Assembly: GCA_050613775.1 (NCBI GenBank)
Contig: JBODTK010000115.1
Location: 1 to 64,000 of the forward strand
Direction: 5' to 3'
Origin: Neocallimastix sp. 'constans'
Taxonomy: Eukaryota
DNA: 64,000 nucleotides
Shown here: one piece after another, positions 1 to 64,000 of the stretch
How positions within the stretch are numbered: the first letter of the stretch is position 1
Layout of the letters: every line of letters starts with the position of its first letter
The notes under the pieces: model-generated
The model's database searches: none
What the model was told of the DNA's origin: nothing
What the model saw: the letters and a program-made list of their open reading frames with translations, nothing else
Program-made: the position numbers and the translations under genes

Positions 1-882
1 AAAAAAAAATATATATATATATATATATTATTTAAATATAATAATAGTTATTATAATAATAATATTATTATAATAATTCAAAAAAAAAAAAAAAAAAAAA
101 AAATTACATTTTAGAAGAGCACTTCCACTCAATTCTTATTTATTATTAAAATAATTACTTCCATCAAGAGAGTTTGTTCTATCTGGAAAGTCTATCAAGA
201 GGATTTTTCAAGATATTGAAAAACTTGGAATAATTAGTTTTATTCAACAATAATAAATAAGTTTTATAATTATTAATTTTAAATTTTTATTTTCTTAATA
301 TTAGAATACTAAATTCATTCAGTACCTACCATCAGGGAGAGCGGCTGTTAGATGAAAAACTCTATAGCTAAAGGCTCATCGATTGGGATAGGTGAATTAA
401 GTAATTCCGTATTATTAATTAAATAAAAATTATTATTATTAATTATTTCTAAAATCAGCATCGTCTTCCGGGAATATACAATATATGGTAATTTATTAGT
501 GGCTTGATTAAATTCAGGTATAATAAATTATTAAAATAACTTTTTATTAGAGAGTAGATAAGAGCGTTTACTTGTATAAGCGGGGGAGTAGAGCGCTATT
601 TAATAAGGTTTCAATATCAGACCTTTAATTGAAAAATCCATAAAGCCCTTGTTTCAATAGGCAGGAACAGTTAAAGGTTACTTGGAACTGACGGTTAAAT
701 AGTGGAGGTCGAAAGACGCAGAGTAAATGCTTGCGGGAATCGAAAATAATAATAAAGTTATAACATATATTTGATTGTCCCTTATTAAAATATATACAAA
801 AAAAAATATACTAATTTATATAATAATAATTCTACTAACAAGCCTTTTCTATCGCTAAAAACTATTCTTCATTTGGAATTTG

Positions 883-938
<56 letters not shown>

Positions 939-1073
939 TCATTAATATTTGTCTTCCTTTTTAATAAGATTTACTTCATCATTTTTTTAAAAATCCATAT
1001 AAAAAAAATATCTTCTATAATAATTATTTTCCTTTTAACAGGATTTACTTATCATTTATTTTTTTTGTTAAAA

Positions 1074-1114
<41 letters not shown>

Positions 1115-1181
1115 ATATATATACTTATAAATTATAAATAAATTTCCTGTAAAACACAATTTTTAAATAATATTAAATAAT

Positions 1182-1212
<31 letters not shown>

Positions 1213-1312
1213 AAATCTTCGTTTCTATAAAAGAAATTTTGTGTTCTTTATTGTTCTTTATTAATAAAAGAAAATATATAAATATATTTTCTCCATAATA
1301 TTTATCTTTCCT

Positions 1313-1347
<35 letters not shown>

Positions 1348-1466
1348 TTTTCTTTATCATTTTTTTTTGTTAAAATCTATATATATATATAAATATTAGA
1401 AAATAAATTTCATTATAAAACTATATTTTAAATAAAATAAATAAAAATAAAATATATATATATCCA

Positions 1467-1509
<43 letters not shown>

Positions 1510-1556
1510 TTTATATTCGTTTCTATTTAAGCAATTTTGTGTTCTTTTGTGTTCTT

Positions 1557-1615
<59 letters not shown>

Positions 1616-1618
<3 letters not shown>

Positions 1619-2947
1619 AAGATTAGCGAAATAGCTAAATTATTGCCACGACTTGGTAGTTTCGATAGGGACATAGAATCATGGGCTGAAGAGTTCAATA
1701 GGGTAATGGAACTCTCAGATATTGATGACCCTAGAAAAATGTTTGCTTGGGCAAAAGAATGTGTTCCTGGACGATTAAAAGGAGTAATTGAAGATCTTAA
1801 AGAAGAAGATGAAGAGGCTGAAATGATCATATATCCAAGTATTACGGATATTAAAACTGCCATTGAAAAATTTTTAGATATTACTCCTCAAGAAAAATGC
1901 TTTAACCTAAAATCACTCAAAATACAAAAGGGTGAATCAATTAAAGACTTTAACTGGAGATACGGTAAATTATACGGATCACTTACTCCAGAAAGTCAAG
2001 CATTTATTACTATTAATGATTACACGGATTCATTATTAAGTCGTCCATATGCTAGAAAGGAAGTAATAACTTCTCAACCAGCTAATTTAGAAGAAGCATT
2101 TAAAATAGCTGAACTTGCAGAGACTGCTTCTGAAATGCCCAATAGAAATAGAAATGTCGTTATGTTTACCAATACTTATGGAGGTCTAAATTCTATTTTT
2201 CCAAATAATTATAGTAATAATTATAATAATAGAAATTATGACAATCCTAATAATTATGAATACAATAATTATCGCTCTAATTATAATAATTATAACTATA
2301 ATAATTATAATAATTATAATAAAAATAATGGTTATAATCATTCAAATAATTATAATAATAATTATCGAAATTCTTATAATAATAATTATAATAACTCTAT
2401 TAATAACAGAAATATAAATCATTTCCGAAATGGTTATAATAGTGGTAATAATTATAATAACAATAATCCAAATTTTAACAACATGAATAATAATTTTAGC
2501 AATAATAAAGTACCCGGAATTAAAAATAATTTAAGAAATCAAAATTTTATGTCTAATAATATTAATCTAAATTGTTTTAAATGTCATCAACCTGGTCATA
2601 GGATGCAAGATTGTCCTTATACTTATCAAGAACTAGCTGATATGGAAGCTACTGGAAGACTTAATAACAATAATCTCTACATTACAAATAACAGCAATAC
2701 AAACAGAAATCATAACCTAAACAATAATAATAACTATGATGGTAATTATAATATTAGTAATTTAAATAGAAACTCTAATATTAATACTAATAATGTAAAT
2801 AATTATAACTCAAATGGAAACTTTAATGTTAATACTAATTATAATAATACTAGTTATAACAGTTCAAATCCTAATCATAATAACATAGATCCTATTAATA
2901 ATAACCAAAATTTCTTTAATAACAATAATCAACCTTTAAACTTCTAA
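1616..2947 (+). CDS. gag: Gag of element A (capsid-like region, Asn/Tyr-rich region, CCHC zinc knuckle)
   Basis: ATG at 1616 after a poly-A run (MKISEIAKLLPRL...); CFKCHQPGHRMQDC knuckle; lies upstream of pol. Confidence 0.9.
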
Positions 2948-2969
2948 ATGGGAGAAGGAATACTCCCAT
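2935..2969 (+). promoter_or_regulatory. -1 ribosomal frameshift signal (T TTA AAC plus stem-loop)
   Basis: Slippery heptamer 2935-2941 in the gag frame, 6-nt spacer, stem ATGGGAG/CTCCCAT. The -1 frame is open from here into the pol ORF. Confidence 0.85.
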
Positions 2970-5900
2970 AAATCAAACCAATACAACTCTTTTAACTAAT
3001 TCACTTACTGGAACTAAAGAATCTTCGAATATAGAAGATAATAAAGAAATAGCCATTGTAGCTGAAAGAAGAAGTAGAAAAACTAATGAAAATAAACCAT
3101 ATAAGAAAGCAACTAAGAAAAGTTTAAAAGAAAATCCTCAACCAATTAAAGTTCCATCAAATAATCAGGAACAAATGGAAATGGAACCAGAAAGTGAAAC
3201 TAATAGTAATAATAAAGGAAATGAAAATCAAAAAGAAACAGAAGCGTTAAATCATCTTGATCCATCTTTTATAAATGAACCCTCAATTGAAGAAGCAAAA
3301 AGAAGAAACAAGAAAGAAAGAGCAAAAGAAATAAAAGAATTAGCTAAAGAAATACAACTTCCAAGTGAAAAAAAGGTAGAAAAATCCAATAAGGAAAATA
3401 TTACAAAAAAATTAAAAATAACAGGAAATCAAGATAATTATAATATAGTGGACGATATTGGAAATAAGTTCGCTAATATTACCATCGGACAGTTGCTCAA
3501 TATCAATCCTAAATTGAGAACTGAATTATCAAAAGCCTTAAAGTTTACAACAATTATAGAAGATGAAGAAACAATCTTATCAACAATTAAGAAAGATAAG
3601 ATTGTAAAAACAAAATGTAAGGTAGAAAACGTAGAAACTACAGTATATTTAGATTCCTGTTCTTCTATTAATATGATCACCAAAACCTTCATGATAAATA
3701 ATAAAATTCCATTTAAACCAATTTCTGCTATTAAAGAAACTTTATATCAAGCTTGTACTAATACCACGCTCATCTCAAAATTATATGAAATAGAAATAAC
3801 AATTGGAAATATTACTTCTAAGGAAATCTTTAGATTGGTTGAAAAAGATGATATTTTCCAAGTATTAATTGGTGTGGATGCGCTAGCTAGAATGAAGATT
3901 ATTATGGACTTCTCTGATCACACCTTGTATCAAAAAACAGATGAGATACGAAAGATAGGAAGTTTTGAAAGTGTGACGGAAATAGAAGATGAAGAAGATG
4001 ATATTAAAGATGAATTCGAAGAAGAATTGAATAAAGATGTGCTAGTTGATTATTTATTAACCACCGAAGATAAATATATTCAAATTTTATATGAAGAAAA
4101 TAATGATAATAATGATATTGATAATTCCTTTGGAAATCATAATGATAAAGATGGAAATAATTTTTGCAATATAAATAATAATGATAATTATTTAAAGAAT
4201 GTATTTGGATGTAAAATTAATAATGATAAAATTTCTAAAATTTATAATAATAATTGTTCTTCTAATAAAGATATTAATAATAATAATACTAACAAAAATT
4301 TTAATACTATAAATAATCATGATAATCCAAATGAAATTAATATCGATAATAATAATAATATCGAAAATTTTTCTAATAAAAATTTTTCTAGTAAAAATCT
4401 ATCTAATAAAAATTTTAATAGTAAAAATTTTTCTAATAAAATTTTTAATAATAGAATTAATAATATTTTTGAAAAACCTATTAATAAAAATAATATCAAT
4501 AATTCGATTAGTATTAATAATAAAAATTGTTCTTCTGAAAATTTTAATAATAAAAATAATATTAATAATTTCTCTAAAAATTTATATGATGTTAATAATA
4601 CTGATAATATTTCTAAAGATTTAGATAATATTAATAATATTTATGAAAACTTAAATAGCATTAATAATACTAATAATCCTTATAATATTTTTGGAAATAA
4701 AAATAATATTAATAATTTTTCTGAAATTTTTAATAAAAATAATATTAATAATCTTTCTGAAAACCTTAATAAAAATAATATTAATAATCTTTCTGAAAAC
4801 CTTAATAAAAATAATATTAATACTGATAAACCTTCTGAAAATTTTTGTAATGATAATAATGATAATATAGTTTCTAAAGATGTTGATAATACTATTAGTG
4901 ATAAAAATTTTTCCACAATTTTTAATGAAGATGTTAATAATAAAAATTCTTTCGAAATTAATCATCATGTTAAAGATATTAATGATTTCGTTATAAGTGG
5001 TAACAAAAAAGATAATAAAAATTCTTTACAAAATAATTATTCTTTATTAACAAAAATAAATGAAATTAATGATAAAAAGAATTATGAAAACAGTGTAATC
5101 AAAAATATTGATATTTCTATTGAAAATACTGTTAAGAATTTTAAAAGTGTAAAGGAAATAACTATTCATGAAATTGCGGCGAAAGCACCAACAAAAATTA
5201 GAAATAAACTAAAGTTTTTATTATTAAATAATATAAATGTATTAGCACTTGATACAGATGATTTAGGTAAATCGAAATTACTAAGTCATAAAATAAAAAT
5301 CATAAGTGGTCGAATGCCAATTAAACAAAGAATGTATCGAGTAGCAAATAAGAAGCAAATGAGTATACTAAGAGAAGAAATAAGTAAATTATTAAGAAAT
5401 GGATTGATAGAACCTTCAAAATCATCATGGTCGTTCCCAGTTATTCTCGTTCCTAAAAAGAATGGTAAATGGAGAATGGTAGTGGATTATAGAAAATTAA
5501 ATGATATTACTATTAAAGACGCATATCCTTTACCTTATATAGAAGAAATATTATTTTCTATAGGCAATAAAGTTAAGTACTTAACCACGCTTGACTTATT
5601 TTCTGGTTTCCATCAGATTCCTATGGAAAAAGAAGACAGAGATAAAACTTGCTTTACAACAATGTTTGGAAATTATAATTACAAAGTTATGCCATTCGGA
5701 CTTTGTAATGCTCCTGCAACTTTCCAACGTGAAATGAACAGAATATTCTTGCCTTTAATTGGTAAATGTATGTTCATTTATATGGATGATTTAGTAATAT
5801 TTTCTGATACCTTAGAACAACACATATTGGATCTACAAAAAGTTTTTGATATTATTAAAGAAAATGGTCTAAAGGCTAATTTATCAAAATGCCATTTTAT

Positions 5901-8520
5901 TAAACAAGAAGTTGAAGTATTAGGCCATATTTTATCCACAGAAGGTATAAAGCCAGTACCCAAAAAGGTAGATGTAATATCCAAATGGGAATCACCTAAA
6001 AATATTACTCAATTAAGATCTTTCTTAGGTGCAATTGGATATTATAGAAAATTTATTAAAGATTTTGCTATAATTGCTCAACCATTATTTAAACTATTAA
6101 AGAAAAATATAAAATATATCTGGGATGATATAACTGAAGAAAGATTTAAAATTCTTAAGGAAAAACTTATTGAAGCTCCTATTCTTAAATATCCAGATTA
6201 TGATAAACAATTTTTAATTAGAACGGATGCTTCATTAGATGGAATAGGTGGTGTATTAATGCAGAAAGATAAAGATAACATCGAACATCCAATTCAATAC
6301 ATTAGTAGATCTTTAAAACCTACTGAAATAAATTATAGTATTACTGATTTAGAAGGCACAGCTGCTTATTATTGTTGTTTAAAATTTAAACCATATTTTA
6401 GTGGTAATAAATTTGATACTATTTTATATACTGATCATAAACCTTTAATAGGCTTATTTAATAATAAAGAACCAAATAATGCTCGTCAAGCTAGATGGGT
6501 TATAACTTTTAGTATGTTAAAAATTGTAGTTAAATATGAACAAGGAAAGAAAAATGTTATTGCTGATGCACTTTCTCGATTAATTCCTGACTCTAAAAAT
6601 ATTAATAAAGAAATTAAAAATAATACTTTGTTTATTCATTTGAATAATAATGAAAATATTAATTACGATTCTATTGAAAATATAAATAGAATGAATAATA
6701 CAAATAAAAATGATTATCCTTTAAATAATATTTCTGAAGAAAATAATTACGTTAATTTTAATAAAAATAATTTAGATAATAATATAATTAATTCTTTAAA
6801 TAAATTAAATAATAATAATAATAATAATAATAATAATTATATTTTTAAAAATTTAAATAATAATTCCAGTGTTAATAGTTATTATGAAAAATTTAATAAT
6901 AATAATAATAATAATGACAAAAATTTTTATTTAGAAAATTTTAATAATAATTGTAATAATAGTAGTAACGATATTAAAAATTTTTCAAAGGAATTTTGTA
7001 ACCTTAATCAAAATAATATTAAAAATTTTTCTGAAAAACTTAATTATAACAATATTAATAAAAATTGTATTAAAAATTTTTATGAAAATAATTTTGATAA
7101 AAATCCTTTAATTGATATTTCTGAAAATTCTTATAATAAAAATCTTAATATATGTAATTCTAAAATTAATGATAACTATAATGAAAATAATATTAATTTA
7201 AATAAAAGTAAAGATAATAATAATTTGGAAAATTATTATATTTTAAATAAAGATTCCATTGAAAATAATTTTAATGAAAATGAAATAATTTTTGTTACAA
7301 CTAATGATGACAGTAATAATACTGAAGTTGAAGAATTAAATAATAGTATTGCTATTAAAGAATATTTGAAAAAGAAAATAATTATTATAGATAATATTAA
7401 ATATTTTAAAGACGGAGAAAATATTCGTAAATTTGTCGAAAACAAAGAAGAGAAAATAGAACTATTATTAGCTGCGCATAGTGTTGGACATGAAGGCTAT
7501 TATAAAACATACGATAGACTTAAAAGGAAATATTATTGGGAAAACATGTCCAAAGATGTAGAATTACTTGTTAAAACTTGCCATGATTGTCAAATGAACA
7601 GACCACAACCAATTAATAGAGGTACTGAATCATTTGCTACTAAACCAGGTTTACCCTTTACTCGAGTTGGTTTAGACATTATAGGACCCTTACCTATCAC
7701 TAAATCAAATAATAAATACATAATTGTTTTAGTTGATTATTTTACAAAATGGGTAGAAGCCGAACCATTTCCTACAATTGAATCTAAAGACGTTATTAAG
7801 TTTCTTACTAATGTATTTTCTCGACATGGCATTCCTGAAATTTTAATCACTGATAATGGTCCGCAATTTACTTCCAATGCTACAAAAGGATTTTTAGATT
7901 TATATAATGTTTATGTTCATTACATCAGTACTTACCATCCTGAAAGTAATGGCCAAGTTGAAAATAGAAATAGAGAAATTATAAAATATATTAGACTACT
8001 TGGAGGAACAGAAAAGAATTGGGATGAAATTCTTCCAGTTGCTTTATGGGCCTTAAGAACTTGCAAAAGTGAAGTTACAAAATTTTCTAGTTTTGAACTC
8101 TTATATGGTAGAACTGATCTACAACCATTCGAATTAACAATTGCATATAATGATAGAAATATAAATGAAACCTTTGATGAATATTTAATTAGAAAATTTA
8201 CAACTCATCATAAATGGATTATGGAAGCCACTGCTAATATTGATAATGCTAATAAATTATGGGAAAATAGAAGAAAACAACAAAAATCTATGAATACTGT
8301 TTTTGAACCAGGGGACTTAGTTTTAGTTAGAAATTTCTCAAGAAGAAAGTTAGACCCCTTTTACACTGGTCCTTTTAGAATTGTTCAAATGAATTATAAT
8401 ACCGCTTGTATTTGTGATATTTACACTGGTGAAATAGCTGACAGAAATGTACACCAGAAAAATCTTGTTCATTATTATACTTGGTATAATCAGACTTCAG
8501 GGGACGAAGTCTCATCTTAA
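2935..8520 (+). CDS. pol: Pol of element A (PR, RT, RNase H, integrase), expressed by -1 frameshift
   Basis: PR YLDSCS; RT WRMVVDYRKLN, MPFGL, YMDD; RNaseH TDAS, TDHKPL; IN H...GH...C..C, GLDIIGP, TDNG, NGQVE, GPF. No stops. Confidence 0.95.
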   Translation, partial: FKLLNGRRNTPINQTNTTLLTNSLTGTKESSNIEDNKEIAIVAERRSRKTNENKPYKKATKKSLKENPQPIKVPSNNQEQMEMEPESETNSNNKGNENQKETEALNHLDPSFINEPSIEEAKRRNKKERAKEIKELAKEIQLPSEKKVEKSNKENITKKLKITGNQDNYNIVDDIGNKFANITIGQLLNINPKLRTELSKALKFTTIIEDEETILSTIKKDKIVKTKCKVENVETTVYLDSCSSINMITKTFMINNKIPFKPISAIKETLYQACTNTTLISKLYEIEITIGNITSKEIFRLVEKDDIFQVLIGVDALARMKIIMDFSDHTLYQKTDEIRKIGSFESVTEIEDEEDDIKDEFEEELNKDVLVDYLLTTEDKYIQILYEENNDNNDIDNSFGNHNDKDGNNFCNINNNDNYLKNVFGCKINNDKISKIYNNNCSSNKDINNNNTNKNFNTINNHDNPNEINIDNNNNIENFSNKNFSSKNLSNKNFNSKNFSNKIFNNRINNIFEKPINKNNINNSISINNKNCSSENFNNKNNINNFSKNLYDVNNTDNISKDLDNINNIYENLNSINNTNNPYNIFGNKNNINNFSEIFNKNNINNLSENLNKNNINNLSENLNKNNINTDKPSENFCNDNNDNIVSKDVDNTISDKNFSTIFNEDVNNKNSFEINHHVKDINDFVISGNKKDNKNSLQNNYSLLTKINEINDKKNYENSVIKNIDISIENTVKNFKSVKEITIHEIAAKAPTKIRNKLKFLLLNNINVLALDTDDLGKSKLLSHKIKIISGRMPIKQRMYRVANKKQMSILREEISKLLRNGLIEPSKSSWSFPVILVPKKNGKWRMVVDYRKLNDITIKDAYPLPYIEEILFSIGNKVKYLTTLDLFSGFHQIPMEKEDRDKTCFTTMFGNYNYKVMPFGLCNAPATFQREMNRIFLPLIGKCMFIYMDDLVIFSDTLEQHILDLQKVFDIIKENGLKANLSKCHFIKQEVEVLGHILSTEGIKPVPKKVDVISKWESPKNITQLRSFLGAIGYYRKFIKDFAIIAQPLFKLLKKNIKYIWDDITEERFKILKEKLIEAPILKYPDYDKQFLIRTDASLDGIGGVLMQKDKDNIEHPIQYISRSLKPTEINYSITDLEGTAAYYCCLKFKPYFSGNKFDTILYTDHKPLIGLFNNKEPNNARQARWVITFSMLKIVVKYEQGKKNVIADALSRLIPDSKNINKEIKNNTLFIHLNNNENINYDSIENINRMNNTNKNDYPLNNISEENNYVNFNKNNLDNNIINSLNKLNNNNNNNNNNYIFKNLNNNSSVNSYYEKFNNNNNNNDKNFYLENFNNNCNNSSNDIKNFSKEFCNLNQNNIKNFSEKLNYNNINKNCIKNFYENNFDKNPLIDISENSYNKNLNICNSKINDNYNENNINLNKSKDNNNLENYYILNKDSIENNFNENEIIFVTTNDDSNNTEVEELNNSIAIKEYLKKKIIIIDNIKYFKDGENIRKFVENKEEKIELLLAAHSVGHEGYYKTYDRLKRKYYWENMSKDVELLVKTCHDCQMNRPQPINRGTESFATKPGLPFTRVGLDIIGPLPITKSNNKYIIVLVDYFTKWVEAEPFPTIESKDVIKFLTNVFSRHGIPEILITDNGPQFTSNATKGFLDLYNVYVHYISTYHPESNGQVENRNREIIKYIRLLGGTEKNWDEILPVALWALRTCKSEVTKFSSFELLYGRTDLQPFELTIAYNDRNINETFDEYLIRKFTTHHKWIMEATANIDNANKLWENRRKQQKSMNTVFEPGDLVLVRNFSRRKLDPFYTGPFRIVQMNYNTACICDIYTGEIADRNVHQKNLVHYYTWYNQTSGDEVSS

Positions 8521-8532
8521 GCGGGGAGATTA

Positions 8533-10589
8533 TGATACGGGGTGTCACTAAATACCTTGTATTTCCTATTAAATACTCTTAATAATAATAAAATAAAATT
8601 ATTATTAAATATTCTTATTAAAATCTTTTATTAATATCAAATATAATAAAAATTATTATTAAATATTCTTATAAATTTCTTTTATTAATATTAAATATAA
8701 TAAAAATTATTATTAAATATTCTTATAAATTTCTTTTATTAATATTAAATATAATAAAAATTATTAAATATTCTAATAAAAATCTTTTATTAATATCAAA
8801 TATAATAAAAATTATTATTAAATATTCTTATTAAAATCTTTTATAATAAAAATTATTATTAAATATTCTTATATAATTCTTTTATTAATATTAAATATAA
8901 TAAAAATTATTATTAAATATTCTTATTAAAATCTTTTATAATAAAAATTATTATTAAATATTCTTATAAAATTCTTTTATTAATATTAAATATAATAAAA
9001 ATTATTATTAAATATTCTTATTAAAATCTTTTATTAATATCAAATATAATAAAAATTATTAAATATTCTAATAAAAATCTTTTATTAATATTAAATATAA
9101 TAAAAATTATTATTAAATATTCTTATTAAAATCTTTTATAATAAAAATTATTATTAAATATTCTTATAAAATTCTTTTATTAATATTAAATATAATAAAA
9201 ATTATTATTAAATATTCTTATTAAAATCTTTTATTAATATCAAATATAATAAAAATTATTAAATATTCTAATAAAAATCTATTATTAATATTAAATATAA
9301 TAAAAATTATTATTAAATATTCTTATTAAAATCTTTTATAATAAAAATTATTATTAAATATTCTTATAAAATTCTTTTATTAATATTAAATATAATAAAA
9401 ATTATTATTAAATATTCTTATTAAAATCTTTTATTAATATCAAATATAATAAAAATTATTAAATATTCTAATAAAAATCTTTTATTAATATTAAATATAA
9501 TAAAAATTATTATTAAATATTCTTATTAAAATCTTTTATAATAAAAATTATTATTAAATATTCTTATAAAATTCTTTTATTAATATCAAATCTAATAAAA
9601 ATTATTATTAAATATTCTTATTAAAATCTTTTATTAATATCAAATATGATAAAAATTATTATTAAATATTCTTATAAATTTCTTTTATTAATATCAAATA
9701 TAATAAAAATTATTATTAAATATTCTTATTAAAATCTTTTATAATAAAAATTATTATTAAATATTCTTATAAAATTCTTTTATTAATATTAAATATAATA
9801 AAAATTATTATTAAATATTCTTATTAAAATCTTTTATTAATATCAAATCTAATAAAAATAATTATTAAATATTTTATTAATATTAAATATAATAAAAATT
9901 ATTACTAAATATTCTTATTAAAAATTATATAATATTTAAATCATTACTAATTCTTATTTTTATATTAAGAATAATAAAAACCTATTTCAATAAATATTTG
10001 ATGTAAAATACAGAATTATAAGTTTCTGTATAATATTTTCTAAAACCTTTGAAATAAACTAAAAATAAAACAAAATTAAAAATAAATTAAATCTTTATTA
10101 AAATAAAAATGAACTAAAATACAGAAGAATTCCAATAATAAAAATGATCTAAAATACAGAAAATATCAATTCTGTATAATTTTCTCTCTGAATAACAATA
10201 TCATGAAGAAGCTACCGCCTGGAATGCCCTTCGTGATACAAGCTCCAAATTAATTTTTTTATATTTTTATTTAATAAATGTTATTTTTTTTTTTTTAAAA
10301 AATAATTTAAAATAATAGTTAAAAATTAAAATAAAATAGTTATAATAGTTTTTTTTTTTATAAAGAATATATTAATAATAAATAAAATGTATTAAAATAA
10401 AAGTATAAAAAGAAGAATAAATTTCTTTCTTTTTAATACTTGGAACAAATAATTTTAATTTTAAATTTAAATAAAGAATATTTTAAAATTTAATTTTTTT
10501 TCTTGTTTCCAAATTTATTTTTATAGTTATGTGTTAATATTTATTTTTTTGTTTTGAATATCTTAGTGTTTCAACCCCAGCCCGTATCA
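8533..10589 (+). repeat. 3' LTR of element A (family L1) with internal minisatellite
   Basis: 9-bp terminal inverted repeat TGATACGGG/CCCGTATCA; follows the PPT; two more copies at 19613 and 27820. Confidence 0.9.
8585..9925. repeat. AT-rich tandem array (about 40-55 bp monomers, 200-bp higher-order period) inside the LTR
   Basis: Repeated ATAATAAAAATTATTATTAAATATTCTTA core; variant AAATATTCTAATAAAAATCT recurs at 9061, 9261 and 9461. Confidence 0.9.
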
Positions 10590-10606
10590 CTGAAGATTTC
10601 GTTACA

Positions 10607-11550
10607 TGTGTAAAATAAAATAATAGCTTAGGTCGGCGAGGACAGACTATAATTTATTTTACACTATTTTATTATATCAACACTATAATTAATTATTAAC
10701 TAAAACACTAAAACTAAAAAACTAATTTAATTTTTTGTTTTATAAAAAAAATCCTTTTATTAATATTTCTTATTTGTTGAATTTAACTATTCTAAAATCA
10801 ACAATCACTTAACTGGGTACCGTAGGGTCCTTTACCGGAAAGCCTACTAGCAGTTAAGATTTTAAAATAAAATTTAAAATAAAACTTGTTTTATAAAAGA
10901 TAACTATTCTAATAATAGTTATAATACTAATTAATAAAATATAAAATTTGTACTATCTATCTTATTTATAATATTTCCTATACTATTCTATTTTCTAACT
11001 AAACTATACTAATCTATACTATTTTCCAACTATCGTTCAATAGTTGAAAATTAACTCTTTTTATACTTTTTGAAAATTAAAATTTAAATTGAATAGATTG
11101 TAATAAACTAACTAAAATATTATTATATATTTGTAATTACATTTAATAATAAATTACATGAATTTTTATGAGTTATTTTAATATAAAAACTATTTAAAAC
11201 TATCTAATATTTCTAAAATAAATAAACAAAACGGCAAGTTTTTGTAAACAAACGGAAAAGGCAATTTTTCTTTGATTATTTTAATTTAACTAATTTATGA
11301 CTAATTATTTTTAATTTACAAGTTTCATGACTAATTATTTTTAATTTACAAAGTTTCATGATTCAAAGTGAGTAATAATGATGTAAATTCTCCAAATAAT
11401 TTAGTCATACATTTTTGAGAAAATTAATTAAATTAATAATTTGGAATACATTTAAATTTATATTAAAAATTTGGAAAACATTTTTATCCACAATAATTTA
11501 CATTACATTACATTTAAATATGTATTCAAATTATTAAATATTTTACAACA
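10607..11550 (-). repeat. 3' LTR of chromovirus element B
   Basis: Termini TGTGTAAAA...TTTTACAACA; purine-rich GGAGGCGGACCA on the minus strand immediately internal (11551-11562). Confidence 0.65.
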
Positions 11551-11882
11551 TGGTCCGCCTCCAGGATTCGGATACCAGACGAATCTAACAGTTAGGCATA
11601 ACTTATACTAAAATTAAGCAAACTAAACTAAACTAAACTAAATTAAACTAAACTAAACTAAAATAAAATAAAATAAAAATAATAATTAACCATTTTATAG
11701 TACGAACTTTTTTGAATAAAATTACATGATATTAATAAAGTTACATGAATATAATATATAATAAGAATACATGAATATTAATAATATTTAATAATATAAA
11801 ATAATATATAGTAATATTGATATTAATAAATTAATATAAGTTTGATATTAATAAAGTAAAGATTCATTTTCAAGTTTTAATT

Positions 11883-13322
11883 TTAGTTATTTTTGTTAAA
11901 TTCTTTTAAGAGTTTAGGGCAATTTAAATTTTCTTCGGGTTCCCAAGATGCTTCAGATAAAGGATAACCTTTCCATTTAATAAGATATTGGGTTTTGCCA
12001 TAATGTTTTCTTTTATCAAGAATTTTTTCAACTTCGTATTCTTCTTCATTGTCAATAATTATCGGTGGTGGTGGTTCTTTCTTTCGTCCAAAGTGATCTT
12101 CATAAAATGGTTCAAGTTCAGAAACATGTATTACAGGATGGATTCTGATTTCTTTTGGTAAGTCTAACTTATATGAAACGGGAGAAATTTTCTTAATGAT
12201 TTTATATGGACCAAGTTTTCTGGGTTTAAGTTTTTTATTTCCATTATGAATTATAAGTGAACTATTAATCCACACTTTATCACCAGGTTCAAAATTTGGA
12301 GCTTCAATACGATGTTTGTTTGCAAATTCTTCTTGCTTTTTTCTTGCTTGTTGTAAATTTCCATTAAGTGTTTTAAATAATTCTGAAAGGTCTTTTGTAA
12401 ATTCATCAGCTCTAGGAACATCTGTACTGTTTGGAATTGATGGTGAATATCTTGGATTATATCCATAGTTTGCATAAAAAGGTGAGTGCTTAATTGATTC
12501 TTGAATTGAATTATTATAACTGAATTCTGCTAGGAATAAAAAATTATACCAATCAGAACCTTTAAAGTTTGAATAACATCTTAAGTATTGTTCAATAACG
12601 GAGTTCACCCTCTCCGTTAAACCATTGGTTTGGTGATGGAAGGGAGAAGCAAGTTTTGTTGTAATATTGAAGGATTTACAAATAGCTGACCAAAATTTTG
12701 AAGTGAATTGAGTATCTTTATCGGAAAAAAAATCGGAGGGTGGTTTATGAATACGGAAGAGATCATTTATGGCTTTCTTGGGAACAAATAAAACAGAAGC
12801 AGCAGCTGGAGATTTAGATTTACTAATAAATTTTTTGTCTTCATTTTCTTTAATATATTTCTTTGAAGCTAGAGATTCTTTTTCAGTTAAGGGGTAGATT
12901 GGATCATAATGAAGTTTTTCATTTTGTTTGGGTTTAATCTCGCTATCAAAAGGACAATAAGGAGGTGATTGAATAGTGTATATTTCACTGAAAGTGTCTA
13001 TAAATGGAAGTAATTTTTTTGGTAATGATTTGCTTATTTTATTATTGATTTCTTCATTTTCATTTTTGTCATTTTGTTTAGTAGTATTTAAAGGAACATA
13101 AGAGGTAAAGGAGTTAGGGATGATTAAACAATTTTCAACGCAATAATTGGAATTAAATCTTAAGACTTTATTTTTGAAGTCAATATCAGGATTGTGAGTA
13201 GAAATCCATTCGAAACCTAAAATAGCACAATAAGAAGGAAGGTCAACCACATAGAATTGAGTATTACATTTATGGTTATTATAAGTGATGGAAATAGGAA
13301 GAGTTTTACCAAGAATAGTTTG
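11883..13322 (-). pseudogene. pol: Truncated, internally deleted chromovirus pol (element B) with C-terminal chromodomain
   Basis: PR end ([16 protein letters not shown]), RT start ([15 protein letters not shown]) fused in frame to the IN core ([23 protein letters not shown]), [12 protein letters not shown], chromodomain YEVEKIL...[18 protein letters not shown]. Confidence 0.9.
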
Positions 13323-13324
13323 CT

Positions 13325-16300
13325 TTCCACCGATGCCAGATACATTAGGGAAATTAGTTTTGGACTTAAATTAGAAAAGAATAATACTAAAATTTCAGGT
13401 GCAATGGATAATATGTGTGCTACTACAATAATAACGAACAATATAGATCATACATATAAAAGTAAACATCATGAACCACAAGAAGATGATATTGCTATGG
13501 TTGATGTAATAGTAGATGGAGTTCGTGGTAAGGCTTTAATAGATTCATGTAGCAATTTAAGTATTATCACAAAGCAATTTTTAGATAAATTACCTTATCA
13601 GTATGAACCTATAGGAGTTAGTGCATGACGAATACGTTTAGCAACGATGAATGATGATTACTCAGAAGATGTGTTAATCAAAGTTCCCGTAAAAATTAAT
13701 GAACTAGAACTACTTGTTACGTGTAGAATTATAGACAAGGAGGATCCATTCTATGATATATTAATCAACCTCAAAACTCAAATTGATAACCAGTTATTTA
13801 TACATCCAATTAGATATAGTCTTTGTCGATTTAATGATCAAGGTTTAATTGAAGAAATTGCACCTATTAATAATGAATATGATGACGAAGAAAAATTATT
13901 ATGTGTAATCAAGGCATTGAATCACCAAGAAGCTAAGCAACAATTGAAAACGATTGAAGGATTACCACCAATAAAATATATATATGACACAGTTTTTCAA
14001 AGTACAATTAATTCAAATTATAGAGAAGCCATTACTAAATTACTTGAAGAATATATTGATATAATTGCAACTTCTTCTGAAGAATTAACACCTTCAGATT
14101 TATCACCACACAAAATTATTCTTAAGGAAGGAGTTAAACCTATTAAACAAAAATTTTATCGACTTAGTAAATTAAAAACAGATATCTTAAAAGAAGAATT
14201 AACCAAACTCATATATAAACGATTAATTGAACCTTCATGTTCAGAATGGTCATCACCAGTAGTACTTGTGCCTAAAAAGAACGGTAAATGGCGCCTGTGT
14301 ATTGACTATAGGAAAGTAAATGAAGCAACTAAGAAGGATTCTTATTCTTTACCAAATATTGAGGAAATTTTTGATAGCTTAGATGGAGCAAAAATCTTCT
14401 CAACATTAGATCTTTATTCCGGTTATCATCAAATATTAATGGATGATGATAGTGTTGAAATCACTACCTTTACAACTAAGTTCGGAAACTACCAATTCAA
14501 GGTAATGCCCTTCGGTTTAACAGGTGCTCCAGCTACATTCCAAAGAGAAATGAACCGTACACTATTTCCCTTAATAGGAAAATGCGTCTATAACTTTATC
14601 GATGATATTTTAATCTACTCAAGAACTGAAGAAGAACACCTAGAACATCTTAAACAAGTCTTAGAAATATTCAAGGAACATAAGTTAAAAATCAATATCG
14701 AAAAGTGTTCTTTCATGCAAACTGAAGTAGAAGTACTTGGACATAAAGTATCCTCAGAAGGTTTAAGTCCATTGGAAAACAAAGTTGAAGCTATTAAAGA
14801 ATGGAAGGCTCCCTCTAACATTCATGAACTTCGATCATTTTTAGGAGCCATTGGATATTATAGAAATTTTATTAAGGACTTTGCAAAAGTTACTGCTCCT
14901 CTCTGCACTCTATTAAGAAAAGGTATTAAGTTTGAATGGAAAAAGGAACAAGAAGAAAGTTTTAAAATTCTTAAAGAAAGATTAATCAATGCCCCAATAT
15001 TAAGATTTCCTAGATTTGATAGAGAATTTATTATAAGAACAGATGCTTCCTATGATGGAATAGGCGGTGTGCTTTTACAAAAGGATGATGAAACTGGAAA
15101 GGAGCATCCGGTTCATTATATTAGTAGAAGTTTATCTAAATCGGAAAAGAATTATGGAATTACGGATCTAGAAGGTGCTGCTCTAATTTACTGTATTAAT
15201 AAATTAAAATTTTATATTATGGGAAATCCTAAGCAAACTACAGTATATACAGATCATAGACCATTAATCGGATTACTTAAAAGTAAGGAACCACAAAATT
15301 CTCGTCATACTAGTTGGTGTTTGACTGTCAGTATGTTAGGAATTGATTTACGATATGAAACTGGAAAGAATAATGTTGTTGCAGATGCTTTATCAAGAAT
15401 GAAAAATGAAAAAGAAAAAGTTGTCTTAACAACACAAATTATCAAGGAACAAGATGAAAACCTGCTTTCAAGAACCATTAAGGAATTTATTGAAGAAAAA
15501 TTTACGACAATTGATGGTGTGGACTACTTTGTTGATGGCAATAATTATAGAAAATTAGTTACAGATACAAAAGAAAAACTTCAATTAATTTTTCAAGCAC
15601 ACAGTATAGGACACGAAGGCTATTACAAGACATACCAACGTTTGAAAAAGAGCTACTATTGGAACAATATGGTTAATGACATTTAGCGAATTATAGGTAA
15701 ATGTGAAAAATGTCAATTAAATAAATCTCAACCATACCCTGAACCAACGGAAGATAAACCAACTGAAGTGGAAGGACCATTTACACACTTAGGATTGGAC
15801 ATTATAGGACCTCTAAGTAAAACCAGAAATAATAATCAATATATAATCGTTGTGGTTGATTATTTTACTAAATGGGTTGAGGCAGAGCCCACTGAAAATG
15901 TTACTTCTCAGGATGTGATAAAATTTTTAATTAATGTATTTGCTCGACACGGTGTACCTCAAATTATCACTACTGATAATGGAACACAATTTACATCAGA
16001 TATGACAAAAATCTTCCTTGATTTATATGATGTATATGTTAAATTTATCACTCCATATCATCCTGAAAGCAATGGTTTAGTTGAGAATCGTAATAAAGAA
16101 ATTGGAAAATTATTACGATTACTAGAACAACAACACAAAGAATGGGATGAAATTTTACCATCTGCACTTTGGGCTTTAAGAACTACTAAAAACTCAATCA
16201 CCAACCATTCAAGTTTTGAATTAGTTTATGGAAGGGAGGACCAACAACCTTTTGACATTGCTGCCAGACCAACTAAGGGTATAAATAAGTCTTCTGACGA

Positions 16301-16619
16301 AATTCTATTGGAATAATTTGTATCACACTACCAATGGGTAATGGAGGCCGCGTCTAATATCAAAAATGCTTCGAAGTATTGGGCTACTAGGAGAGAAGAA
16401 AAGACCAGTATGAATCAAGCTAAAAGAATAAAACCAGGTGATTTAGTACTAGTAAGAAACTTTAATCGAACTAAATTAGAACCTTACTTTGTTGGACCTA
16501 TGAAAGTGGTAAAGAAACAATTCAATACAGTCACTTTAGCTGATCCTGCTACTAATATACAAATGAATCGTAATGTTCATTTGAAAAATATTGTCAAGTT
16601 TAACTCAGCTTCTACCTAG
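13325..16619 (+). pseudogene. pol: 5'-truncated Ty3/gypsy pol (element C) with three in-frame stops
   Basis: ORFs 13257, 13647, 15768 and 16341 share one frame, split by stops ending at 13628, 15686 and 16316. Motifs ALIDSCS, WRLCIDYR, FIDD, TDASY, GLDIIGP. PPT TAGCGGGGGCA near 16629-16639. Confidence 0.92.
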
Positions 16620-16642
16620 CTTGAGTCTTAGCGGGGGCATCT

Positions 16643-17022
16643 TAATACAGAATGAACAAATAATACTAATTGTGCTAGAATAATATAAATTATTCTAACC
16701 TTATAGATTATTCTATTCTATATAATTGGAACTTTCCAATATTCTTCAAATATTACTAAATAGAAATCTTAAGTTAATAAATCACTAATTAACTTATAAT
16801 TCCTTTTTGAATTATCGATCCGATTCCATCATAATGTATTAAAAATCTTTAGCCAAGAATATTGTCCTTGCCCACTTAATATATTAATATTATATTTCTT
16901 TTGTATTATGTTATATTGAAAATAATCAAATCTATTTAATTAGTTATTAAAATTTTCGTTATCAATTTAAATTTATTTTAATTACTAAATTTAACTAAAC
17001 CACAATAAAATATTCTGTATAA
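16643..17022 (+). repeat. Probable decayed 3' LTR of element C
   Basis: Starts right after the PPT (TAATACAGAAT); imperfect inverted end ATTCTGTATAA. The right boundary is uncertain. Confidence 0.4.
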
Positions 17023-17433
17023 TCTCTTTATTTTTATTTTATATATATTAGTATTAAACTATTATTAAATAATTAATAATTCAATAATATATAACTACTA
17101 TTTATAACAATAATATTATTAACTAAAATAATAATTCAATTTCAATTTAAATGTTTTATTTATAAAAATAATTAGTAATTAGTTTATTAAAAAAATAGTT
17201 AGGCTTTACAAATTTTAATTTGATAAAAAAATATAAATACATGTAATTTTAGTGAAATAAAATATAATCAATAACTTACTTTTATTAAATAAATAATTAT
17301 ATTATTATTTTTCTTTTATAAATTTAAATAAATAAATATTGATTTTAAAACAAATTATTTTTTTTTTATTGTAATTTTATTATTTGTGTTAATTATTATT
17401 ATATTCCTAAAATTATATGAACCATACCACTGA

Positions 17434-18448
17434 TGGTAAAGAATGAATTAATAACCTTTATTTTATTATTAATAATTCTTTACTAAATTGTACTTTCCTA
17501 TATTCTTCATAACCTAAACCTCATTGTAAATTTAATTTATTTTGATATAAATTAATTTACACTTGTAAATAATGTAAATAAATTTTAATTAATTACTTTA
17601 TTGTTATATTATTAAATATATATATATATTAAAATACAATTGTAAATATTAAAATTATACTTTTAAGATACTAAACTATTAAAACTATTAATTAAATATT
17701 ATTATAAAAATTATTATAAAATTATTAAAATTATTAATTAAATATTATTCTAAAAATTATTATAAATTATTAATATTATAAAATTATTAAAATTATTAAA
17801 TATTATTATAAAAATTTATTTATTATAACTATTAAATATTATTATAAAATTATTAAGATTATTAATTAAATTTATTATTAAAAATTATTATTAAAAATTT
17901 TTACTTATTATAAAAATTATTATTTAAATATTATCAAATTTATTAATTAAATATTATAAAAATTTTATTTTATTTTGAAAATAATTACAAGTATTATTTA
18001 AAATAATTAAAGATTATTAAATTTATTATATTAATCTTTAAAAACAATTTATTTAACTTAAAAATATCAAAGAAAATAGTAAAAACTATTTTCTATATAT
18101 TTATTTTATAATTATTTTTAATTAAATTATATTTGAATATTATATTATTATATTTATAAAAATTAAAACAAAAATGAATTATTGATATAAAATTAATTCA
18201 ATAATTCTATAAAATTACTTAAATTATAAACAATTAATTATACTTTAAATTTATAAAAAAATATAAATATTGTAACAATTTCTTAAAAATTAAATATGTG
18301 TACTTTAAATAATAAAATTTTATATTAATAAAAAAAAAATAAATAACTTTTAATAAAGAATTATTTTTTTTTTTAAAATCAAAGCAGGGTAATACCCGTC
18401 CCCCCCTGCTTGATTTTAAATATCTAAGTGTCAACCCCGAGTCTACCA
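17434..18448. mobile_element. Solo LTR, family L2, with 4-bp TSD CTGA
   Basis: TGGTA...TACCA termini; CTGA at 17430-17433 and 18449-18452; inverted copy at 22496-23461. Confidence 0.85.
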
Positions 18449-18641
18449 CTGAAGATTTCGTTACAATAATTATCTAATTTATTTTATTTACTTATTTTGG
18501 TTATTATTTATTATTTTATTAATTTAATAATTTAATAACAACGAAGAATAATTAAAAGAAATATTTACAAGTATTTATATTTTTACACGAATTTAAGGTA
18601 TTTATAATTTTAGTAAGAAAAGAAATAAAAGAACAAATATA

Positions 18642-19520
18642 TTATGTTAAAATATTAATATCAAAATTACCAACATTACCAGAATAATTTCCATTATTAT
18701 TATTATAATAATTATTACTATTTTTACCAAATAATTTATTATAATTATTTTTATTATACAAAAATATTTTTTTCTTATTAAAATTTTCCCTATAATTACA
18801 CCTTTTATTCTTTTCTATTATTCCTTTTTCTTCCATTATTGATAATTCTTTAAATGAATATGTACAATTGAATGCTTTATGGCCTAATTCATAACATTTA
18901 AAGCACATTATTTTTTTATTTTCCTTATTAATATTATTATTATGATCATTTATATAATTATTTTTATAATTTTGTTTATAATTATTAAAATCTATTTTGA
19001 AATTTAATTTCTCTTCAATTTTACTGGTCTTTTCCGCTATTTTTATTGCTTCTTCAATATTTTCACATTCCTGTTCTAATACTCTTAAACATGGATATAT
19101 TCTCGGCTTAATTGAGTTTATATAATCTTCAACTGTAACTAATTTTCTCATTTCTTTATCGATATTTTTATATTTTCTAATATAATTAATATTAAATATA
19201 GATATTGATTCATTTGCTTTAATTTTTACTTCTTTTAACTCCCAAATTTTATCGTTTTGAGTAATTTCCAGATATTTCTCAATTTCTTCTTTAATAATTT
19301 GAGTTGATGGATAGGGTTTATTCTCACTATTTTTTTCTATACTTTTTATAACTTCTTTAAGAGAATAATCTACACATTCTCTCATAAAAATATGTCTTCT
19401 TTTAGGATTCTGGATATCCCAAAGATCCATAACCACTTCGAATTCATGTATCCATAAGTCAACATCTTTACCATAATTTTTCAATAATGGTAAACTTCTT
19501 AACAACTTACAGATATCCAT
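18642..19520 (-). CDS. gag: Stand-alone intact gag-like gene related to element A gag (no pol)
   Basis: Aligns by eye with A Gag (LPLLKNYGKDVDLWIHEFEVVMDL vs LPRLGSFDRDIESWAEEFNRVMEL; CFKCYELGHKAFNCTYSFKEL vs CFKCHQPGHRMQDCPYTYQEL). Confidence 0.88.
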   Translation of the reverse strand: MDICKLLRSLPLLKNYGKDVDLWIHEFEVVMDLWDIQNPKRRHIFMRECVDYSLKEVIKSIEKNSENKPYPSTQIIKEEIEKYLEITQNDKIWELKEVKIKANESISIFNINYIRKYKNIDKEMRKLVTVEDYINSIKPRIYPCLRVLEQECENIEEAIKIAEKTSKIEEKLNFKIDFNNYKQNYKNNYINDHNNNINKENKKIMCFKCYELGHKAFNCTYSFKELSIMEEKGIIEKNKRCNYRENFNKKKIFLYNKNNYNKLFGKNSNNYYNNNNGNYSGNVGNFDINILT

Positions 19521-19612
19521 TTTAATTATTTATTTACTTATTATTATGTATATATGTATTTATTTACTATTATTAATTATATAATATTTTTATTTTTATT
19601 ATTATTTGTAAC

Positions 19613-21017
19613 TGATACGGGCTGGGGTTGAAACACTAAGATATTCAAAACAAAAAAATAAATATTAACACATAACTATAAAAACAAATTTGGAAACAAG
19701 AAAAAAATTAAATTTTAAAATATTCGTTATTTAAATTTAAAATTAAAATTATTTGTTCCAAGTATTAAAAAGAAAGAAATTTATTCTTCTTTTTATACTT
19801 TTATTTTAATACATTTTATTTATTATTAATATATTCTTTATAAAAAAAACTATTATAACTATTTTATTTTAATTTTTAACTATTATTTTAAATTATTTTT
19901 TTAAAAAAAAAATAACATTTATTAAATTAAAATATAAAAAATTAATTTAGAGATTGTATCACGAAGGGCATTCCGGGCGGTAGCTTCTTCTTGATATTGT
20001 TTTTCAGAGAGAGAATTATACAGAATTGATATTTTCTGTATTTTAGATCATTTTTTATTATTGAAATTCTGTATTTTAGTTCATTTTTATTTTTAATAAA
20101 GATTTAATTTATTTTTGATTTTTGATTTATTTTTAGTTTATTTCAAAGGTTTAGAAAATATTATACAGAAACTTATAATTCTGTATTTTATATCAAATAT
20201 TTATTGAAATAGGTTTTTATTATTCTTAATATAAAAGTAAGAATTAATAATGATTTAAATATTATATAATTTTTAATAAGAATAATTTATTGAAATAGGT
20301 TTTTATTATTCTTAATATAAAAGTAAGAATTAATAATGATTTAAATATTATATAATTTTTAATAAGAATAATTTATTGAAATAGGTTTTTATTATTCTTA
20401 ATATAAAAGTAAGAATTAATAATGATTTAAATATTATATAATTTTTAATAAGAATATTTAATAATAATTTTTATTATATTTAATATTAATAAAAGAAATT
20501 TATAAGAATATTTAATAATAATTTTTATTATATTTAATATTAATAAAAGAAATTTATAAGAATATTTAATAATAATTTTTATTATATTTAATATTAATAA
20601 AAGAAATTTATAAGAATATTTAATAATAATTTTTATTATATTTGATATTAATAAAGGAAATTTATAAGAATATTTAATAATAATTTTTATTATATTTGAT
20701 ATTAATAAAAGATTTTAATAAGAATATTTAATAATAATTTTTTATTATATTTAATATTAATAAAAGATTTTTATTAGAATATTTAATAATTTTTATTATA
20801 TTTAATATTAATAAAAGAAATTTATAAGAATATTTAATAATAATTTTTATTATATTTAATATTAATAAAAGAAATTTATAAGAATATTTAATAATAATTT
20901 TTATTATATTTGTTATTAATAAAAGATTTTAATAAGAATATTTAATAATAATTTTATTTTATTATTATTAAGAGTATTTAATAGGAAATACAAGGTATTT
21001 AGTGACACCCCGTATCA
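19613..21017 (-). mobile_element. Solo LTR, family L1, TSD TAAC
   Basis: Reverse complement of the element A LTR; TAAC at 19609-19612 and 21018-21021; extra 86-bp triplication at about 20201-20455. Confidence 0.92.
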
Positions 21018-21021
21018 TAAC

Positions 21022-21528
21022 TGATATGATATTTTTTTTAAACATCAATATCAATATTTATTTTATTTTATTTGGACGATAACAGTAGGGAATAATTGAC
21101 AAAATAATATATTCTAATATTATATAGAATAATACACACAATAATAATATTCACACTTTAATATTTAGTTTATTTATTTTATTTATTTATTATCATTCAT
21201 CAATAAAAATACATCATCAATATAAATAGTTGTTAACTAGTTAAAATATAATTAAATCATTCAATAAAATATAATTAATTACTAAAATCTCTCATATTAT
21301 TAATGTAAACTAAATATAAAACTACACTAAACTATACTAATAAACATGTTTATAGGTTAAATTATTAATAAAGCTAAATTAATATTAATAAAAGAACCAT
21401 TCTTTAAACTATTATTATTTACTAACTATATATACTATTATTAAATTATTATTAACCAATAAGATTTTATCAAATAATTCCTAACCTAAGTTTCACTAAA
21501 TTATGGTATTTATGGTGGTACCGTATCA
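21022..21528. mobile_element. Solo LTR, family L3, TSD TAAC
   Basis: TGATATG...CCGTATCA termini; TAAC on both sides. Confidence 0.75.
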
Positions 21529-21533
21529 TAACG

Positions 21534-22489
21534 TGTAATAATCATACTAAGATCTAATACTAAATATGATTATTAACTTCAACTTAATGACTAATTCATT
21601 AAGTTGAGAAATAAAATAAAAAAAAAAATTTTACCTAAAAAAGAGTTTATTATAAAATTAATTATAATAACAACACAAAAACCAAAGGAAGAAATATTTG
21701 TATAAAGTTAAAGTTGGTTTTAAAAAATATGTTTTTGAATAAAATATTTTATTAATTTATAAAAATTTAGAATGTAATATTGTTATCATTATAACTATCT
21801 TTTATATAATAATAACTTTTGATTTCTTAAAGAGAAATCAAGAGCCCTTTTTATATTTTTTTTAATGAATTAAGGTTAAATAAAAAGTTTTTCTAATCTT
21901 AAAAATTATCTTATCTAGAAAAAGATTAGAAGAAAAAACTAGATAAGTTTTTTGATCGATATTCTATTCATATCGATCATCGTATATATTAAGTAAAACC
22001 AAATATATTATTTTATATTTGGATAAAACCTTAATATATCGATTTTCTAAATTTTAATTTAGATCATCAAATAAAAGGAAAAATAAATAATAACCGGAAT
22101 GATCTAAATTATTCTATTTTTATAAATATTATTTTTGAAATCTAATCTAAACATATTAACATAAACTATCTTTAAAAAATACAGAAACTTATTAATTGTT
22201 CTTTTAAATGTACAATGTACAAAATAAATAAAACTAATGTTTACATTAACTTAATTAAATGAATAACTAAATAAAATTAATAATATTAATAAAAGTATAT
22301 ATAATAATTATTTAAATAAATTTTTTAATATTATTTTAGTGTATGAATAATTATATTTTTAATAAATTTGATTATAGTATTTCAATGTATGAATTAATTA
22401 AAATTTAAATAAATTTGTAATTATTATCAATAATTATAAAGACTAAGAAATAGTAATTATTTATTAATAAATAATTATTATTTCTAACA
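21534..22489 (-). mobile_element. Solo LTR S1 (element D-like group), TSD TAACG
   Basis: TGTAATA...TCTAACA; TAACG at 21529-21533 and 22490-22494; shares the structured module with the D LTRs. Confidence 0.82.
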
Positions 22490-22495
22490 TAACGA

Positions 22496-23461
22496 TGGTA
22501 GACTCGGGGTTAACACGTATAAATTTAAAATCAAGCAGGGGGGGGACGGGTATTACCCTGCTTTGATTTTAAATAAAAAAAAAATTTCTTTTTATTAAAA
22601 TTATTTATTAATATTAAATTTTATTTTTTTTTAAAGTACAAATATTTAATTTTTAAGAAATATTTACAATATTTATATTTTTTTATGAATTTAAAGTATA
22701 ATTAGTTGTTTATAATTTAAGTAATTTTATAGAATTATTGAATTAATTTTATATCAATAATTCATTTTTGTTTTAATTTTTATAAATATAATAATATAAT
22801 ATTCAAATATAATTTAATTAAAAATAATTATAAAATAAATATATAGAAAATAGTTTTTACTATTTTCTTTGATATTTTTAAGTTAAATAAATTGTTTTTA
22901 AAGATTAATATAATAAATTTAATAATCTTTAATTATTTTAAATAATACTTGTAATTATTTTCAAAATAAAATAAAATTTTTATAATATTTAATTAATAAA
23001 TTTGATAATATTTAAATAATAAATTTTTATAATAATTAATAATTTTTAATAATAATTTTTAATAATAAATTTAATTAATAATCTTAATAATTTTATAATA
23101 ATATTTAATAGTTATAATAAATAAATTTTTATAATAATATTTAATAATTTTAATAATTTTATAATATTAATAGTTTATAATAATTTTTATAATAATATTT
23201 AATTAATAATTTTAATAATTTAGTATCTTAAAAGTATAATTTTAATATTTACAATTGTATTTTAATATATACATAGATTTAATAATATACCAATAAAGTA
23301 ATTAATTAAAATTGATTTACATTATTTACAAATTAAAATTAATTTATATCAAAATAAATTAAAATTTATTATTAAGTTTAGGTTATCAAGAATTTAGGAA
23401 AGTACAATTTAGTAAAGAATTATTAATAATAAAATAAAGGTTATTAATTCATTCTTTACCA
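22496..23461. mobile_element. Solo LTR, family L2 (inverted relative to the 17434 copy), non-matching flanks ACGA/ATTT
   Basis: TGGTAGACTCGGGG...CTTTACCA; reverse complement of 17434-18448. Confidence 0.85.
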
Positions 23462-23465
23462 ATTT

Positions 23466-24295
23466 TGTTAAGGTTTTAGAGAATTAAATAAAAATAAAGT
23501 AAAGAAACACAAATTTTATTTATTTATTTATTATTTTATTTATTTATTTTATTAATTGATTTTATTCGATTTGATTTTATGGTTTTTAAAAATTGGTAGC
23601 AAAATTTACAACTATTTATACTTTTTTTTTCAAGGTATAAAAGTTGTTCTTGCCACTAAATTACATTTTATTATTATTTTTTTTTATATAAAAACTATTA
23701 AATTTAAATTGATTTTTATAATCAATTATATAAAATTTAATTATAACAATATAAATAAAATACATTTATAATATTAATAAAATTTTTTTTTTTTTTTTTT
23801 TTTTTAATAATCTATCTAAAATATTACTAATAAGAATTTATTTAATTGGCTATAATTTTTATTACAATCTGTTAAAATATTCAAATAAAAATAAAAATAC
23901 TATTCTAATATAAAGGTTTTTAATAAAATAAAATATTTTTCAATATAAAATAAAACATTTCGATATAAAATTTTATAATAAAAGTTAAAATATAATATAT
24001 AAATTTTTAATTATCAATATATAAAAATATTATTAATACAAATTTTCATTATTAATATAAAAACAAAAAAAATAAGATTTATTATTAATATTGCTAATAT
24101 AAGCTTTAAATATATAAAAATGTTACTATTAATAAAGATTTAATATAAAAATATAAAGTTTAATATAATTTTGATTTAATTTTTGATCTTTGGATTTAAA
24201 AATTTATTAAAGTACAAAAATAATAATGTACAATAATGTATTAGAAATAAATCGTAGATTTAATTAAGAATGCATTATTTAGTATATTCTTATCA
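23466..24295. mobile_element. Solo LTR, family L4, TSD ATTT
   Basis: TGTTAAGG...TCTTATCA; inverted near-identical copy at 26988-27816. Confidence 0.85.
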
Positions 24296-24298
24296 ATT

Positions 24299-26002
24299 TG
24301 TAATAGCTATACTAAAACTAAAATTAATTAATATAACTATTATCTACAATTTTAATATTATTTTTACATAATATTAAAATTGGGAAAATAAAAATTAAAA
24401 AATAAAAATTATACTTAAATTATGCCGAGTTTATTATAAGTAAATATAATAAACAATAACCAAGCTACAGTAGAATAGTAGTTGTAAATATTTTTAAAAT
24501 AATAAAAAAAAGCTTTTATGATTAATAATAGTTTTTGATATATCTATAAAAAATTTATTTTATTTGTTATTATTTATTATATTTTCTTAAAATAATAACT
24601 CTTGATTTCTCAAAGAGAATTCAAGAGTCCTATTTATATTTTTTTTTTAAAATCAATCGGTTAAATAAATTATTTTCTAATCTTAACAAAAAATCTATTT
24701 AGGAAAAGATTAGAAGAAAAATCTAAATAGTTTTTCGATCAATATTCTAATCATATTGATCATCATATAATTAAAGAAAACCTATTTGTTAGGAAAAACA
24801 TTAATTACCGATTTTCTAATTTAATTATTAAAATATTAAATATTGATAGGAAAAAAAAAGATTTTTTTTTTTTTTTTTCATTTAAAAAATAAAGATTAAA
24901 TAATATGATAGATTAGATACATTTATAGTTTATAATACATTATAAAATACATAATTCATTTTAATTAAAATAACTAATATTTTTTATGGTAAAATATTAA
25001 ATACAAATTTACATAATTTTTTGTAAAAATTCTATTTAAATGAATAATAATAATATGTAAATAAATTTTATATTATTTATATAAATGTATAAATTATAAT
25101 ATGTAAATAAATTTAGATCAATATATGAAAATATAACTATTAAATAAATTTATAAGTTAAAATCAATGAATATATTAATTATTATTTAAATAAATATTTT
25201 TTAAAAATAATTATTATTTTATAAATAATTATAAATTATTAATTATTTTTCATTAATTATATGTTAAAATTAAGATATAAAATAGTTTTATGATTAATAA
25301 TGTTACTAGGTTAATATGTTGAATTATATATTAATAATCCAACAATAATTAATTAATAATAATATAATTAAAATAATATAAGATAAATAGTTAAGTTATT
25401 TAAACACTTAATATCTAAGAATATTTTAAATAATAATTTCTTTGAAGGATTTATGAAAATATTTATTTATTGAATTATTAGTATATAATTATTGTAAATA
25501 CAATAACCTTACAAAGAAAATAAAAGATAGATTTTTACATCTTTCTTTTATACTTTGTAAGTTACATAATAATACTATTTAATTATAAGATAATAATAAT
25601 ATAGTAAAATGAATATTAATAAAATATTAAAATAATAGCAATATCGATATGTTTAAAATATTTAATATAATTTAATAAATTTAATTTGTATAATTAATTT
25701 GAATAATTAAAAATAGTAATTAATATATATGATATAAACATATATATAAACATAATATAAATAAATACATGTGACGTCATATGTAAATAATTGAAATTAT
25801 AAATATAAATCTTATTTATTAATATTTTCAGAATTATTAGGCCTAAGATAATTCTTTAAATATTAAATAAGAATTTATATTAATTATTAATTAAATGTAT
25901 ATTGAAATGTGAATAACTGAAATTGAGATTTCAATTCAGTTATAATTTCAACATTATAAGAAATATTAATTATTCATTATTGAATAATTATGATTTCTTA
26001 CA
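24299..26002 (-). mobile_element. Solo LTR S2 (D-like group; long, may contain a further insertion), TSD CAATT
   Basis: TGTAATAG...TTCTTACA; CAATT at 24294-24298 and 26003-26007; structured module at about 24595-24812. Confidence 0.72.
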
Positions 26003-26007
26003 CAATT

Positions 26008-26981
26008 TGTAATAATTTAATTATAAAATGTAATTAAATTATTAATCATTAATATTAGCTCTAACTGCTAATATTAAGGATTAGAAAAGAATCATACTTA
26101 CCTATGATTCAAATCTAATTACTTGGAGTTTATTATAGCAAATATAATAAACGAAACACTAAACTCAGAAAGAGAGCCGGTTTATATTTTGTGAAATTCT
26201 TTTATTAAACAATTTATTTTTTATTAATATAAAAGTAATTAAAAATATTTATTTTAATATTATTGTTATTATTATTATTTATTATATTTGTTATAATAAT
26301 AACTCTTGATTTCTCAAAGAGAACTCAAGAGCCTTATTTATACTTTTTTGTCAAAATAAGGTTAAAATCAAAAGGGGTTCTAATCTTAACAATTCTCTTA
26401 TCTAGGAAAAGATTAGATAGAAAAACCTAGATAAGCTTTTGATCGATATTCTATCCATATCGACCATCGTATTAATTAAATAAAACCAATTACTTTATGG
26501 AAGTAATTGGAAAAACCTTAATTAACCGATTGGTTAATCTAATCTAATGATCGAAAATAAAAGAACAAAAATAAAAGATATTTCGATCATATAAATATGA
26601 ATTTACATATAAGGAAAACAATATATAAATAACATTAAATTATGTATTAAGCAAAATATAAGATACATTATAAAATACAGAATACATTATACAATATAGA
26701 GTAATGTTTTAGTTACATAGTTTAACTAAATTACTAAACTAATAAATTTAATATCTAAATGAATAATTAAATAAATTATTATTATTATTTAAATGTATAA
26801 AATCTATTTATCTAAATAATTTTCTAATACTAAATTAAATAAATATTTAATATAATATTAAAAATAAAATATTAATTATAATTAAGTGTACGAAAGTAAT
26901 ATGATCTAAATAAAGTTATATTATTATAACTTAACTAAGAAAATATAATTATTTTGTTAAAAATAATTATAGATTCTTACA
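26008..26981 (-). mobile_element. Solo LTR S3 (D-like group), TSD CAATT
   Basis: TGTAATAA...TTCTTACA; CAATT at 26003-26007 and 26982-26986. Confidence 0.85.
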
Positions 26982-26987
26982 CAATTT

Positions 26988-27816
26988 TGATAAGAATGTA
27001 CTAAATAATGAATTCTTAATTAAATCTACGATTTATTTCTAATACATTATGTGTACATTATTATTTTTGTACTTTAATAAATTTTTAAATTCAAAGATTA
27101 AAAATTAAATTCAAAATTATATTAAACTTTATATTTTTATATTAAATCTTATATTAATAGTAATATTTTTATATATTTAAAACTTATATTAACAATATTA
27201 ATAATAAATCTTATTTTTTTTATTTTTATATTAATAATGAAAATTTGTATTAATAATATTTTTATATATTGATAATTAAAAATTTATATATTATATTTTA
27301 ACTTTTATTATAAAATTTTATATCGAAATGTTTTATTTTATATTGACAAATATTTTATTTTATTAAAAACCTTTATATTAGAATAGTATTTTTATTTTTA
27401 TTTGAATATTTTAACAGATTGTAATAAAAATTATAGCCAATTAAATAAATTCTTATTAGTAATATTTTAGATAGATTATAAAATAAAAAAAAAAAAAAAA
27501 AAAAAGGTTTTATTAATATTATAAATGTATTTTATTTATATTGTTATAATTAAATTTTATATAATTGATTATAAAAATCAATTTAAATTTAATAGTTTTT
27601 ATATATAAAAAGAAAATAATAATAAAATGTAATTTAGTGGCAAGAACAACTTTTATACCTCGAAAAAAAAAGTATAAATAGTTGTAAATTTTGCTACCAA
27701 TTTTTAAGAATCATCAAAAAAATTAATTAATAAAATAAATAAATAAAATAATAAATAAATAAATAAAATTTGTGTTTCTTTACTTTATTTTTATTTAATT
27801 CTCTAAAACCTTAACA
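26988..27816. mobile_element. Solo LTR, family L4 (inverted copy), TSD ATTT
   Basis: TGATAAGA...CCTTAACA; reverse complement of 23466-24295. Confidence 0.85.
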
Positions 27817-27819
27817 ATT

Positions 27820-28860
27820 TGATACGGGCTGGGGTTGAAACACTAAGATATTCAAGCAAAAAAAATAAATATTAACACATAACTATAAAAATAAATTTGG
27901 AAACAAAAAAAAAAAATTATTTTAAAATATTCTTTATTTAAATTTAAAATTAAAATTATGTGTTCCAAGTATTAAAAAGAAAGAAATTTATTCTTCTTTT
28001 TATACTTTTATTTTAATACATTTTATTTATTATTAATATATTCTTTATAAAAAAACTATTATAACTATTTTATTTTAATTTTTAACTATTATTTTAAATT
28101 ATTTTTTTAAAAAAAAAATAACATTTATTAAATTAAAATATAAAAAATTAATTTAGAGATTGTATCACGAAGGGCATTCCGGGCGGTAGTTTCTTCTTGA
28201 TATTGTTTTTCAGAGAGAGAATTATACAGAATTGATATTTTCTGTATTTTAGTTCATTTTTATTTTTAATAAAGATTTAATTTATTTTTGATTTTTGATT
28301 TATTTTTAGTTTACTTCAAAGGTTTAGAAAATATTATACAGAAACTTATAATTCTGTATTTTATATCAAATATTTATTGAAATAGGTTTTTATTATTTTT
28401 AATATAAAAATAAGAATTAATAATGATTTAAATATTATATAATTTTTAATAAGAATATTTAATAATAATTTTTATTATATTTAATATTAATAAAAGATTT
28501 TTATTAGAATATTTAATAATAATTTTTATTATATTTGATATTAATAAAAGATTTTAATAAGAATATTTAATAATAATTTTTTATTATATTTAATATTAAT
28601 AAAAGATTTTAATAAGAATATTTAATAATAATTTTTTATTATATTTAATATTAATAAAAGATTTTAATAAGAATATTTAATAATAATTTTTATTATATTT
28701 AATATTAATAAAAGAAATTTATAAGAATATTTAATAATAATTTTTATTATATTTGTTATTAATAAAAGATTTTAATAAGAATATTTAATAATAATTTTAT
28801 TTTATTATTATTAAGAGTATTTAATAAGAAATACAAGGTATTTAGTGACACCCCGTATCA
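27820..28860 (-). mobile_element. Solo LTR, family L1, TSD AATT
   Basis: TGATACGGG...CCCGTATCA; AATT at 27816-27819 and 28861-28864. Confidence 0.92.
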
Positions 28861-28863
28861 AAT

Positions 28864-29722
28864 TGTAAGAATCTATAATTATTTGTTAGCAAATAATTAT
28901 ATTTTCTTAGTTAAGTTATTATAACTATAACTTTATTTAATTACATATAATATTTATTAAATTTATTTAATTTAATTTTAAATATTCATTAATTTAACAA
29001 AATTTATTTAATTAATTTTAAATAATATATTTACAATATGTTAAATTCTCTACTGTAACTAATGTATTCTGTATTGTATTGTATTCTGTATTTTATAATG
29101 TATTGTGTATTTTATTAACTATTTAATTTTATATTTTTAATATAAGGATAAATTATATGATCGAAATATCTTTTATTATTTTATTCTTTTATTTTCGATC
29201 ATTAAATTAGATTGGAAAATCGGTTAATTAAGATTTTTTCCAATTACTTTTTAGAAGTAATCGGTTTTACTTAATTAATGCGATGATCGATATGGATAGA
29301 ATATCGATCGAAAACTTATCTAGGTTTTTCTATCTAATCTTTTCCTAGATAAGAGATTTGTTAAGATTAGAAAACCCTTTCTTATTTAACCTTATTTTAA
29401 TAAAAAAATATAAATAAGGCTCTTGAGTTCTCTTTGAGAAATCAAGAGTTATTATTATATAAAAATATAGTTATAATAGTAACAATTTTATATTTTTAAC
29501 CTTAATAAATTAATAATATATTTTATTCAAAAAACATATTTTAAAATTAAATTTATACAAACAATTCTTCTCTTACTTCTCGTGTTATTATTATATCAAT
29601 TTTATAATAAACTCTAAAGGTAAAACATATTTATTTTATTTTATTTTCTCAACTTAATGAATTAGTCGTTAAGTTGTAGTCAATAATTCTATTTTGAGTT
29701 AGTTCTTAATAGAATTATTACA
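28864..29722 (+). mobile_element. Solo LTR S4 (D-like group, opposite orientation), TSD CAAAT
   Basis: TGTAAGAA...TTATTACA; CAAAT at 28859-28863 and 29723-29727; module reads as the reverse complement of S3. Confidence 0.85.
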
Positions 29723-29727
29723 CAAAT

Positions 29728-30201
29728 TGTAAGAAATTACTTATAAAATTAATTATAAATAATTTCTTAACTACAAATTAACATTAATTATTACTAATTA
29801 ACATTAATTTGAGAAAATAAAATTAAATATAATTAAATAAATATAAAATAATATAAATAAATAATTATACTTAACTTAAATATAAGATAGAGTTTATTAT
29901 AGAAAGTTTATAATAAACAATAACACAAAAGGAATAAAAGACACAAATATTTATAAAATATGTTTTATTAAAAGGGTTTTGTTTTATTAATTAATTATTT
30001 TATTTGAATTATTATTTATTATAAAAATTCTAAAATAATAACTCTTGATTTCTCGAAGAGAACTCAAGAGAATCAAATATATATAAATTAATAATTAAAT
30101 ATTATTGGTTAAAATAAATACAATAATTTAATGTATTAAATTAATGTATTAAATAAGAAAGATAGATAAATTTTTTAATAAATTTATCTAAGTTTCTTAC
30201 A
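29728..30201 (-). mobile_element. Short, internally deleted solo LTR S5 (D-like group), TSD CAAAT
   Basis: TGTAAGAA...TTCTTACA; keeps the ATAATAACTCTTGATTTCTC hairpin but lacks the ENE/pseudoknot part. Confidence 0.75.
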
Positions 30202-31013
30202 CAAATGTAATAATTTCTATAAATTATAGAAATTATTATTTATAATTAATATTAACTAAACTATTAAGATTAATTAAAAAATAAAATAAAAATTAAAATA
30301 AAAATAAGAATTTAATACTTATCTTTAAAATTAGAGTTTATTATAAGAAAATATAATAGACCTTAAATGAAAAGAGAAATAAAATAAAATATGTTTTTAT
30401 TAAAAGAACTTTATTAATTTATTTTATTATTAAATATTTTATTATTATTTTTTTTTGACAAATTTTAAAATAACTATTTTATATTAATTGAAATATTAAT
30501 GTCTTTTATTGTTATTATATTTTTCTTAAAATAATAACTCTTGATTTTCTAAAGACGAAAATCAACAGCTATTTATATTTTTTACAAAAGTAAATGGATT
30601 TTTCTAATCTTAACAATGATTCTTTCCAGAAAAAGATTAGAAGAAAAAACTGGAAAGATTTTTGATCAATAATCTATACTTATTGATCATCGTGTTATTA
30701 AATAAAACCAATTATAATTAATCGGGAAAACTTTAATAACCGATTTTAATAACTAAAAGAATTAAAAAGAAAAAAGGATAAAAAAGAGAAGGATAAAATA
30801 ATGCAGAAATTTTATTGAATACATTTTTTCTATGAAATAATACAGAAGTTATATTAAATACATTTTTTCATATAACAATTAATACATTAATTGGTATAAT
30901 TGATTTTAAATGAAATAAATTTTTAATGAATAATAATTATGAAATAATTATTAATTAATAAGAAATAGAAATAAATTATAAAAATTTATATCAATTTCTT
31001 ACATTGCACCTCC

Positions 31014-34000
31014 TTATGATGCATCCACTAGTTCCGGATTTCTTTTTGTATAAGGCTCCAACTGGGAAACATGAAATACCGGATGTAAATGTAGATTTTC
31101 TGGAAAATCTAAACGGTAATTCATTCTCTCCCTCACTTCCAAAACTCTAAACGGCCCAAGATATTGTGAAGAAAGTTTTTTGGATGGCTCATTTGTAAAA
31201 TAATATCTTTTTAGCCATACAAAATCATTTACTTTGAATGAAGGTCCTGTAGCTTTCTTCGAATCTCCAAACTTCTTAAAATTTTCTTTAGCTTTTTGTA
31301 AGTGTCTCTTCAATGCTTCGAAATGTGAGGACCAATCCCTGGTTAAAGCGGAAGCATTATTCTTTAGAAGAACAGGAGGCGACTCTATAGTACAGGAAGG
31401 ATTAAAGCCATAATTAACAAAGAATGGTAATTTACCTATGGACTTATGCAGGGAGTTGTTATAGGCCATTTCACATAAAGGAACATAATAACACCATTCA
31501 TTTTGGGACGTTGAACAATAACATCGGAGATACTGCTCAATTACTGAATTTGCACGCTCAATTTGTCCATTGGATTGTTGATGGTGAGCTGTGGCAAGTC
31601 TTGGATTAGCGTTAATAGCAGAGCACAACGAAGTCCAAAATTCTGATGAAAATTGAGAACCATGGTCCGAAACAATTATTTTAGGGAATCCATGGTAGCG
31701 AAAAACATTGAATAGAAGCATTTTGGCCGTCAGATCAGCGGAGGGAACATCAGAACAAGGAACAAGGTGAATCATTTTGGTCAGATGGTCAGCTACAACC
31801 ATTAAACATGTACAATCTTGCGAGCTGGGAAGTGAAGTGATAAAGTCAACGCTAATTATTTCCCAAGGTCTACTGGGAACCAGTAAAGGTTGTATTTTAC
31901 CATATGGCTTGTGTCTTCGGAGCTTATTTCTTCCACAAACATCGCATGAGGATATGTAATTCTTGATATCTTTTTTCATATTTGGCCACCAATAATTTCT
32001 TCTTAATTTTTCAAAAGTTTTATCTACTCCTTGGTGACCATTAGTTGGACCATCATGATATATTTTCAATACCTTGGCCTTGAGTGAAGAAGGGACAATT
32101 ATTCGGTTCTGAAAATGCAGAACCCCTTCGACGATGGTAAAAAGCGAACTTTTTACTTCATTTGACCTTGTTTTAATTTTATTGAGTGTATCCTTACAGT
32201 ATGTGTCAGACTTCTGAGCTTCAATTAAGGCTTTTAAGTTGTCAGAAGGTGCACAACAAAATATCTCTTCATCTAACAGAGGATAACCTTCATTGGTCGA
32301 ATCCTTGTTGACGTAATCGGGGCGTCTTGACAAAGAGTCAGGTTTACCACTCTTAATACCGGAGCGAAATGAAATCCTATAAGTGAACTTTGAGAGAAAG
32401 AGACTCCGTCTAATTTGTCTTTGGTTTAATTTTTGAGGTTGCTTAAAATATAACAGATTTCTGTGATCTGTGACTACTTGTACTGGAAATTTAGCACCTT
32501 CTAGGTGATGGCGCCAGGTTTCAAAAGCTACGATTATTGCAAGTAATTCCTTGTCATAAATAGTATAATTGATTTCAGCAGAAGACAAGGACCTAGAGTA
32601 GAAAGCAACCGGATGGAGTTTATTGTCTTTGTTACTAATTTGAGATAAAACACAACCAACAGCGAAATTGCTAGCGTCAGTTTCTACAAAGAATTCTTTC
32701 TCTGGATCTGGATAAACTAGGATTTCTTCCGTCGTAAAAGCTTCTTTGAGTTTGTTGAAAGCATTGTCTGCCCTAACATCCCAAATGAAGGAAGAGTTCT
32801 TCTTCAAAAGCCGACGGAGAGGTTCAATGATCTCGGCAAAATTATTTATAAACTTCCTATAGAAGTTACAAAGTCCTAGAAACCCTTGGAGTTCTTTAAT
32901 ATTTTTTGGGATAGGCCAGTCGATAACAGCTTTAACCTTATTCCTGTCCAATGAAAGACCATTTACAGACACCACAAACCCTAAAAAAATAGTTTCTTTA
33001 ACGTGAAAATCACATTTTTCCAATTTCACGTAAAGACCATTTTTAATTAGAAGCGACAATATTTTACGAACATGCTGAATATGTTCGTCCAAACTTTTTG
33101 AATAAATTATTATATCATCCAAGTATACTTGAACAAATATGCCAATTGCATCAGATAAAACATCCTGGATGAATCTTTGAAACACCGAGGGGGCATTTCT
33201 TAGGCCAAAGGGCATTACTAGATATTCAAATTGGCCTAAAGGTGTTCTAAAAGCAGTTAAATATTTATGACCTTCTTTAACGCGGACAAGGTTATACGCA
33301 GATCGAAGGTCCAAACGAGTGAATATTACTGCCCCCTTAAACGATTCAATCAAGTCAACCAATCTTGGGATAGGGTAGCTATTCCTAATAGTAATAGAAT
33401 TTAATTTCCTATAATCAACGCAGAGTCGTAAGCTTCCATCTTGTTTTTTTACAAACAGGACAGGGGCACCAGCAGGTGATTTTGACTTCCTTATAAACCC
33501 CTTATCTAAATTTTCTTTTAAATAATTTTTAAGAGCTTCCATTTCGACAATCGTAAGAGAGTACACAGGTCCATAATATAATTGACCACCAGGGACTAGG
33601 TCAATTGATATATCATATTCACGATGTGGAGGCAATTTGTCTGCCTCTTTCTTTTCAAATACAATTTTCAAATCTTGATAGTATATGTTGATAATTTCAT
33701 CTTTATCAGTTTCATTTACTAAAGCGGCGCAAATATCTATATCAAAAAGTTCGTCACCAGATATTGAGTATGTTTCTGTTTTATCTTTTGATACATTGTT
33801 GTTTTCGTTGTTTGACAAAATTGCGGCAGTAACATCTTTAGAGTGAAAAATGAATTTATTCCCTTTTGCTGAAGGGCAGTGATTTCCGCAGTGGTTCTCT
33901 AAAAAGTAAATCTTATTATTTTTGAAGTCTACGTATGGCATATGAATACTCAACCAATCTCTTCCAAGGATGGCTGATATTCCCTGAAGTTGTAAGGTAG

Positions 34001-34343
34001 CTACGTAGAATTCATAGCTTTCCTTGTGGTCCATGAAGGCAAGGCCTAATTTCTTCGTTACTTGTCTTATATTCATACTTTTGTTGTTCGGTAACTGAAT
34101 GTTCAATGGTGAAGACAAGGTAGATAATTGAATTCTGTTGGCGTTTACAAAGTCTCTACAGATGTAACTTCTTGCAAAACCAGAATCAATAAGGACGTTT
34201 ATTTTCATTTTCTTTCCATTATTATTTAATATAAATGTAGTGGTCATTGAATTTGAGGTGTTTGGTGTATAGTTAGCCGAAAGGATGCTTTCTTTGTTTT
34301 GATTTTTTCTGAATTTCTTGTGTACTTTGTTGTTCTTGAATTC
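31014..34343 (-). CDS. pol: Pol of element D (PR, RT, RNase H, IN; no chromodomain)
   Basis: VLIDSG, LPPHREYD, SKSPAGAPVLFVKK, YLDD, ETDAS, WEIISVDF, SDHGSQF, GPF, HPVFHVSQL. The frame is open back to the gag stop. Confidence 0.93.
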   Translation of the reverse strand, partial: EFKNNKVHKKFRKNQNKESILSANYTPNTSNSMTTTFILNNNGKKMKINVLIDSGFARSYICRDFVNANRIQLSTLSSPLNIQLPNNKSMNIRQVTKKLGLAFMDHKESYEFYVATLQLQGISAILGRDWLSIHMPYVDFKNNKIYFLENHCGNHCPSAKGNKFIFHSKDVTAAILSNNENNNVSKDKTETYSISGDELFDIDICAALVNETDKDEIINIYYQDLKIVFEKKEADKLPPHREYDISIDLVPGGQLYYGPVYSLTIVEMEALKNYLKENLDKGFIRKSKSPAGAPVLFVKKQDGSLRLCVDYRKLNSITIRNSYPIPRLVDLIESFKGAVIFTRLDLRSAYNLVRVKEGHKYLTAFRTPLGQFEYLVMPFGLRNAPSVFQRFIQDVLSDAIGIFVQVYLDDIIIYSKSLDEHIQHVRKILSLLIKNGLYVKLEKCDFHVKETIFLGFVVSVNGLSLDRNKVKAVIDWPIPKNIKELQGFLGLCNFYRKFINNFAEIIEPLRRLLKKNSSFIWDVRADNAFNKLKEAFTTEEILVYPDPEKEFFVETDASNFAVGCVLSQISNKDNKLHPVAFYSRSLSSAEINYTIYDKELLAIIVAFETWRHHLEGAKFPVQVVTDHRNLLYFKQPQKLNQRQIRRSLFLSKFTYRISFRSGIKSGKPDSLSRRPDYVNKDSTNEGYPLLDEEIFCCAPSDNLKALIEAQKSDTYCKDTLNKIKTRSNEVKSSLFTIVEGVLHFQNRIIVPSSLKAKVLKIYHDGPTNGHQGVDKTFEKLRRNYWWPNMKKDIKNYISSCDVCGRNKLRRHKPYGKIQPLLVPSRPWEIISVDFITSLPSSQDCTCLMVVADHLTKMIHLVPCSDVPSADLTAKMLLFNVFRYHGFPKIIVSDHGSQFSSEFWTSLCSAINANPRLATAHHQQSNGQIERANSVIEQYLRCYCSTSQNEWCYYVPLCEMAYNNSLHKSIGKLPFFVNYGFNPSCTIESPPVLLKNNASALTRDWSSHFEALKRHLQKAKENFKKFGDSKKATGPSFKVNDFVWLKRYYFTNEPSKKLSSQYLGPFRVLEVRERMNYRLDFPENLHLHPVFHVSQLEPYTKRNPELVDAS

Positions 34344-35009
34344 CTATTTTGGATGCTCATCTCTTTTTCTTTTTTGCGACTTGTTGGTTGACTTATTTGT
34401 TTTGGCTAGGTTGTTAATATAACATTTTTTATCGATGCTGATGATTGAATTTGTTGCTTCAAAAAGGGTCTTTGGTCTTTCGATTTTATCGAACTCCAGA
34501 CGAACCTCCTCAAGAAGGCCTCTCCGGATAAGGTCAATAAAAACATCGTCGTTCCAACCAATTCTTGACGCTAATCTTCTGAATTCAATAGTGAAGAAAG
34601 CTGCCTTTCCGAGGTGAAGCTGTTTAAGGTTCAAAAGTTCTTCAATTAAAACAAACCTTTGTTCCTTTGTATCTCCAAAATTTTCTAACAATAACCTCTT
34701 AAATTCCTCATAGGTGAGAGAATTAAGTGTTCCATCAGCCTTGAGAGATAATCCCCATTTTTTAGCTGGTCCATAAAGTTTGCTGATAACGAAAGCGTTT
34801 CTAAAGTCGTCACTTGGGAACGAATTGGCATGTTCATCAAAGAACAATTCACACTGTTCCGTTAGTTCGTTTAGATTAAGCTTTGTGTTGTCTTCATTGC
34901 GGGCCAACACACCGTTAGGTGAAAAAAATGTTGGAATAAATTCGGTAATTGCAGAAATTAATTTTGACGCTTCAGCTTCCTTAGTAGCTTCCATACTGGT
35001 TGAATTCAT
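34344..35009 (-). CDS. gag: Gag of element D (retrotransposon capsid)
   Basis: FVISKLYGPAKKW...F...L...F and LLNLKQ...FTIEFRRLASRIGWND match the gypsy Gag pattern; same frame as pol. Confidence 0.88.
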   Translation of the reverse strand: MNSTSMEATKEAEASKLISAITEFIPTFFSPNGVLARNEDNTKLNLNELTEQCELFFDEHANSFPSDDFRNAFVISKLYGPAKKWGLSLKADGTLNSLTYEEFKRLLLENFGDTKEQRFVLIEELLNLKQLHLGKAAFFTIEFRRLASRIGWNDDVFIDLIRRGLLEEVRLEFDKIERPKTLFEATNSIISIDKKCYINNLAKTNKSTNKSQKRKRDEHPK

Positions 35010-35879
35010 TAAAATACTAAATAGACTTTTTTAATATAATAGAACTTTAATATATCTTTAATATATCTTTAATATATCTTTAAAATATTTTTAAAATATC
35101 TTTAAAATATCTTTAAAATATCTTTAAAATATCCTTTAAAATATGTATATAATTGTTAAATATAAATTATTTATATTAATAATAGAAATTTATAACTTCG
35201 GAGTCTAGAAGAACACTTCCAATATTTTAACAAAAATGAGCATTTCCGACCAATTTTCCAGAAGCCCCTGAGTTTGAGTGATAGTATGCGCTATACGACC
35301 AGCTTGCCTATTAATGGTGTCTTGTTGCCGCGCGCACCACGATTGCAATCTGTTTACCATTAAAACAGACCAGTTCAGAGCCTCCCGCACAGCTTGTCGT
35401 GAAGGGTAAACTTAATCCGGAAATCACTCAGTTACAAGACTCAGGCTACTCCTGCTTCTAAAGTTCGTACTAATTCTCATTATATTGTTTATTTTTGGAA
35501 ATAACTTCTAGAATCCTTTATTATAAATTAATATTTTTAAATATAAAAAATTTAATTATTAGTATAATTTATAGTATATGATTTACGTATTTATTATTAT
35601 TGTTATTGTTATAATTATTTTATTTAATAATATAATTATATTATCTACTAGTATATACAATTTAATTTATATAATTATAATTTACTATTAAAATTTTTTT
35701 TTTTTTTTTTTTTTTTATTATATTATTTATTTATCTGATTGGAAAAAATAATAATTTTTTTTTTTTTTTTTTTTTCTTTAATATTATTTATTTATTTATT
35801 TGATCGGATAAAATAATTTTTTTTTTTTTTTTTTTACTTTTGTACTACAATATCATAATACAATTAACTAATTACCTAG

Positions 35880-35891
35880 AAGAGTTATTAT
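35880..35891 (-). promoter_or_regulatory. Self-priming primer-binding site of element D
   Basis: Minus-strand ATAATAACTCTT abuts the 5' LTR and is complementary to AAGAGTTATTAT at 36225-36214 in the LTR, about 30 nt downstream of TATAAATA. No TGG tRNA-type PBS. Confidence 0.78.
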
Positions 35892-36703
35892 TGTAATAAT
35901 TTCTATAAATTATAGAAATTATTATTTATAATTAATATTAACTAAACTATTAAGATTAATTAAAAAATAAAATAAAAATTAAAATAAAAATAAGAATTTA
36001 ATACTTATCTTTAAAATTAGAGTTTATTATAAGAAAATATAATAGACCTTAAATGAAAAGAGAAATAAAATAAAATATGTTTTTATTAAAAGAACTTTAT
36101 TAATTTATTTTATTATTAAATATTTTATTATTTTTTTTTGACAAATTTTAAAATAACTATTTTATATTAATTGAAATATTAATGTCTTTTATTGTTATTA
36201 TATTTTTCTTAAAATAATAACTCTTGATTTTCTAAAGACGAAAATCAACAGCTATTTATATTTTTTACAAAAGTAAATGGATTTTTCTAATCTTAACAAT
36301 GATTCTTTCCAGAAAAAGATTAGAAGAAAAAACTGGAAAGATTTTTGATCAATAATCTATACTTATTGATCATCGTGTTATTAAATAAAACCAATTATAA
36401 TTAATCGGGAAAACTTTAATAACCGATTTTAATAACTAAAAGAATTAAAAAGAAAAAAGGATAAAAAAGAGAAGGATAAAATAATGCAGAAATTTTATTG
36501 AATACATTTTTTCTATGAAATAATACAGAAGTTATATTAAATACATTTTTTCATATAACAATTAATACATTAATTGGTATAATTGTTTTTAAATGAAATA
36601 AATTTTTAATGAATAATAATTATGAAATAATTATTAATTAATAAGAAATAGAAATAAATTATAAAAATTTATATCAATTTCTTACACAAATTTATTTGAT
36701 AAT

Positions 36704-36750
36704 AGCAGCGTAGCGCAGTGGAAGCGTATGATCGAAATATACCGCTGCTA
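36704..36750 (+). pseudogene. Initiator tRNA-Met-like gene lacking the anticodon arm and variable loop
   Basis: Acceptor AGCAGCG/CGCTGCT+A (A1-U72), D arm GCGC-AGTGGAA-GCGT, T arm GTATG-ATCGAAA-TATAC with the initiator-type T loop; T6 run at 36764-36769; only 47 nt. Confidence 0.88.
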
Positions 36751-36759
36751 GGAAATAAC

Positions 36760-36910
36760 TTTGTTTTTTGAATTATTATATAATTTGATACAATGAATAG
36801 TTGAAATTATGGAAATTATAAAAACAATTAAAATAAAATTTATTGTTTTTATAATTTCCATAATTTCAACTATTCATTGTATCAAATTATATAATAATTC
36901 AAAAAACAAA
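36760..36910. repeat. Perfect inverted repeat, 69-bp arms, 13-nt spacer
   Basis: 36760-36828 is the exact reverse complement of 36842-36910. Confidence 0.92.
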
Positions 36911-38681
36911 TTAAAAATAAAATTATTTAATTAAAAAAAAAGTCTTAAAAAACATGTTTATATAATAAAATATTAATTAAGTAATTATTTCAAAATATAT
37001 AATAATTATTTATAGTTACATGTTTATTATTTATTACTTAAATAATAAATACTTTTTTGATTATTTTCTATTTAACTATTTTTTTTTTTTATGTTTATTT
37101 TTTTTTTTTTTATTTTTATTCTTATTTTTTTTTGCCGCTAAATTAATAAAAAAAAAACGAAAATGTATATAATATAATTTAATATATTTTTAATTAATTT
37201 AATATAATTCTTGCCGTTAACCATTAAAAGAAGTTTAATTATTATTATTTTATTTTATTTTTTTTTTATAAAATTTTTAATAAATAATAAAATAATCAAG
37301 AATAAAGAGAAAAAAAATTATAAAAAATAATATATATGAAAATAAATATAATATATATAAATAAATATAATATGGATTAATATAAATAATATTTATAAAT
37401 AATAAAATTTTTTTTGTATTATTTTCTTTATTTGTTTTTTGGACGGATGATATGAAAAGAAGAAAAAAAAATTATTTAAATTAAAAATAAATTAAATATA
37501 AATTAAATATAAATTAAATTAAAAATAGAATAAAAAATGAAATTGAAACTTTTATTAATTTCTTAATAATAGTACGTATAATAACAACAAAATACCAGAA
37601 GATACAGTAAAAAATAACAAATATAGATATATAAATTTTATAAATTATAAATTTGATATAATAATAAATGTTATATTCTTATATCATCAATAATTAATCG
37701 AATAATAAATAAATAATAAATAAATATAATATAATTCATTTGCAATAATTATAATTAATTCTATTTATTATAATATAATAATAATATAAATATAATAATA
37801 ATATAAATATAAAATAACATTAAGTATAATATAAATGTATAATGTAAATGTATAATAATGTAATGTATAGTAATAATAATAATAATAATAAATAAAGTTT
37901 TAGTACTTCAAATGAAAAACCATAAAAGGAAAAAAAGATTTTTTACATTGACCAAAAATTTATAAATTTGGTTTTTAATTTAAATAAATAAAATAATATG
38001 TGAATAAATAAATAAATAGTATGATTTATAAATAAATAAATAAATAGATAAATAAATAAATAGTATGATTAATAAAATAAATAAATAAATAATTTAATTA
38101 TTTAATTATTAAAAAAAAAAAAAAAAAGAAATAAAAGTGGTACAAAATTTATTTATATTAAATTTTTTTTTTCTTTTTTTAATATTTTATTTTATTATAT
38201 TTTTTTCAATTAAAAGAAAAAACAGTACAACTATCATAAATACAATAAAGAAAAAAAAAAAAAATTTTTGTTTTTAAAAATTAAATTAAATAAATTAAAT
38301 ATTTAATGTATATAAATAATTATCATTTTTCTTCATTTTAACAATTTTCCTTTATTTTCTTTTTTTTTTTTATTTTATTTTATATTTAAATTTAAATTTT
38401 GTAAAATAGTAATAAAAATAGGTTATAAATAATTAAATAAATAAATAAAAAGAATTATTTGTATATACATTATTTATATTTGTATATTTTTATTATAATT
38501 TTTATTAATATATAATAACAATTTGTATAATTCAACCAAATTACATTTTTATTATTACTATAATTTTTTTTTATAACATTATAAATTCTAATATTGAGAT
38601 AAAAAGATATTTAGATAAATAAATAAATAAATAAATAAATAACAGTTAAATAATATTTTAAAAAATTTTTAAATTTAAAAA

Positions 38682-40256
38682 ATGAAATTATTACAAATAA
38701 TTCCATTCTTATTTTCAGTGACATCCACTACACTTGCTCAAAGTTTCTGTAGTGCCACTGGTCACTCAGGTCAAAGTATAAATGTTAATGGTAATAAACT
38801 TGGTAAAATAGGTAATGTTAATTATCAGTTATGGGCTGATAGTGGTAATAATAGAGCTACTTTCTATTCTGATGGTTCTTTCTCTTGTGGTTTCGAGAGA
38901 GCTGGAGATTATTTATGTCGTACTGGTCTTTCCTTTGAGGGTGCAAGAACTCCATCACAAATTGGTCGTATTAAGGCTGATTTTAAAGTGAAAAAAGAAA
39001 GTGTCAGTAATGTTGGTTATTCCTACATTGGTATTTATGGTTGGACTAAAAATCCTCGTGTTGAATGGTATATCGTGGATGACTGGCTTTCAAAGGAAAG
39101 ACCAGGGGATTGGATTGGTAATCAAAAAAAGGGTGACTTTACCATTGATGGTGCTGAATATACTGTTTATAGAAATCAACGTGCAGATCTCACTCAATAT
39201 TTCAGTCTTCGTAAGGTGGGTCGTGATTGTGGTACCATCGATATTTCAGCTCACTTTGATCAATGGGAAAAACTTGGTATGACAATGGGTACCCTGGATG
39301 AAGCTAAAGTTTTAGCTGAAATTGGAAATGGTAACGGTGGGGTCACCGGTACCGTCGATTTCCCTTACGCTAAAGTTTATCTTGGTAATGCTAGTGAAAG
39401 TAGTAGTCCTTCTACTTCTACTACTACTACTCCAGCACAATCTGTTGGTCAAGATCAAACTCAAGGTCAAACTCAAGGTCAAACACAACCACCTGCTCAA
39501 AATGCTCCAACTCAAAACCAACCACCTACTCAAGCACCACCAACTCAAAATGCTCCAACTCAAAACCAACCACCTACTCAAGCTCCATCAACTCAAAATG
39601 TTCCAGTTCAGGCTCCACCCACTCAAGCCCCACCACCACAAAATAATAATGGTGCTGGTAATCCATGGGGTAGTGGTGGCGGTAATCCATTTGATAATGC
39701 AGGCGGAAATCCATGGGGTAACGCTGGAGGTAATCCATTTGGTAACGGAGGAGGTAATCCATTTGGTAACGGAGGAGGTAATCCATTTGGTAACGGAGGT
39801 GGTAACCCATTTGGTAACGGAGGAGGTAATCCATTTGGTAACGGAGGTGGTAACCCATTTGGTAACGGAGGTGGTAACCCATTTGGTAATGGAGGTGGTA
39901 ATCCATCAAATAATGCTGCTCCCGGTGGTGGTAATCCATGGTCTATGTGGGGAAATGGAGGTAATGCACCAGGTTGGCCTACACCAAATAATGCAGCTCC
40001 ATTAAATCCAGGTGGTGCTCCAGGTGCTCCAGGGGGTATCCCTGGTTTTGGTCAAGGTATGGGTCCAGCTCCAATTAAATTTGCTACATCATCAGCGGTT
40101 AACTCTTCCACCAATAATAAATCCGATGGTAAATCCAATGGTAAATGTGCAGCAACTTGGGCTCAATGCGGTGGTGAAGGATTTAAGGGACCAAATTGTT
40201 GTACCAGTGGTAATTGTAAAATCATTAATAAATATTACCATCAATGTAAACCATAA
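38682..40256 (+). CDS. Secreted GH11 xylanase-like protein with low-complexity linker and C-terminal CBM1
   Basis: Signal peptide; GH11 motifs SYIGIYGW, VEWYIVD, GTIDISAHFDQW, EAKVLAE; Q/P/T and GGGNPFGN linker; CBM1 WAQCGGEGFKG...C...C..INKYYHQC. Intronless. Confidence 0.93.
   Translation: MKLLQIIPFLFSVTSTTLAQSFCSATGHSGQSINVNGNKLGKIGNVNYQLWADSGNNRATFYSDGSFSCGFERAGDYLCRTGLSFEGARTPSQIGRIKADFKVKKESVSNVGYSYIGIYGWTKNPRVEWYIVDDWLSKERPGDWIGNQKKGDFTIDGAEYTVYRNQRADLTQYFSLRKVGRDCGTIDISAHFDQWEKLGMTMGTLDEAKVLAEIGNGNGGVTGTVDFPYAKVYLGNASESSSPSTSTTTTPAQSVGQDQTQGQTQGQTQPPAQNAPTQNQPPTQAPPTQNAPTQNQPPTQAPSTQNVPVQAPPTQAPPPQNNNGAGNPWGSGGGNPFDNAGGNPWGNAGGNPFGNGGGNPFGNGGGNPFGNGGGNPFGNGGGNPFGNGGGNPFGNGGGNPFGNGGGNPSNNAAPGGGNPWSMWGNGGNAPGWPTPNNAAPLNPGGAPGAPGGIPGFGQGMGPAPIKFATSSAVNSSTNNKSDGKSNGKCAATWAQCGGEGFKGPNCCTSGNCKIINKYYHQCKP
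39661..39940 (+). repeat. 24-bp coding tandem repeat (GGGNPFGN)n
   Basis: GGTAACGGAGGWGGTAAYCCATTT units; about 7 perfect units plus degenerate NPW/NPF flanks. Confidence 0.92.
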
Positions 40257-40801
40257 ATAAAAATATATATATATATATATATATAAAGTCATAATTTATT
40301 AATAATATAGATAGAGCAATAAATAAATAATATATTTAAGTTTTTTTTTATATATATATATACTTATTATATAAAATAATAATAATAATAATAATAATAA
40401 AAATGTATTATAAATTGAATTAAATTATTTTAAATAAATTTTAATTGTAAATATATTTATTTTAATCTTTTTTTTTTTTTTTTTTTTTTTTTTTTCCTCT
40501 TTTATTATTTATTTATTTTAATTTTATTATTATCATTCCCTTTGTATTAATTTAAATTTAATCTAGTGTAAAAAAATAAATTATACCTATTATGTTATAT
40601 ATGTGTTTGTATATAATATATTTTATAAAAAAAAAAAAAAAATAATATTATAATTTGAGTATTTATTTAAATGAATAAATATTAAAGTAATAATAATAAT
40701 AACAATAAATAATTTCACAAAAATGTAATATATATTCATATATTATAAAAAAACAAAAGATATTAGGAAATCTTTTGATATTAATGGAGTTTAAAATAAC
40801 T

Positions 40802-40832
<31 letters not shown>

Positions 40833-40864
40833 TATATTTTTTTTTCTTTTTTCTTATAAAAATT

Positions 40865-42175
40865 TTGACCTTAAATACCTTGAAATTTGGAAACTAATTT
40901 CCAGTAACGTTCTAAAATATCGTCATATTTCACACATTTTATCTATATATATATATTTTTTTTTAATTTCTTTTTTTACAGTGTTCTTGATTCTTTAGTC
41001 CAAGGAATAATAAGGCATTTTGGGAATAGATTTAATAAGATCCTTTATAATACAGTTAGATTTTACTCCTTTTTTTTTTTTTTTGCAAACGATTTAACTT
41101 ATAAAGCTTTGCAGATGCCAGCAGCAATAAGAGGGGGATGCATAGATCTCGAGATAAAGCATAAGTAACTCATAATAGAATTGTGTCTAAGATAATCATT
41201 GTTTTCTGAATTTGTATATATTTAGAGAAGGAACCGATACACTAAAATAGACCCGTATTAAAATTAATGTTTGAATTCTAGATTTGTTTGAACCAAGTAG
41301 AGGAAGAATAATAAAAAATAGCTTTACTATATAACAAAAGATTGGAGAACATTTTTTTTTTTCTTGTCTACAAATAGGAATAAGTTTATTTGAAAAGAAA
41401 CGTGATAAAATGAAAGAAAGGATTTTCTAACTTTAAAAATGCATGTGAGATATAATGTGATTCTAATAATAAAAGATCATCTGAAAAAGGAATACCTAGA
41501 TTAAATATAACTTAGAAACTTTAGGAATAGCATTCATTCCTAAATAGAAGGTTAGGTCACTATAAATTTGTGGGAAAATTGGAAGTTCATTGGTTTTAAA
41601 AAGCCATAGTTGTACCATATTTTTCAATACCAAAAATTCATTTCATTTTAAATTAGCCCATTTACGTTAACCTTTTTTTATTTTATTTTATTTTTTTTTT
41701 TAATAATTTTTCTTAAAAATTTTTTCTGTACTCGAGAGTCATGAGAAAGCAACATCATCAGCAAAGAGTCCATCACAATACTTTTTTTTTTTTTTTTTCT
41801 TTCAAAACTAACACCATACTTTTTTACAGTTATTTTTTTTTTTTTTTTTTTTAGTGTATCATTAATAAAATAAATTTGAATATGATTGGAGATAATGGAC
41901 AACCTTGACGAACAACTTCTTTTAATAGGAGATAATGGACAACCTTGACGAACAACCTCTTTTAATAGGAAATTCCTTTGATAACATTGAAGCAAAAATC
42001 GAGTACGTGCTTTAGATGAAAGTATATAAATTAACAAAGAAAATCAAAACATTTATAACGAACTCTATAATGATATAATTTAGTAATAATGTTAAATATA
42101 GGAACTGAGTCATAAGCTTTTTTAAAACCTAAAAAGGTCATATATGTGAATTTTCCTAGAATTTCATTAATACAT
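40865..42175 (-). pseudogene. Degenerate non-LTR (LINE) reverse transcriptase fragment
   Basis: Frameshifted motifs FLGFKKAYDSVP, VRQGCPLSP, GLFADDVA, YLGIPFSDDL; a 40-bp tandem duplication at about 41888-41967. Boundaries approximate. Confidence 0.8.
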
Positions 42176-42197
42176 ATTTCAAAAATAAAAATAAAAA

Positions 42198-42242
<45 letters not shown>

Positions 42243-42285
42243 TTCTTAATGAAATCTTAATAAAAATTTCATATCTAAATATTAA

Positions 42286-42320
<35 letters not shown>

Positions 42321-42531
42321 GTAAAAACTTTCAAATCTTTAATTTTCCATTGGATAAAGTAATGAATCATCTTTTTATTTTTAGTTTTATTTTTATTTTT
42401 ATATATTTATTTACTTATTTATTTACATTATTTTATTAGTATATCATTTTAAACTACTCTAAAGTGAAAAAAATAAAAAAATTATTATGAGTATGATTAT
42501 AATTATGACTATGACTATAATTATGATTATG

Positions 42532-42563
<32 letters not shown>

Positions 42564-42610
42564 GACTATGATTATAATTATAATTATATATCTTTTCAGA
42601 ATTTATTAAT

Positions 42611-42644
<34 letters not shown>

Positions 42645-42665
42645 TTATTTTTATTAATAATATTT

Positions 42666-42703
<38 letters not shown>

Positions 42704-42708
42704 ATTAT

Positions 42709-44203
42709 TTAATTTACTGGTAAACTTGGATCTCCAACTTCATTACCATTAAAATGTGGAGTAGATTGTTCAGAAACATTTTTGGGTGGGGTAGGGGATT
42801 CATTTTCCTTAGAATTCTTAGAAGATCCATTAGATCTTTTGGAGCAACAACCTAAAAAAAATAAATATACTATTGAAGGTAATAATTGTATTAATAAATA
42901 AAGAGCTCCATAAAATATCATATTTACACCAGCAGGTTCATCATTTTTGTCTATGTTATTTTTGATAGCATTTATTTCATCCATGGTACATTCTCTCAAT
43001 GTATTATTAACATTTTCATTATTACATGTGTTTCTTTGATAACATAAAACGTTTGTATTTGTTAATTCACATATGCCAATTGGTTTTGAACCAGAAAAAT
43101 TAATAAGTGTTACATTCAATTCAGGATTATTTGAAATATCACTATTAAATATAATTATAATTTAGAAAAAAAAAAAAAATAATTAAAATAAAATAAAAAA
43201 TATTATATATATATATATTTAATATTTAATTATTATTTATATTAAAAAATGATAATATTAATGATATGTATATGGACATTATACATATATTAAATAAGTT
43301 ATATTTTAATTATTTTATATTTATAAAAAAAAATAAATGATTTTAGTTCTTTATTTTTTTTTTTTTTTATTAATTCTTACAAATATTTTAAGTTTTCCAA
43401 TTCGAATATACCATTGTCCATTTCTTTAATATTATTATGAGCTAAATTTCTATATATATATATATATTAAATATTATAATCATATATAAATATTAATATT
43501 AATATTATTAATAATATAAATTTATAAAAAAAATTTTTATTTTTTTTTAAGATTTAACATTTATTTATTGTTTATTATTTTTGTATTTATAATGTAATTA
43601 TTATTTGTATATGTAGTAACAATAGTAGTAGTAGTAGTAGTAGAATAGTAGAAGTAGTAGTAATAATAAAATTAAAATAATAAAAGATTTTTCATTAAAT
43701 TCTTAAGTTTAAATTTATGCATAAAAAAAATAATTAAAAATATAAATAATATTTTATGATAAAAGTCCTTATTTATATATATTATTATTATTATTATTAT
43801 ACATTATTATTATCATTACTATTATCATTACTATTATCATTACTACTACTATTACTATTTTAATATATAGAAAATCTTCTTTTGTGAATTTCTTTTATTA
43901 TATTAAATACTTACAACGTTACTAATAGTTTAAAAAAACTAATCTCAAATGGAATAGCATCAATATTATTATTATCTAATATACTAGAATATTTAGATAT
44001 ATATTTATATAAATAGATGATATTAGTTTCATAATATATATTATATTTATAATTTTTATATTATATATTTATATATATTACAGTTTTTTTATGATAGATG
44101 GAATATTAAAACTATAAAATATTCCCGTACTAAATTCATTATTTGAAGCAATACTATTTTAATACATTATAAAATTAATATATAATTATTATTATTATTA
44201 TTA

Positions 44204-44235
<32 letters not shown>

Positions 44236-45364
44236 TTTGTTTTTATTTTATTACATTAAATAAATTACAATGATTATTTTTTTAATAAAAAAATAAAATA
44301 AAATAAATAGTTATTATATATATATAAAGTACATATTGAATAAATAAAATAAAATAAATAGTTGAAATATAAATATATAGTACATATTGAATAAAATAAA
44401 AAGTTGAAACATAAATATAAATTACATTTTGAATAAAATAAAAAGTTGAAAAAAAAAATATAAAGTATATATTGAATAAATTAAAAAGTTGAAACACATA
44501 AATATAAAGTATATATTGAATAAAATAAAATAAAATAATACTTACAACTCTTTTAATTCATAATTATTTGAATCATTAATTATGGAAGTAAATTTATTAT
44601 TTCTAATATTTCTATTAAAGTTAAAATAAAATAAAATATTTATATTTAATTAATATTTCATATGTCAAAATAATTAAAAATAAAATATAAAATATATATA
44701 TATATATAAACTGTTTTAATAATCACAAGACTTTAACATATTCTGGAATAGCTAATTCACCTTTCATATTATTATTTTGAAGAGAACTAATATTTTATTT
44801 ATTATTATATTAGATATTCATTTAAGAGAATAATATAAAAAATAGTTTTTATACAATTTAAACTTTATTTAAATTTAAAATATTTACAGTATTTCCAGAT
44901 TAATAAAATTTTTATTTATAAAATCATTATTTAATGTTCCAGTAATATTATTATTATCTAAATTTCTATATATATATATAAATGACAAAATATAGAGATT
45001 TATATGTTAAATGTTTACAATCTACATATATATGTTAAAATAATAATTTTATAAATATAACCATATATTTAAAATATATTTACAATAAATTTAAATTAAT
45101 AATATTTTTTAATTGGTACGGAAAACTTTTAATTTGATTATCATTTAAATAGCTATTAAATAATATTATTCAATATATATATATATTATTAATCATTTCT
45201 ACATTATTATTATCATTATTACTAATTATTATATCAATTTATATGCATACATTTCTTCCAAAATATTATTAACATCGATATCTTCTGGAAGTTGACTAAT
45301 ATTTGAATTTGATACAACCCTTAAATTTTGTATAAAAATGATATTGTGAAATTTAATTTTTAAC

Positions 45365-45400
<36 letters not shown>

Positions 45401-45941
45401 ATCTTATTTATTTAATAAAATAAAATAATATATATATTTACAATGTTTTAATAGGTAATTGGAATAATTTTTTTGGTAAACTACCTTGAAATGCATCTCC
45501 CTTAATCGAACTTTTGTTTATATATAAAAAAAAAATAATAATATAAAGAAAATTACCATTTAATAATTAAATATATAAATATATAAAACAATGTATGTAT
45601 AAATACATATTACAGTTTTTCAAGGTTATTAAATTCTGGAAATTGTTCAAAATTAATATTTCCCGAATCAAGTGTTATTTCACTATTTACCATTATAATT
45701 TTATTTATTAATTTATTTACTTATTAGAATTAAGTAATTTTTAATAATTTTTATATTATTGTAATATTTACATAGAAGTTATTTTATTATTAGTACAAGT
45801 AATTCCTTTTTCTTTACAACAATCTTCATCCATTGTAAATCCATTTTGCTTCATGAAATTTACTAGAAAATTACATTCATCTATAGTTTTAGAGTAAACC
45901 AAAATTAAATTGATAAATACTAAAAATAATGTATTACATTT

Positions 45942-45944
<3 letters not shown>
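42709..45944 (-). CDS. 12-exon LRR receptor-like type I membrane protein
   Basis: ATG 45944 with signal peptide and Cys cap (MKCNTLFLVF...DCCKEKGITC). Ten internal 60-78 nt GT-AG exons each carry one LRR (e.g. YLNDNQIKSFPYQL, NLDNNNITGTL, NLAHNNIKEM). The last exon (about 43142-42709) has a Cys cap, TM helix and short tail. Confidence 0.85.
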
Positions 45945-45982
<38 letters not shown>

Positions 45983-47061
45983 AATTGTTTTATTTTATTT
46001 CTTTTTTATTTTATATATATTGTTTTTTAACTTTTAATTTTATACTTGTATAATATATTTTCTTCATTTAATAATTATTTTTGCAATAAATTTATTTTTA
46101 TTATTTTTTTTTTAATTTTATTTATGATGAAATTATTTATATATACTTATATATTTTTATTAAAATTATTAAATTAATTTTTAATAATATATTAAAATTA
46201 AAAAAAAAAAAAATTAGTTTGTAAAATTAATATATTAATTTTTATTTTTATTAATATGAATTTAAATAATAAATTATAGTTAACTTTTAAATTTTATTTT
46301 AATTTATTCATTTATTATTACTTTTTTTTTATTTATTTTATTTTAATTTTCGATTTTATTTATTTATTTATTTTATTTTTTTTTGTTCTTTTTTTTTTCA
46401 AAAATTTTAAATAATAAGGAATTCTTCCATATTTATATATGAATTTCAATGTAAAATATTTAAAATATAAAAACTAAATATTGAAATATAATAAAATATA
46501 ATAAAATATAATAAAATATAATGAAATATAATGAAATATAATATTAATTAATTTTATATATAAATATATTTATTAATATATTTTATTATATTCTTTTTTT
46601 CATTTTTTTTCCAATTTTTTAATATATAATAGAATATTCTATTTACTTCAGTATTATTTATTGACTATTGTTCATAATATATTAAATATATTGGATTATA
46701 TACTAATATATGTAGTTTAGTAATAAAATATATTAAATATATAAAATTTTTAATTAAAATTTATTTTATTAATAATTAAAATTTTTTTTTTATTTTTCCT
46801 TTTTTCTTTTTTTTTATTTAAATTTTATTAATATAAATTTATTATTTATAGAATATAAATAAATGGTTAACAAAGATTTAAAGTACAGAGAAAATTACAT
46901 GTATTTATATTTAATTGTGGCTTGTTATAGATACATATTAATTTATATTTAATTTATAATTACAATGTATTTAATATAATTTAATTTAATATTTTATTAA
47001 ACCTAAGCTAGAATATAACTTTATATTAATAAAGTTAACACTCCCCCTCAAATTAAATTTT

Positions 47062-50000
47062 TTATTTTATAAAAATTTTATTTGTAAAATTAGTTATTTT
47101 GTTTCCATTAAGGTTTTTGGTTAATGGATCGACCAGCATATCATTTGTACTAATATATTTTAGTTGAACATTTTTATTTAATATATTTTCATTGTTGAAA
47201 TGGTAGCTAACACTAATATGTCTAAGCTTTGGATTTAAATGACCTGCTTCAATGCTACTTTTGCTCGCTTCATGATCCGTGTATACGTCTATAGTTTCAG
47301 TTTCTCCAAATAATTCATAAAGTAGATTTTTAATTTGTAATACTTTCTTAATACATTCTGTAGTACTTAAATATTCAGCTTCGGCAGTAGACGTTGCGAC
47401 AGTTGTTTGTTTTTTAGAATACCATGAAATGGGATTTGTACCCATTAAGATAATGTGTCCTAAAGTCGATTTTCTATCATCTAGATCACCGGCAAAATCT
47501 GAATCTGTATGCGCATTTATTTTACCTTTACCGTCATATCTTATTTTATAATGTTTTGTTCCATTTAAGTATTTTAATATTTTAATAGCTTTTTTCCAGT
47601 CGGCTTGAGTTGGATTTTCTGATTTTCTAGCGGGAAAGTTAACTGCAAATGCAATGTCTGAACGTGTACATCTTGCAAGATAAATTAAGGATCCGATAAT
47701 ACTTTTGAATTTTATTTTGTCAACAGGTTCATTATCTTCATTATTTTCGTTCACTGAACATGGTGATTTTATTTTCTTTTTATTATTTATATTATATTTA
47801 TTTAACAGATTATCAATGAATGCTTCTTGTGAGATATAAATATCATTATTTTCTCTTTCTATTTTAATTCCTAATATGAAGTCAGCAAATCCACATTTTG
47901 ATACCCTAAAGTTATCTTTAATTCTTGAAACAATTCTAACAATTTCGAAATTTTCACCTATAATTAGCATATCATCAACATAAAGTCCTATAATACAAGT
48001 TAGTTCATCCTTCTGCTTTTTAAAGAAAACACATGGATCAGTGGTGGATTGATGAAATTTGTTTTCGGTTAAAAATTTTGTAATGGTTTTATTCCACTAG
48101 CGGCCTGATTGTTTGAGGCCGTACAATGCCTTATTTAGAATCCAATAGCCTTTACCGTAGTTTTCATCGCCGTAAGGAATTTCGGTGTAAATTTCTTTAT
48201 CTAAGGCGGCGTTTAGATAGGCAGATTTAAAATATAATTGATAAACAGTCCATTGAAATTGAGCAGCAAAAGCGAGAAGTAATTTTATACAATCAACATT
48301 TAATGTCGGACTATATGTAAGTTCATAATCGATGCCGTATCTTTGAGCAAAACCTCTTGCAACAAATCTGGCCTTTCTTTTAATAATTTTATTATTTGCA
48401 TTCTTTTTAATTGCAAAAACCCATCTTGTAGAAATTGGTTGTTTTCCTCTTGGTAGTTTTTTAACAAAAGTCATTGTATTATTATCATATAAATTTTTGA
48501 GTTCTTCATGGATAGCAATATCCCATTCATCGGCATGATCACAATTGAGAGCTTTTTGATAGGTTTTCGGAACTTCTTCATTTTCAGTTTCAATAGTATT
48601 AATTAAATTATCATTGTTGTAATTAAAATTATTAGGACTATTATTATAAGAAATAATATTATTATGATTATTATTATTATTGTAAATATCAATATTATTA
48701 TTATTAATATTAGGTTTGAAGTGTTTAATAATACTATTATTGGTAAATTTGGATTTTCTTTTATTATTTCTATAAATATTTATGCTATTATTATTTGAAT
48801 TATTATTAATAAAATTATTAATATTATTATTATTATTTTTATCTTCTTCTGATAAAAAATTTTTATTAATAAAATTTTGATCATTTTTTGAATTATTAGA
48901 ATTTTGTACATGATTTGGATTAGAAAAATTTTTGGTGTTTGAAAAATTTTCATTGGTTATTGTATTGGTATTTGTATTTTGATTAAAATTTTCTAAATTT
49001 TGATTAAATTCAGAATTTATTGTATCAGAAAAATTTTTACCATTGTATTGAATTTTTGAGCCAATAAAATTATTGTTATTAGAATTAATAAAATTATTTG
49101 AAAAATTTTTATCGTATATTAAATTATTATTATTATTATTATTATTATTATTGTTAAATATTAGCAATGTTATATGAACATTATGCATAACATATCTAAT
49201 ATGCCACACAAGCCTCATTAATTATAACCTTATTTTGTATATAGTTATTTTATAGTTTAATTAAAAATTAAATTATTTTTTCTTGTTGATTTTATAATAA
49301 TAAAGATATATGTATTTTTCTAAATAAAATAAATAAATAAAAATATATAATAAATATATATTAAAACACTTGGTGTAATACTTGTTCGTGTTCTCTGAAT
49401 CCACAACCTTGAACAATTATTATTATATTATTATTATTATTATTAATAAAATTATTATTGAAATTATTATTATTTAAATTTTGTTCATTTTTTGACAAAT
49501 TTTTATTAATTAAAATTTTTTCATTATTTTGATATGAAAAACTATTATTATTATTTTGATCTGAAATATTATAATTATCAATATTTAAATTATTGTTAAA
49601 GTTATTATTATTAACATTATAATCATCAGGAGAATTATTATTATAATTATTATTATGAATATTATTATGAATATTAATATTATTAGGTGGTTTATCAGGA
49701 ATATTAATGATATTATTATCAGGAATAAAATAATTATCGTCATTATTGTCATAATTGATGTTGATATTATTATTATTATGTATATTATTATTTGTATAAT
49801 TGCTTAATAATTTGTTGATAAAAGATAAATCTAAGCATAAATTTAATTTATTATTATTGTCTTTAACATAAGGCGAAATTCTTTTTGTAATATCTTTGGT
49901 TATACAGGCAGGGGTGTCTTCTTGAAATAATACTTCCCTTACTTGATGTAGAGAAAAATTATTATAGTCCATAATTAAATAAGAATTTGAATCATTACTG

Positions 50001-52451
50001 AAACCTAAGAAAAAACCTTTTTTATCGTTAGGATCTAATTTTCCTTTCTTGGGAGAGAAATCCTTATAATAAGCGATGCATCCAAAAACTTTAATATGAT
50101 TAACATGATTGGGAATACCATAAAATACTTCATTGGGAATTTGATTATTTATTCCTGAATGAGGAGTAAGATTATAAAGATATTTTGAGTAACGTATAGC
50201 AAAATCCCAAAATTTAATGTTGAGTTTACTCCAGCTTAATAAACATTTTAGGGAATAAAAAATGGTTTGATTAAATCGTTCAGCAATTCCATTATTTTGA
50301 GGATTTCTTGGAGGAGAATAGAGTTTTCTAATACCATTCTTTTTACAGAATTTGTTGACTCTTCTACTACAATATTCTTTGCCTTGGTCTGATTTGAAAT
50401 TAGTAATTTTATAGTTTGAAAAAAGATTATTTAAATATATGAAAAAATTAATAATAATATCAATGGCATCTGATTTTCTTTTCATTGCAAAGATCCAAGC
50501 TTTCCTAGAGAATTCATCAATGAATGTAATGATGAATTTAAAACCAAAAAATGAATCCGGGAAAGGACCAACAATGTCGGAGTGGATAACATCTAATAAC
50601 TTGGTAGCTTTAGAAGTTATTCTGTTGTGAGGTAACCTTTTCATTTTAGCTATTCCACATGTAATACAATTATTGTCGTTGTTATTATGACTTGTGGTGT
50701 GTTCCTTTATAAATTTTGATAAATCTTTGTGATAGAAGTGACCAAGTCTTCTATGCCAAAGATTATCATTATCGGTGTTCATAATTAAGTTATTATATTT
50801 ATTATTTATTTTGATTCTAAATGTGTTTCTTCCATCAATTGATCTATAAGTGTTAATGATATTATTATCATTGTCTGTAATGATAAGGTGTGGCTCATTG
50901 TTAATAAGCTTAATAATTGATATTAATTCAGTGTAGGTAAATTGTATACCACTAATTAAATTTTTATTTGCGTGCCTAGAATAAAATACTTTACTTAAGG
51001 TAATGTCATAACCGTTAATTGAGCCTTTGTATGCACCAAATCCCTCGAATTCCATTTCAGAATTGTTGGCACATGTTAAATTAATTTTGTATTTTTTAAA
51101 GTTAGTTAATAAACTTCGGTTATTAGTAATATGAACAATTGTACCAGAATCATAGATCCAAGTTGATTCGTTGTTGTCATAAGTAGTGCAATTGTTATTG
51201 TTATCATAATTATTAATATAATTAGTATTATTAGTGTAATTTATATCATTATTAAGTTCTTTATGTAAATTATTATTTTTACTTTCATAATTATTAAGAT
51301 TATTATTAAAATTTTTATTTAATTTATTTTTATCATTTTTATAATTATTAAGGTTATGAGTAGATTTATTTAAGTTATTTAAAAAATCAACATTATCAAG
51401 ACTATTGTTAATCATGTGACTTAAATTTTCATAATTTATGTAATAATCATAATCAACAGGTAAATTGTTATTTTCAATGTTATTAATATAATTATTACGA
51501 TTTTTATAATTTTTATTATAATTTTTATTATTATTTTTATAATTTTTATTATAATTTTTATCATAATTGTTATTAAATTTATTATTATTATAATTATTGT
51601 TATTAAATCTGTTATTATAGTTATTATTATTATTATTATTATTATTAAATTTAGTTTGATCCATGGTTCCGTTTGTTCTCCCGTTGTAATGGCATTCATT
51701 TGTTAAATGACCAAGTTGGTTACAAATATGACAGTATTTATTTGGAATTCTTCTTGGTTGAGAATTATTTTGTCTGTGGCTTTTATACTTATTATTTCTG
51801 TTAAATACTAGGTCTAAATCCATGGGATCATCGTAGTTATTATAATTGTTACGGTTATTATGGTTAATTTGTGGCTTGATTATTTTTTGTTCATTCATGC
51901 ATCTAATAAATATATTTCTTGATTTGATGAAATCATAATATTCGTCAGCTGTTTTACCAGGTTCAGGCAGGAATGCAATTTGTAATTCCTTTGGTAGCGC
52001 CTTGAACATATATTGGATCTTGTCATTTTCAATCATATCGTAATTGGCGGTTTTAAGTTTGTTAAAAATGTTTAACATGTCAGATAAACATTTTAAAACT
52101 TCCATATAGTTTCGAGGCTTCATAATTTTCAGTTTCTTTATTAATTTTTCTACAATTAGTTCATCTGCCTCTTGGTTAATCTCTTCCAGTTTCTTGATCA
52201 TATCAAAAGCAGATTCTAAATCCTCAATATCTTGATAAATTGATTCATCCACAGACTTGATGATAATAAAAACAACCTTTGAGTTGTTTTTATCAATTTC
52301 CCCAAAGTTTTCATGGTCTCTATCGGCTTCATTAAAAATATTGGTTGTGGCGTAATCAGAGATCTTTGGCTTTCAAAATGTTAATGAGTAACTTTTACCA
52401 CATTTTGAAGTTGGAACCCTTGTAAACGAAACATTCAGCGCTGTCAGACAT
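47062..52451 (-). pseudogene. Copia gag-pol pseudogene
   Basis: ATG 52451; early stop and frameshift before 52252; insertion at 49152-49415; in-frame TAG at 48097-48099 in RT. Confidence 0.88.
49152..49415. mobile_element. Short solo LTR inserted in copia pol, TSD ATTAT
   Basis: TGTT...AACA termini; ATTAT at 49147-49151 and 49416-49420; interrupts an Asn-rich coding tract. Confidence 0.75.
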
Positions 52452-52779
52452 TTTCGGTTGTTTGAGACTCTTAATCTATTAAAGATTGTTTAATTAATTA
52501 ATATAAATTTATTATTTATAAAATATAAATAAATGGTTAACAAAGATTTAAAGTTCAGAGAAAATTACATGTATTTATATTTAATTGGGGCTTGTTATAG
52601 ATACATATTAATTTATATTTAATTTATAATTACAATGTATTTAATATAATTTAATTTAATATTTTATTAAACCTAAGCTAGAATATAACTTTATATTAAT
52701 AAAGTTAACATTTTTCTTTTTTTGTTAAAACCTAAATTATTGTTGAAGAGATGACTGTCAATGTAATTTTATTTATTAT

Positions 52780-53345
52780 TGATTAATAAATACTCTTTTT
52801 TATTATTTATTAAAAAATACTCTTTTTATTATTTATTATTTATTATTTATTATAAATACTTTTTTTATTATTTATTATTTATTATAAATACTCTTTTTTA
52901 TTATATATTATTTATTATTTATTATTTATTATTTATTATTAATAAATACTCTTTTTATTATTAATTTTTATTTCTTATTTCTTATTTTATTATTTTATTA
53001 TTTATTACTTATTATTTATTATTTATTATTTATTATTTATTATTTATTATATATTATTTATTATTTATTAATAAATACTCTTCTTTTTATTATTTATTAT
53101 TTATTAATAAATACTCTTCTTTTTATTATTTATTATTTATTAATAAATACTCTTCTTTTTATTATTTATTATTTATTAATAAATACTCTTCTTTTTATTA
53201 TTTATTATTTATTAATAAATACTCTTCTTTTTATTATTTATTATTTATTAATAAATACTCTTCTTTTTATTATTTATTATTTATTAATAAATACTCTTCT
53301 TTTTATTATTTATTATTTATTAATAAATACTCTTCTTTTTATTAT
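52780..53345. repeat. 34-bp AT-rich minisatellite
   Basis: TTATTTATTATTTATTAATAAATACTCTTCTTTT-type unit, about 8 perfect copies at 53060-53340 plus degenerate copies upstream. Confidence 0.88.
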
Positions 53346-53829
53346 TTATTATTTATTATTTATTATTTATTATTTATTATTTATTATTTATTTTATTTAT
53401 TATTTATTATTTATTATTTATTATTATTTATTAATTATTATTATTTATTATTTTAAATACCTTTAATACTCATGGTTTAAGTTTAAAAAAAATTTAAAAA
53501 ATTATCAACACATCAAAATTCGGGAAAAGTGCATTTCCCAATGGTTCATTTCGTAATGGGACTTATAATAATTTTAAAATGAATCCATACATTTTTAAGA
53601 TATTCTATATAATCATAAATAACTCTATAAATAAATAATTATATTTCAAAAGAAATAATAATATATTTTTTCAATTAAATATTATTAAATAACTATTTCA
53701 AAAGAAATAATAATATATTCTATTAAAAAAGAATTATAAAAAATTATTTTTACAATTGAATATTAATAAATCATATATACTGATAAAGAATTTTTATAAT
53801 TTAATAATTTTATAATTTAAAATTAATAG

Positions 53830-54212
53830 TGATATAAAACAAATATGTGTAGTAACATATTTGTATATTTAATAATAATTATTAAATATTAAATTTATAT
53901 CTTTTTGATAATAATTATTTTATTTTATTTTATTTCAATATGTATTATTATAATTATAATAATTATAATACTTTAATTCATATAAAATTTATATAGTTCT
54001 ATGTATTAGAATATATAATTAATATATAACCTATTTCTTATAAATAGATTAAATTATTTCTATTAGAAATAGTGGAACTCTCTTGTAAAATTTTAGGAAT
54101 TAGAATTATTATTTTAATTGTACGAATAATATAATTGTATTAATAAAATTTACTAAACTACCATTATTTAAAACCCACTGCATATAAATTATTGCACATA
54201 AAAGTCATATTA
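53830..54212 (+). mobile_element. Diverged solo LTR related to element E (opposite orientation), TSD ATAG
   Basis: The first about 90 bp are the reverse complement of the E LTR end; ATAG at 53826-53829 and 54213-54216. Confidence 0.82.
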
Positions 54213-55118
54213 ATAGAATATACACGTGATCAAACAAATGATATGCGGGACTTTTATGTGCTATATTTTAATTATAATAATATAGTTATATCTTTATTTA
54301 ATTTATTATTCCTTTTCCTAAAAACTAAAAAACCCCCTTTCTAAATTAATTTATTAGAAATTGGTTATTATTAAGAAATTACATTTTAAAATTATAAAAT
54401 TTAATAGTATGAAATATATTTTAAACATATAATATAAATTATATATATATAAGAATACAATATCTATATTTAAATAATAAATGTATATTATATGTAAAAT
54501 AAAAAAATAAATATAAAATAATACATAATAATATATTGTATAATATAATAAAAATCCTATTAAAGTTAAATATAAAAATATTATTATATTTTAATATAAT
54601 AATATATAATTATAAAATAAATAATATAATATAATATATTATAAAATAATATGTAATTTAATATATATTATAATAGTAATTATAATATAATAATGAATAA
54701 TTAATAATATATTATAAAAATTATTATCAAAAGATATAAATTTAATATTTAATAATTATTATTAAATATACAAATATGTTACTACACATATTTGTTTTAG
54801 ATCAAAATTGCCCACGCTAAGATAGCAATTTATATATGAAATTAAGTATAGTTCTCTATACGAGAAGAATTCTTAATTGAAGATAAAATTGACTATTAAC
54901 AAAATAATAATTTTTATAAGATAATTATATTGTAGAATATTATTTCATTTTTAAAGAAAATTTAATATTTACTATGTTAGTTATTAAAATATTCATTAAT
55001 ATAATTTGAATATCTCAAATACAAAATTTATAAAAATTATGATAAATTTATAATTTAAATTTTGATTCAATTTTTAAAAAAAAAAAAAATTTGTTATTAA
55101 ATTTTTGTTAATAATATA

Positions 55119-55167
<49 letters not shown>

Positions 55168-55173
55168 ATAATA

Positions 55174-58100
55174 TTATTCTCTATAAGGTAGAATATTTTT
55201 GATGTGTACATTCCTCTTTAATATAATTCCAGTTTTATCTTCTTGTAATTTAACAGTATTCCAAGTGATTTCTTTGATTGTATAGGGTCCAATATAATAA
55301 GGGTCCAATTTATGTCTTTGAAACATTCTTATTTTTACTTTATCACCGATTTTGTATTCATGAATCTTTTCCATACTTTTCTTTGCTTCTCTTCTTGTCT
55401 TCCAATAGTTAATTGTCCCAAACTTTTTATTGGCTGCATCTTTAATCCATTTTGTATGTTCTATTAATCTTTCTAATAATAATTCTTCAATTGGTTGCTC
55501 AATGGATTCTCCTAATGAACAAAGTATATTGATTTCATTTGGGAGTATATCTTCACGTCCATATAATAATTCAAAACTTGAATATCCACTAACAGAAGAT
55601 TTTGAAGTCCTGATAGCCCATAAAGCTAAAGGTAGTAAGGTATCCCAATCATTATTTTTACCAGCAAAATTCCTAAGTTGTTTTCCAATCTCTCTATTTC
55701 TATTTTCGACCAAGCCATTAGAAGCAGGATGGTAACGAACAACAAAATGAATATATACACCATAAAGATCTAAGAATATTTTGGTGAAATCACTATTCAA
55801 CTGGGTTCCATTATCCATATTAATTATTTGTGGTAACCCATGTCTACTAAAAACATTAATTAAAAAGGTGATAACATCTTGAGAAGTAATTGTTTGAGAG
55901 GCTTCAGCTTCAACCCATAAAGTAAAATAATCTACACAAACTATAATATACTTATTACCTTTGGATGTGGTTTTTAAAGGTCCAATAATATCCAATCCTA
56001 ATCTGACAAAAGGAGCCTCTACAGGAGTTCTAAATTGTTCAACTAAATTGGGAGAAGGTTCCGATCTGTTTAATTGGCATATTTTACAAATTGAAATATA
56101 CTTCTTTATATCCAAAATCATATTTTTCCAATAAAAATTTTGTTTTATTCTATCATATGTCTTTTGTAGGCCTTCATGGCCGATCCTATGGGCCATTCCG
56201 ATAATTTTTATTTTTTCCAAATAATCATCTATTACTAGTCTAAGTTTACCTCTATCTTTAATATATGTTTTATCATTAATAGTGATAATCCTCTCTGTCA
56301 AAAACTTTTTCATAAATTCTGAAATATATTTTTCATTTTCAATTTCATCAATAAATTCTCTGGGAGTATCCTCTTCGTTATTATTATTAATTATTATATT
56401 ATTATTATCAACTATACCATTTCCACCATTTTCGCTTCTATTACCTTCATCATCAATATTATTTTCATTGTTTTCTTTTACGTTACCTTCAGTATTACTA
56501 TTATTATCGTTTACCAAAGCATTAGTAGTAACAATATCTTTCCTTTTTATACGAGAAAGTGCATCAGCTAATATATTTGCTCTCCCGGGTTGATAAACAA
56601 CGTCAACTTGTAACTGACTAAATAAAAGACACCAACGAGCATGTTTACTTGTATTTGGTTCATTGTTTTTAATTATAGGAACTAAAGGTTGATGATCTGT
56701 GTAAAGAATAGTCCGAAAAGGGTTTCCAAGAATATAGGGTTTAAACTTATTAATGCAGTAGTAAGCTGCAGTTCCTTCCAATTCAGTAATAGAGTAATTA
56801 TGTTCAGATTTACTTAAAGAACGACTAATATAAAATACTGGGTGTTCTATTTTATCTTCATATAGTTGTAATAATACTCCACCTATCCCTAGATAGCTAG
56901 CATCTGTACGAATAATAAAGGGTTTATCGAAACGTGGATAACATAAGATAGGTGCGTTACAAAGAGAATTCTTCATATTATCAAAACTAATAGTTTGTTC
57001 TTTAGTCCAAATAAAAGGTGAGTTTTTCCTTAAAAGTTTATGTAGGGGTTCAGAAATAGAAGCATAGTTTTCAATAAAATTTCTGTAATATCCAACCATT
57101 CCAAGAAAAGAACGTAATTCAGAAATATTGGTAGGAATATCTAAATTCTTGATTGCATCTACTTTTCTTTCTATGGGTAATAACCCCTTATTTGAAATCT
57201 TGTGTCCCAACGCTTCAACTTCGTAAACACAGAAATGACACTTTTCAATATTCATTTTTAATTTATTATTTCTAAGAATTTCAAAAACATTTGTTAAATC
57301 TATTAGATGTTGTTCAATGGATGGTGAATATACAATAATATCATCCAAATATATTTGAACACATTTATTTATTAAGTCAAAGAATATACGATTCATTTCT
57401 CTCTGGAAGGTAGCAGGAGCGTTGGTCAAACCAAAAGGCATTACCTTAAAGTAATAATTTCCAAACTTAGTAGTAAATGAAGTAAGTTCTTGATCATCCT
57501 TAAACATAGGTATCTGGTGATACCCACTAAACAGATCCAAAGTTGAAAAAATATAAGCATCTTTTAGAGCATCAAAAATTTCTTGTATTATCGGGATTGC
57601 ATAGGCATCCTTTTTAGTGATATTATTTAATAATCTATAATCTATACATAATCTCCAACGACCGTTTTTCTTAGGTACTAATACAATAGGTGACGACCAT
57701 GGTGAATGAGATGGTAAAATGAGTCCTTTATCTATTAATTTCTTTAATTCTATTTTTAAAGCTTCTAATTGAATTTGAGAAATTCTATAAGCTTTTTGTT
57801 TAATAGGTTTACTACCTGCAATTAGTTCAATATGGTGAGGTAGTAATTCTGAAGGTTCCAAATCATCACTGGAAACGGCTATAACATCTGTATAAGAATT
57901 TAATATTTTTTTGAATTCTGCCTTAAAATCCAAATCTTTGATATCCATATTATCAATTAATACTTCAAGAATTTTATTTTTATCAACATTCTCATTAATA
58001 CTATTAATATTATTAATTATTGTAGAAGGTGGATTTTCTATTATATAACAAAACATAGCTTGAGATTGAAAAATTTGAACGTCCTCTAATGGTACTAAGG

Positions 58101-59463
58101 GTACAACGTTAAAACTGAAAATACCATTGATATTATTAATTTTATTTCTCACATATAAATATTTACTATTAGCATCTACTAGCAACTTATAATCCGCTTG
58201 TGTTTTTAAATTAATAATTATATCAAAAATAGGATCACCGTTATCCACGACTCTAAATTCAGTATTAATTTTTAATGTTCCAATTTGTACTTCAAGTTGA
58301 ACTATTTCATAAACCTTTTCTTCAACATCAGATAAAGCTTGATGTACTCTGCCAGAGGTAGTTCTTACAACAGTATAATTTTTGATGAATTTTGTGAGGA
58401 ATTTCCTAGTTACTAAATTCGCGTTACTACCACCATCAATTAAAATAGCGGCAGGATAACCATCAACGGAACCACTGACCACAGCAATATCGTGTTCCTG
58501 GACTTCCCTGGTACAGTAGCAATGTGTCGGATTGTTGACAATCTCAAAATTTTCGATGTCATCGTAACATTCCGCATAGCCTATGATTGTTTCCTCTTCT
58601 GTTTTCAATTTTTTGAAACTTCTGTTAACATCGGCACGCAAGGCACTACTAATTCCTAATAACTGAGCCAAATTAATATTAGCTGGGGTATTTCTCAATT
58701 CTTCCACAATATCGTATGGTTCAACACCCTCTAACAATTGAATTATTTGACCAACTCTGGTAGCTTTGTCCTTCGTTTTATCTCTTTCTTTATCATTGGT
58801 AGGGTTCATTCTATTTCCAATTCCAATTTTATTTAGATTATTAACTTTACTATTTTTACCAATTTCTTCATTTTGAGTGTTCAAGTTATCCGTTTTATTT
58901 TTATTATTGTTCTCTACATCCAAGTCAACTTTATTCATAATATCCAAATCTGCTTTATCCACAATATCCAAACTATTATTCCTTATTTTCTTACCTATAC
59001 TTCCAAAATCATTATCGTTCAATACCTTCGTTTTGTTAATATTTAGTTTATCTAAATTTCCATCATTAATACTTTCCAATGTATTATTATCCACATTTTC
59101 GTTGTCATGTTTATTAGTTATATCATGATTAAAATTTTTAGTATTATTAATATTGTAATTAATTTTTGGTTTATTCTTAAGGGGTAACTCTACAATATTT
59201 CTATTTCTTAAATTATATTTTATTTTAGGTGAATTATTTATTGTATTATAATACATTTTATTAGTATAATCATTTTCGCTTAATTCTTCATTATTAATTT
59301 TTCTTTTTGTTTTTGGTAGTAAGGATGAATATTTTTCATCTCTACTACGTTTTGCAGCAGCAATAATATTTTTGTAATTATCATTCCATGAGGTAGCTGC
59401 AATTATACTAGGGTTGGCATTTTGATTAAAGGAAGTTAGCCTTCTTCCATTATCTAGTTTTTT
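55174..59463 (-). CDS. pol: Pol of element E, expressed by -1 frameshift
   Basis: ILIDGGS, WRLCIDYR, YLDD, TDASY, GLDIIGP, NGLVE, GPY. The -1 frame is open from the slippery site A AAA AAC (59463-59457). Confidence 0.95.
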   Translation of the reverse strand, partial: KKLDNGRRLTSFNQNANPSIIAATSWNDNYKNIIAAAKRSRDEKYSSLLPKTKRKINNEELSENDYTNKMYYNTINNSPKIKYNLRNRNIVELPLKNKPKINYNINNTKNFNHDITNKHDNENVDNNTLESINDGNLDKLNINKTKVLNDNDFGSIGKKIRNNSLDIVDKADLDIMNKVDLDVENNNKNKTDNLNTQNEEIGKNSKVNNLNKIGIGNRMNPTNDKERDKTKDKATRVGQIIQLLEGVEPYDIVEELRNTPANINLAQLLGISSALRADVNRSFKKLKTEEETIIGYAECYDDIENFEIVNNPTHCYCTREVQEHDIAVVSGSVDGYPAAILIDGGSNANLVTRKFLTKFIKNYTVVRTTSGRVHQALSDVEEKVYEIVQLEVQIGTLKINTEFRVVDNGDPIFDIIINLKTQADYKLLVDANSKYLYVRNKINNINGIFSFNVVPLVPLEDVQIFQSQAMFCYIIENPPSTIINNINSINENVDKNKILEVLIDNMDIKDLDFKAEFKKILNSYTDVIAVSSDDLEPSELLPHHIELIAGSKPIKQKAYRISQIQLEALKIELKKLIDKGLILPSHSPWSSPIVLVPKKNGRWRLCIDYRLLNNITKKDAYAIPIIQEIFDALKDAYIFSTLDLFSGYHQIPMFKDDQELTSFTTKFGNYYFKVMPFGLTNAPATFQREMNRIFFDLINKCVQIYLDDIIVYSPSIEQHLIDLTNVFEILRNNKLKMNIEKCHFCVYEVEALGHKISNKGLLPIERKVDAIKNLDIPTNISELRSFLGMVGYYRNFIENYASISEPLHKLLRKNSPFIWTKEQTISFDNMKNSLCNAPILCYPRFDKPFIIRTDASYLGIGGVLLQLYEDKIEHPVFYISRSLSKSEHNYSITELEGTAAYYCINKFKPYILGNPFRTILYTDHQPLVPIIKNNEPNTSKHARWCLLFSQLQVDVVYQPGRANILADALSRIKRKDIVTTNALVNDNNSNTEGNVKENNENNIDDEGNRSENGGNGIVDNNNIIINNNNEEDTPREFIDEIENEKYISEFMKKFLTERIITINDKTYIKDRGKLRLVIDDYLEKIKIIGMAHRIGHEGLQKTYDRIKQNFYWKNMILDIKKYISICKICQLNRSEPSPNLVEQFRTPVEAPFVRLGLDIIGPLKTTSKGNKYIIVCVDYFTLWVEAEASQTITSQDVITFLINVFSRHGLPQIINMDNGTQLNSDFTKIFLDLYGVYIHFVVRYHPASNGLVENRNREIGKQLRNFAGKNNDWDTLLPLALWAIRTSKSSVSGYSSFELLYGREDILPNEINILCSLGESIEQPIEELLLERLIEHTKWIKDAANKKFGTINYWKTRREAKKSMEKIHEYKIGDKVKIRMFQRHKLDPYYIGPYTIKEITWNTVKLQEDKTGIILKRNVHIKNILPYRE

Positions 59464-60578
59464 TGAGAATATAAGGAATTAATATAATTTTCATAATATG
59501 GATCATTTTGGAATCTATCAAAAGCAACGCAATCTTTTAAAACATGATCCGGTTGATGACAGAAATAACAGGTTTTAATTTTTAAATTTTTCATTTGATT
59601 AGTTAAATCGTCTATAACATCAGAATTATTATTATAATTATTTGTATTGTGATTCATATTACGATTATTGTTATTACTATTATTATAATTATTACCATTG
59701 TTATAATTATTATTAAAATTATTGTTACCAAGATTATTGTTATTATTAAAACTATTAAAATTTGGGTTTCTAAAATTTCTCAAAACGCTAGAATTCATTC
59801 TAGATGATGAATTTAATGATACATTATTAAATCTTCTTATTCTATTAAAATTTCCTGAATTGTTAAATGTATTAAAATTATTATTAAATGGAGTGAAATT
59901 TGAATTATTATTATATTGATCAATGAAAGCATTATTAAGATTTGATCTACCAGGTTGGGAAAAATTATTTCTTCTATTATAATTATTGATATTACCATAA
60001 GGACCCCACATTTCTTGGTTTCCTTGAGATTGAGTTAATATATTTTCATATTTCTCAGCTAATTTACAGGCAGTTTCAAGGTCAGGAGCTTCAGCCATGG
60101 CGATTCTTTCATAAATTCTACTACGAGGTCTCAAGGCATTTTCATAGTCGATCACTGAGAAGGAAGATTGGTCTGCGGAATCTAATTGATCATATAACTC
60201 TAAGAATCTAGTATTAAAGTCGTAAATACTTTCATTTGGATTGATCATAATTTTCTTAATTTGTCTTAATTTGTCTTCTTTCAGATTTTCTCTCCAATAT
60301 TTCTTTTTAATTAGGTATACACATTCATCTAGTGTTAGAATCCGATTCAACTTGACTTGTTCTATATGAAGTACACGAACTATATCATCCTCACAGGATG
60401 CAATGATATAACTGAATTTTCCTGCATCCGTTACAATACGTTCCCTTCTAAACCAGTCAGTAATACGAAACTTCCAAATTTCTGCATCTTTATGAACACC
60501 TCCAATCCTTGGTAGAGTTCTAGTATCGACATCATCGTTATCCACTAGAGTTGTCGAAGTAGTAGGTGAACTTGACAT
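59454..60578 (-). CDS. gag: Gag of element E
   Basis: Likely start MSSSPT at 60578; capsid-like region (NESIYDFNTRF), Asn-rich region, CYFCHQPDHVLKDC knuckle. Confidence 0.9.
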   Translation of the reverse strand: MSSSPTTSTTLVDNDDVDTRTLPRIGGVHKDAEIWKFRITDWFRRERIVTDAGKFSYIIASCEDDIVRVLHIEQVKLNRILTLDECVYLIKKKYWRENLKEDKLRQIKKIMINPNESIYDFNTRFLELYDQLDSADQSSFSVIDYENALRPRSRIYERIAMAEAPDLETACKLAEKYENILTQSQGNQEMWGPYGNINNYNRRNNFSQPGRSNLNNAFIDQYNNNSNFTPFNNNFNTFNNSGNFNRIRRFNNVSLNSSSRMNSSVLRNFRNPNFNSFNNNNNLGNNNFNNNYNNGNNYNNSNNNNRNMNHNTNNYNNNSDVIDDLTNQMKNLKIKTCYFCHQPDHVLKDCVAFDRFQNDPYYENYINSLYSQKN

Positions 60579-60790
60579 TTTAAGAAAATTCCAAATAATG
60601 AGTAGTATATATATATATAAATACAATAATATATAGTCTTATTAACTAATAAAACGCGTTCAATAATTTATAAAAATTAAATATATATTTTATCACTATT
60701 AAAAATTTTTACTATTTATTTTTGTTACTAAGTATTATTATCAATATTAATATTATTATAATTATTATTTATTATTATTACATATATTAT

Positions 60791-60826
<36 letters not shown>

Positions 60827-61105
60827 ACTTATTAATTAATTTACTAATTAATACTATTTATTACTTCTATTATTATTATTATTATTATTATTTTTTTTTT
60901 ATAATAAACTAATAGTTAATAATTAAAGGCTTATTCGTTTTTATACTGGTTCAAACTCCCAGTTATCTTTAATTACAAATAAAATATTACAATTAATTAA
61001 CTAACTTATCACTACTAACTAAATCTAAATAGTAATTAAAGACTTATTCGTTTTTATCCTGGTCCAAATTCCCAGCTGCCTTTAATTAATAAGAATAAAA
61101 TAATA

Positions 61106-61139
<34 letters not shown>

Positions 61140-61273
61140 TTATTGACGCGTAATTATTAATTTTCAACTAATATTTTATTTAAACTTAATAAATTAACAC
61201 ACGAAAATAATTATAATAAAAATATATCTCTTAATAAAACACTTATAAAAATAATACAACTATATTATTGCAC

Positions 61274-61292
61274 ATCCCCGATATCTCCACCA
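61274..61292 (-). promoter_or_regulatory. tRNA-Ala-type primer-binding site of element E
   Basis: TGGTGGAGATATCGGGGAT, 5 nt inside the 5' LTR, complementary to a tRNA ending ...ATCCCCGATATCTCCACCA (Ala-like acceptor end). Confidence 0.8.
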
Positions 61293-62332
61293 ATTTTTGA
61301 TATGCGGGACTTTTATGTGCTATATTTTAATTATAATAATATAGTTATATCTTTATTTAATTTATTATTCCTTTTCCTAAAAACTAAAAAACCCCCTTTC
61401 TAAATTAATTTATTAGAAATTGGTTATTATTAAGAAATTACATTTTAAAATTATAAAATTTAATAGTATGAAATATATTTTAAACATATAATATAAATTA
61501 TATATATATAAGAATACAATATCTATATTTAAATAATAAATGTATATTATATGTAAAATAAAAAAATAAATATAAAATAATACATAATAATATATTGTAT
61601 AATATAATAAAAATCCTATTAAAGTTAAATATAAAAATATTATTATATTTTAATATAATAATATATAATTATAAAATAAATAATATAATATAATATATTA
61701 TAAAATAATATGTAATTTAATATATATTATAATAGTAATTATAATATAATAATGAATAATTAATAATATATTATAAAAATTATTATCAAAAGATATAAAT
61801 TTAATATTTAATAATTATTATTAAATATACAAATATGTTACTACACATATTTGTTTTAGATCACAAAATATAAATTTTACATTTATACTTATTATTTGAA
61901 ATGTTCTCTTTTTTTGTAAAAGACGGAAAATATTGTAATAAAAATGTGTTTTTAATAACACATATTAACAGTGGTTAATATATGAAAACTTATAAATTAT
62001 AAAGTGTTTAAATATAAAAATATAAGATAAATTAATTGTGTAAAAATTTATTTTATATTTACTTTCTATATTAATTATTTATTGTAGTAATTAATTTTAA
62101 TATAAGTTGTAAAATAGTTCTTTCTTAAAAGTTAGAATTTAACTACAACTTTAGAATAACATTATAATATTAATTAATATATTATACTGTTATCAATTGG
62201 TGGAGAGTCGGTCTTCCCAGGGTGCAACTTACAAAATTTTATATTTTGTATTCAAATTTTTGTGAAAAAATCATTTTTTAATTTAGGGAAAATATAACTT
62301 CCTAATAATTTATTTTAAAATTCATAATTGTA

Positions 62333-63750
62333 TTGTATGATTATGTTGTAATAACCATGTTGGATTCAAAGCATATGATTGATATTTTAAGGTGTAATAC
62401 TATTCCAAGTGTTTACGCTTTAGTTGATGACCAAATTGCAAAGGTTAAAGTATATAGACAAAACACAGTCAATATAATCTCGGAAAATATATTTAATAAG
62501 ATTTCGAAAGGAAAAAAGGTAATAAAACAAAAACATCAATACTTTGTTACAGAAACTGACTTTGTTATGGATTCCAATTCTATGGTTGAGTTAGAGATAA
62601 AGTTTAAAAATGCAACTATTAAAGATACCTTTTGGATTGCTTATGATATTGATGATTCTTATGATATTCTAATTAGCTTTTCAGTTTAAAGAAAATACTC
62701 CTTATATGTTTCTTATGATGACTCTTTATGTATGAAATTAAAAGATACAAAGGAACATATTACTATATCATTACCTTCAGATATGTATTCTGGAAAAGAA
62801 TTTTTAGATTGGTCTAAACTTAAAAGCATTACATATAATAATGAAAATTACGATTAGATCCATGAAAGTATTCAACTTAGTGATAGTAAAGAAACAAAAT
62901 TACGTGAAATTGATGATATTAAAGATATTGAAATTCAAAATTTAAAAACCTTATTAAGTCAACTTCAAGCTGATTATAATAAATTGAAAGAGACAAGTAA
63001 TTCAAATATTGAAAAATTAAAGAAAAAATATAACAAACTATATGCTCAAAATCAAAAAGGTAATATCACTATTTATAATCTGAGTAAACAAAATAATCAA
63101 TTAAAAGAAGATTTAAATAATCTTGAAGAATGTAACTATACTTTAAATAATAATTTAAACTTAAGTAATAATGAAATTAACGTACTTAAAAAAAAAACAG
63201 ACAAATGGAAGAACAAAATGAAAAGAAATCTCAAGTAATTTCTTCATTAAACGATAAGATTGATGAATATGATAAATCGAATTATAAATTATTTTGTCAA
63301 ATAAATATTATGCAAAACGAATTACTCCAAGAGAAAGAGAAAAATCAAAACTTAAAAAATATTAATGATGAATTAAAATCAAATATTGAGGAATTAAAAA
63401 GTAAAATGATACATGATGAATTCAGACAACATGATACAAATCTTCAGCTACCATTAAAATCTGATGAATTAAAATTAATTAACGTGGAAAATGCAAGAAA
63501 AATAAATTCAATTTCGGATATGTCTAATCAAATTATGTATACTGATAAAGCACGAAAAGAGAAAATATTTAATAAAAAAATGAAAAAGAACATTGGTTAT
63601 GAATTTTCCAATCTTATGAAAATATACTACGGATCTTTAAAATTAATTGGAAACTATAAAACTACAAGACATTACTTTGAAATATTATTAAAATTTAAAT
63701 ATTTTATATTTCATAATTCTTATTTATTTATTTTAATAAGATTTTTATAA
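62333..63750 (+). pseudogene. Retropepsin-like domain without catalytic Asp fused to a long coiled coil (element F cargo)
   Basis: VYALVDDQIAKVKVYRQNTVNII...VELEIKF...DTFWI...YDILI aligns with the proteases of E and C. Two in-frame stops, then a frameshift in the poly-A near 63190. Downstream region is heptad-rich. Confidence 0.68.
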
Positions 63751-64000
63751 ATAATTATTATTTTAGAGTTAGATAATTATTAGATAAATTATAAATTTAT
63801 TAAATATTAAAAAATTATTTATTATTTTATTCAGCTATCCCAAAGTGATATCTTAAGGGAGGAAGTCTTGATAAAGAATTTTTATAATTTAATAATTTTA
63901 TAATTTAAAATTAATAGAATATACACGTAATCAAACAAAATATAAATTTTACATTTATACTTATTATTTGAAATGGTCTCTTTTTTTGTAAAAGACGGAA

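What the first reader, a model, noticed from the sequence alone, without database searches (positions are those of the whole stretch)
21891..36427. Covarying RNA module in D-type LTRs: ENE-like U-rich loop, hairpin and H-type pseudoknot
Seen in six LTR copies (21891-22043, 24675-24812, 26378-26531, 29219-29373, 30602-30744, 36285-36427). On the element sense strand there are three parts. (1) Stem-UUUU(U/C)-CC..upper stem..GG-UUUU(A)-stem, with the upper stem changing sequence but staying paired. (2) Hairpin GATCGATAT/ATATCGATC vs GATCAATAT/ATATTGATC vs GATCAATAA/TTATTGATC. (3) Interleaved stems: invariant TCTAATCTT/AAGATTAGA with a covarying partner CTTATCTAG/CTAGATAAG, CTATTTAG/CTAAATAG or TCTTTCCAG/CTGGAAAGA, and U-rich loops. 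G-U pairs in the S3 and D copies fall on the sense strand. Known: ENEs (KSHV PAN RNA; plant and fungal transposons) clamp the poly(A) tail in a U-A.U triple helix. Inference: this is a 3'-UTR (U3) stability or replication module. I do not recognise the ENE plus U-rich pseudoknot combination.
Basis: partly seen in the sequence, partly recalled or inferred. Interest (0 to 1): 0.82.

Follow-up and report, generated by a model that had tools for sequence, protein, structure and literature searches.

The report
Poly(A) clamp plus telomerase-like pseudoknot
The end-repeats of a family of jumping genes, likely from an anaerobic gut fungus, share a conserved folded-RNA cassette in which a hairpin shaped like a known poly(A)-tail clamp sits next to a predicted knot resembling the one in telomerase RNA, and together they likely protect the element's RNA from decay.

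Summary
Six LTR copies (five distinct sequences: both LTRs of one young Ty3/gypsy element plus four solo LTRs of sister families) carry a ~150-nt island. It has an ENE-shaped hairpin (U4-6/U4 internal loop), a 9-bp hairpin, an A-rich linker and two interleaved stems. 12 of 48 pairs change on both sides (0 of 500 shuffles reach this). The second pseudoknot stem never varies, so the knot is inferred, not shown by covariation. A TATA box and a Tf1-type self-priming motif 35 nt apart lie downstream in 5 of 5 LTRs, which puts the module in U3, i.e. the 3' UTR. New here: loop 1 (UUCU) matches the purine strand (AAGA) as a telomerase-type triplex, leaving two U·U layers that the end of the poly(A) tail could fill. 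ENEs in fungal LTRs are known, and the scan noted ENE-like LTR hairpins in two other genomes. I found no ENE-plus-pseudoknot in seven paper searches or Rfam, but could not read the key ENE survey. No homologues outside the window were obtained, and RNA contigs hardly cover the module. Verdict: new variant of a known kind; function untested.

The parts
30206..36686 (-).
   Evidence: LTRs 794 of 796 aligned bases identical; gag, protease, RT, RNase H, integrase and SH3 Pfam hits
30206..31003 (-). 3' LTR (798 bp); its module copy is the one predicted to be transcribed
30689..30744 (-). ENE-shaped hairpin: 4-bp helix, bulged A, 9-bp lower stem, G.A, U4C/U4 internal loop, CC/GG-closed upper stem
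   Evidence: z -4.4
30664..30688 (-). 9-bp hairpin with 7-nt GNNUAGA loop
   Evidence: 2 of 9 pairs change on both sides, 100% of cells paired
30659..30663 (-). A-rich linker (4-6 A in the five sequences)
30603..30658 (-). Predicted H-type pseudoknot: stem 1 30658-30650 / 30629-30621; loop 1 30649-30642; stem 2 30641-30633 / 30611-30603; loop 2 30632-30630; loop 3 30620-30612
   Evidence: stem 1: 5 of 10 pairs change on both sides; stem 2: 9 of 9 invariant
30570..30577 (-). TATA-like box, 35 nt before the self-priming motif in 5 of 5 LTRs
30531..30573 (-). Fourth hairpin spanning the inferred U3/R border; it would mask the 3' copy of the primer motif (30542-30531)
   Evidence: (z -6.6)
31014..35030 (-). 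gag (35030-34344) and pol (34343-31014); the stop between them is peculiar to this copy
   Evidence: a 99% identical relative is one 1331-aa ORF; a different base is read at 34346 in 4 of 4 runs
35880..35891 (-). Primer-binding site, complementary over 12 nt to the LTR motif at 36225-36214 (Tf1-type self-priming; marks the inferred RNA 5' end)
36286..36427 (-). Module copy in the 5' LTR (35892-36686); upstream of the inferred start site, so predicted not to be transcribed
21892..22043 (-). Module in solo LTR 21534-22489 (target duplication TAACG)
24676..24812 (-). Module in solo LTR 24299-26002 (target duplication CAATT); weakest folder, 8-bp stem 1
26379..26530 (-). Module in solo LTR 26008-26981 (target duplication CAATT)
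29219..29371 (+). Module in solo LTR 28864-29722 (target duplication CAAAT)

Best explanation
The module is a conserved folded-RNA cassette in the LTRs of a Ty3/gypsy family, inferred to lie in the 3' UTR, that likely guards the RNA's 3' end: an ENE-shaped loop would clamp the poly(A) tail and a predicted telomerase-type triple-helix pseudoknot would act as a second guard. Shown: the sequences, the helices, paired changes in four of five helices, the conservation island, and the TATA box and primer motif downstream. Inferred: (1) transcription starts at the self-priming motif, so the module appears only at the 3' end, about 70-220 nt before the R region; (2) the U4-6/U4 loop binds about four A residues of the tail as U.A-U triples and slows deadenylation, as for Evade and PAN; (3) stems 1 and 2 form together, loop 1 lying in the major groove of stem 2 with up to four triples (U.A-U, U.A-U, C+.G-C, U.A-U); (4) two U.U layers at the stem junction have no intramolecular A and would either take the last A residues of the tail or stay empty, the knot then serving as a mechanical barrier to 3'-5' decay.
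For: Paired changes: 12 of 48 pairs, 0 of 500 shuffles, and 0-3 when partners are slid (some columns reflect gap placement). In stem 1, 4 changes on one arm meet 4 on the other (p = 0.008); in the hairpin 2 meet 2 (p = 0.028). Three coupled 1-bp deletions keep the register. Conservation island: 52-64% of positions invariant, against 14-38% in all other 50-nt windows of the LTR except the one holding the primer motif. U3 location: TATA-to-primer spacing is 35 nt in 5 of 5 LTRs, and the PBS is the 12-nt complement of that motif. ENE shape: U tracts face each other in 5 of 5, closed by two C-G pairs above. Reviews place ENEs inside LTRs of plant and fungal elements (PMC13541005), and an ENE raises Evade RNA stability and mobility (PMC12501189). 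Pseudoknot: stem 2 / loop 1 of 9 bp and 7-8 nt, against 9 and 8 in human telomerase RNA (PMC5224487). Loop 1 has one more U than the Watson-Crick strand in 5 of 5, and its invariant UUCU is the parallel Hoogsteen match of the invariant AAGA. The sense strand folds 2-6 kcal/mol better than the antisense in 5 of 5.
Against: Only five sequences; no homologue was found outside the window. Stem 2 never varies, so nothing shows that it pairs. The first pair under the ENE loop is G-C in 3 of 5, G-U in 1 and A-U in the youngest element, and none has a run of three G-C pairs, although flanking G-C pairs were essential in Evade. RNAalifold prefers a rival fold in which the A linker pairs with loop 1 and stem 1 is lost. 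RNA contigs of two studies stop at 31009 and 31005, just before the LTR, where the DNA run goes on: a weak hint against, though GC content drops there. A related short LTR (29728-30201) has the primer motif and target duplications but no module. Four loop-1 triples leave 0-1 nt to cross 5 more base pairs, so not all four can coexist with a fully closed stem 2 (inference). The poly(A) site is not mapped.
Confidence: 0.5

Rival explanations
1. The folds are real RNA structures but serve replication or transport, not tail protection: a compact hairpin-linker-pseudoknot domain that binds Gag, reverse transcriptase or an export factor, or helps first-strand transfer.
For: Fixed lengths (9-bp hairpin, 7-nt loop, 5-6-nt linker, 18 nt from stem 1 to stem 2 in 5 of 5) suggest tertiary packing. 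The hairpin loop GNNUAGA can pair with the 5' arm of stem 2 at 5-7 of 7 positions, a possible switch (read). Ty1 uses structured RNA signals for reverse transcription (search listing PMC3592414; details recalled).
Against: It does not explain two facing U tracts between two stems, which is the ENE signature. The module-less short LTR was apparently integrated.
Confidence: 0.25
2. The ENE and the hairpins are real, but there is no pseudoknot: the two invariant 9-mers are inverted DNA binding sites of a promoter factor in U3, and stem 1 is a plain hairpin with a pyrimidine loop.
For: Stem 2 is invariant. The arms are exactly 30 nt apart in 5 of 5 and lie 34-46 nt before the TATA box, the one deviation being about one helical turn. 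They contain a GATA-like core (factor preference recalled, not from a call).
Against: One arm sits precisely in the loop of a covarying stem and the other 9 nt after it, the H-type geometry (chance p 0.003-0.024 per copy). The U-run register and the UUCU/AAGA match have no DNA-level reason.
Confidence: 0.15
3. The hairpin-pseudoknot domain is a self-cleaving or small-ligand-binding RNA; the empty U.U layers would bind an adenine-bearing ligand as in the SAM-II riboswitch.
For: SAM-II has a U.U.A(SAM) triple in a triple helix (PMC13541005 passage). Ribozymes occur in retroelements (recalled).
Against: No Rfam match at gathering score in the window, and only two unrelated weak matches at E up to 10 in 29150-31010. 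Cleavage in U3 would cut off the R region needed for strand transfer (inference).
Confidence: 0.05
4. The stems are by-products: template switching perfects quasi-palindromes in an AT-rich, palindrome-rich genome, without selection on RNA structure.
For: The window is full of long inverted repeats, and fold-back copying gives two-sided changes without selection (established mechanism, recalled).
Against: The island is conserved while flanks fall to 50-65% identity in most pairs. Loops, bulge, G.A pair and spacings are kept, and A-U / G-U / G-C series occur at two positions.
Confidence: 0.03

Closest known systems
Single-domain ENE of KSHV PAN RNA and the ENEs of plant and fungal transposable elements (Tycowski, Shu and Steitz 2016; seen only through reviews PMC7583470 and PMC13541005)
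   Same: U-rich internal loop between two stems, G-C pairs closing one side, near the inferred 3' end of an intronless LTR-element RNA; ENEs embedded in LTRs are reported
   Different: Lower stem is A-U rich and 13-14 bp with a bulge; the hairpin is followed at fixed spacing by a second hairpin and a U-rich pseudoknot, not mentioned in the texts read; host is likely an anaerobic gut fungus
Evade (Copia93) ENE of Arabidopsis and double-domain ENEs such as TWIFB1 (PMC12501189, PMC13541005)
   Same: Retrotransposon 3' UTR, with possibly two U-rich sites for the tail
   Different: Evade's motif lies between ORF and LTR with four U tracts in one stem-loop. Here one loop per hairpin, inside the LTR, and the candidate second site is built into a pseudoknot
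Telomerase RNA pseudoknot (human and Kluyveromyces lactis; PMC5224487)
   Same: H-type knot with pyrimidine loop 1 along a purine-led stem-2 strand; 9-bp stem 2 with 7-8-nt loop 1; possible C+.G-C triple and an A-poor last loop as in K. lactis
   Different: Only two A residues face four U residues, leaving two U.U layers; embedded in an LTR, not a stand-alone RNA; no Rfam telomerase match; likely convergent
MALAT1 / MEN-beta blunt-ended triple helix
   Same: U.A-U triples with a C.G-C triple from a genome-encoded purine strand
   Different: Purine strand is short and closes a pseudoknot; no tRNA-like element found; the RNA is expected to continue into R and be polyadenylated
Tf1/sushi group of self-priming Ty3/gypsy elements (PMC4600332, PMC6317226)
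   Same: PBS complementary to an LTR motif at the inferred RNA 5' end; Tf2-type SH3 domain
   Different: No chromodomain hit in this clade; LTRs of 0.8-1.7 kb carrying the RNA module

Membership tests
ENE (single domain) | Internal loop with U tracts on both strands, flanked by two stems | tested here: met
   U4-6 / U4 in 5 of 5; both stems fold and covary
ENE (single domain) | G-C pairs next to the loop, including an A-minor receptor stem | tested here: inconclusive
   Two C-G pairs above the loop in 5 of 5; below it the first pair is G-C in 3 of 5 and no copy has three G-C pairs
ENE (single domain) | Lies near the 3' end of a polyadenylated transcript | tested here: inconclusive
   U3 position inferred from TATA box and primer motif; poly(A) site not mapped; RNA contigs uninformative
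ENE (single domain) | Forms U.A-U triple helix with poly(A) and stabilises RNA | not testable with these tools
   needs probing, melting and reporter assays
Double-domain ENE | Two U-rich internal loops stacked in one hairpin | tested here: not met
   one loop per hairpin in 5 of 5
MALAT1-type ENE | Genome-encoded A-rich tract matching a G/C-interrupted U loop, with a tRNA-like element downstream | tested here: not met
   only an A4-6 linker, too short to reach the loop (inference); no tRNA in the window; no Rfam match
Telomerase-type triplex pseudoknot (fold) | H-type topology with pyrimidine loop 1 parallel to a purine-led stem-2 strand | tested here: inconclusive
   Sequence and geometry fit in 5 of 5; stem 1 covaries, stem 2 is invariant
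Telomerase-type triplex pseudoknot (fold) | Major-groove base triples actually form | not testable with these tools
   no RNA 3D tool; needs NMR, pH-dependent melting or triple-swap mutants
Telomerase RNA (membership) | Stand-alone RNA with template and TERT-binding domain | tested here: not met
   the knot is part of multi-copy LTRs; no Rfam telomerase match; a template was not searched for formally
Known self-cleaving ribozymes and riboswitches | Match to an Rfam covariance model | tested here: not met
   0 at gathering score; 2 weak unrelated matches at E 2.5 and 4.3
Tf1/sushi self-priming elements | PBS complementary to an LTR motif just downstream of the promoter | tested here: met
   12-nt complement, 35 nt after TATA

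The most novel reading that the evidence does not exclude
The pseudoknot is a new architecture of poly(A) clamp: a telomerase-like triplex with a deliberate gap. The last 2-4 A residues of the tail fill the U.U layers at the stem junction and stack end-on against the genome-encoded AAGA strand, capping the 3' end, while the upstream ENE grips the body of the tail. It would be a tandem ENE plus pseudoknotted ENE, invisible to hairpin-only ENE searches.
Probability: 0.22. Interest if true: 0.82.

Novelty: new variant of a known kind. Interest (0 to 1): 0.55.

Why it matters
The published ENE searches look for a stem-loop with a U-rich internal loop. If a pseudoknot can supply the same triplex site, a class of tail-protecting elements has been missed. 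A 56-nt A-U-rich cap for the poly(A) end would also be a simple tool for stabilising mRNA, useful in anaerobic fungi, which lack genetic parts. Even if the knot works otherwise, a telomerase-like triplex conserved across diverged LTR families is a small, directly testable RNA fold. If only the ENE holds, this extends a known element to another fungal lineage and is of modest interest.

Tried and rejected
More homologues for covariation: none obtained. The metagenome scan with a loops-only pattern gave 25 hits and a viral scan 2; none of the 27 showed the stems on inspection. Two stricter viral patterns gave 0. Protein-led scans gave 3 distant viral-collection elements and 3 loci in prokaryote genomes, two of them likely mis-binned fungal contigs without LTRs. 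Pattern, BLAST and model searches of those genomes found no module, nor did 31 genomes of the same family. The descriptors found nothing in 13 of the loci tested. The covariance model finds only its six training copies in the window; the next hit scores 17.7 bits. Expression: of 24 runs listed, 6 RNA runs hold the element. One lay call failed on a filter; in the other, three RNA runs cover the coding region at depth about 1-13. Cover of the module bins in two of them is explained by a 27-nt stray match; the third has a contig at depth 3.6 at 30578. Contigs show neither strand nor ends, and DNA may be in these libraries, so this neither supports nor refutes. Rejected: programmed read-through at the gag-pol stop (relatives are a single ORF); the A linker as the ENE's third strand (cannot reach the loop); any Rfam family. 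Papers not held: Tycowski 2016 and 2012, Torabi 2021 (two), Mitton-Fry 2010, Cash 2013. The ENE list in the supplements of Tycowski 2016 could include these elements and was not seen. Look-ups in the scan's notes by sequence, genome and relatives were empty.
Full report
Setting. The window is AT-rich (10-35% GC in 2-kb bins) and packed with LTR retrotransposons. The host is likely an anaerobic gut fungus. A GH11-CBM1 gene matches the xylanase CDBFV at E 5e-106 (that CDBFV is from Neocallimastix is recalled). One pol relative is named Orpinomyces, and the runs holding the element are mostly faecal metagenomes. No whole genome is held.

The element. Element D is a Ty3/gypsy on the minus strand, with LTRs at 30206-31003 and 35892-36686 that are identical at 794 of 796 aligned bases. 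It belongs to a clade of 18 listed protein clusters at 67-77% identity that have no chromodomain hit. The stop between gag and pol is peculiar to this copy. The other four module copies lie in solo LTRs of sister families with their own target duplications. The six copies are therefore five distinct sequences.

The observation. All three parts are present as described. On the sense strand each copy reads: 4-bp helix, bulged purine, 9-10-bp lower stem, U4-6/U4 internal loop, CC/GG-closed upper stem of 4-11 bp; a 9-bp hairpin with a GNNUAGA loop; an A4-6 linker; stem 1 (8-10 bp), loop 1 (U5-6CU), stem 2 (9 bp), loop 2, and loop 3 (9-10 nt, ending UU). Chance is excluded for the module as a whole: the loops-only pattern gives 6 matches against 0.00 expected, the ENE descriptor 6 against 1 in 15 shuffles, and the pseudoknot descriptor 6 against 8 in 15 shuffles. 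The module is a conservation island: 52-64% invariant positions against 14-38% elsewhere, except the primer-motif window at 68%. Pairwise identity is 76-89% against 50-82% in the flanks.

Covariation. On the five-row alignment, 12 of 48 pairs change on both sides; 0 of 500 shuffles reach this, and slid structures give 0-3. The tool warns that related sequences can beat its shuffles, and a few columns depend on gap placement, so I also tested ungapped arms. In stem 1, 4 changes on the 5' arm meet 4 on the 3' arm (p = 0.008); in the hairpin 2 meet 2 (p = 0.028). Three 1-bp deletions remove both partners, and three cells are broken: one U.U and two A.C. Stem 2 has 0 of 9 varying pairs, so the pseudoknot rests on geometry and on a chance level of 0.003-0.024 per related copy. 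The strand evidence is modest: 8 G-U against 2 A-C cells, and 2-6 kcal/mol better folding on the sense strand in 5 of 5. RNAalifold, which cannot draw knots, keeps stem 2 and pairs the A linker with loop 1 instead of stem 1; that rival helix has no two-sided change in its five linker pairs.

Where it lies in the RNA. The base after the 5' LTR begins a 12-nt complement of an LTR motif that is conserved in all five LTRs (one has a single change), and that motif lies 35 nt after a TATA-like box in 5 of 5. This is the Tf1-type self-priming arrangement, in which the PBS pairs with the RNA's 5' end (passages of PMC4600332 and PMC6317226). The start site is thus inferred downstream of the module, which makes the module U3 and present only in the 3' UTR. 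A fourth hairpin spans the inferred U3/R border and would hide the 3' copy of the primer. RNA contigs could not confirm this. They cover the coding region in 3 of 3 RNA runs laid (of 6 listed) but hardly the LTR, and two stop at 31009 and 31005, a weak hint against that low depth and the GC drop can explain.

How it likely works. Part 1 has the ENE shape. In PAN RNA such a loop binds poly(A) with five U.A-U and three A-minor triples (PMC7583470 section 3.4). In Evade it raises RNA stability and mobility and needs flanking G-C pairs (PMC12501189 parts 1-2 of 5). Here the upper closing pairs fit in 5 of 5 but the lower stem is A-U rich, a real deviation. Part 3 resembles the telomerase pseudoknot: human telomerase RNA has nine stem pairs and eight loop bases, and K. 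lactis has a C+.G-C triple and lacks A in its second loop (PMC5224487). In all five copies loop 1 has one U more than the Watson-Crick strand, and its invariant UUCU lies parallel to the invariant AAGA, which allows U.A-U, U.A-U, C+.G-C and U.A-U triples. That constraint would explain why stem 2 cannot vary. Between these layers and stem 1, two U pairs face only the UU end of loop 3, a gap that two A residues from outside would complete. I commit to a 3'-end guard (0.5): the ENE clamps the tail, and the knot either caps its last residues or blocks 3'-5' decay. Rivals are a replication or export signal (0.25), DNA promoter sites instead of stem 2 (0.15), a ribozyme or ligand binder (0.05) and unselected palindromes (0.03). 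A related short LTR lacks the module yet has target duplications, so the module may be dispensable or lost after insertion.

Comparison and novelty. ENEs in fungal transposons, including inside LTRs, are known (PMC13541005 passages and one section). The scan's notes list two ENE-like LTR hairpins from other genomes (unchecked). Rfam has no match. Seven paper searches listed nothing on an ENE joined to a pseudoknot or on LTR RNA structure in anaerobic fungi. The library lacks the primary ENE papers, so absence from print is not established. It works like an ENE cassette, passes the shape test for a single-domain ENE, fails those for double-domain and MALAT1-type ENEs and for telomerase RNA itself, and adds a predicted triplex pseudoknot. 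Verdict: new variant of a known kind, interest 0.55. The pseudoknotted-clamp reading has probability 0.22 and interest 0.82 if true.

Noticed in passing
window 24294-26986 and 28859-36691: LTRs of this group sit head to tail with one shared 5-bp target duplication (CAATT twice over; CAAAT over two solo LTRs and element D), and the rebuilt empty sites are centres of short palindromes. Suggests repeated, site-specific insertion at palindrome centres by an integrase without a chromodomain.
   Followed up: partly
window 35880-35891 and 36214-36225: Tf1-type self-priming signal: 12-nt PBS complementary to a conserved LTR motif 35 nt after TATA.
   Followed up: yes
window 30531-30573 and equivalents in six LTRs: Hairpin across the inferred U3/R border that would mask the 3' copy of the self-primer; re-sequenced but still paired in element D.
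   Followed up: partly
window 22050-22112, 26538-26600, 29150-29212: A further hairpin just upstream of the ENE in 3 of 5 LTRs, with a 24-29-nt U-rich loop and differing but paired stems (z -1.9 to -2.9); element D has only a pyrimidine tract there.
   Followed up: partly
window 29728-30201: Short 474-bp LTR with primer motif and fourth hairpin but no ENE or pseudoknot.
   Followed up: partly
window 34344-34346: In-frame stop between gag and pol in this copy only; relatives are a single ORF.
   Followed up: yes
window 38679-40256: GH11 xylanase with repetitive linker and CBM1, close to CDBFV, amid retrotransposons.
   Followed up: partly
L031, L032 (handle G001): A bacterial MAG holds several high-coverage Ty3/gypsy contigs, two from this clade at 61-69% identity: likely mis-binned fungal repeats.
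   Followed up: partly
window 8497-9900, 20414-21071, 28415-28914: Another repeat family with 54-nt tandem units ends right beside two of the LTR insertion sites.
   Followed up: no
window 30661, run X1: One DNA contig leaves the module after stem 1 into a different 9-bp hairpin whose loop also holds TTAGA; possibly another family variant (table 7).
   Followed up: no

What the first reader, a model, noticed from the sequence alone, without database searches (positions are those of the whole stretch)
22496..36750. Chronological tape of 9 LTR insertions, each 14-17 bp upstream of one tRNA-iMet-like gene
Seen: the junctions unpeel from right to left and each step regenerates the flank ...ATTTATTTGATAAT|AGCAGCG. 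TSD and distance from LTR end to tRNA +1: D CAAA (17), S5 CAAAT (17), S4 CAAAT (17), L1 AATT (15), L4 ATTT (14), S3 CAATT (16), S2 CAATT (16), L4 ATTT (14), L2 right flank (14). The TSDs of S2, L1 and S4 include the terminal A or CA of their left neighbour, which fixes the order oldest-left to youngest-right. The only full-length element (D) is next to the tRNA. Known: yeast Ty3 integrates at Pol III start sites through TFIIIB, and Dictyostelium DGLT-A inserts just upstream of tRNA genes. Inference: at least two distinct gypsy lineages here (A-type and Tf1/sushi-like D-type) share Pol III targeting with family-specific offsets, and the locus records the order of their activity.
Basis: partly seen in the sequence, partly recalled or inferred. 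Interest (0 to 1): 0.92.

Follow-up and report, generated by a model that had tools for sequence, protein, structure and literature searches.

The report
Nine retrotransposons stacked before tRNA gene
Nine jumping-gene insertions of eight different sequence types sit end to end just in front of a now-broken tRNA gene in what is likely a gut fungus, probably because two unrelated retrotransposon lineages both aim at tRNA gene start sites, as yeast Ty3 does.

Summary
The stack is real. All eight target-site duplications (TSDs) and all nine distances (14-17 bp) reproduce exactly. Three corrections. (1) The tRNA-iMet has lost 25 nt including the anticodon arm; it is a pseudogene or an assembly error, untested by reads. 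(2) TSDs alone do not fix the order: 6720 of 40320 orders fit, and only L1 before S4, S5 and D is forced. The strict left-to-right order follows only if tRNA anchoring is assumed. (3) The same families also cluster at a 17-nt motif with no tRNA nearby. Independent support for targeting is thin: one metagenome contig has an LTR-like end 14 bp before an intact tRNA-iMet. Best reading (0.75): Ty3/Tj1/DGLT-A-like Pol III start-site targeting by two gypsy lineages (39% RT-RNaseH identity), with no chromodomain detected in either. The mechanism is known from yeasts and amoebae. My searches found no report of it in gut fungi or of a stack this deep. This scan noted shorter stacks before on other DNA (e1-8067551, e1-9986045). 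No genome-wide test was possible.

The parts
36704..36750 (+). tRNA-iMet pseudogene (or mis-assembled gene): acceptor stem, D arm/A box and T arm/B box present, 25 nt with anticodon arm and variable loop missing
   Evidence: not detected; alignment to intact copy in L002, 1 mismatch outside the gap
36687..36703 (+). 17-bp flank between D and tRNA +1; its last 14 bases are regenerated at every unpeeling step
30206..36686 (-). Element D: full-length Tf1/sushi-like gypsy element, transcribed away from the tRNA; TSD CAAA (4 bp, or 5 bp with one base lost)
35892..36686 (-). D 5' LTR (795 bp)
35880..35891 (-). D primer-binding site, 12 of 12 bases complementary to a site inside the LTR (self-priming type)
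31014..35009 (-). D gag-pol (1331 codons; capsid, PR, RT, RNase H, IN, Tf2-type SH3; no chromodomain); premature stop at codon 222 (34344-34346), where the 99%-identical relative P0001 is open
30206..31003 (-). D 3' LTR (798 bp), preceded on the minus strand by a purine-rich tract at 31004-31015
29728..30201 (-). S5 solo LTR, TSD CAAAT, offset 17
   Evidence: self-priming motif
28864..29722 (+). S4 solo LTR, inverted relative to D, TSD CAAAT, offset 17
27820..28860 (-). L1 solo LTR of the A-type element (same family as 8533-10589), TSD AATT, offset 15
26988..27816 (+). L4b solo LTR, TSD ATTT, offset 14; inverted copy of L4a (orientation inferred from end motifs)
26008..26981 (-). S3 solo LTR, TSD CAATT, offset 16
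24299..26002 (-). S2 solo LTR (1704 bp; may hide a further piece), TSD CAATT, offset 16
23466..24295 (-). L4a solo LTR, TSD ATTT, offset 14
22496..23461 (-). L2 LTR, offset 14, no TSD; probably the 5' LTR of the gag remnant at 18642-19529 or a recombinant LTR
19613..22489 (.).
18449..18465 (+). 17-nt motif after L2A (17434-18448, TSD CTGA); probable primer-binding site of L-type elements and second insertion hot spot
10590..10606 (+). 17-nt motif after L1A (8533-10589); solo LTR C1 (10609-11547, TSD ACATG) sits at its end

Best explanation
Nine gypsy-type LTR insertions lie end to end 14-17 bp upstream of one tRNA-iMet gene, likely because their integration complexes were tethered to the RNA polymerase III initiation factors on that gene and each likely landed between the previous insertion and the tRNA. 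Shown: the junctions, TSDs, distances, the two pol lineages, D's self-priming site. Inferred: the tRNA's internal A and B boxes position TFIIIC/TFIIIB at a fixed place, so each insertion pushes older ones away and leaves the same 14-bp flank; eight copies then collapsed to solo LTRs by LTR-LTR recombination; 4-bp-TSD L types cut at -14/-15 and 5-bp-TSD S/D types at -16/-17, the latter always starting at the CA left by the previous LTR; the 25-nt deletion in the tRNA probably came last and would have closed the target. With no chromodomain detected in either integrase, the tether would differ from Ty3's chromodomain-Brf1 contact (SH3-TBP, or an RNase H-Tfc4 contact as in DGLT-A, are candidates).
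For:: 8 of 8 TSDs, all offsets in a 4-bp window; exactly 1 of the 6720 TSD-compatible orders has every insertion next to the tRNA, and it gives 14-17. The only full-length, near-identical-LTR element is the tRNA-proximal one; of 2 collection matches to the tRNA 5' part, one (L002, AT-rich, with A-type pol 50-59% identical to the window's) has an L-type LTR-like end exactly 14 bp before an intact tRNA-iMet; mixed loose-end consensus behind the L1 end reads 14 bases then GCGG in 2 of 4 runs (tRNA-like start; weak). Literature: Ty3 cuts at -6/-2 from the start site with a 5-bp TSD (10.1101/2021.07.27.453949), which fits S2/S3 if the start is the A at -10; 18 of 20 DGLT-A copies lie 13-18 bp upstream (PMC6101501); the self-priming Tj1 targets the same zone (PMC4600332).
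Against: No genome-wide count. L1, L2 and S-type LTRs also sit at a 17-nt motif with no tRNA gene: of the copies in this window, 2 of 3 L1, 1 of 2 L2 and 1 of 6 S/D insertions are there. A-type element E (54239-61863, identical LTRs, TSD CAAA) has no tRNA nearby. The target tRNA is broken. L2 and the L002 LTR-like element lack TSDs, and the L002 element shows no homology to window LTRs beyond AT-rich noise. The other collection match, L001, is a tRNA array with no such end before 10 of its 11 genes examined (probably another kind of organism). TSDs force only L1 before S4, S5, D.
Confidence: 0.75

Rival explanations
1. LTR-end self-targeting: these elements insert within a few bases of the end of an existing LTR (or its primer-binding site), so stacks nucleate on any LTR; only the first insertion, if any, was guided by the tRNA.
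For: Every insertion in the stack is within 0-5 bp of another LTR end; all 5 S/D TSDs begin with CA; a second three-element stack and two more insertions (L2A, C1) sit at the 17-nt motif beside LTR U5 ends, without a tRNA; contigs that run from an L1-like end into an S-like start with other letters occur in 3 of 4 runs laid (none has 31 letters on both sides); 6720 orders fit the TSDs.
Against: Does not predict that the youngest, full-length element is next to the tRNA, nor the same 14-bp spacing at another genome's tRNA-iMet. In an anchored stack closeness to the previous LTR is automatic.
Confidence: 0.15
2. Local sequence hot spot plus tolerance: an AT-rich bendable word (ATTT/CAATT) is regenerated by each TSD and reused, and insertions there are simply harmless.
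For: The TSD words are all overlapping variants of one short AT-rich word; other insertions use other words (TAAC, CTGA, ACATG, CAAA).
Against: ATTT makes up 3.6% of 4-mers in this region, so hundreds of equal sites inside the LTRs were not used; L002 has a different flank but the same distance.
Confidence: 0.06
3. Assembly artefact: repeats were chained by the assembler.
For: No read-level confirmation; no contig spans the tested L1|S4 junction with 31 letters on both sides.
Against: Eight different sequence types in two orientations joined by exact 4-5 bp duplications is not a pattern an assembler makes. The tRNA deletion alone could still be an error.
Confidence: 0.03

Closest known systems
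Ty3 / sigma (Saccharomyces cerevisiae)
   Same: Gypsy order RT-RH-IN; best solved-structure match for both pol types; insertion about 15 bp before mature tRNA, 5-bp TSD, both orientations
   Different: D's match to Ty3 Gag-Pol ends at residue 1447 of 1547 and D ends about 11 residues after its SH3 domain, so the C-terminal chromodomain that contacts Brf1 in Ty3 has no room; D is self-priming; L types make 4-bp TSDs; eight LTR types share one site
Tj1 (Schizosaccharomyces japonicus)
   Same: Tf1-like self-priming element, 5-bp TSD, inserts just upstream of Pol III genes (PMC4600332)
   Different: Tj1 inserted 5-11 bp from the mature tRNA and always in the tRNA's direction; here 16-17 bp counted with the TSD (11-13 without) and 4 of 5 S/D copies face away. 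D's gag-pol stop is a lesion of this copy, not Tj1's programmed stop: 12 of 12 relatives aligned have one open frame. No sequence comparison with Tj1 was made.
DGLT-A (Dictyostelium)
   Same: Chromodomain-less gypsy with short IN tail and CCHC gag, 13-18 bp upstream of tRNA genes, mostly solo LTRs (PMC5006619, PMC6101501); the A-type elements here share these features
   Different: Amoeba with a gene-dense genome; here a gene-poor, repeat-rich fungal window; relationship not tested by phylogeny; the Tfc4 contact not tested
Candida beta/Tca8, Yarrowia Tyl3/Tyl6/Ylt1
   Same: [quoted passage not shown]
   Different: All Ascomycota; no stack of this depth seen in the passages read

Membership tests
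Ty3/gypsy LTR retrotransposons (element D, A-type elements) | LTRs with TG...CA, TSD, pol order PR-RT-RH-IN | tested here: met
Tf1/sushi self-priming group (element D, S LTRs) | PBS complementary to a site in the LTR instead of a tRNA | tested here: met
   12 of 12 bases; the motif is in S1-S5 and D at 268-326 bp from the U5 end, absent from C1, L1, L2, L4a
Tf1/sushi self-priming group (element D, S LTRs) | RT-IN phylogeny with Tf1/sushi/chromoviruses | tested here: inconclusive
   No tree built; Tf2-type SH3 domain present; next relatives outside the D clade mostly carry a chromodomain
Chromoviruses in the strict sense | Chromodomain at the integrase C terminus | tested here: not met
   None in D or in P0001-P0021; present in the separate fragment at 11883-13370
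Pol III-targeted LTR retrotransposons (Ty3, Tj1, DGLT-A behaviour) | Insertion within about 5-20 bp upstream of the mature tRNA | tested here: met
   conditional on the anchored order for the eight non-adjacent copies
Pol III-targeted LTR retrotransposons (Ty3, Tj1, DGLT-A behaviour) | Most genomic copies lie at Pol III genes | not testable with these tools
   No genome held; contig loose ends are mixed consensus; window counts are mixed
Pol III-targeted LTR retrotransposons (Ty3, Tj1, DGLT-A behaviour) | Physical tether to TFIIIB or TFIIIC; dependence on A/B boxes | not tested
   Needs host factor sequences and experiments
Ty3 proper | Vestigial chromodomain after the SH3 fold that binds Brf1 | tested here: not met
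Eukaryotic initiator tRNA-Met gene | A1-U72 pair, ATCG T loop, A/B boxes | tested here: met
   46 of 47 bases equal the intact gene in L002, called tRNA-Met(CAT); initiator assignment from the recalled A1-U72/ATCG signature
Eukaryotic initiator tRNA-Met gene | Anticodon arm with CAT; cloverleaf | tested here: not met

The most novel reading that the evidence does not exclude
In anaerobic gut fungi, whose genomes are gene-poor and swollen with repeats, at least two unrelated gypsy lineages and eight LTR families target Pol III start sites without Ty3's chromodomain tether, so tRNA genes carry deep, ordered tapes of retrotransposon activity; a 17-nt primer-site motif acts as a second anchor that lets the elements target each other.
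Probability: 0.35. Interest if true: 0.75.

Novelty: new variant of a known kind. Interest (0 to 1): 0.55.

Why it matters
tRNA-gene targeting has been explained as a way to avoid genes in compact genomes (PMC5006619). Finding it, shared by two distant lineages, in a gene-poor and repeat-rich fungal window would weaken that explanation and extend the behaviour to early-diverging fungi. If the anchored order holds, such stacks date families relative to each other without a molecular clock. Integrases that hit a 4-bp window without Ty3's chromodomain would point to another tether, and to a natural safe-landing tool for a fungal group that is hard to engineer.

Tried and rejected
Whole-genome mapping: no genome held. 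Read support for the tRNA deletion and D's flank was not obtained and stays open. (L1|S4 junction, 4 contig sets): no contig spans the stretch; loose ends are consensus of 2-15 contigs, 73 rows not shown, so no count of tRNA-adjacent copies. Viral collection: L1-end motif gave 5 matches in large contigs with no tRNA within 1 kb, taken as chance; D pol gave none; alignments gave 4 and 3 distant relatives without tRNA genes. Genome collection: 33 loci, 2 of the D clade (L008, L009), contaminant contigs that hold only internal parts; the 41 tRNA matches of that genome were not examined further as they lie on other contigs, taken to be bacterial; its other retroelement contigs did not show the 17-nt motif in context. 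Rejected: D's gag-pol stop as Tj1-like read-through. Rejected: TSDs fix the order. Rfam mir-4782 hit at 36792-36878 is an AT-rich palindrome far below the cut-off. Dating by divergence along the stack was not possible: too few same-family copies. Primer for the 17-nt motif not identified; its reading as a PBS, as the end of another LTR, or as both remains open. Not in print: searches found no paper on tRNA targeting in gut fungi or chytrids or on such stacks; I saw only listings for these. A 2024 paper on gut-fungal LTR retrotransposons (Navaratna et al., recalled, not seen) did not come up and may bear on novelty.
Full report
Host. The window is 5-44% GC per kb, mostly under 25%, has a GH11 xylanase with CBM1 at 38679-40256 and is otherwise mostly retrotransposons. 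Named relatives of both pol types include Orpinomyces proteins (45% for D; 56-65% for the A type), and the best-holding runs include animal faeces metagenomes. An anaerobic gut fungus is the likely host (inference). No whole genome is held.

Observation. The joint chance from local word frequencies is below 1e-15. The nine insertions are eight sequence types: L4a and L4b differ at 1.7% of sites, while S2-S5 and D align at only about 68-75% over long stretches. Seven face away from the tRNA and two (L4b, S4) towards it; orientation is shown for D, S and L1 and inferred from end motifs for L2 and L4.

The elements. D is a full-length gypsy element with capsid, protease, RT, RNase H, integrase and a Tf2-type SH3 domain, no chromodomain. 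Its PBS is 12 of 12 bases complementary to a site in its LTR, the Tf1 self-priming layout, and S1-S5 carry the same motif. Its LTRs differ by one substitution and one indel. It belongs to a clade of 21 listed proteins at 61-99% identity, none with a chromodomain, while most of the next relatives have one. The stop between gag and pol is a lesion of this copy: 12 of 12 relatives aligned are open there, and this copy differs from P0001 at 17 of 1331 positions. L1 is the LTR of the A-type element at 1472-10589 (polypurine tract directly before 8533). A-type and D pol share 39% in RT-RNase H and 26% in integrase, so two lineages are involved. Assigning L2 and L4 to the A type rests on end motifs and 4-bp TSDs only.

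The target. The tRNA-like gene is found by neither ARAGORN nor Rfam. Against an intact tRNA-Met gene in L002 it matches 46 of 47 bases but lacks 25 nt between two CGT words, removing the anticodon arm and variable loop. That brings the A and B boxes 25 nt closer, probably too close for TFIIIC (recalled knowledge, not tested). The simplest history is that the deletion followed D's insertion and ended the stack. Whether the deletion is real is not confirmed by reads.

The order. Enumerating removals (L2 held as oldest) gives 6720 of 40320 orders that fit the TSDs; only L1 before S4, S5 and D is forced, and seven of eight elements could be last. The reason is that a TSD can also borrow the first T of a right neighbour, and that L2 also ends in CA. 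Exactly one order has every insertion next to the tRNA, and it is left to right with offsets 14-17. So the chronology is a consequence of the targeting model, supported by D being the one intact, young element, and cannot itself be used as proof of targeting.

Outside support. A metagenome scan with the tRNA's 5' part gave 2 matches. L002 is AT-rich, holds an A-type pol fragment and has an LTR-like stretch ending in CGTATCA, the end motif of L1 and L3, exactly 14 bp before an intact tRNA-iMet, with a different flank sequence; it has no TSD and no real homology to window LTRs. L001 is an 11-gene tRNA array without such ends before the 10 genes examined. Contigs of four runs laid on the L1|S4 junction show both families at high summed depth; behind the L1 end the mixed consensus reads 14 bases then GCGG in two runs, the polypurine tract in one and nothing clear in one. 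This is a weak hint only, and one of these runs may be the source of the window.

Against. A second stack lies directly left of L2: L1B (TSD TAAC), L3 (TAAC) and S1 (TAACG), all in the tail of a 17-nt motif that also follows L1A and L2A, where L2A (TSD CTGA) and C1 (TSD ACATG) have inserted. A variant of the motif follows the far end of the L002 element. No tRNA gene is near any of these. The motif follows LTR U5 ends in 4 of 4 cases and precedes a gag remnant in one, so it is probably an L-type PBS, but it could be the end of another LTR. These three elements could also be the older part of the same tape (offset 19, if L2's left TSD lost three bases) or of a tape at another tRNA joined by L2-L2 recombination (offset 16); I cannot separate these readings. 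A-type element E, with identical LTRs and a tRNA-Ala PBS, is not at a tRNA.

Mechanism. Most likely (0.75) the intasomes were tethered to Pol III initiation factors. In the Ty3 structure the cuts fall at -6 and -2 from the start site, with SH3-TBP and chromodomain-Brf1 contacts (10.1101/2021.07.27.453949, passages). If the start is the A at -10, S2 and S3 (-16 to -12) match this exactly. All five S/D TSDs begin at the CA left by the previous L-type LTR, and shift from 16 to 17 when that CA shifts, so the offset reflects both family and local sequence. D's match to Ty3 stops 100 residues before Ty3's end, so the chromodomain contact is unlikely; DGLT-A uses RNase H and the integrase N-terminal extension on Tfc4 (PMC6101501, passages). 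No tether was tested here.

What is known. Ty3, Tj1, Tca8, Tyl3/Tyl6/Ylt1 and DGLT-A all insert in this zone (PMC5911963, passages and Table 1; PMC4600332, abstract, background and passages; PMC5006619, passages; the S. osmophilus preprint, passages, added nothing). No supplements were read. Searches found no report for gut fungi or chytrids or of such a stack; the library lacks most subscription papers. The scan's own notes hold a two-element stack 16 bp before tRNA-Leu in a probable gut fungus and a tRNA/5S-targeting clade in an early-diverging fungus; these are unchecked and not counted as evidence.

Verdict. Observation confirmed, interpretation partly supported. A known behaviour in a new host group, with unusual depth, two lineages and an unexplained second hot spot. 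Interest 0.55.

Noticed in passing
window 36760-36910: Palindrome with 72-nt arms, 99% complementary, 7-nt loop, starting 9 bp after the tRNA-like gene; MITE-like; supplies the first T run after the gene.
   Followed up: partly
window 10590-10606, 18449-18465, 19607-22495; L002 1389-1404: 17-nt motif (or variant) after U5 ends of L-type LTRs, hit by at least five insertions of four LTR types; primer or function unidentified.
   Followed up: partly
window 10609-11547: Solo LTR C1 with 9-bp terminal inverted repeats and TSD ACATG; the sequence behind it starts TGG and could be a PBS on the plus strand or the polypurine tract of the chromovirus fragment at 11883-13370 on the minus strand.
   Followed up: partly
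window 54239-61863: Full-length A-type element E, LTRs 566 of 566 identical, TSD CAAA, PBS matching tRNA-Ala 5 bp after the LTR; very recent; not at a tRNA gene. A further E-like LTR piece lies inverted at 53829-53970.
   Followed up: partly
window 1472-10589: A-type element with open gag (CCHC) and 1863-codon pol carrying long Asn-rich inserts; its 2057-bp 3' LTR is expanded by about 54-bp tandem repeats whose number differs between the three L1 copies (2057, 1405, 1041 bp).
   Followed up: no
window 46827-52710: Copia-type element with short LTRs (about 200 bp, 1.4% divergent), pol broken by stops.
   Followed up: no
window 31014-35009: D differs from P0001 at 17 of 1331 residues although its LTRs are 99.9% identical: born defective and moved in trans, or LTRs homogenised.
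   Followed up: partly
window 38679-40256: GH11 xylanase with long Pro/Gly/Asn linker and C-terminal CBM1, 1.9 kb downstream of the tRNA-like gene; usable as anchor for the orthologous locus.
   Followed up: no
L002 2501-2657: tRNA-iMet followed after 1 bp by tRNA-Ser(GCT): a dimeric tRNA gene pair; the window's copy has no such partner.
   Followed up: no
L001 1-3042: AT-rich contig with 11 different tRNA genes in 2.7 kb, including a fused Ala-His pair; no LTR ends seen.
   Followed up: no
G001 (L008, L009, L078, L084, L092-L094): A bacterial MAG carries at least six contigs of gut-fungal-type retrotransposons: bin contamination.
   Followed up: partly

What the first reader, a model, noticed from the sequence alone, without database searches (positions are those of the whole stretch)
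36704..36750. Anticodon-less initiator tRNA: clean 25-nt deletion that may have switched the hotspot off
Seen: intact acceptor stem, D arm and initiator-type T loop (ATCGAAA), but the D-stem end GCGT overlaps the T-stem start GTATG. The gene is 47 nt instead of the usual 72, which fits a deletion across a (C)GT microhomology. This collapses the A-box to B-box spacing. Inference: either the deletion killed TFIIIC binding after D inserted and ended the stack, or the mini-gene still acts as a non-decoding landing pad. Standard tRNA scanners could miss it.
Basis: partly seen in the sequence, partly recalled or inferred. Interest (0 to 1): 0.7.

Follow-up and report, generated by a model that had tools for sequence, protein, structure and literature searches.

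The report
Broken initiator tRNA beside retrotransposon stack
In what is likely an anaerobic gut fungus, a copy of the initiator tRNA gene lacks its 25-base anticodon arm and carries a changed promoter base, and it sits 17 bases from a pile of at least eight successive retrotransposon insertions; it is most likely an ordinary dead gene that used to attract those insertions.

Summary
36704-36750 matches an intact 72-nt tRNA-iMet from a metagenome contig (L002) at 46 of 47 bases, with one 25-nt gap bounded by CGT repeats that removes the anticodon hairpin and variable loop. The A-to-B-box gap falls from 32 to 7 nt, and the T arm is predicted not to fold. The hotspot is real: eight successive LTR insertions, ending with intact gypsy element D, peel off through nested 4-5-bp target duplications, all 14-17 nt upstream of +1, like Ty3, Tj1 and DGLT-A. 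Best reading: a slippage-made tRNA pseudogene, probably no longer a target. 'Switched off after D' is plausible but untested: D is so young (1 substitution between its LTRs) that no later insertion is uninformative, and that youth makes a separate later point mutation unlikely. The junction could not be checked in reads, and no genome was held. Ordinary as a tRNA relic; the stack is the more interesting part.

The parts
36704..36750 (+). 47-nt tRNA-iMet relic: acceptor stem, D arm, T arm, discriminator A; anticodon arm and variable loop missing
   Evidence: 46 of 47 identical to intact L002 tRNA-Met
36711..36721 (+). A box, fits TRGYNNARNNG
   Evidence: sequence; consensus from PMC7954030 passages
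36725..36727 (+). deletion junction: the single remaining CGT of two CGT repeats 25 nt apart in the intact gene
   Evidence: four equivalent alignments; microhomology 3
36729..36739 (+). B box (tRNA positions 52-62) with T at position 61 (36738) where both intact comparators have C; 7 nt from the A box
36764..36769 (+). T6 run, candidate Pol III terminator; no encoded CCA before it
36760..36910 (.). perfect inverted repeat, 69-bp arms, 13-nt loop, starting 10 nt after the relic; likely a template-switch inverted duplication
   Evidence: a contig over the loop (36799-36871, 0 differences) in 4 of 4 runs laid
36687..36703 (+). 17-nt spacer holding the reused target site; CAAA at 36687-36690 is D's target duplication (other copy 30202-30205)
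30206..36686 (-). element D: full-length Ty3/gypsy, LTRs 30206-31003 and 35892-36686 (99.5%), gag and pol in one frame with a single TAG between, no Chromo match, 12-nt self-priming-type PBS
23466..30201 (.). seven abutting solo LTRs (e-k), each with a 4-5-bp target duplication in an unbroken chain leading to the 17-nt spacer
19613..23461 (.). four further abutting solo LTRs (a-d); d ends 14 nt from +1 on reconstruction but its left flank does not match; a-c form a separate TAAC(G) chain

Best explanation
The element is a tRNA-iMet gene copy that lacks its anticodon hairpin and variable loop and has T at B-box position 61; it likely lost the 25 nt by replication or repair slippage between two CGT repeats, is likely a dead pseudogene, and was likely the Pol III gene that drew the adjacent LTR stack. 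Shown: the gap, its CGT ends, the T61, the 7-nt A-B gap, and eight nested insertions 14-17 nt upstream of +1 with D last. Inferred: while intact, the gene bound TFIIIC and loaded TFIIIB, and Ty3-like integrases inserted at its start site again and again, most copies then collapsing to solo LTRs. Inferred: the anticodon hairpin folded in single-stranded DNA and the polymerase skipped from one CGT to the other; the point change 11 nt away and the neighbouring 69-bp palindrome would fit one fragile, error-prone site. Inferred: tauA and tauB can no longer sit on the two boxes together and the B box is weakened, so TFIIIB loading and targeting are lost. The damage probably followed D (about 70:30), because D landed at the same 17-nt distance as the two insertions before it.
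For: Alignment to intact L002 tRNA-Met: one 25-nt gap, one mismatch. Microhomology of 3 or more occurs at 29 of 672 possible 15-35-nt breakpoint pairs in that tRNA; the deleted part folds as a DNA hairpin (-4.2/-4.8 kcal/mol). T-stem pair probabilities 0.04-0.05 against 0.77-0.82 for the D stem. Human tauB makes base-specific contacts at B-box positions that map to 61 and 62, its DNA density starts 10 bp upstream of the box, and human tRNA genes space the boxes 30-67 bp (PMC11811891 passages; the mapping is mine); here that footprint would overlap the last 3 nt of the A box. Box A or B mutation prevents Ty3 insertion (PMC5911963). Target-duplication chain met for 8 of the 9 elements tested leftward before it breaks at d. 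In L002 a putative LTR end lies 15 nt upstream of the intact tRNA-iMet, with a gypsy RT further upstream. 0 of 2 metagenome matches had the short spacing. D's intact 1331-codon frame argues for an accurate assembly nearby.
Against: Clock: with 1 substitution between D's 795-nt LTRs, the chance of an independent substitution in 47 nt since D is about 0.03 (upper 95% bound 0.15), so C61T needs a clustered event, an earlier origin, LTR homogenisation, or is native to this species. C61 is known only from 2 comparators of other organisms. No read or contig evidence for the junction was obtained. No binding or transcription data. A tRNA relic (ZOD1) is still a Ty3 target in yeast. The TFIIIC geometry is taken from human and yeast, not from this lineage.
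Confidence: 0.6

Rival explanations
1. The damage came before D and the relic still loads TFIIIB: a non-decoding landing pad like yeast ZOD1.
For: The A box is intact, the B-box core G53, T55, C56, G57 is kept, and a T6 run follows. The clock makes a separate post-D substitution unlikely (P about 0.03, up to 0.15). Ty3 inserts at the relic ZOD1 and needs factor loading, not full transcription (PMC5911963 passages).
Against: A-B gap of 7 nt against 30-67 bp in human tRNA genes, and loss of a contacted base. D sits at the same 17-nt distance as j and k, which suggests normal geometry when it landed. 0 of 2 metagenome matches are short.
Confidence: 0.12
2. The deletion is an artefact of library preparation or assembly (polymerase skipping the anticodon hairpin), and the locus holds an intact gene.
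For: In vitro slippage gives the same hairpin-plus-microhomology signature (established knowledge). The short form was seen in 0 of 2 metagenome matches.
Against: Neighbouring sequence looks accurate: D's long frame is unbroken, its LTRs are 99.5% alike, and the palindrome loop 50-120 nt away is matched with 0 differences in 4 of 4 runs. A second, separate change (T61) accompanies the gap.
Confidence: 0.12
3. The relic no longer attracts integrases but still binds tauB weakly or yields a short stable RNA (acceptor stem plus D arm) with some role, for example as a primer decoy.
For: Acceptor and D stems are predicted to fold (pair probabilities 0.6-0.89); a terminator-like T6 follows.
Against: Folding is no better than shuffles (z -0.75). 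The T arm, needed for tRNA processing (established knowledge), is predicted unfolded. D's PBS is of the self-priming type, not iMet. No conservation seen.
Confidence: 0.1
4. It is a retroposed tRNA copy, a SINE head, or part of D (a primer-binding site).
For: It lies next to a retroelement, and reverse transcriptase can jump across hairpins (established knowledge).
Against: No CCA or poly-A after the discriminator; it lies outside D's LTR and target duplication; D's PBS is on the other side of the LTR and pairs with the LTR itself; one copy in the window; the stack shows that a functional gene stood here.
Confidence: 0.03

Closest known systems
Eukaryotic initiator tRNA-Met gene (Pol III type 2 promoter)
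   Same: A1:U72, A54/A60-type T loop (hallmarks recalled), A box, T run; 46 of 47 nt identical to the intact L002 gene
   Different: No anticodon arm or variable loop, T at 61, A-B gap 7 nt; cannot decode; missed by ARAGORN and Rfam
tRNA pseudogenes and relics, e.g. ZOD1 of S. cerevisiae
   Same: tRNA-derived, non-decoding, next to a Ty3-type target site
   Different: [quoted passage not shown]
tRNA-start-site-targeting Ty3/gypsy elements: Ty3, Tj1, DGLT-A, Tca8
   Same: [quoted passage not shown] D shares with Tj1 a stop between gag and pol and a self-priming-type PBS (PMC4600332 passages). Best PDB match of D pol is Ty3 Gag-Pol, E 2e-142
   Different: Host is likely a Neocallimastigomycota fungus, a group absent from that 2018 table; several LTR families in both orientations share one site; at least eight sequential insertions are preserved. 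Phylogenetic closeness to Tj1 was not tested
Armless mitochondrial tRNAs and acceptor-T minihelices (recalled)
   Same: Very short tRNA-like sequence with an intact acceptor stem
   Different: Armless tRNAs keep the anticodon arm and lose D/T arms; here the anticodon is what is lost, and the T arm is predicted not to fold

Membership tests
functional tRNA-iMet gene | 7-bp acceptor stem with A1:U72 | tested here: met
functional tRNA-iMet gene | CAU anticodon in a stem with three G-C pairs | tested here: not met
   absent; present in L002
functional tRNA-iMet gene | T arm with G53-C61 and initiator-type loop | tested here: not met
   loop present, 61 is T, stem pair probability 0.04-0.05
active Pol III type 2 promoter | A box consensus | tested here: met
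   36711-36721 fits TRGYNNARNNG
active Pol III type 2 promoter | B box with contacted bases, about 30 bp or more from the A box | tested here: not met
   gap 7 nt, C61T; no other B-box-like motif (1 mismatch allowed) in 36600-37200 on either strand
active Pol III type 2 promoter | TFIIIC/TFIIIB/Pol III occupancy or transcript | not testable with these tools
   no ChIP data; the RNA runs listed held at most 0.10 of the words of the stretch and none was laid
tRNA pseudogene | clear homology to a tRNA gene with disabling lesions | tested here: met
tRNA pseudogene | lesion present in the organism's DNA and intact paralogues elsewhere in the genome | tested here: inconclusive
   no genome; contigs laid neither show nor exclude the junction
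microhomology/slippage deletion | one copy of a short direct repeat left at the junction, hairpin between repeats | tested here: met
   CGT, 29 of 672 breakpoint pairs reach 3 or more; hairpin -4.2 kcal/mol; judged on a comparator from another organism
Pol III-start-site target of Ty3-like elements | [quoted passage not shown] | tested here: met
   8 elements at 14-17 nt
Pol III-start-site target of Ty3-like elements | integrase tethering to TFIIIB/TFIIIC | not testable with these tools
   inferred from position only
tRNA-derived SINE or retrocopy | many copies, CCA or poly-A tail, own target duplication | tested here: not met
   one copy in the window, no tail; genome-wide count not possible

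The most novel reading that the evidence does not exclude
A 47-nt anticodon-less mini-gene with A and B boxes only 7 nt apart still recruits TFIIIC/TFIIIB, and element D inserted at it after the damage: a minimal non-decoding landing pad that keeps soaking up retrotransposons in an anaerobic gut fungus.
Probability: 0.1. Interest if true: 0.65.

Novelty: new member of a known kind. Interest (0 to 1): 0.27.

Why it matters
As a tRNA relic it is ordinary. Its use is as a marker: because scanners miss it, the 17-kb LTR pile beside it would look untargeted, whereas it records at least eight ordered insertions at a Pol III start site. My searches showed no paper on tRNA-targeted retrotransposons in Neocallimastigomycota, and D looks intact, so it could serve as a safe-site integration tool in fungi that are hard to engineer (speculative). 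If strains differ at this locus, it is a natural experiment on whether losing A-B spacing ends targeting. If the mini-gene still loaded TFIIIB, it would revise the minimal promoter geometry for TFIIIC.

Tried and rejected
No genome held, so no paralogue comparison or copy count. Contigs of 4 runs laid on 36250-36900: no cover at 36734-36755 in 4 of 4. This is no finding: X1 also has almost no cover at 36756-36799 although it holds the palindrome loop, the tool filters records, and a short contig beside a very deep LTR is easily dropped. Depth over the tRNA 5' half (197-593) far exceeds that of the loop contig (12-28), hinting at many iMet 5' halves in these runs, but the tool states depth is no copy number, so I do not use it. 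Pattern scans: viral contigs 0; prokaryote genomes 0 and 1 chance bacterial match, L003, dropped. No D relatives in viral contigs. Rfam: 3 spurious miRNA matches on the palindrome, below gathering scores. Earlier findings: none. Rejected: PBS of D; removal as a GT-AG intron (the gap ends in CGT); rescue by an external B box; dating the shut-off from the stack: solo LTRs e and h differ at 17 of about 830 sites, which caps the mean interval between the last five insertions near 0.2-0.25% per site but gives no lower bound, while D's age is 0.06% (0.002-0.35%). Four paper ids typed from recall for A-B spacing and Ty3 profiling were not held, so those results are not cited. Searches with no hit.

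Full report
Setting. The window is very AT-rich (GC 0.11-0.36 per 2 kb) and is mostly Ty3/gypsy and copia retroelements. One host gene at 38682-40256 is a GH11 xylanase with CBM1 whose best solved relative is 'CDBFV' (E 5e-106; recalled as a Neocallimastix xylanase). Of the 8 runs holding half or more of the words of 36690-38600, 6 are feces metagenomes and 2 an isolate label. I infer an anaerobic gut fungus. No genome is held.

The observation. The 47 nt at 36704-36750 read as described. Each half is unique in the window. ARAGORN reports 0 tRNAs and Rfam no tRNA match. A metagenome scan that allowed 1-30 nt between the D arm and T loop gave 2 loci, both with intact spacing, both called 72-nt tRNA-Met(CAT). 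L002 is an AT-rich contig with a gypsy RT 65-67% identical in DNA to RTs of the window, likely a related fungus. The element aligns to the L002 gene with a single 25-nt gap, placeable in four ways over CGT, and one mismatch. The gap removes the anticodon hairpin and variable loop. The mismatch is position 61: T here, C in both comparators.

How it arose. The deleted part lies between two CGT repeats and folds as a DNA hairpin; 29 of 672 possible 15-35-nt breakpoint pairs in that tRNA have microhomology of 3 or more. This is the signature of slipped misalignment across a hairpin, or of microhomology-mediated repair (established knowledge; the two cannot be told apart here). Ten nt downstream begins a perfect 69-bp inverted repeat with a 13-nt loop, whose right end is followed by a near copy of the loop, as template switching would leave. 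Its loop is matched by a contig with 0 differences in 4 of 4 runs laid, so it is real DNA. That it promoted the deletion is a guess.

What it can still do. As RNA: no anticodon; D and T stems compete for two bases; predicted pair probabilities are 0.77-0.82 for the D stem and 0.04-0.05 for the T stem; folding is no better than shuffles (z -0.75). As a promoter: the A box fits the consensus (PMC7954030 passages), but the gap to the B box is 7 nt instead of 32. In the human TFIIIC structure, boxes lie 30-67 bp apart, tauB covers DNA from 10 bp upstream of the B box, and it contacts template-strand bases 74 and 75, which by the paper's own numbering (69 = C56) are partners of positions 61 and 62 (PMC11811891 passages). 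Here that footprint would overlap the A box and the contact at 61 is lost. B-box quality sets promoter strength and tauA places TFIIIB at a fixed distance from the A box (PMC7528018 passages). No other B-box-like motif lies in 36600-37200. Box A or B mutation prevents Ty3 insertion (PMC5911963 passages). So loss of function is likely, not shown.

The hotspot. Element D spans 30206-36686 with TG..CA LTRs, a CAAA duplication, and its right end 17 nt before +1. It has one in-frame TAG between gag and pol and a 12-nt PBS complementary to its own LTR, both features of Tj1 (PMC4600332 passages); Pfam shows no Chromo match in its pol. Removing D and each solo LTR to its left in turn, 8 of the first 9 elements (D, k, j, i, h, g, f, e) have a 4-5-bp duplication that matches the rebuilt empty site, at 17, 17, 17, 15, 14, 16, 16 and 14 nt from +1; the chain breaks at the ninth (d), and a-c form a separate chain. 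Boundaries were chosen by eye from TG..CA ends; end-to-end matches of e with h and of d with the LTR at 17434-18448 support them. [quoted passage not shown] In L002 a putative LTR end lies 15 nt before the intact gene (no second LTR seen). The relic therefore marks a once-active Pol III gene, and D was the last arrival.

Order of events. For deletion after D: D landed at the same distance as j and k. Against: D's LTRs differ by 1 substitution and one 3-nt indel, so a separate later substitution in 47 nt has a chance of about 0.03 (upper bound 0.15). One clustered repair event, LTR homogenisation, or a native T61 would remove the conflict; an earlier lesion would favour the landing-pad reading, for which ZOD1 is a precedent. 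The lack of insertions after D is uninformative at this age. I put the order at about 70:30 for damage after D.

Limits. The junction was not confirmed in reads (see Tried and rejected), the comparators are from other organisms (n = 2), and nothing was measured on binding or expression.

Literature. Seen as passages: PMC6101501, PMC4600332, PMC11811891, PMC7528018, PMC7954030, PMC5911963 (also its section 11, whose table of tRNA-targeting elements lists yeasts and dictyostelids only). No supplements were read; supplementary figure S12 of PMC11811891 holds the spacing data and was not seen. Search listings only. Searches for a nuclear tRNA pseudogene lacking the anticodon and for tRNA-targeted elements in anaerobic fungi (0 papers; 1 paper, on a choanoflagellate; none of the 15 listed of 249 holds 'upstream of tRNA' or 'gypsy') showed no description; the library lacks most subscription papers.

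Verdict. A real-looking, well-defined tRNA-iMet relic, most likely a dead pseudogene made by slippage, at the foot of a Ty3-type insertion stack. New member of a known kind; interest 0.27. The landing-pad reading remains open at about 0.1.

Noticed in passing
window 19613-36686: Twelve abutting LTR elements from several families, in both orientations, separated by 2-6 nt; eight form a nested target-duplication chain giving their order. No paper on such targeting in anaerobic gut fungi turned up. More interesting than the relic itself.
   Followed up: yes
window 22490-23465: The chain breaks at LTR d: right flank belongs to this tRNA's target, left flank to a TAAC(G) chain. This would fit recombination between solo LTRs joining two stacks from different tRNA loci.
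   Followed up: partly
window 30206-36686: Element D looks intact: 1331 codons with one TAG-G stop between gag and pol, self-priming-type PBS, no Chromo match; Tj1-like in these features. The 12-nt self-priming motif also occurs (up to 1 mismatch) in 7 of the 11 solo LTRs a-k.
   Followed up: partly
window 36760-36910: Perfect 69-bp palindrome with 13-nt loop; loop present in 4 of 4 runs laid; gives spurious miRNA matches in Rfam.
   Followed up: partly
L002 3001-3157: tRNA-iMet followed after 1 nt by tRNA-Ser(GCT): a likely dicistronic gene, in the reverse order of the Ser-Met dimer recalled from S. pombe. The window's copy has no such partner.
   Followed up: no
L001 91-2699: Eleven different tRNA genes in 3 kb on both strands, including a eukaryote-type initiator; organism not determined.
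   Followed up: no
window 54239-61866: Second full-length gypsy element (LTRs 99.8% alike) with a CCA-ending tRNA-type PBS, and a copia element at about 46814-52710; no tRNA gene is called next to either.
   Followed up: partly
window 38682-40256: GH11 xylanase with a long Gly/Asn/Pro repeat linker and C-terminal CBM1, 1.9 kb downstream of the relic.
   Followed up: partly
window 11883-13250: Integrase remnant with a Chromo domain, unlike D.
   Followed up: no
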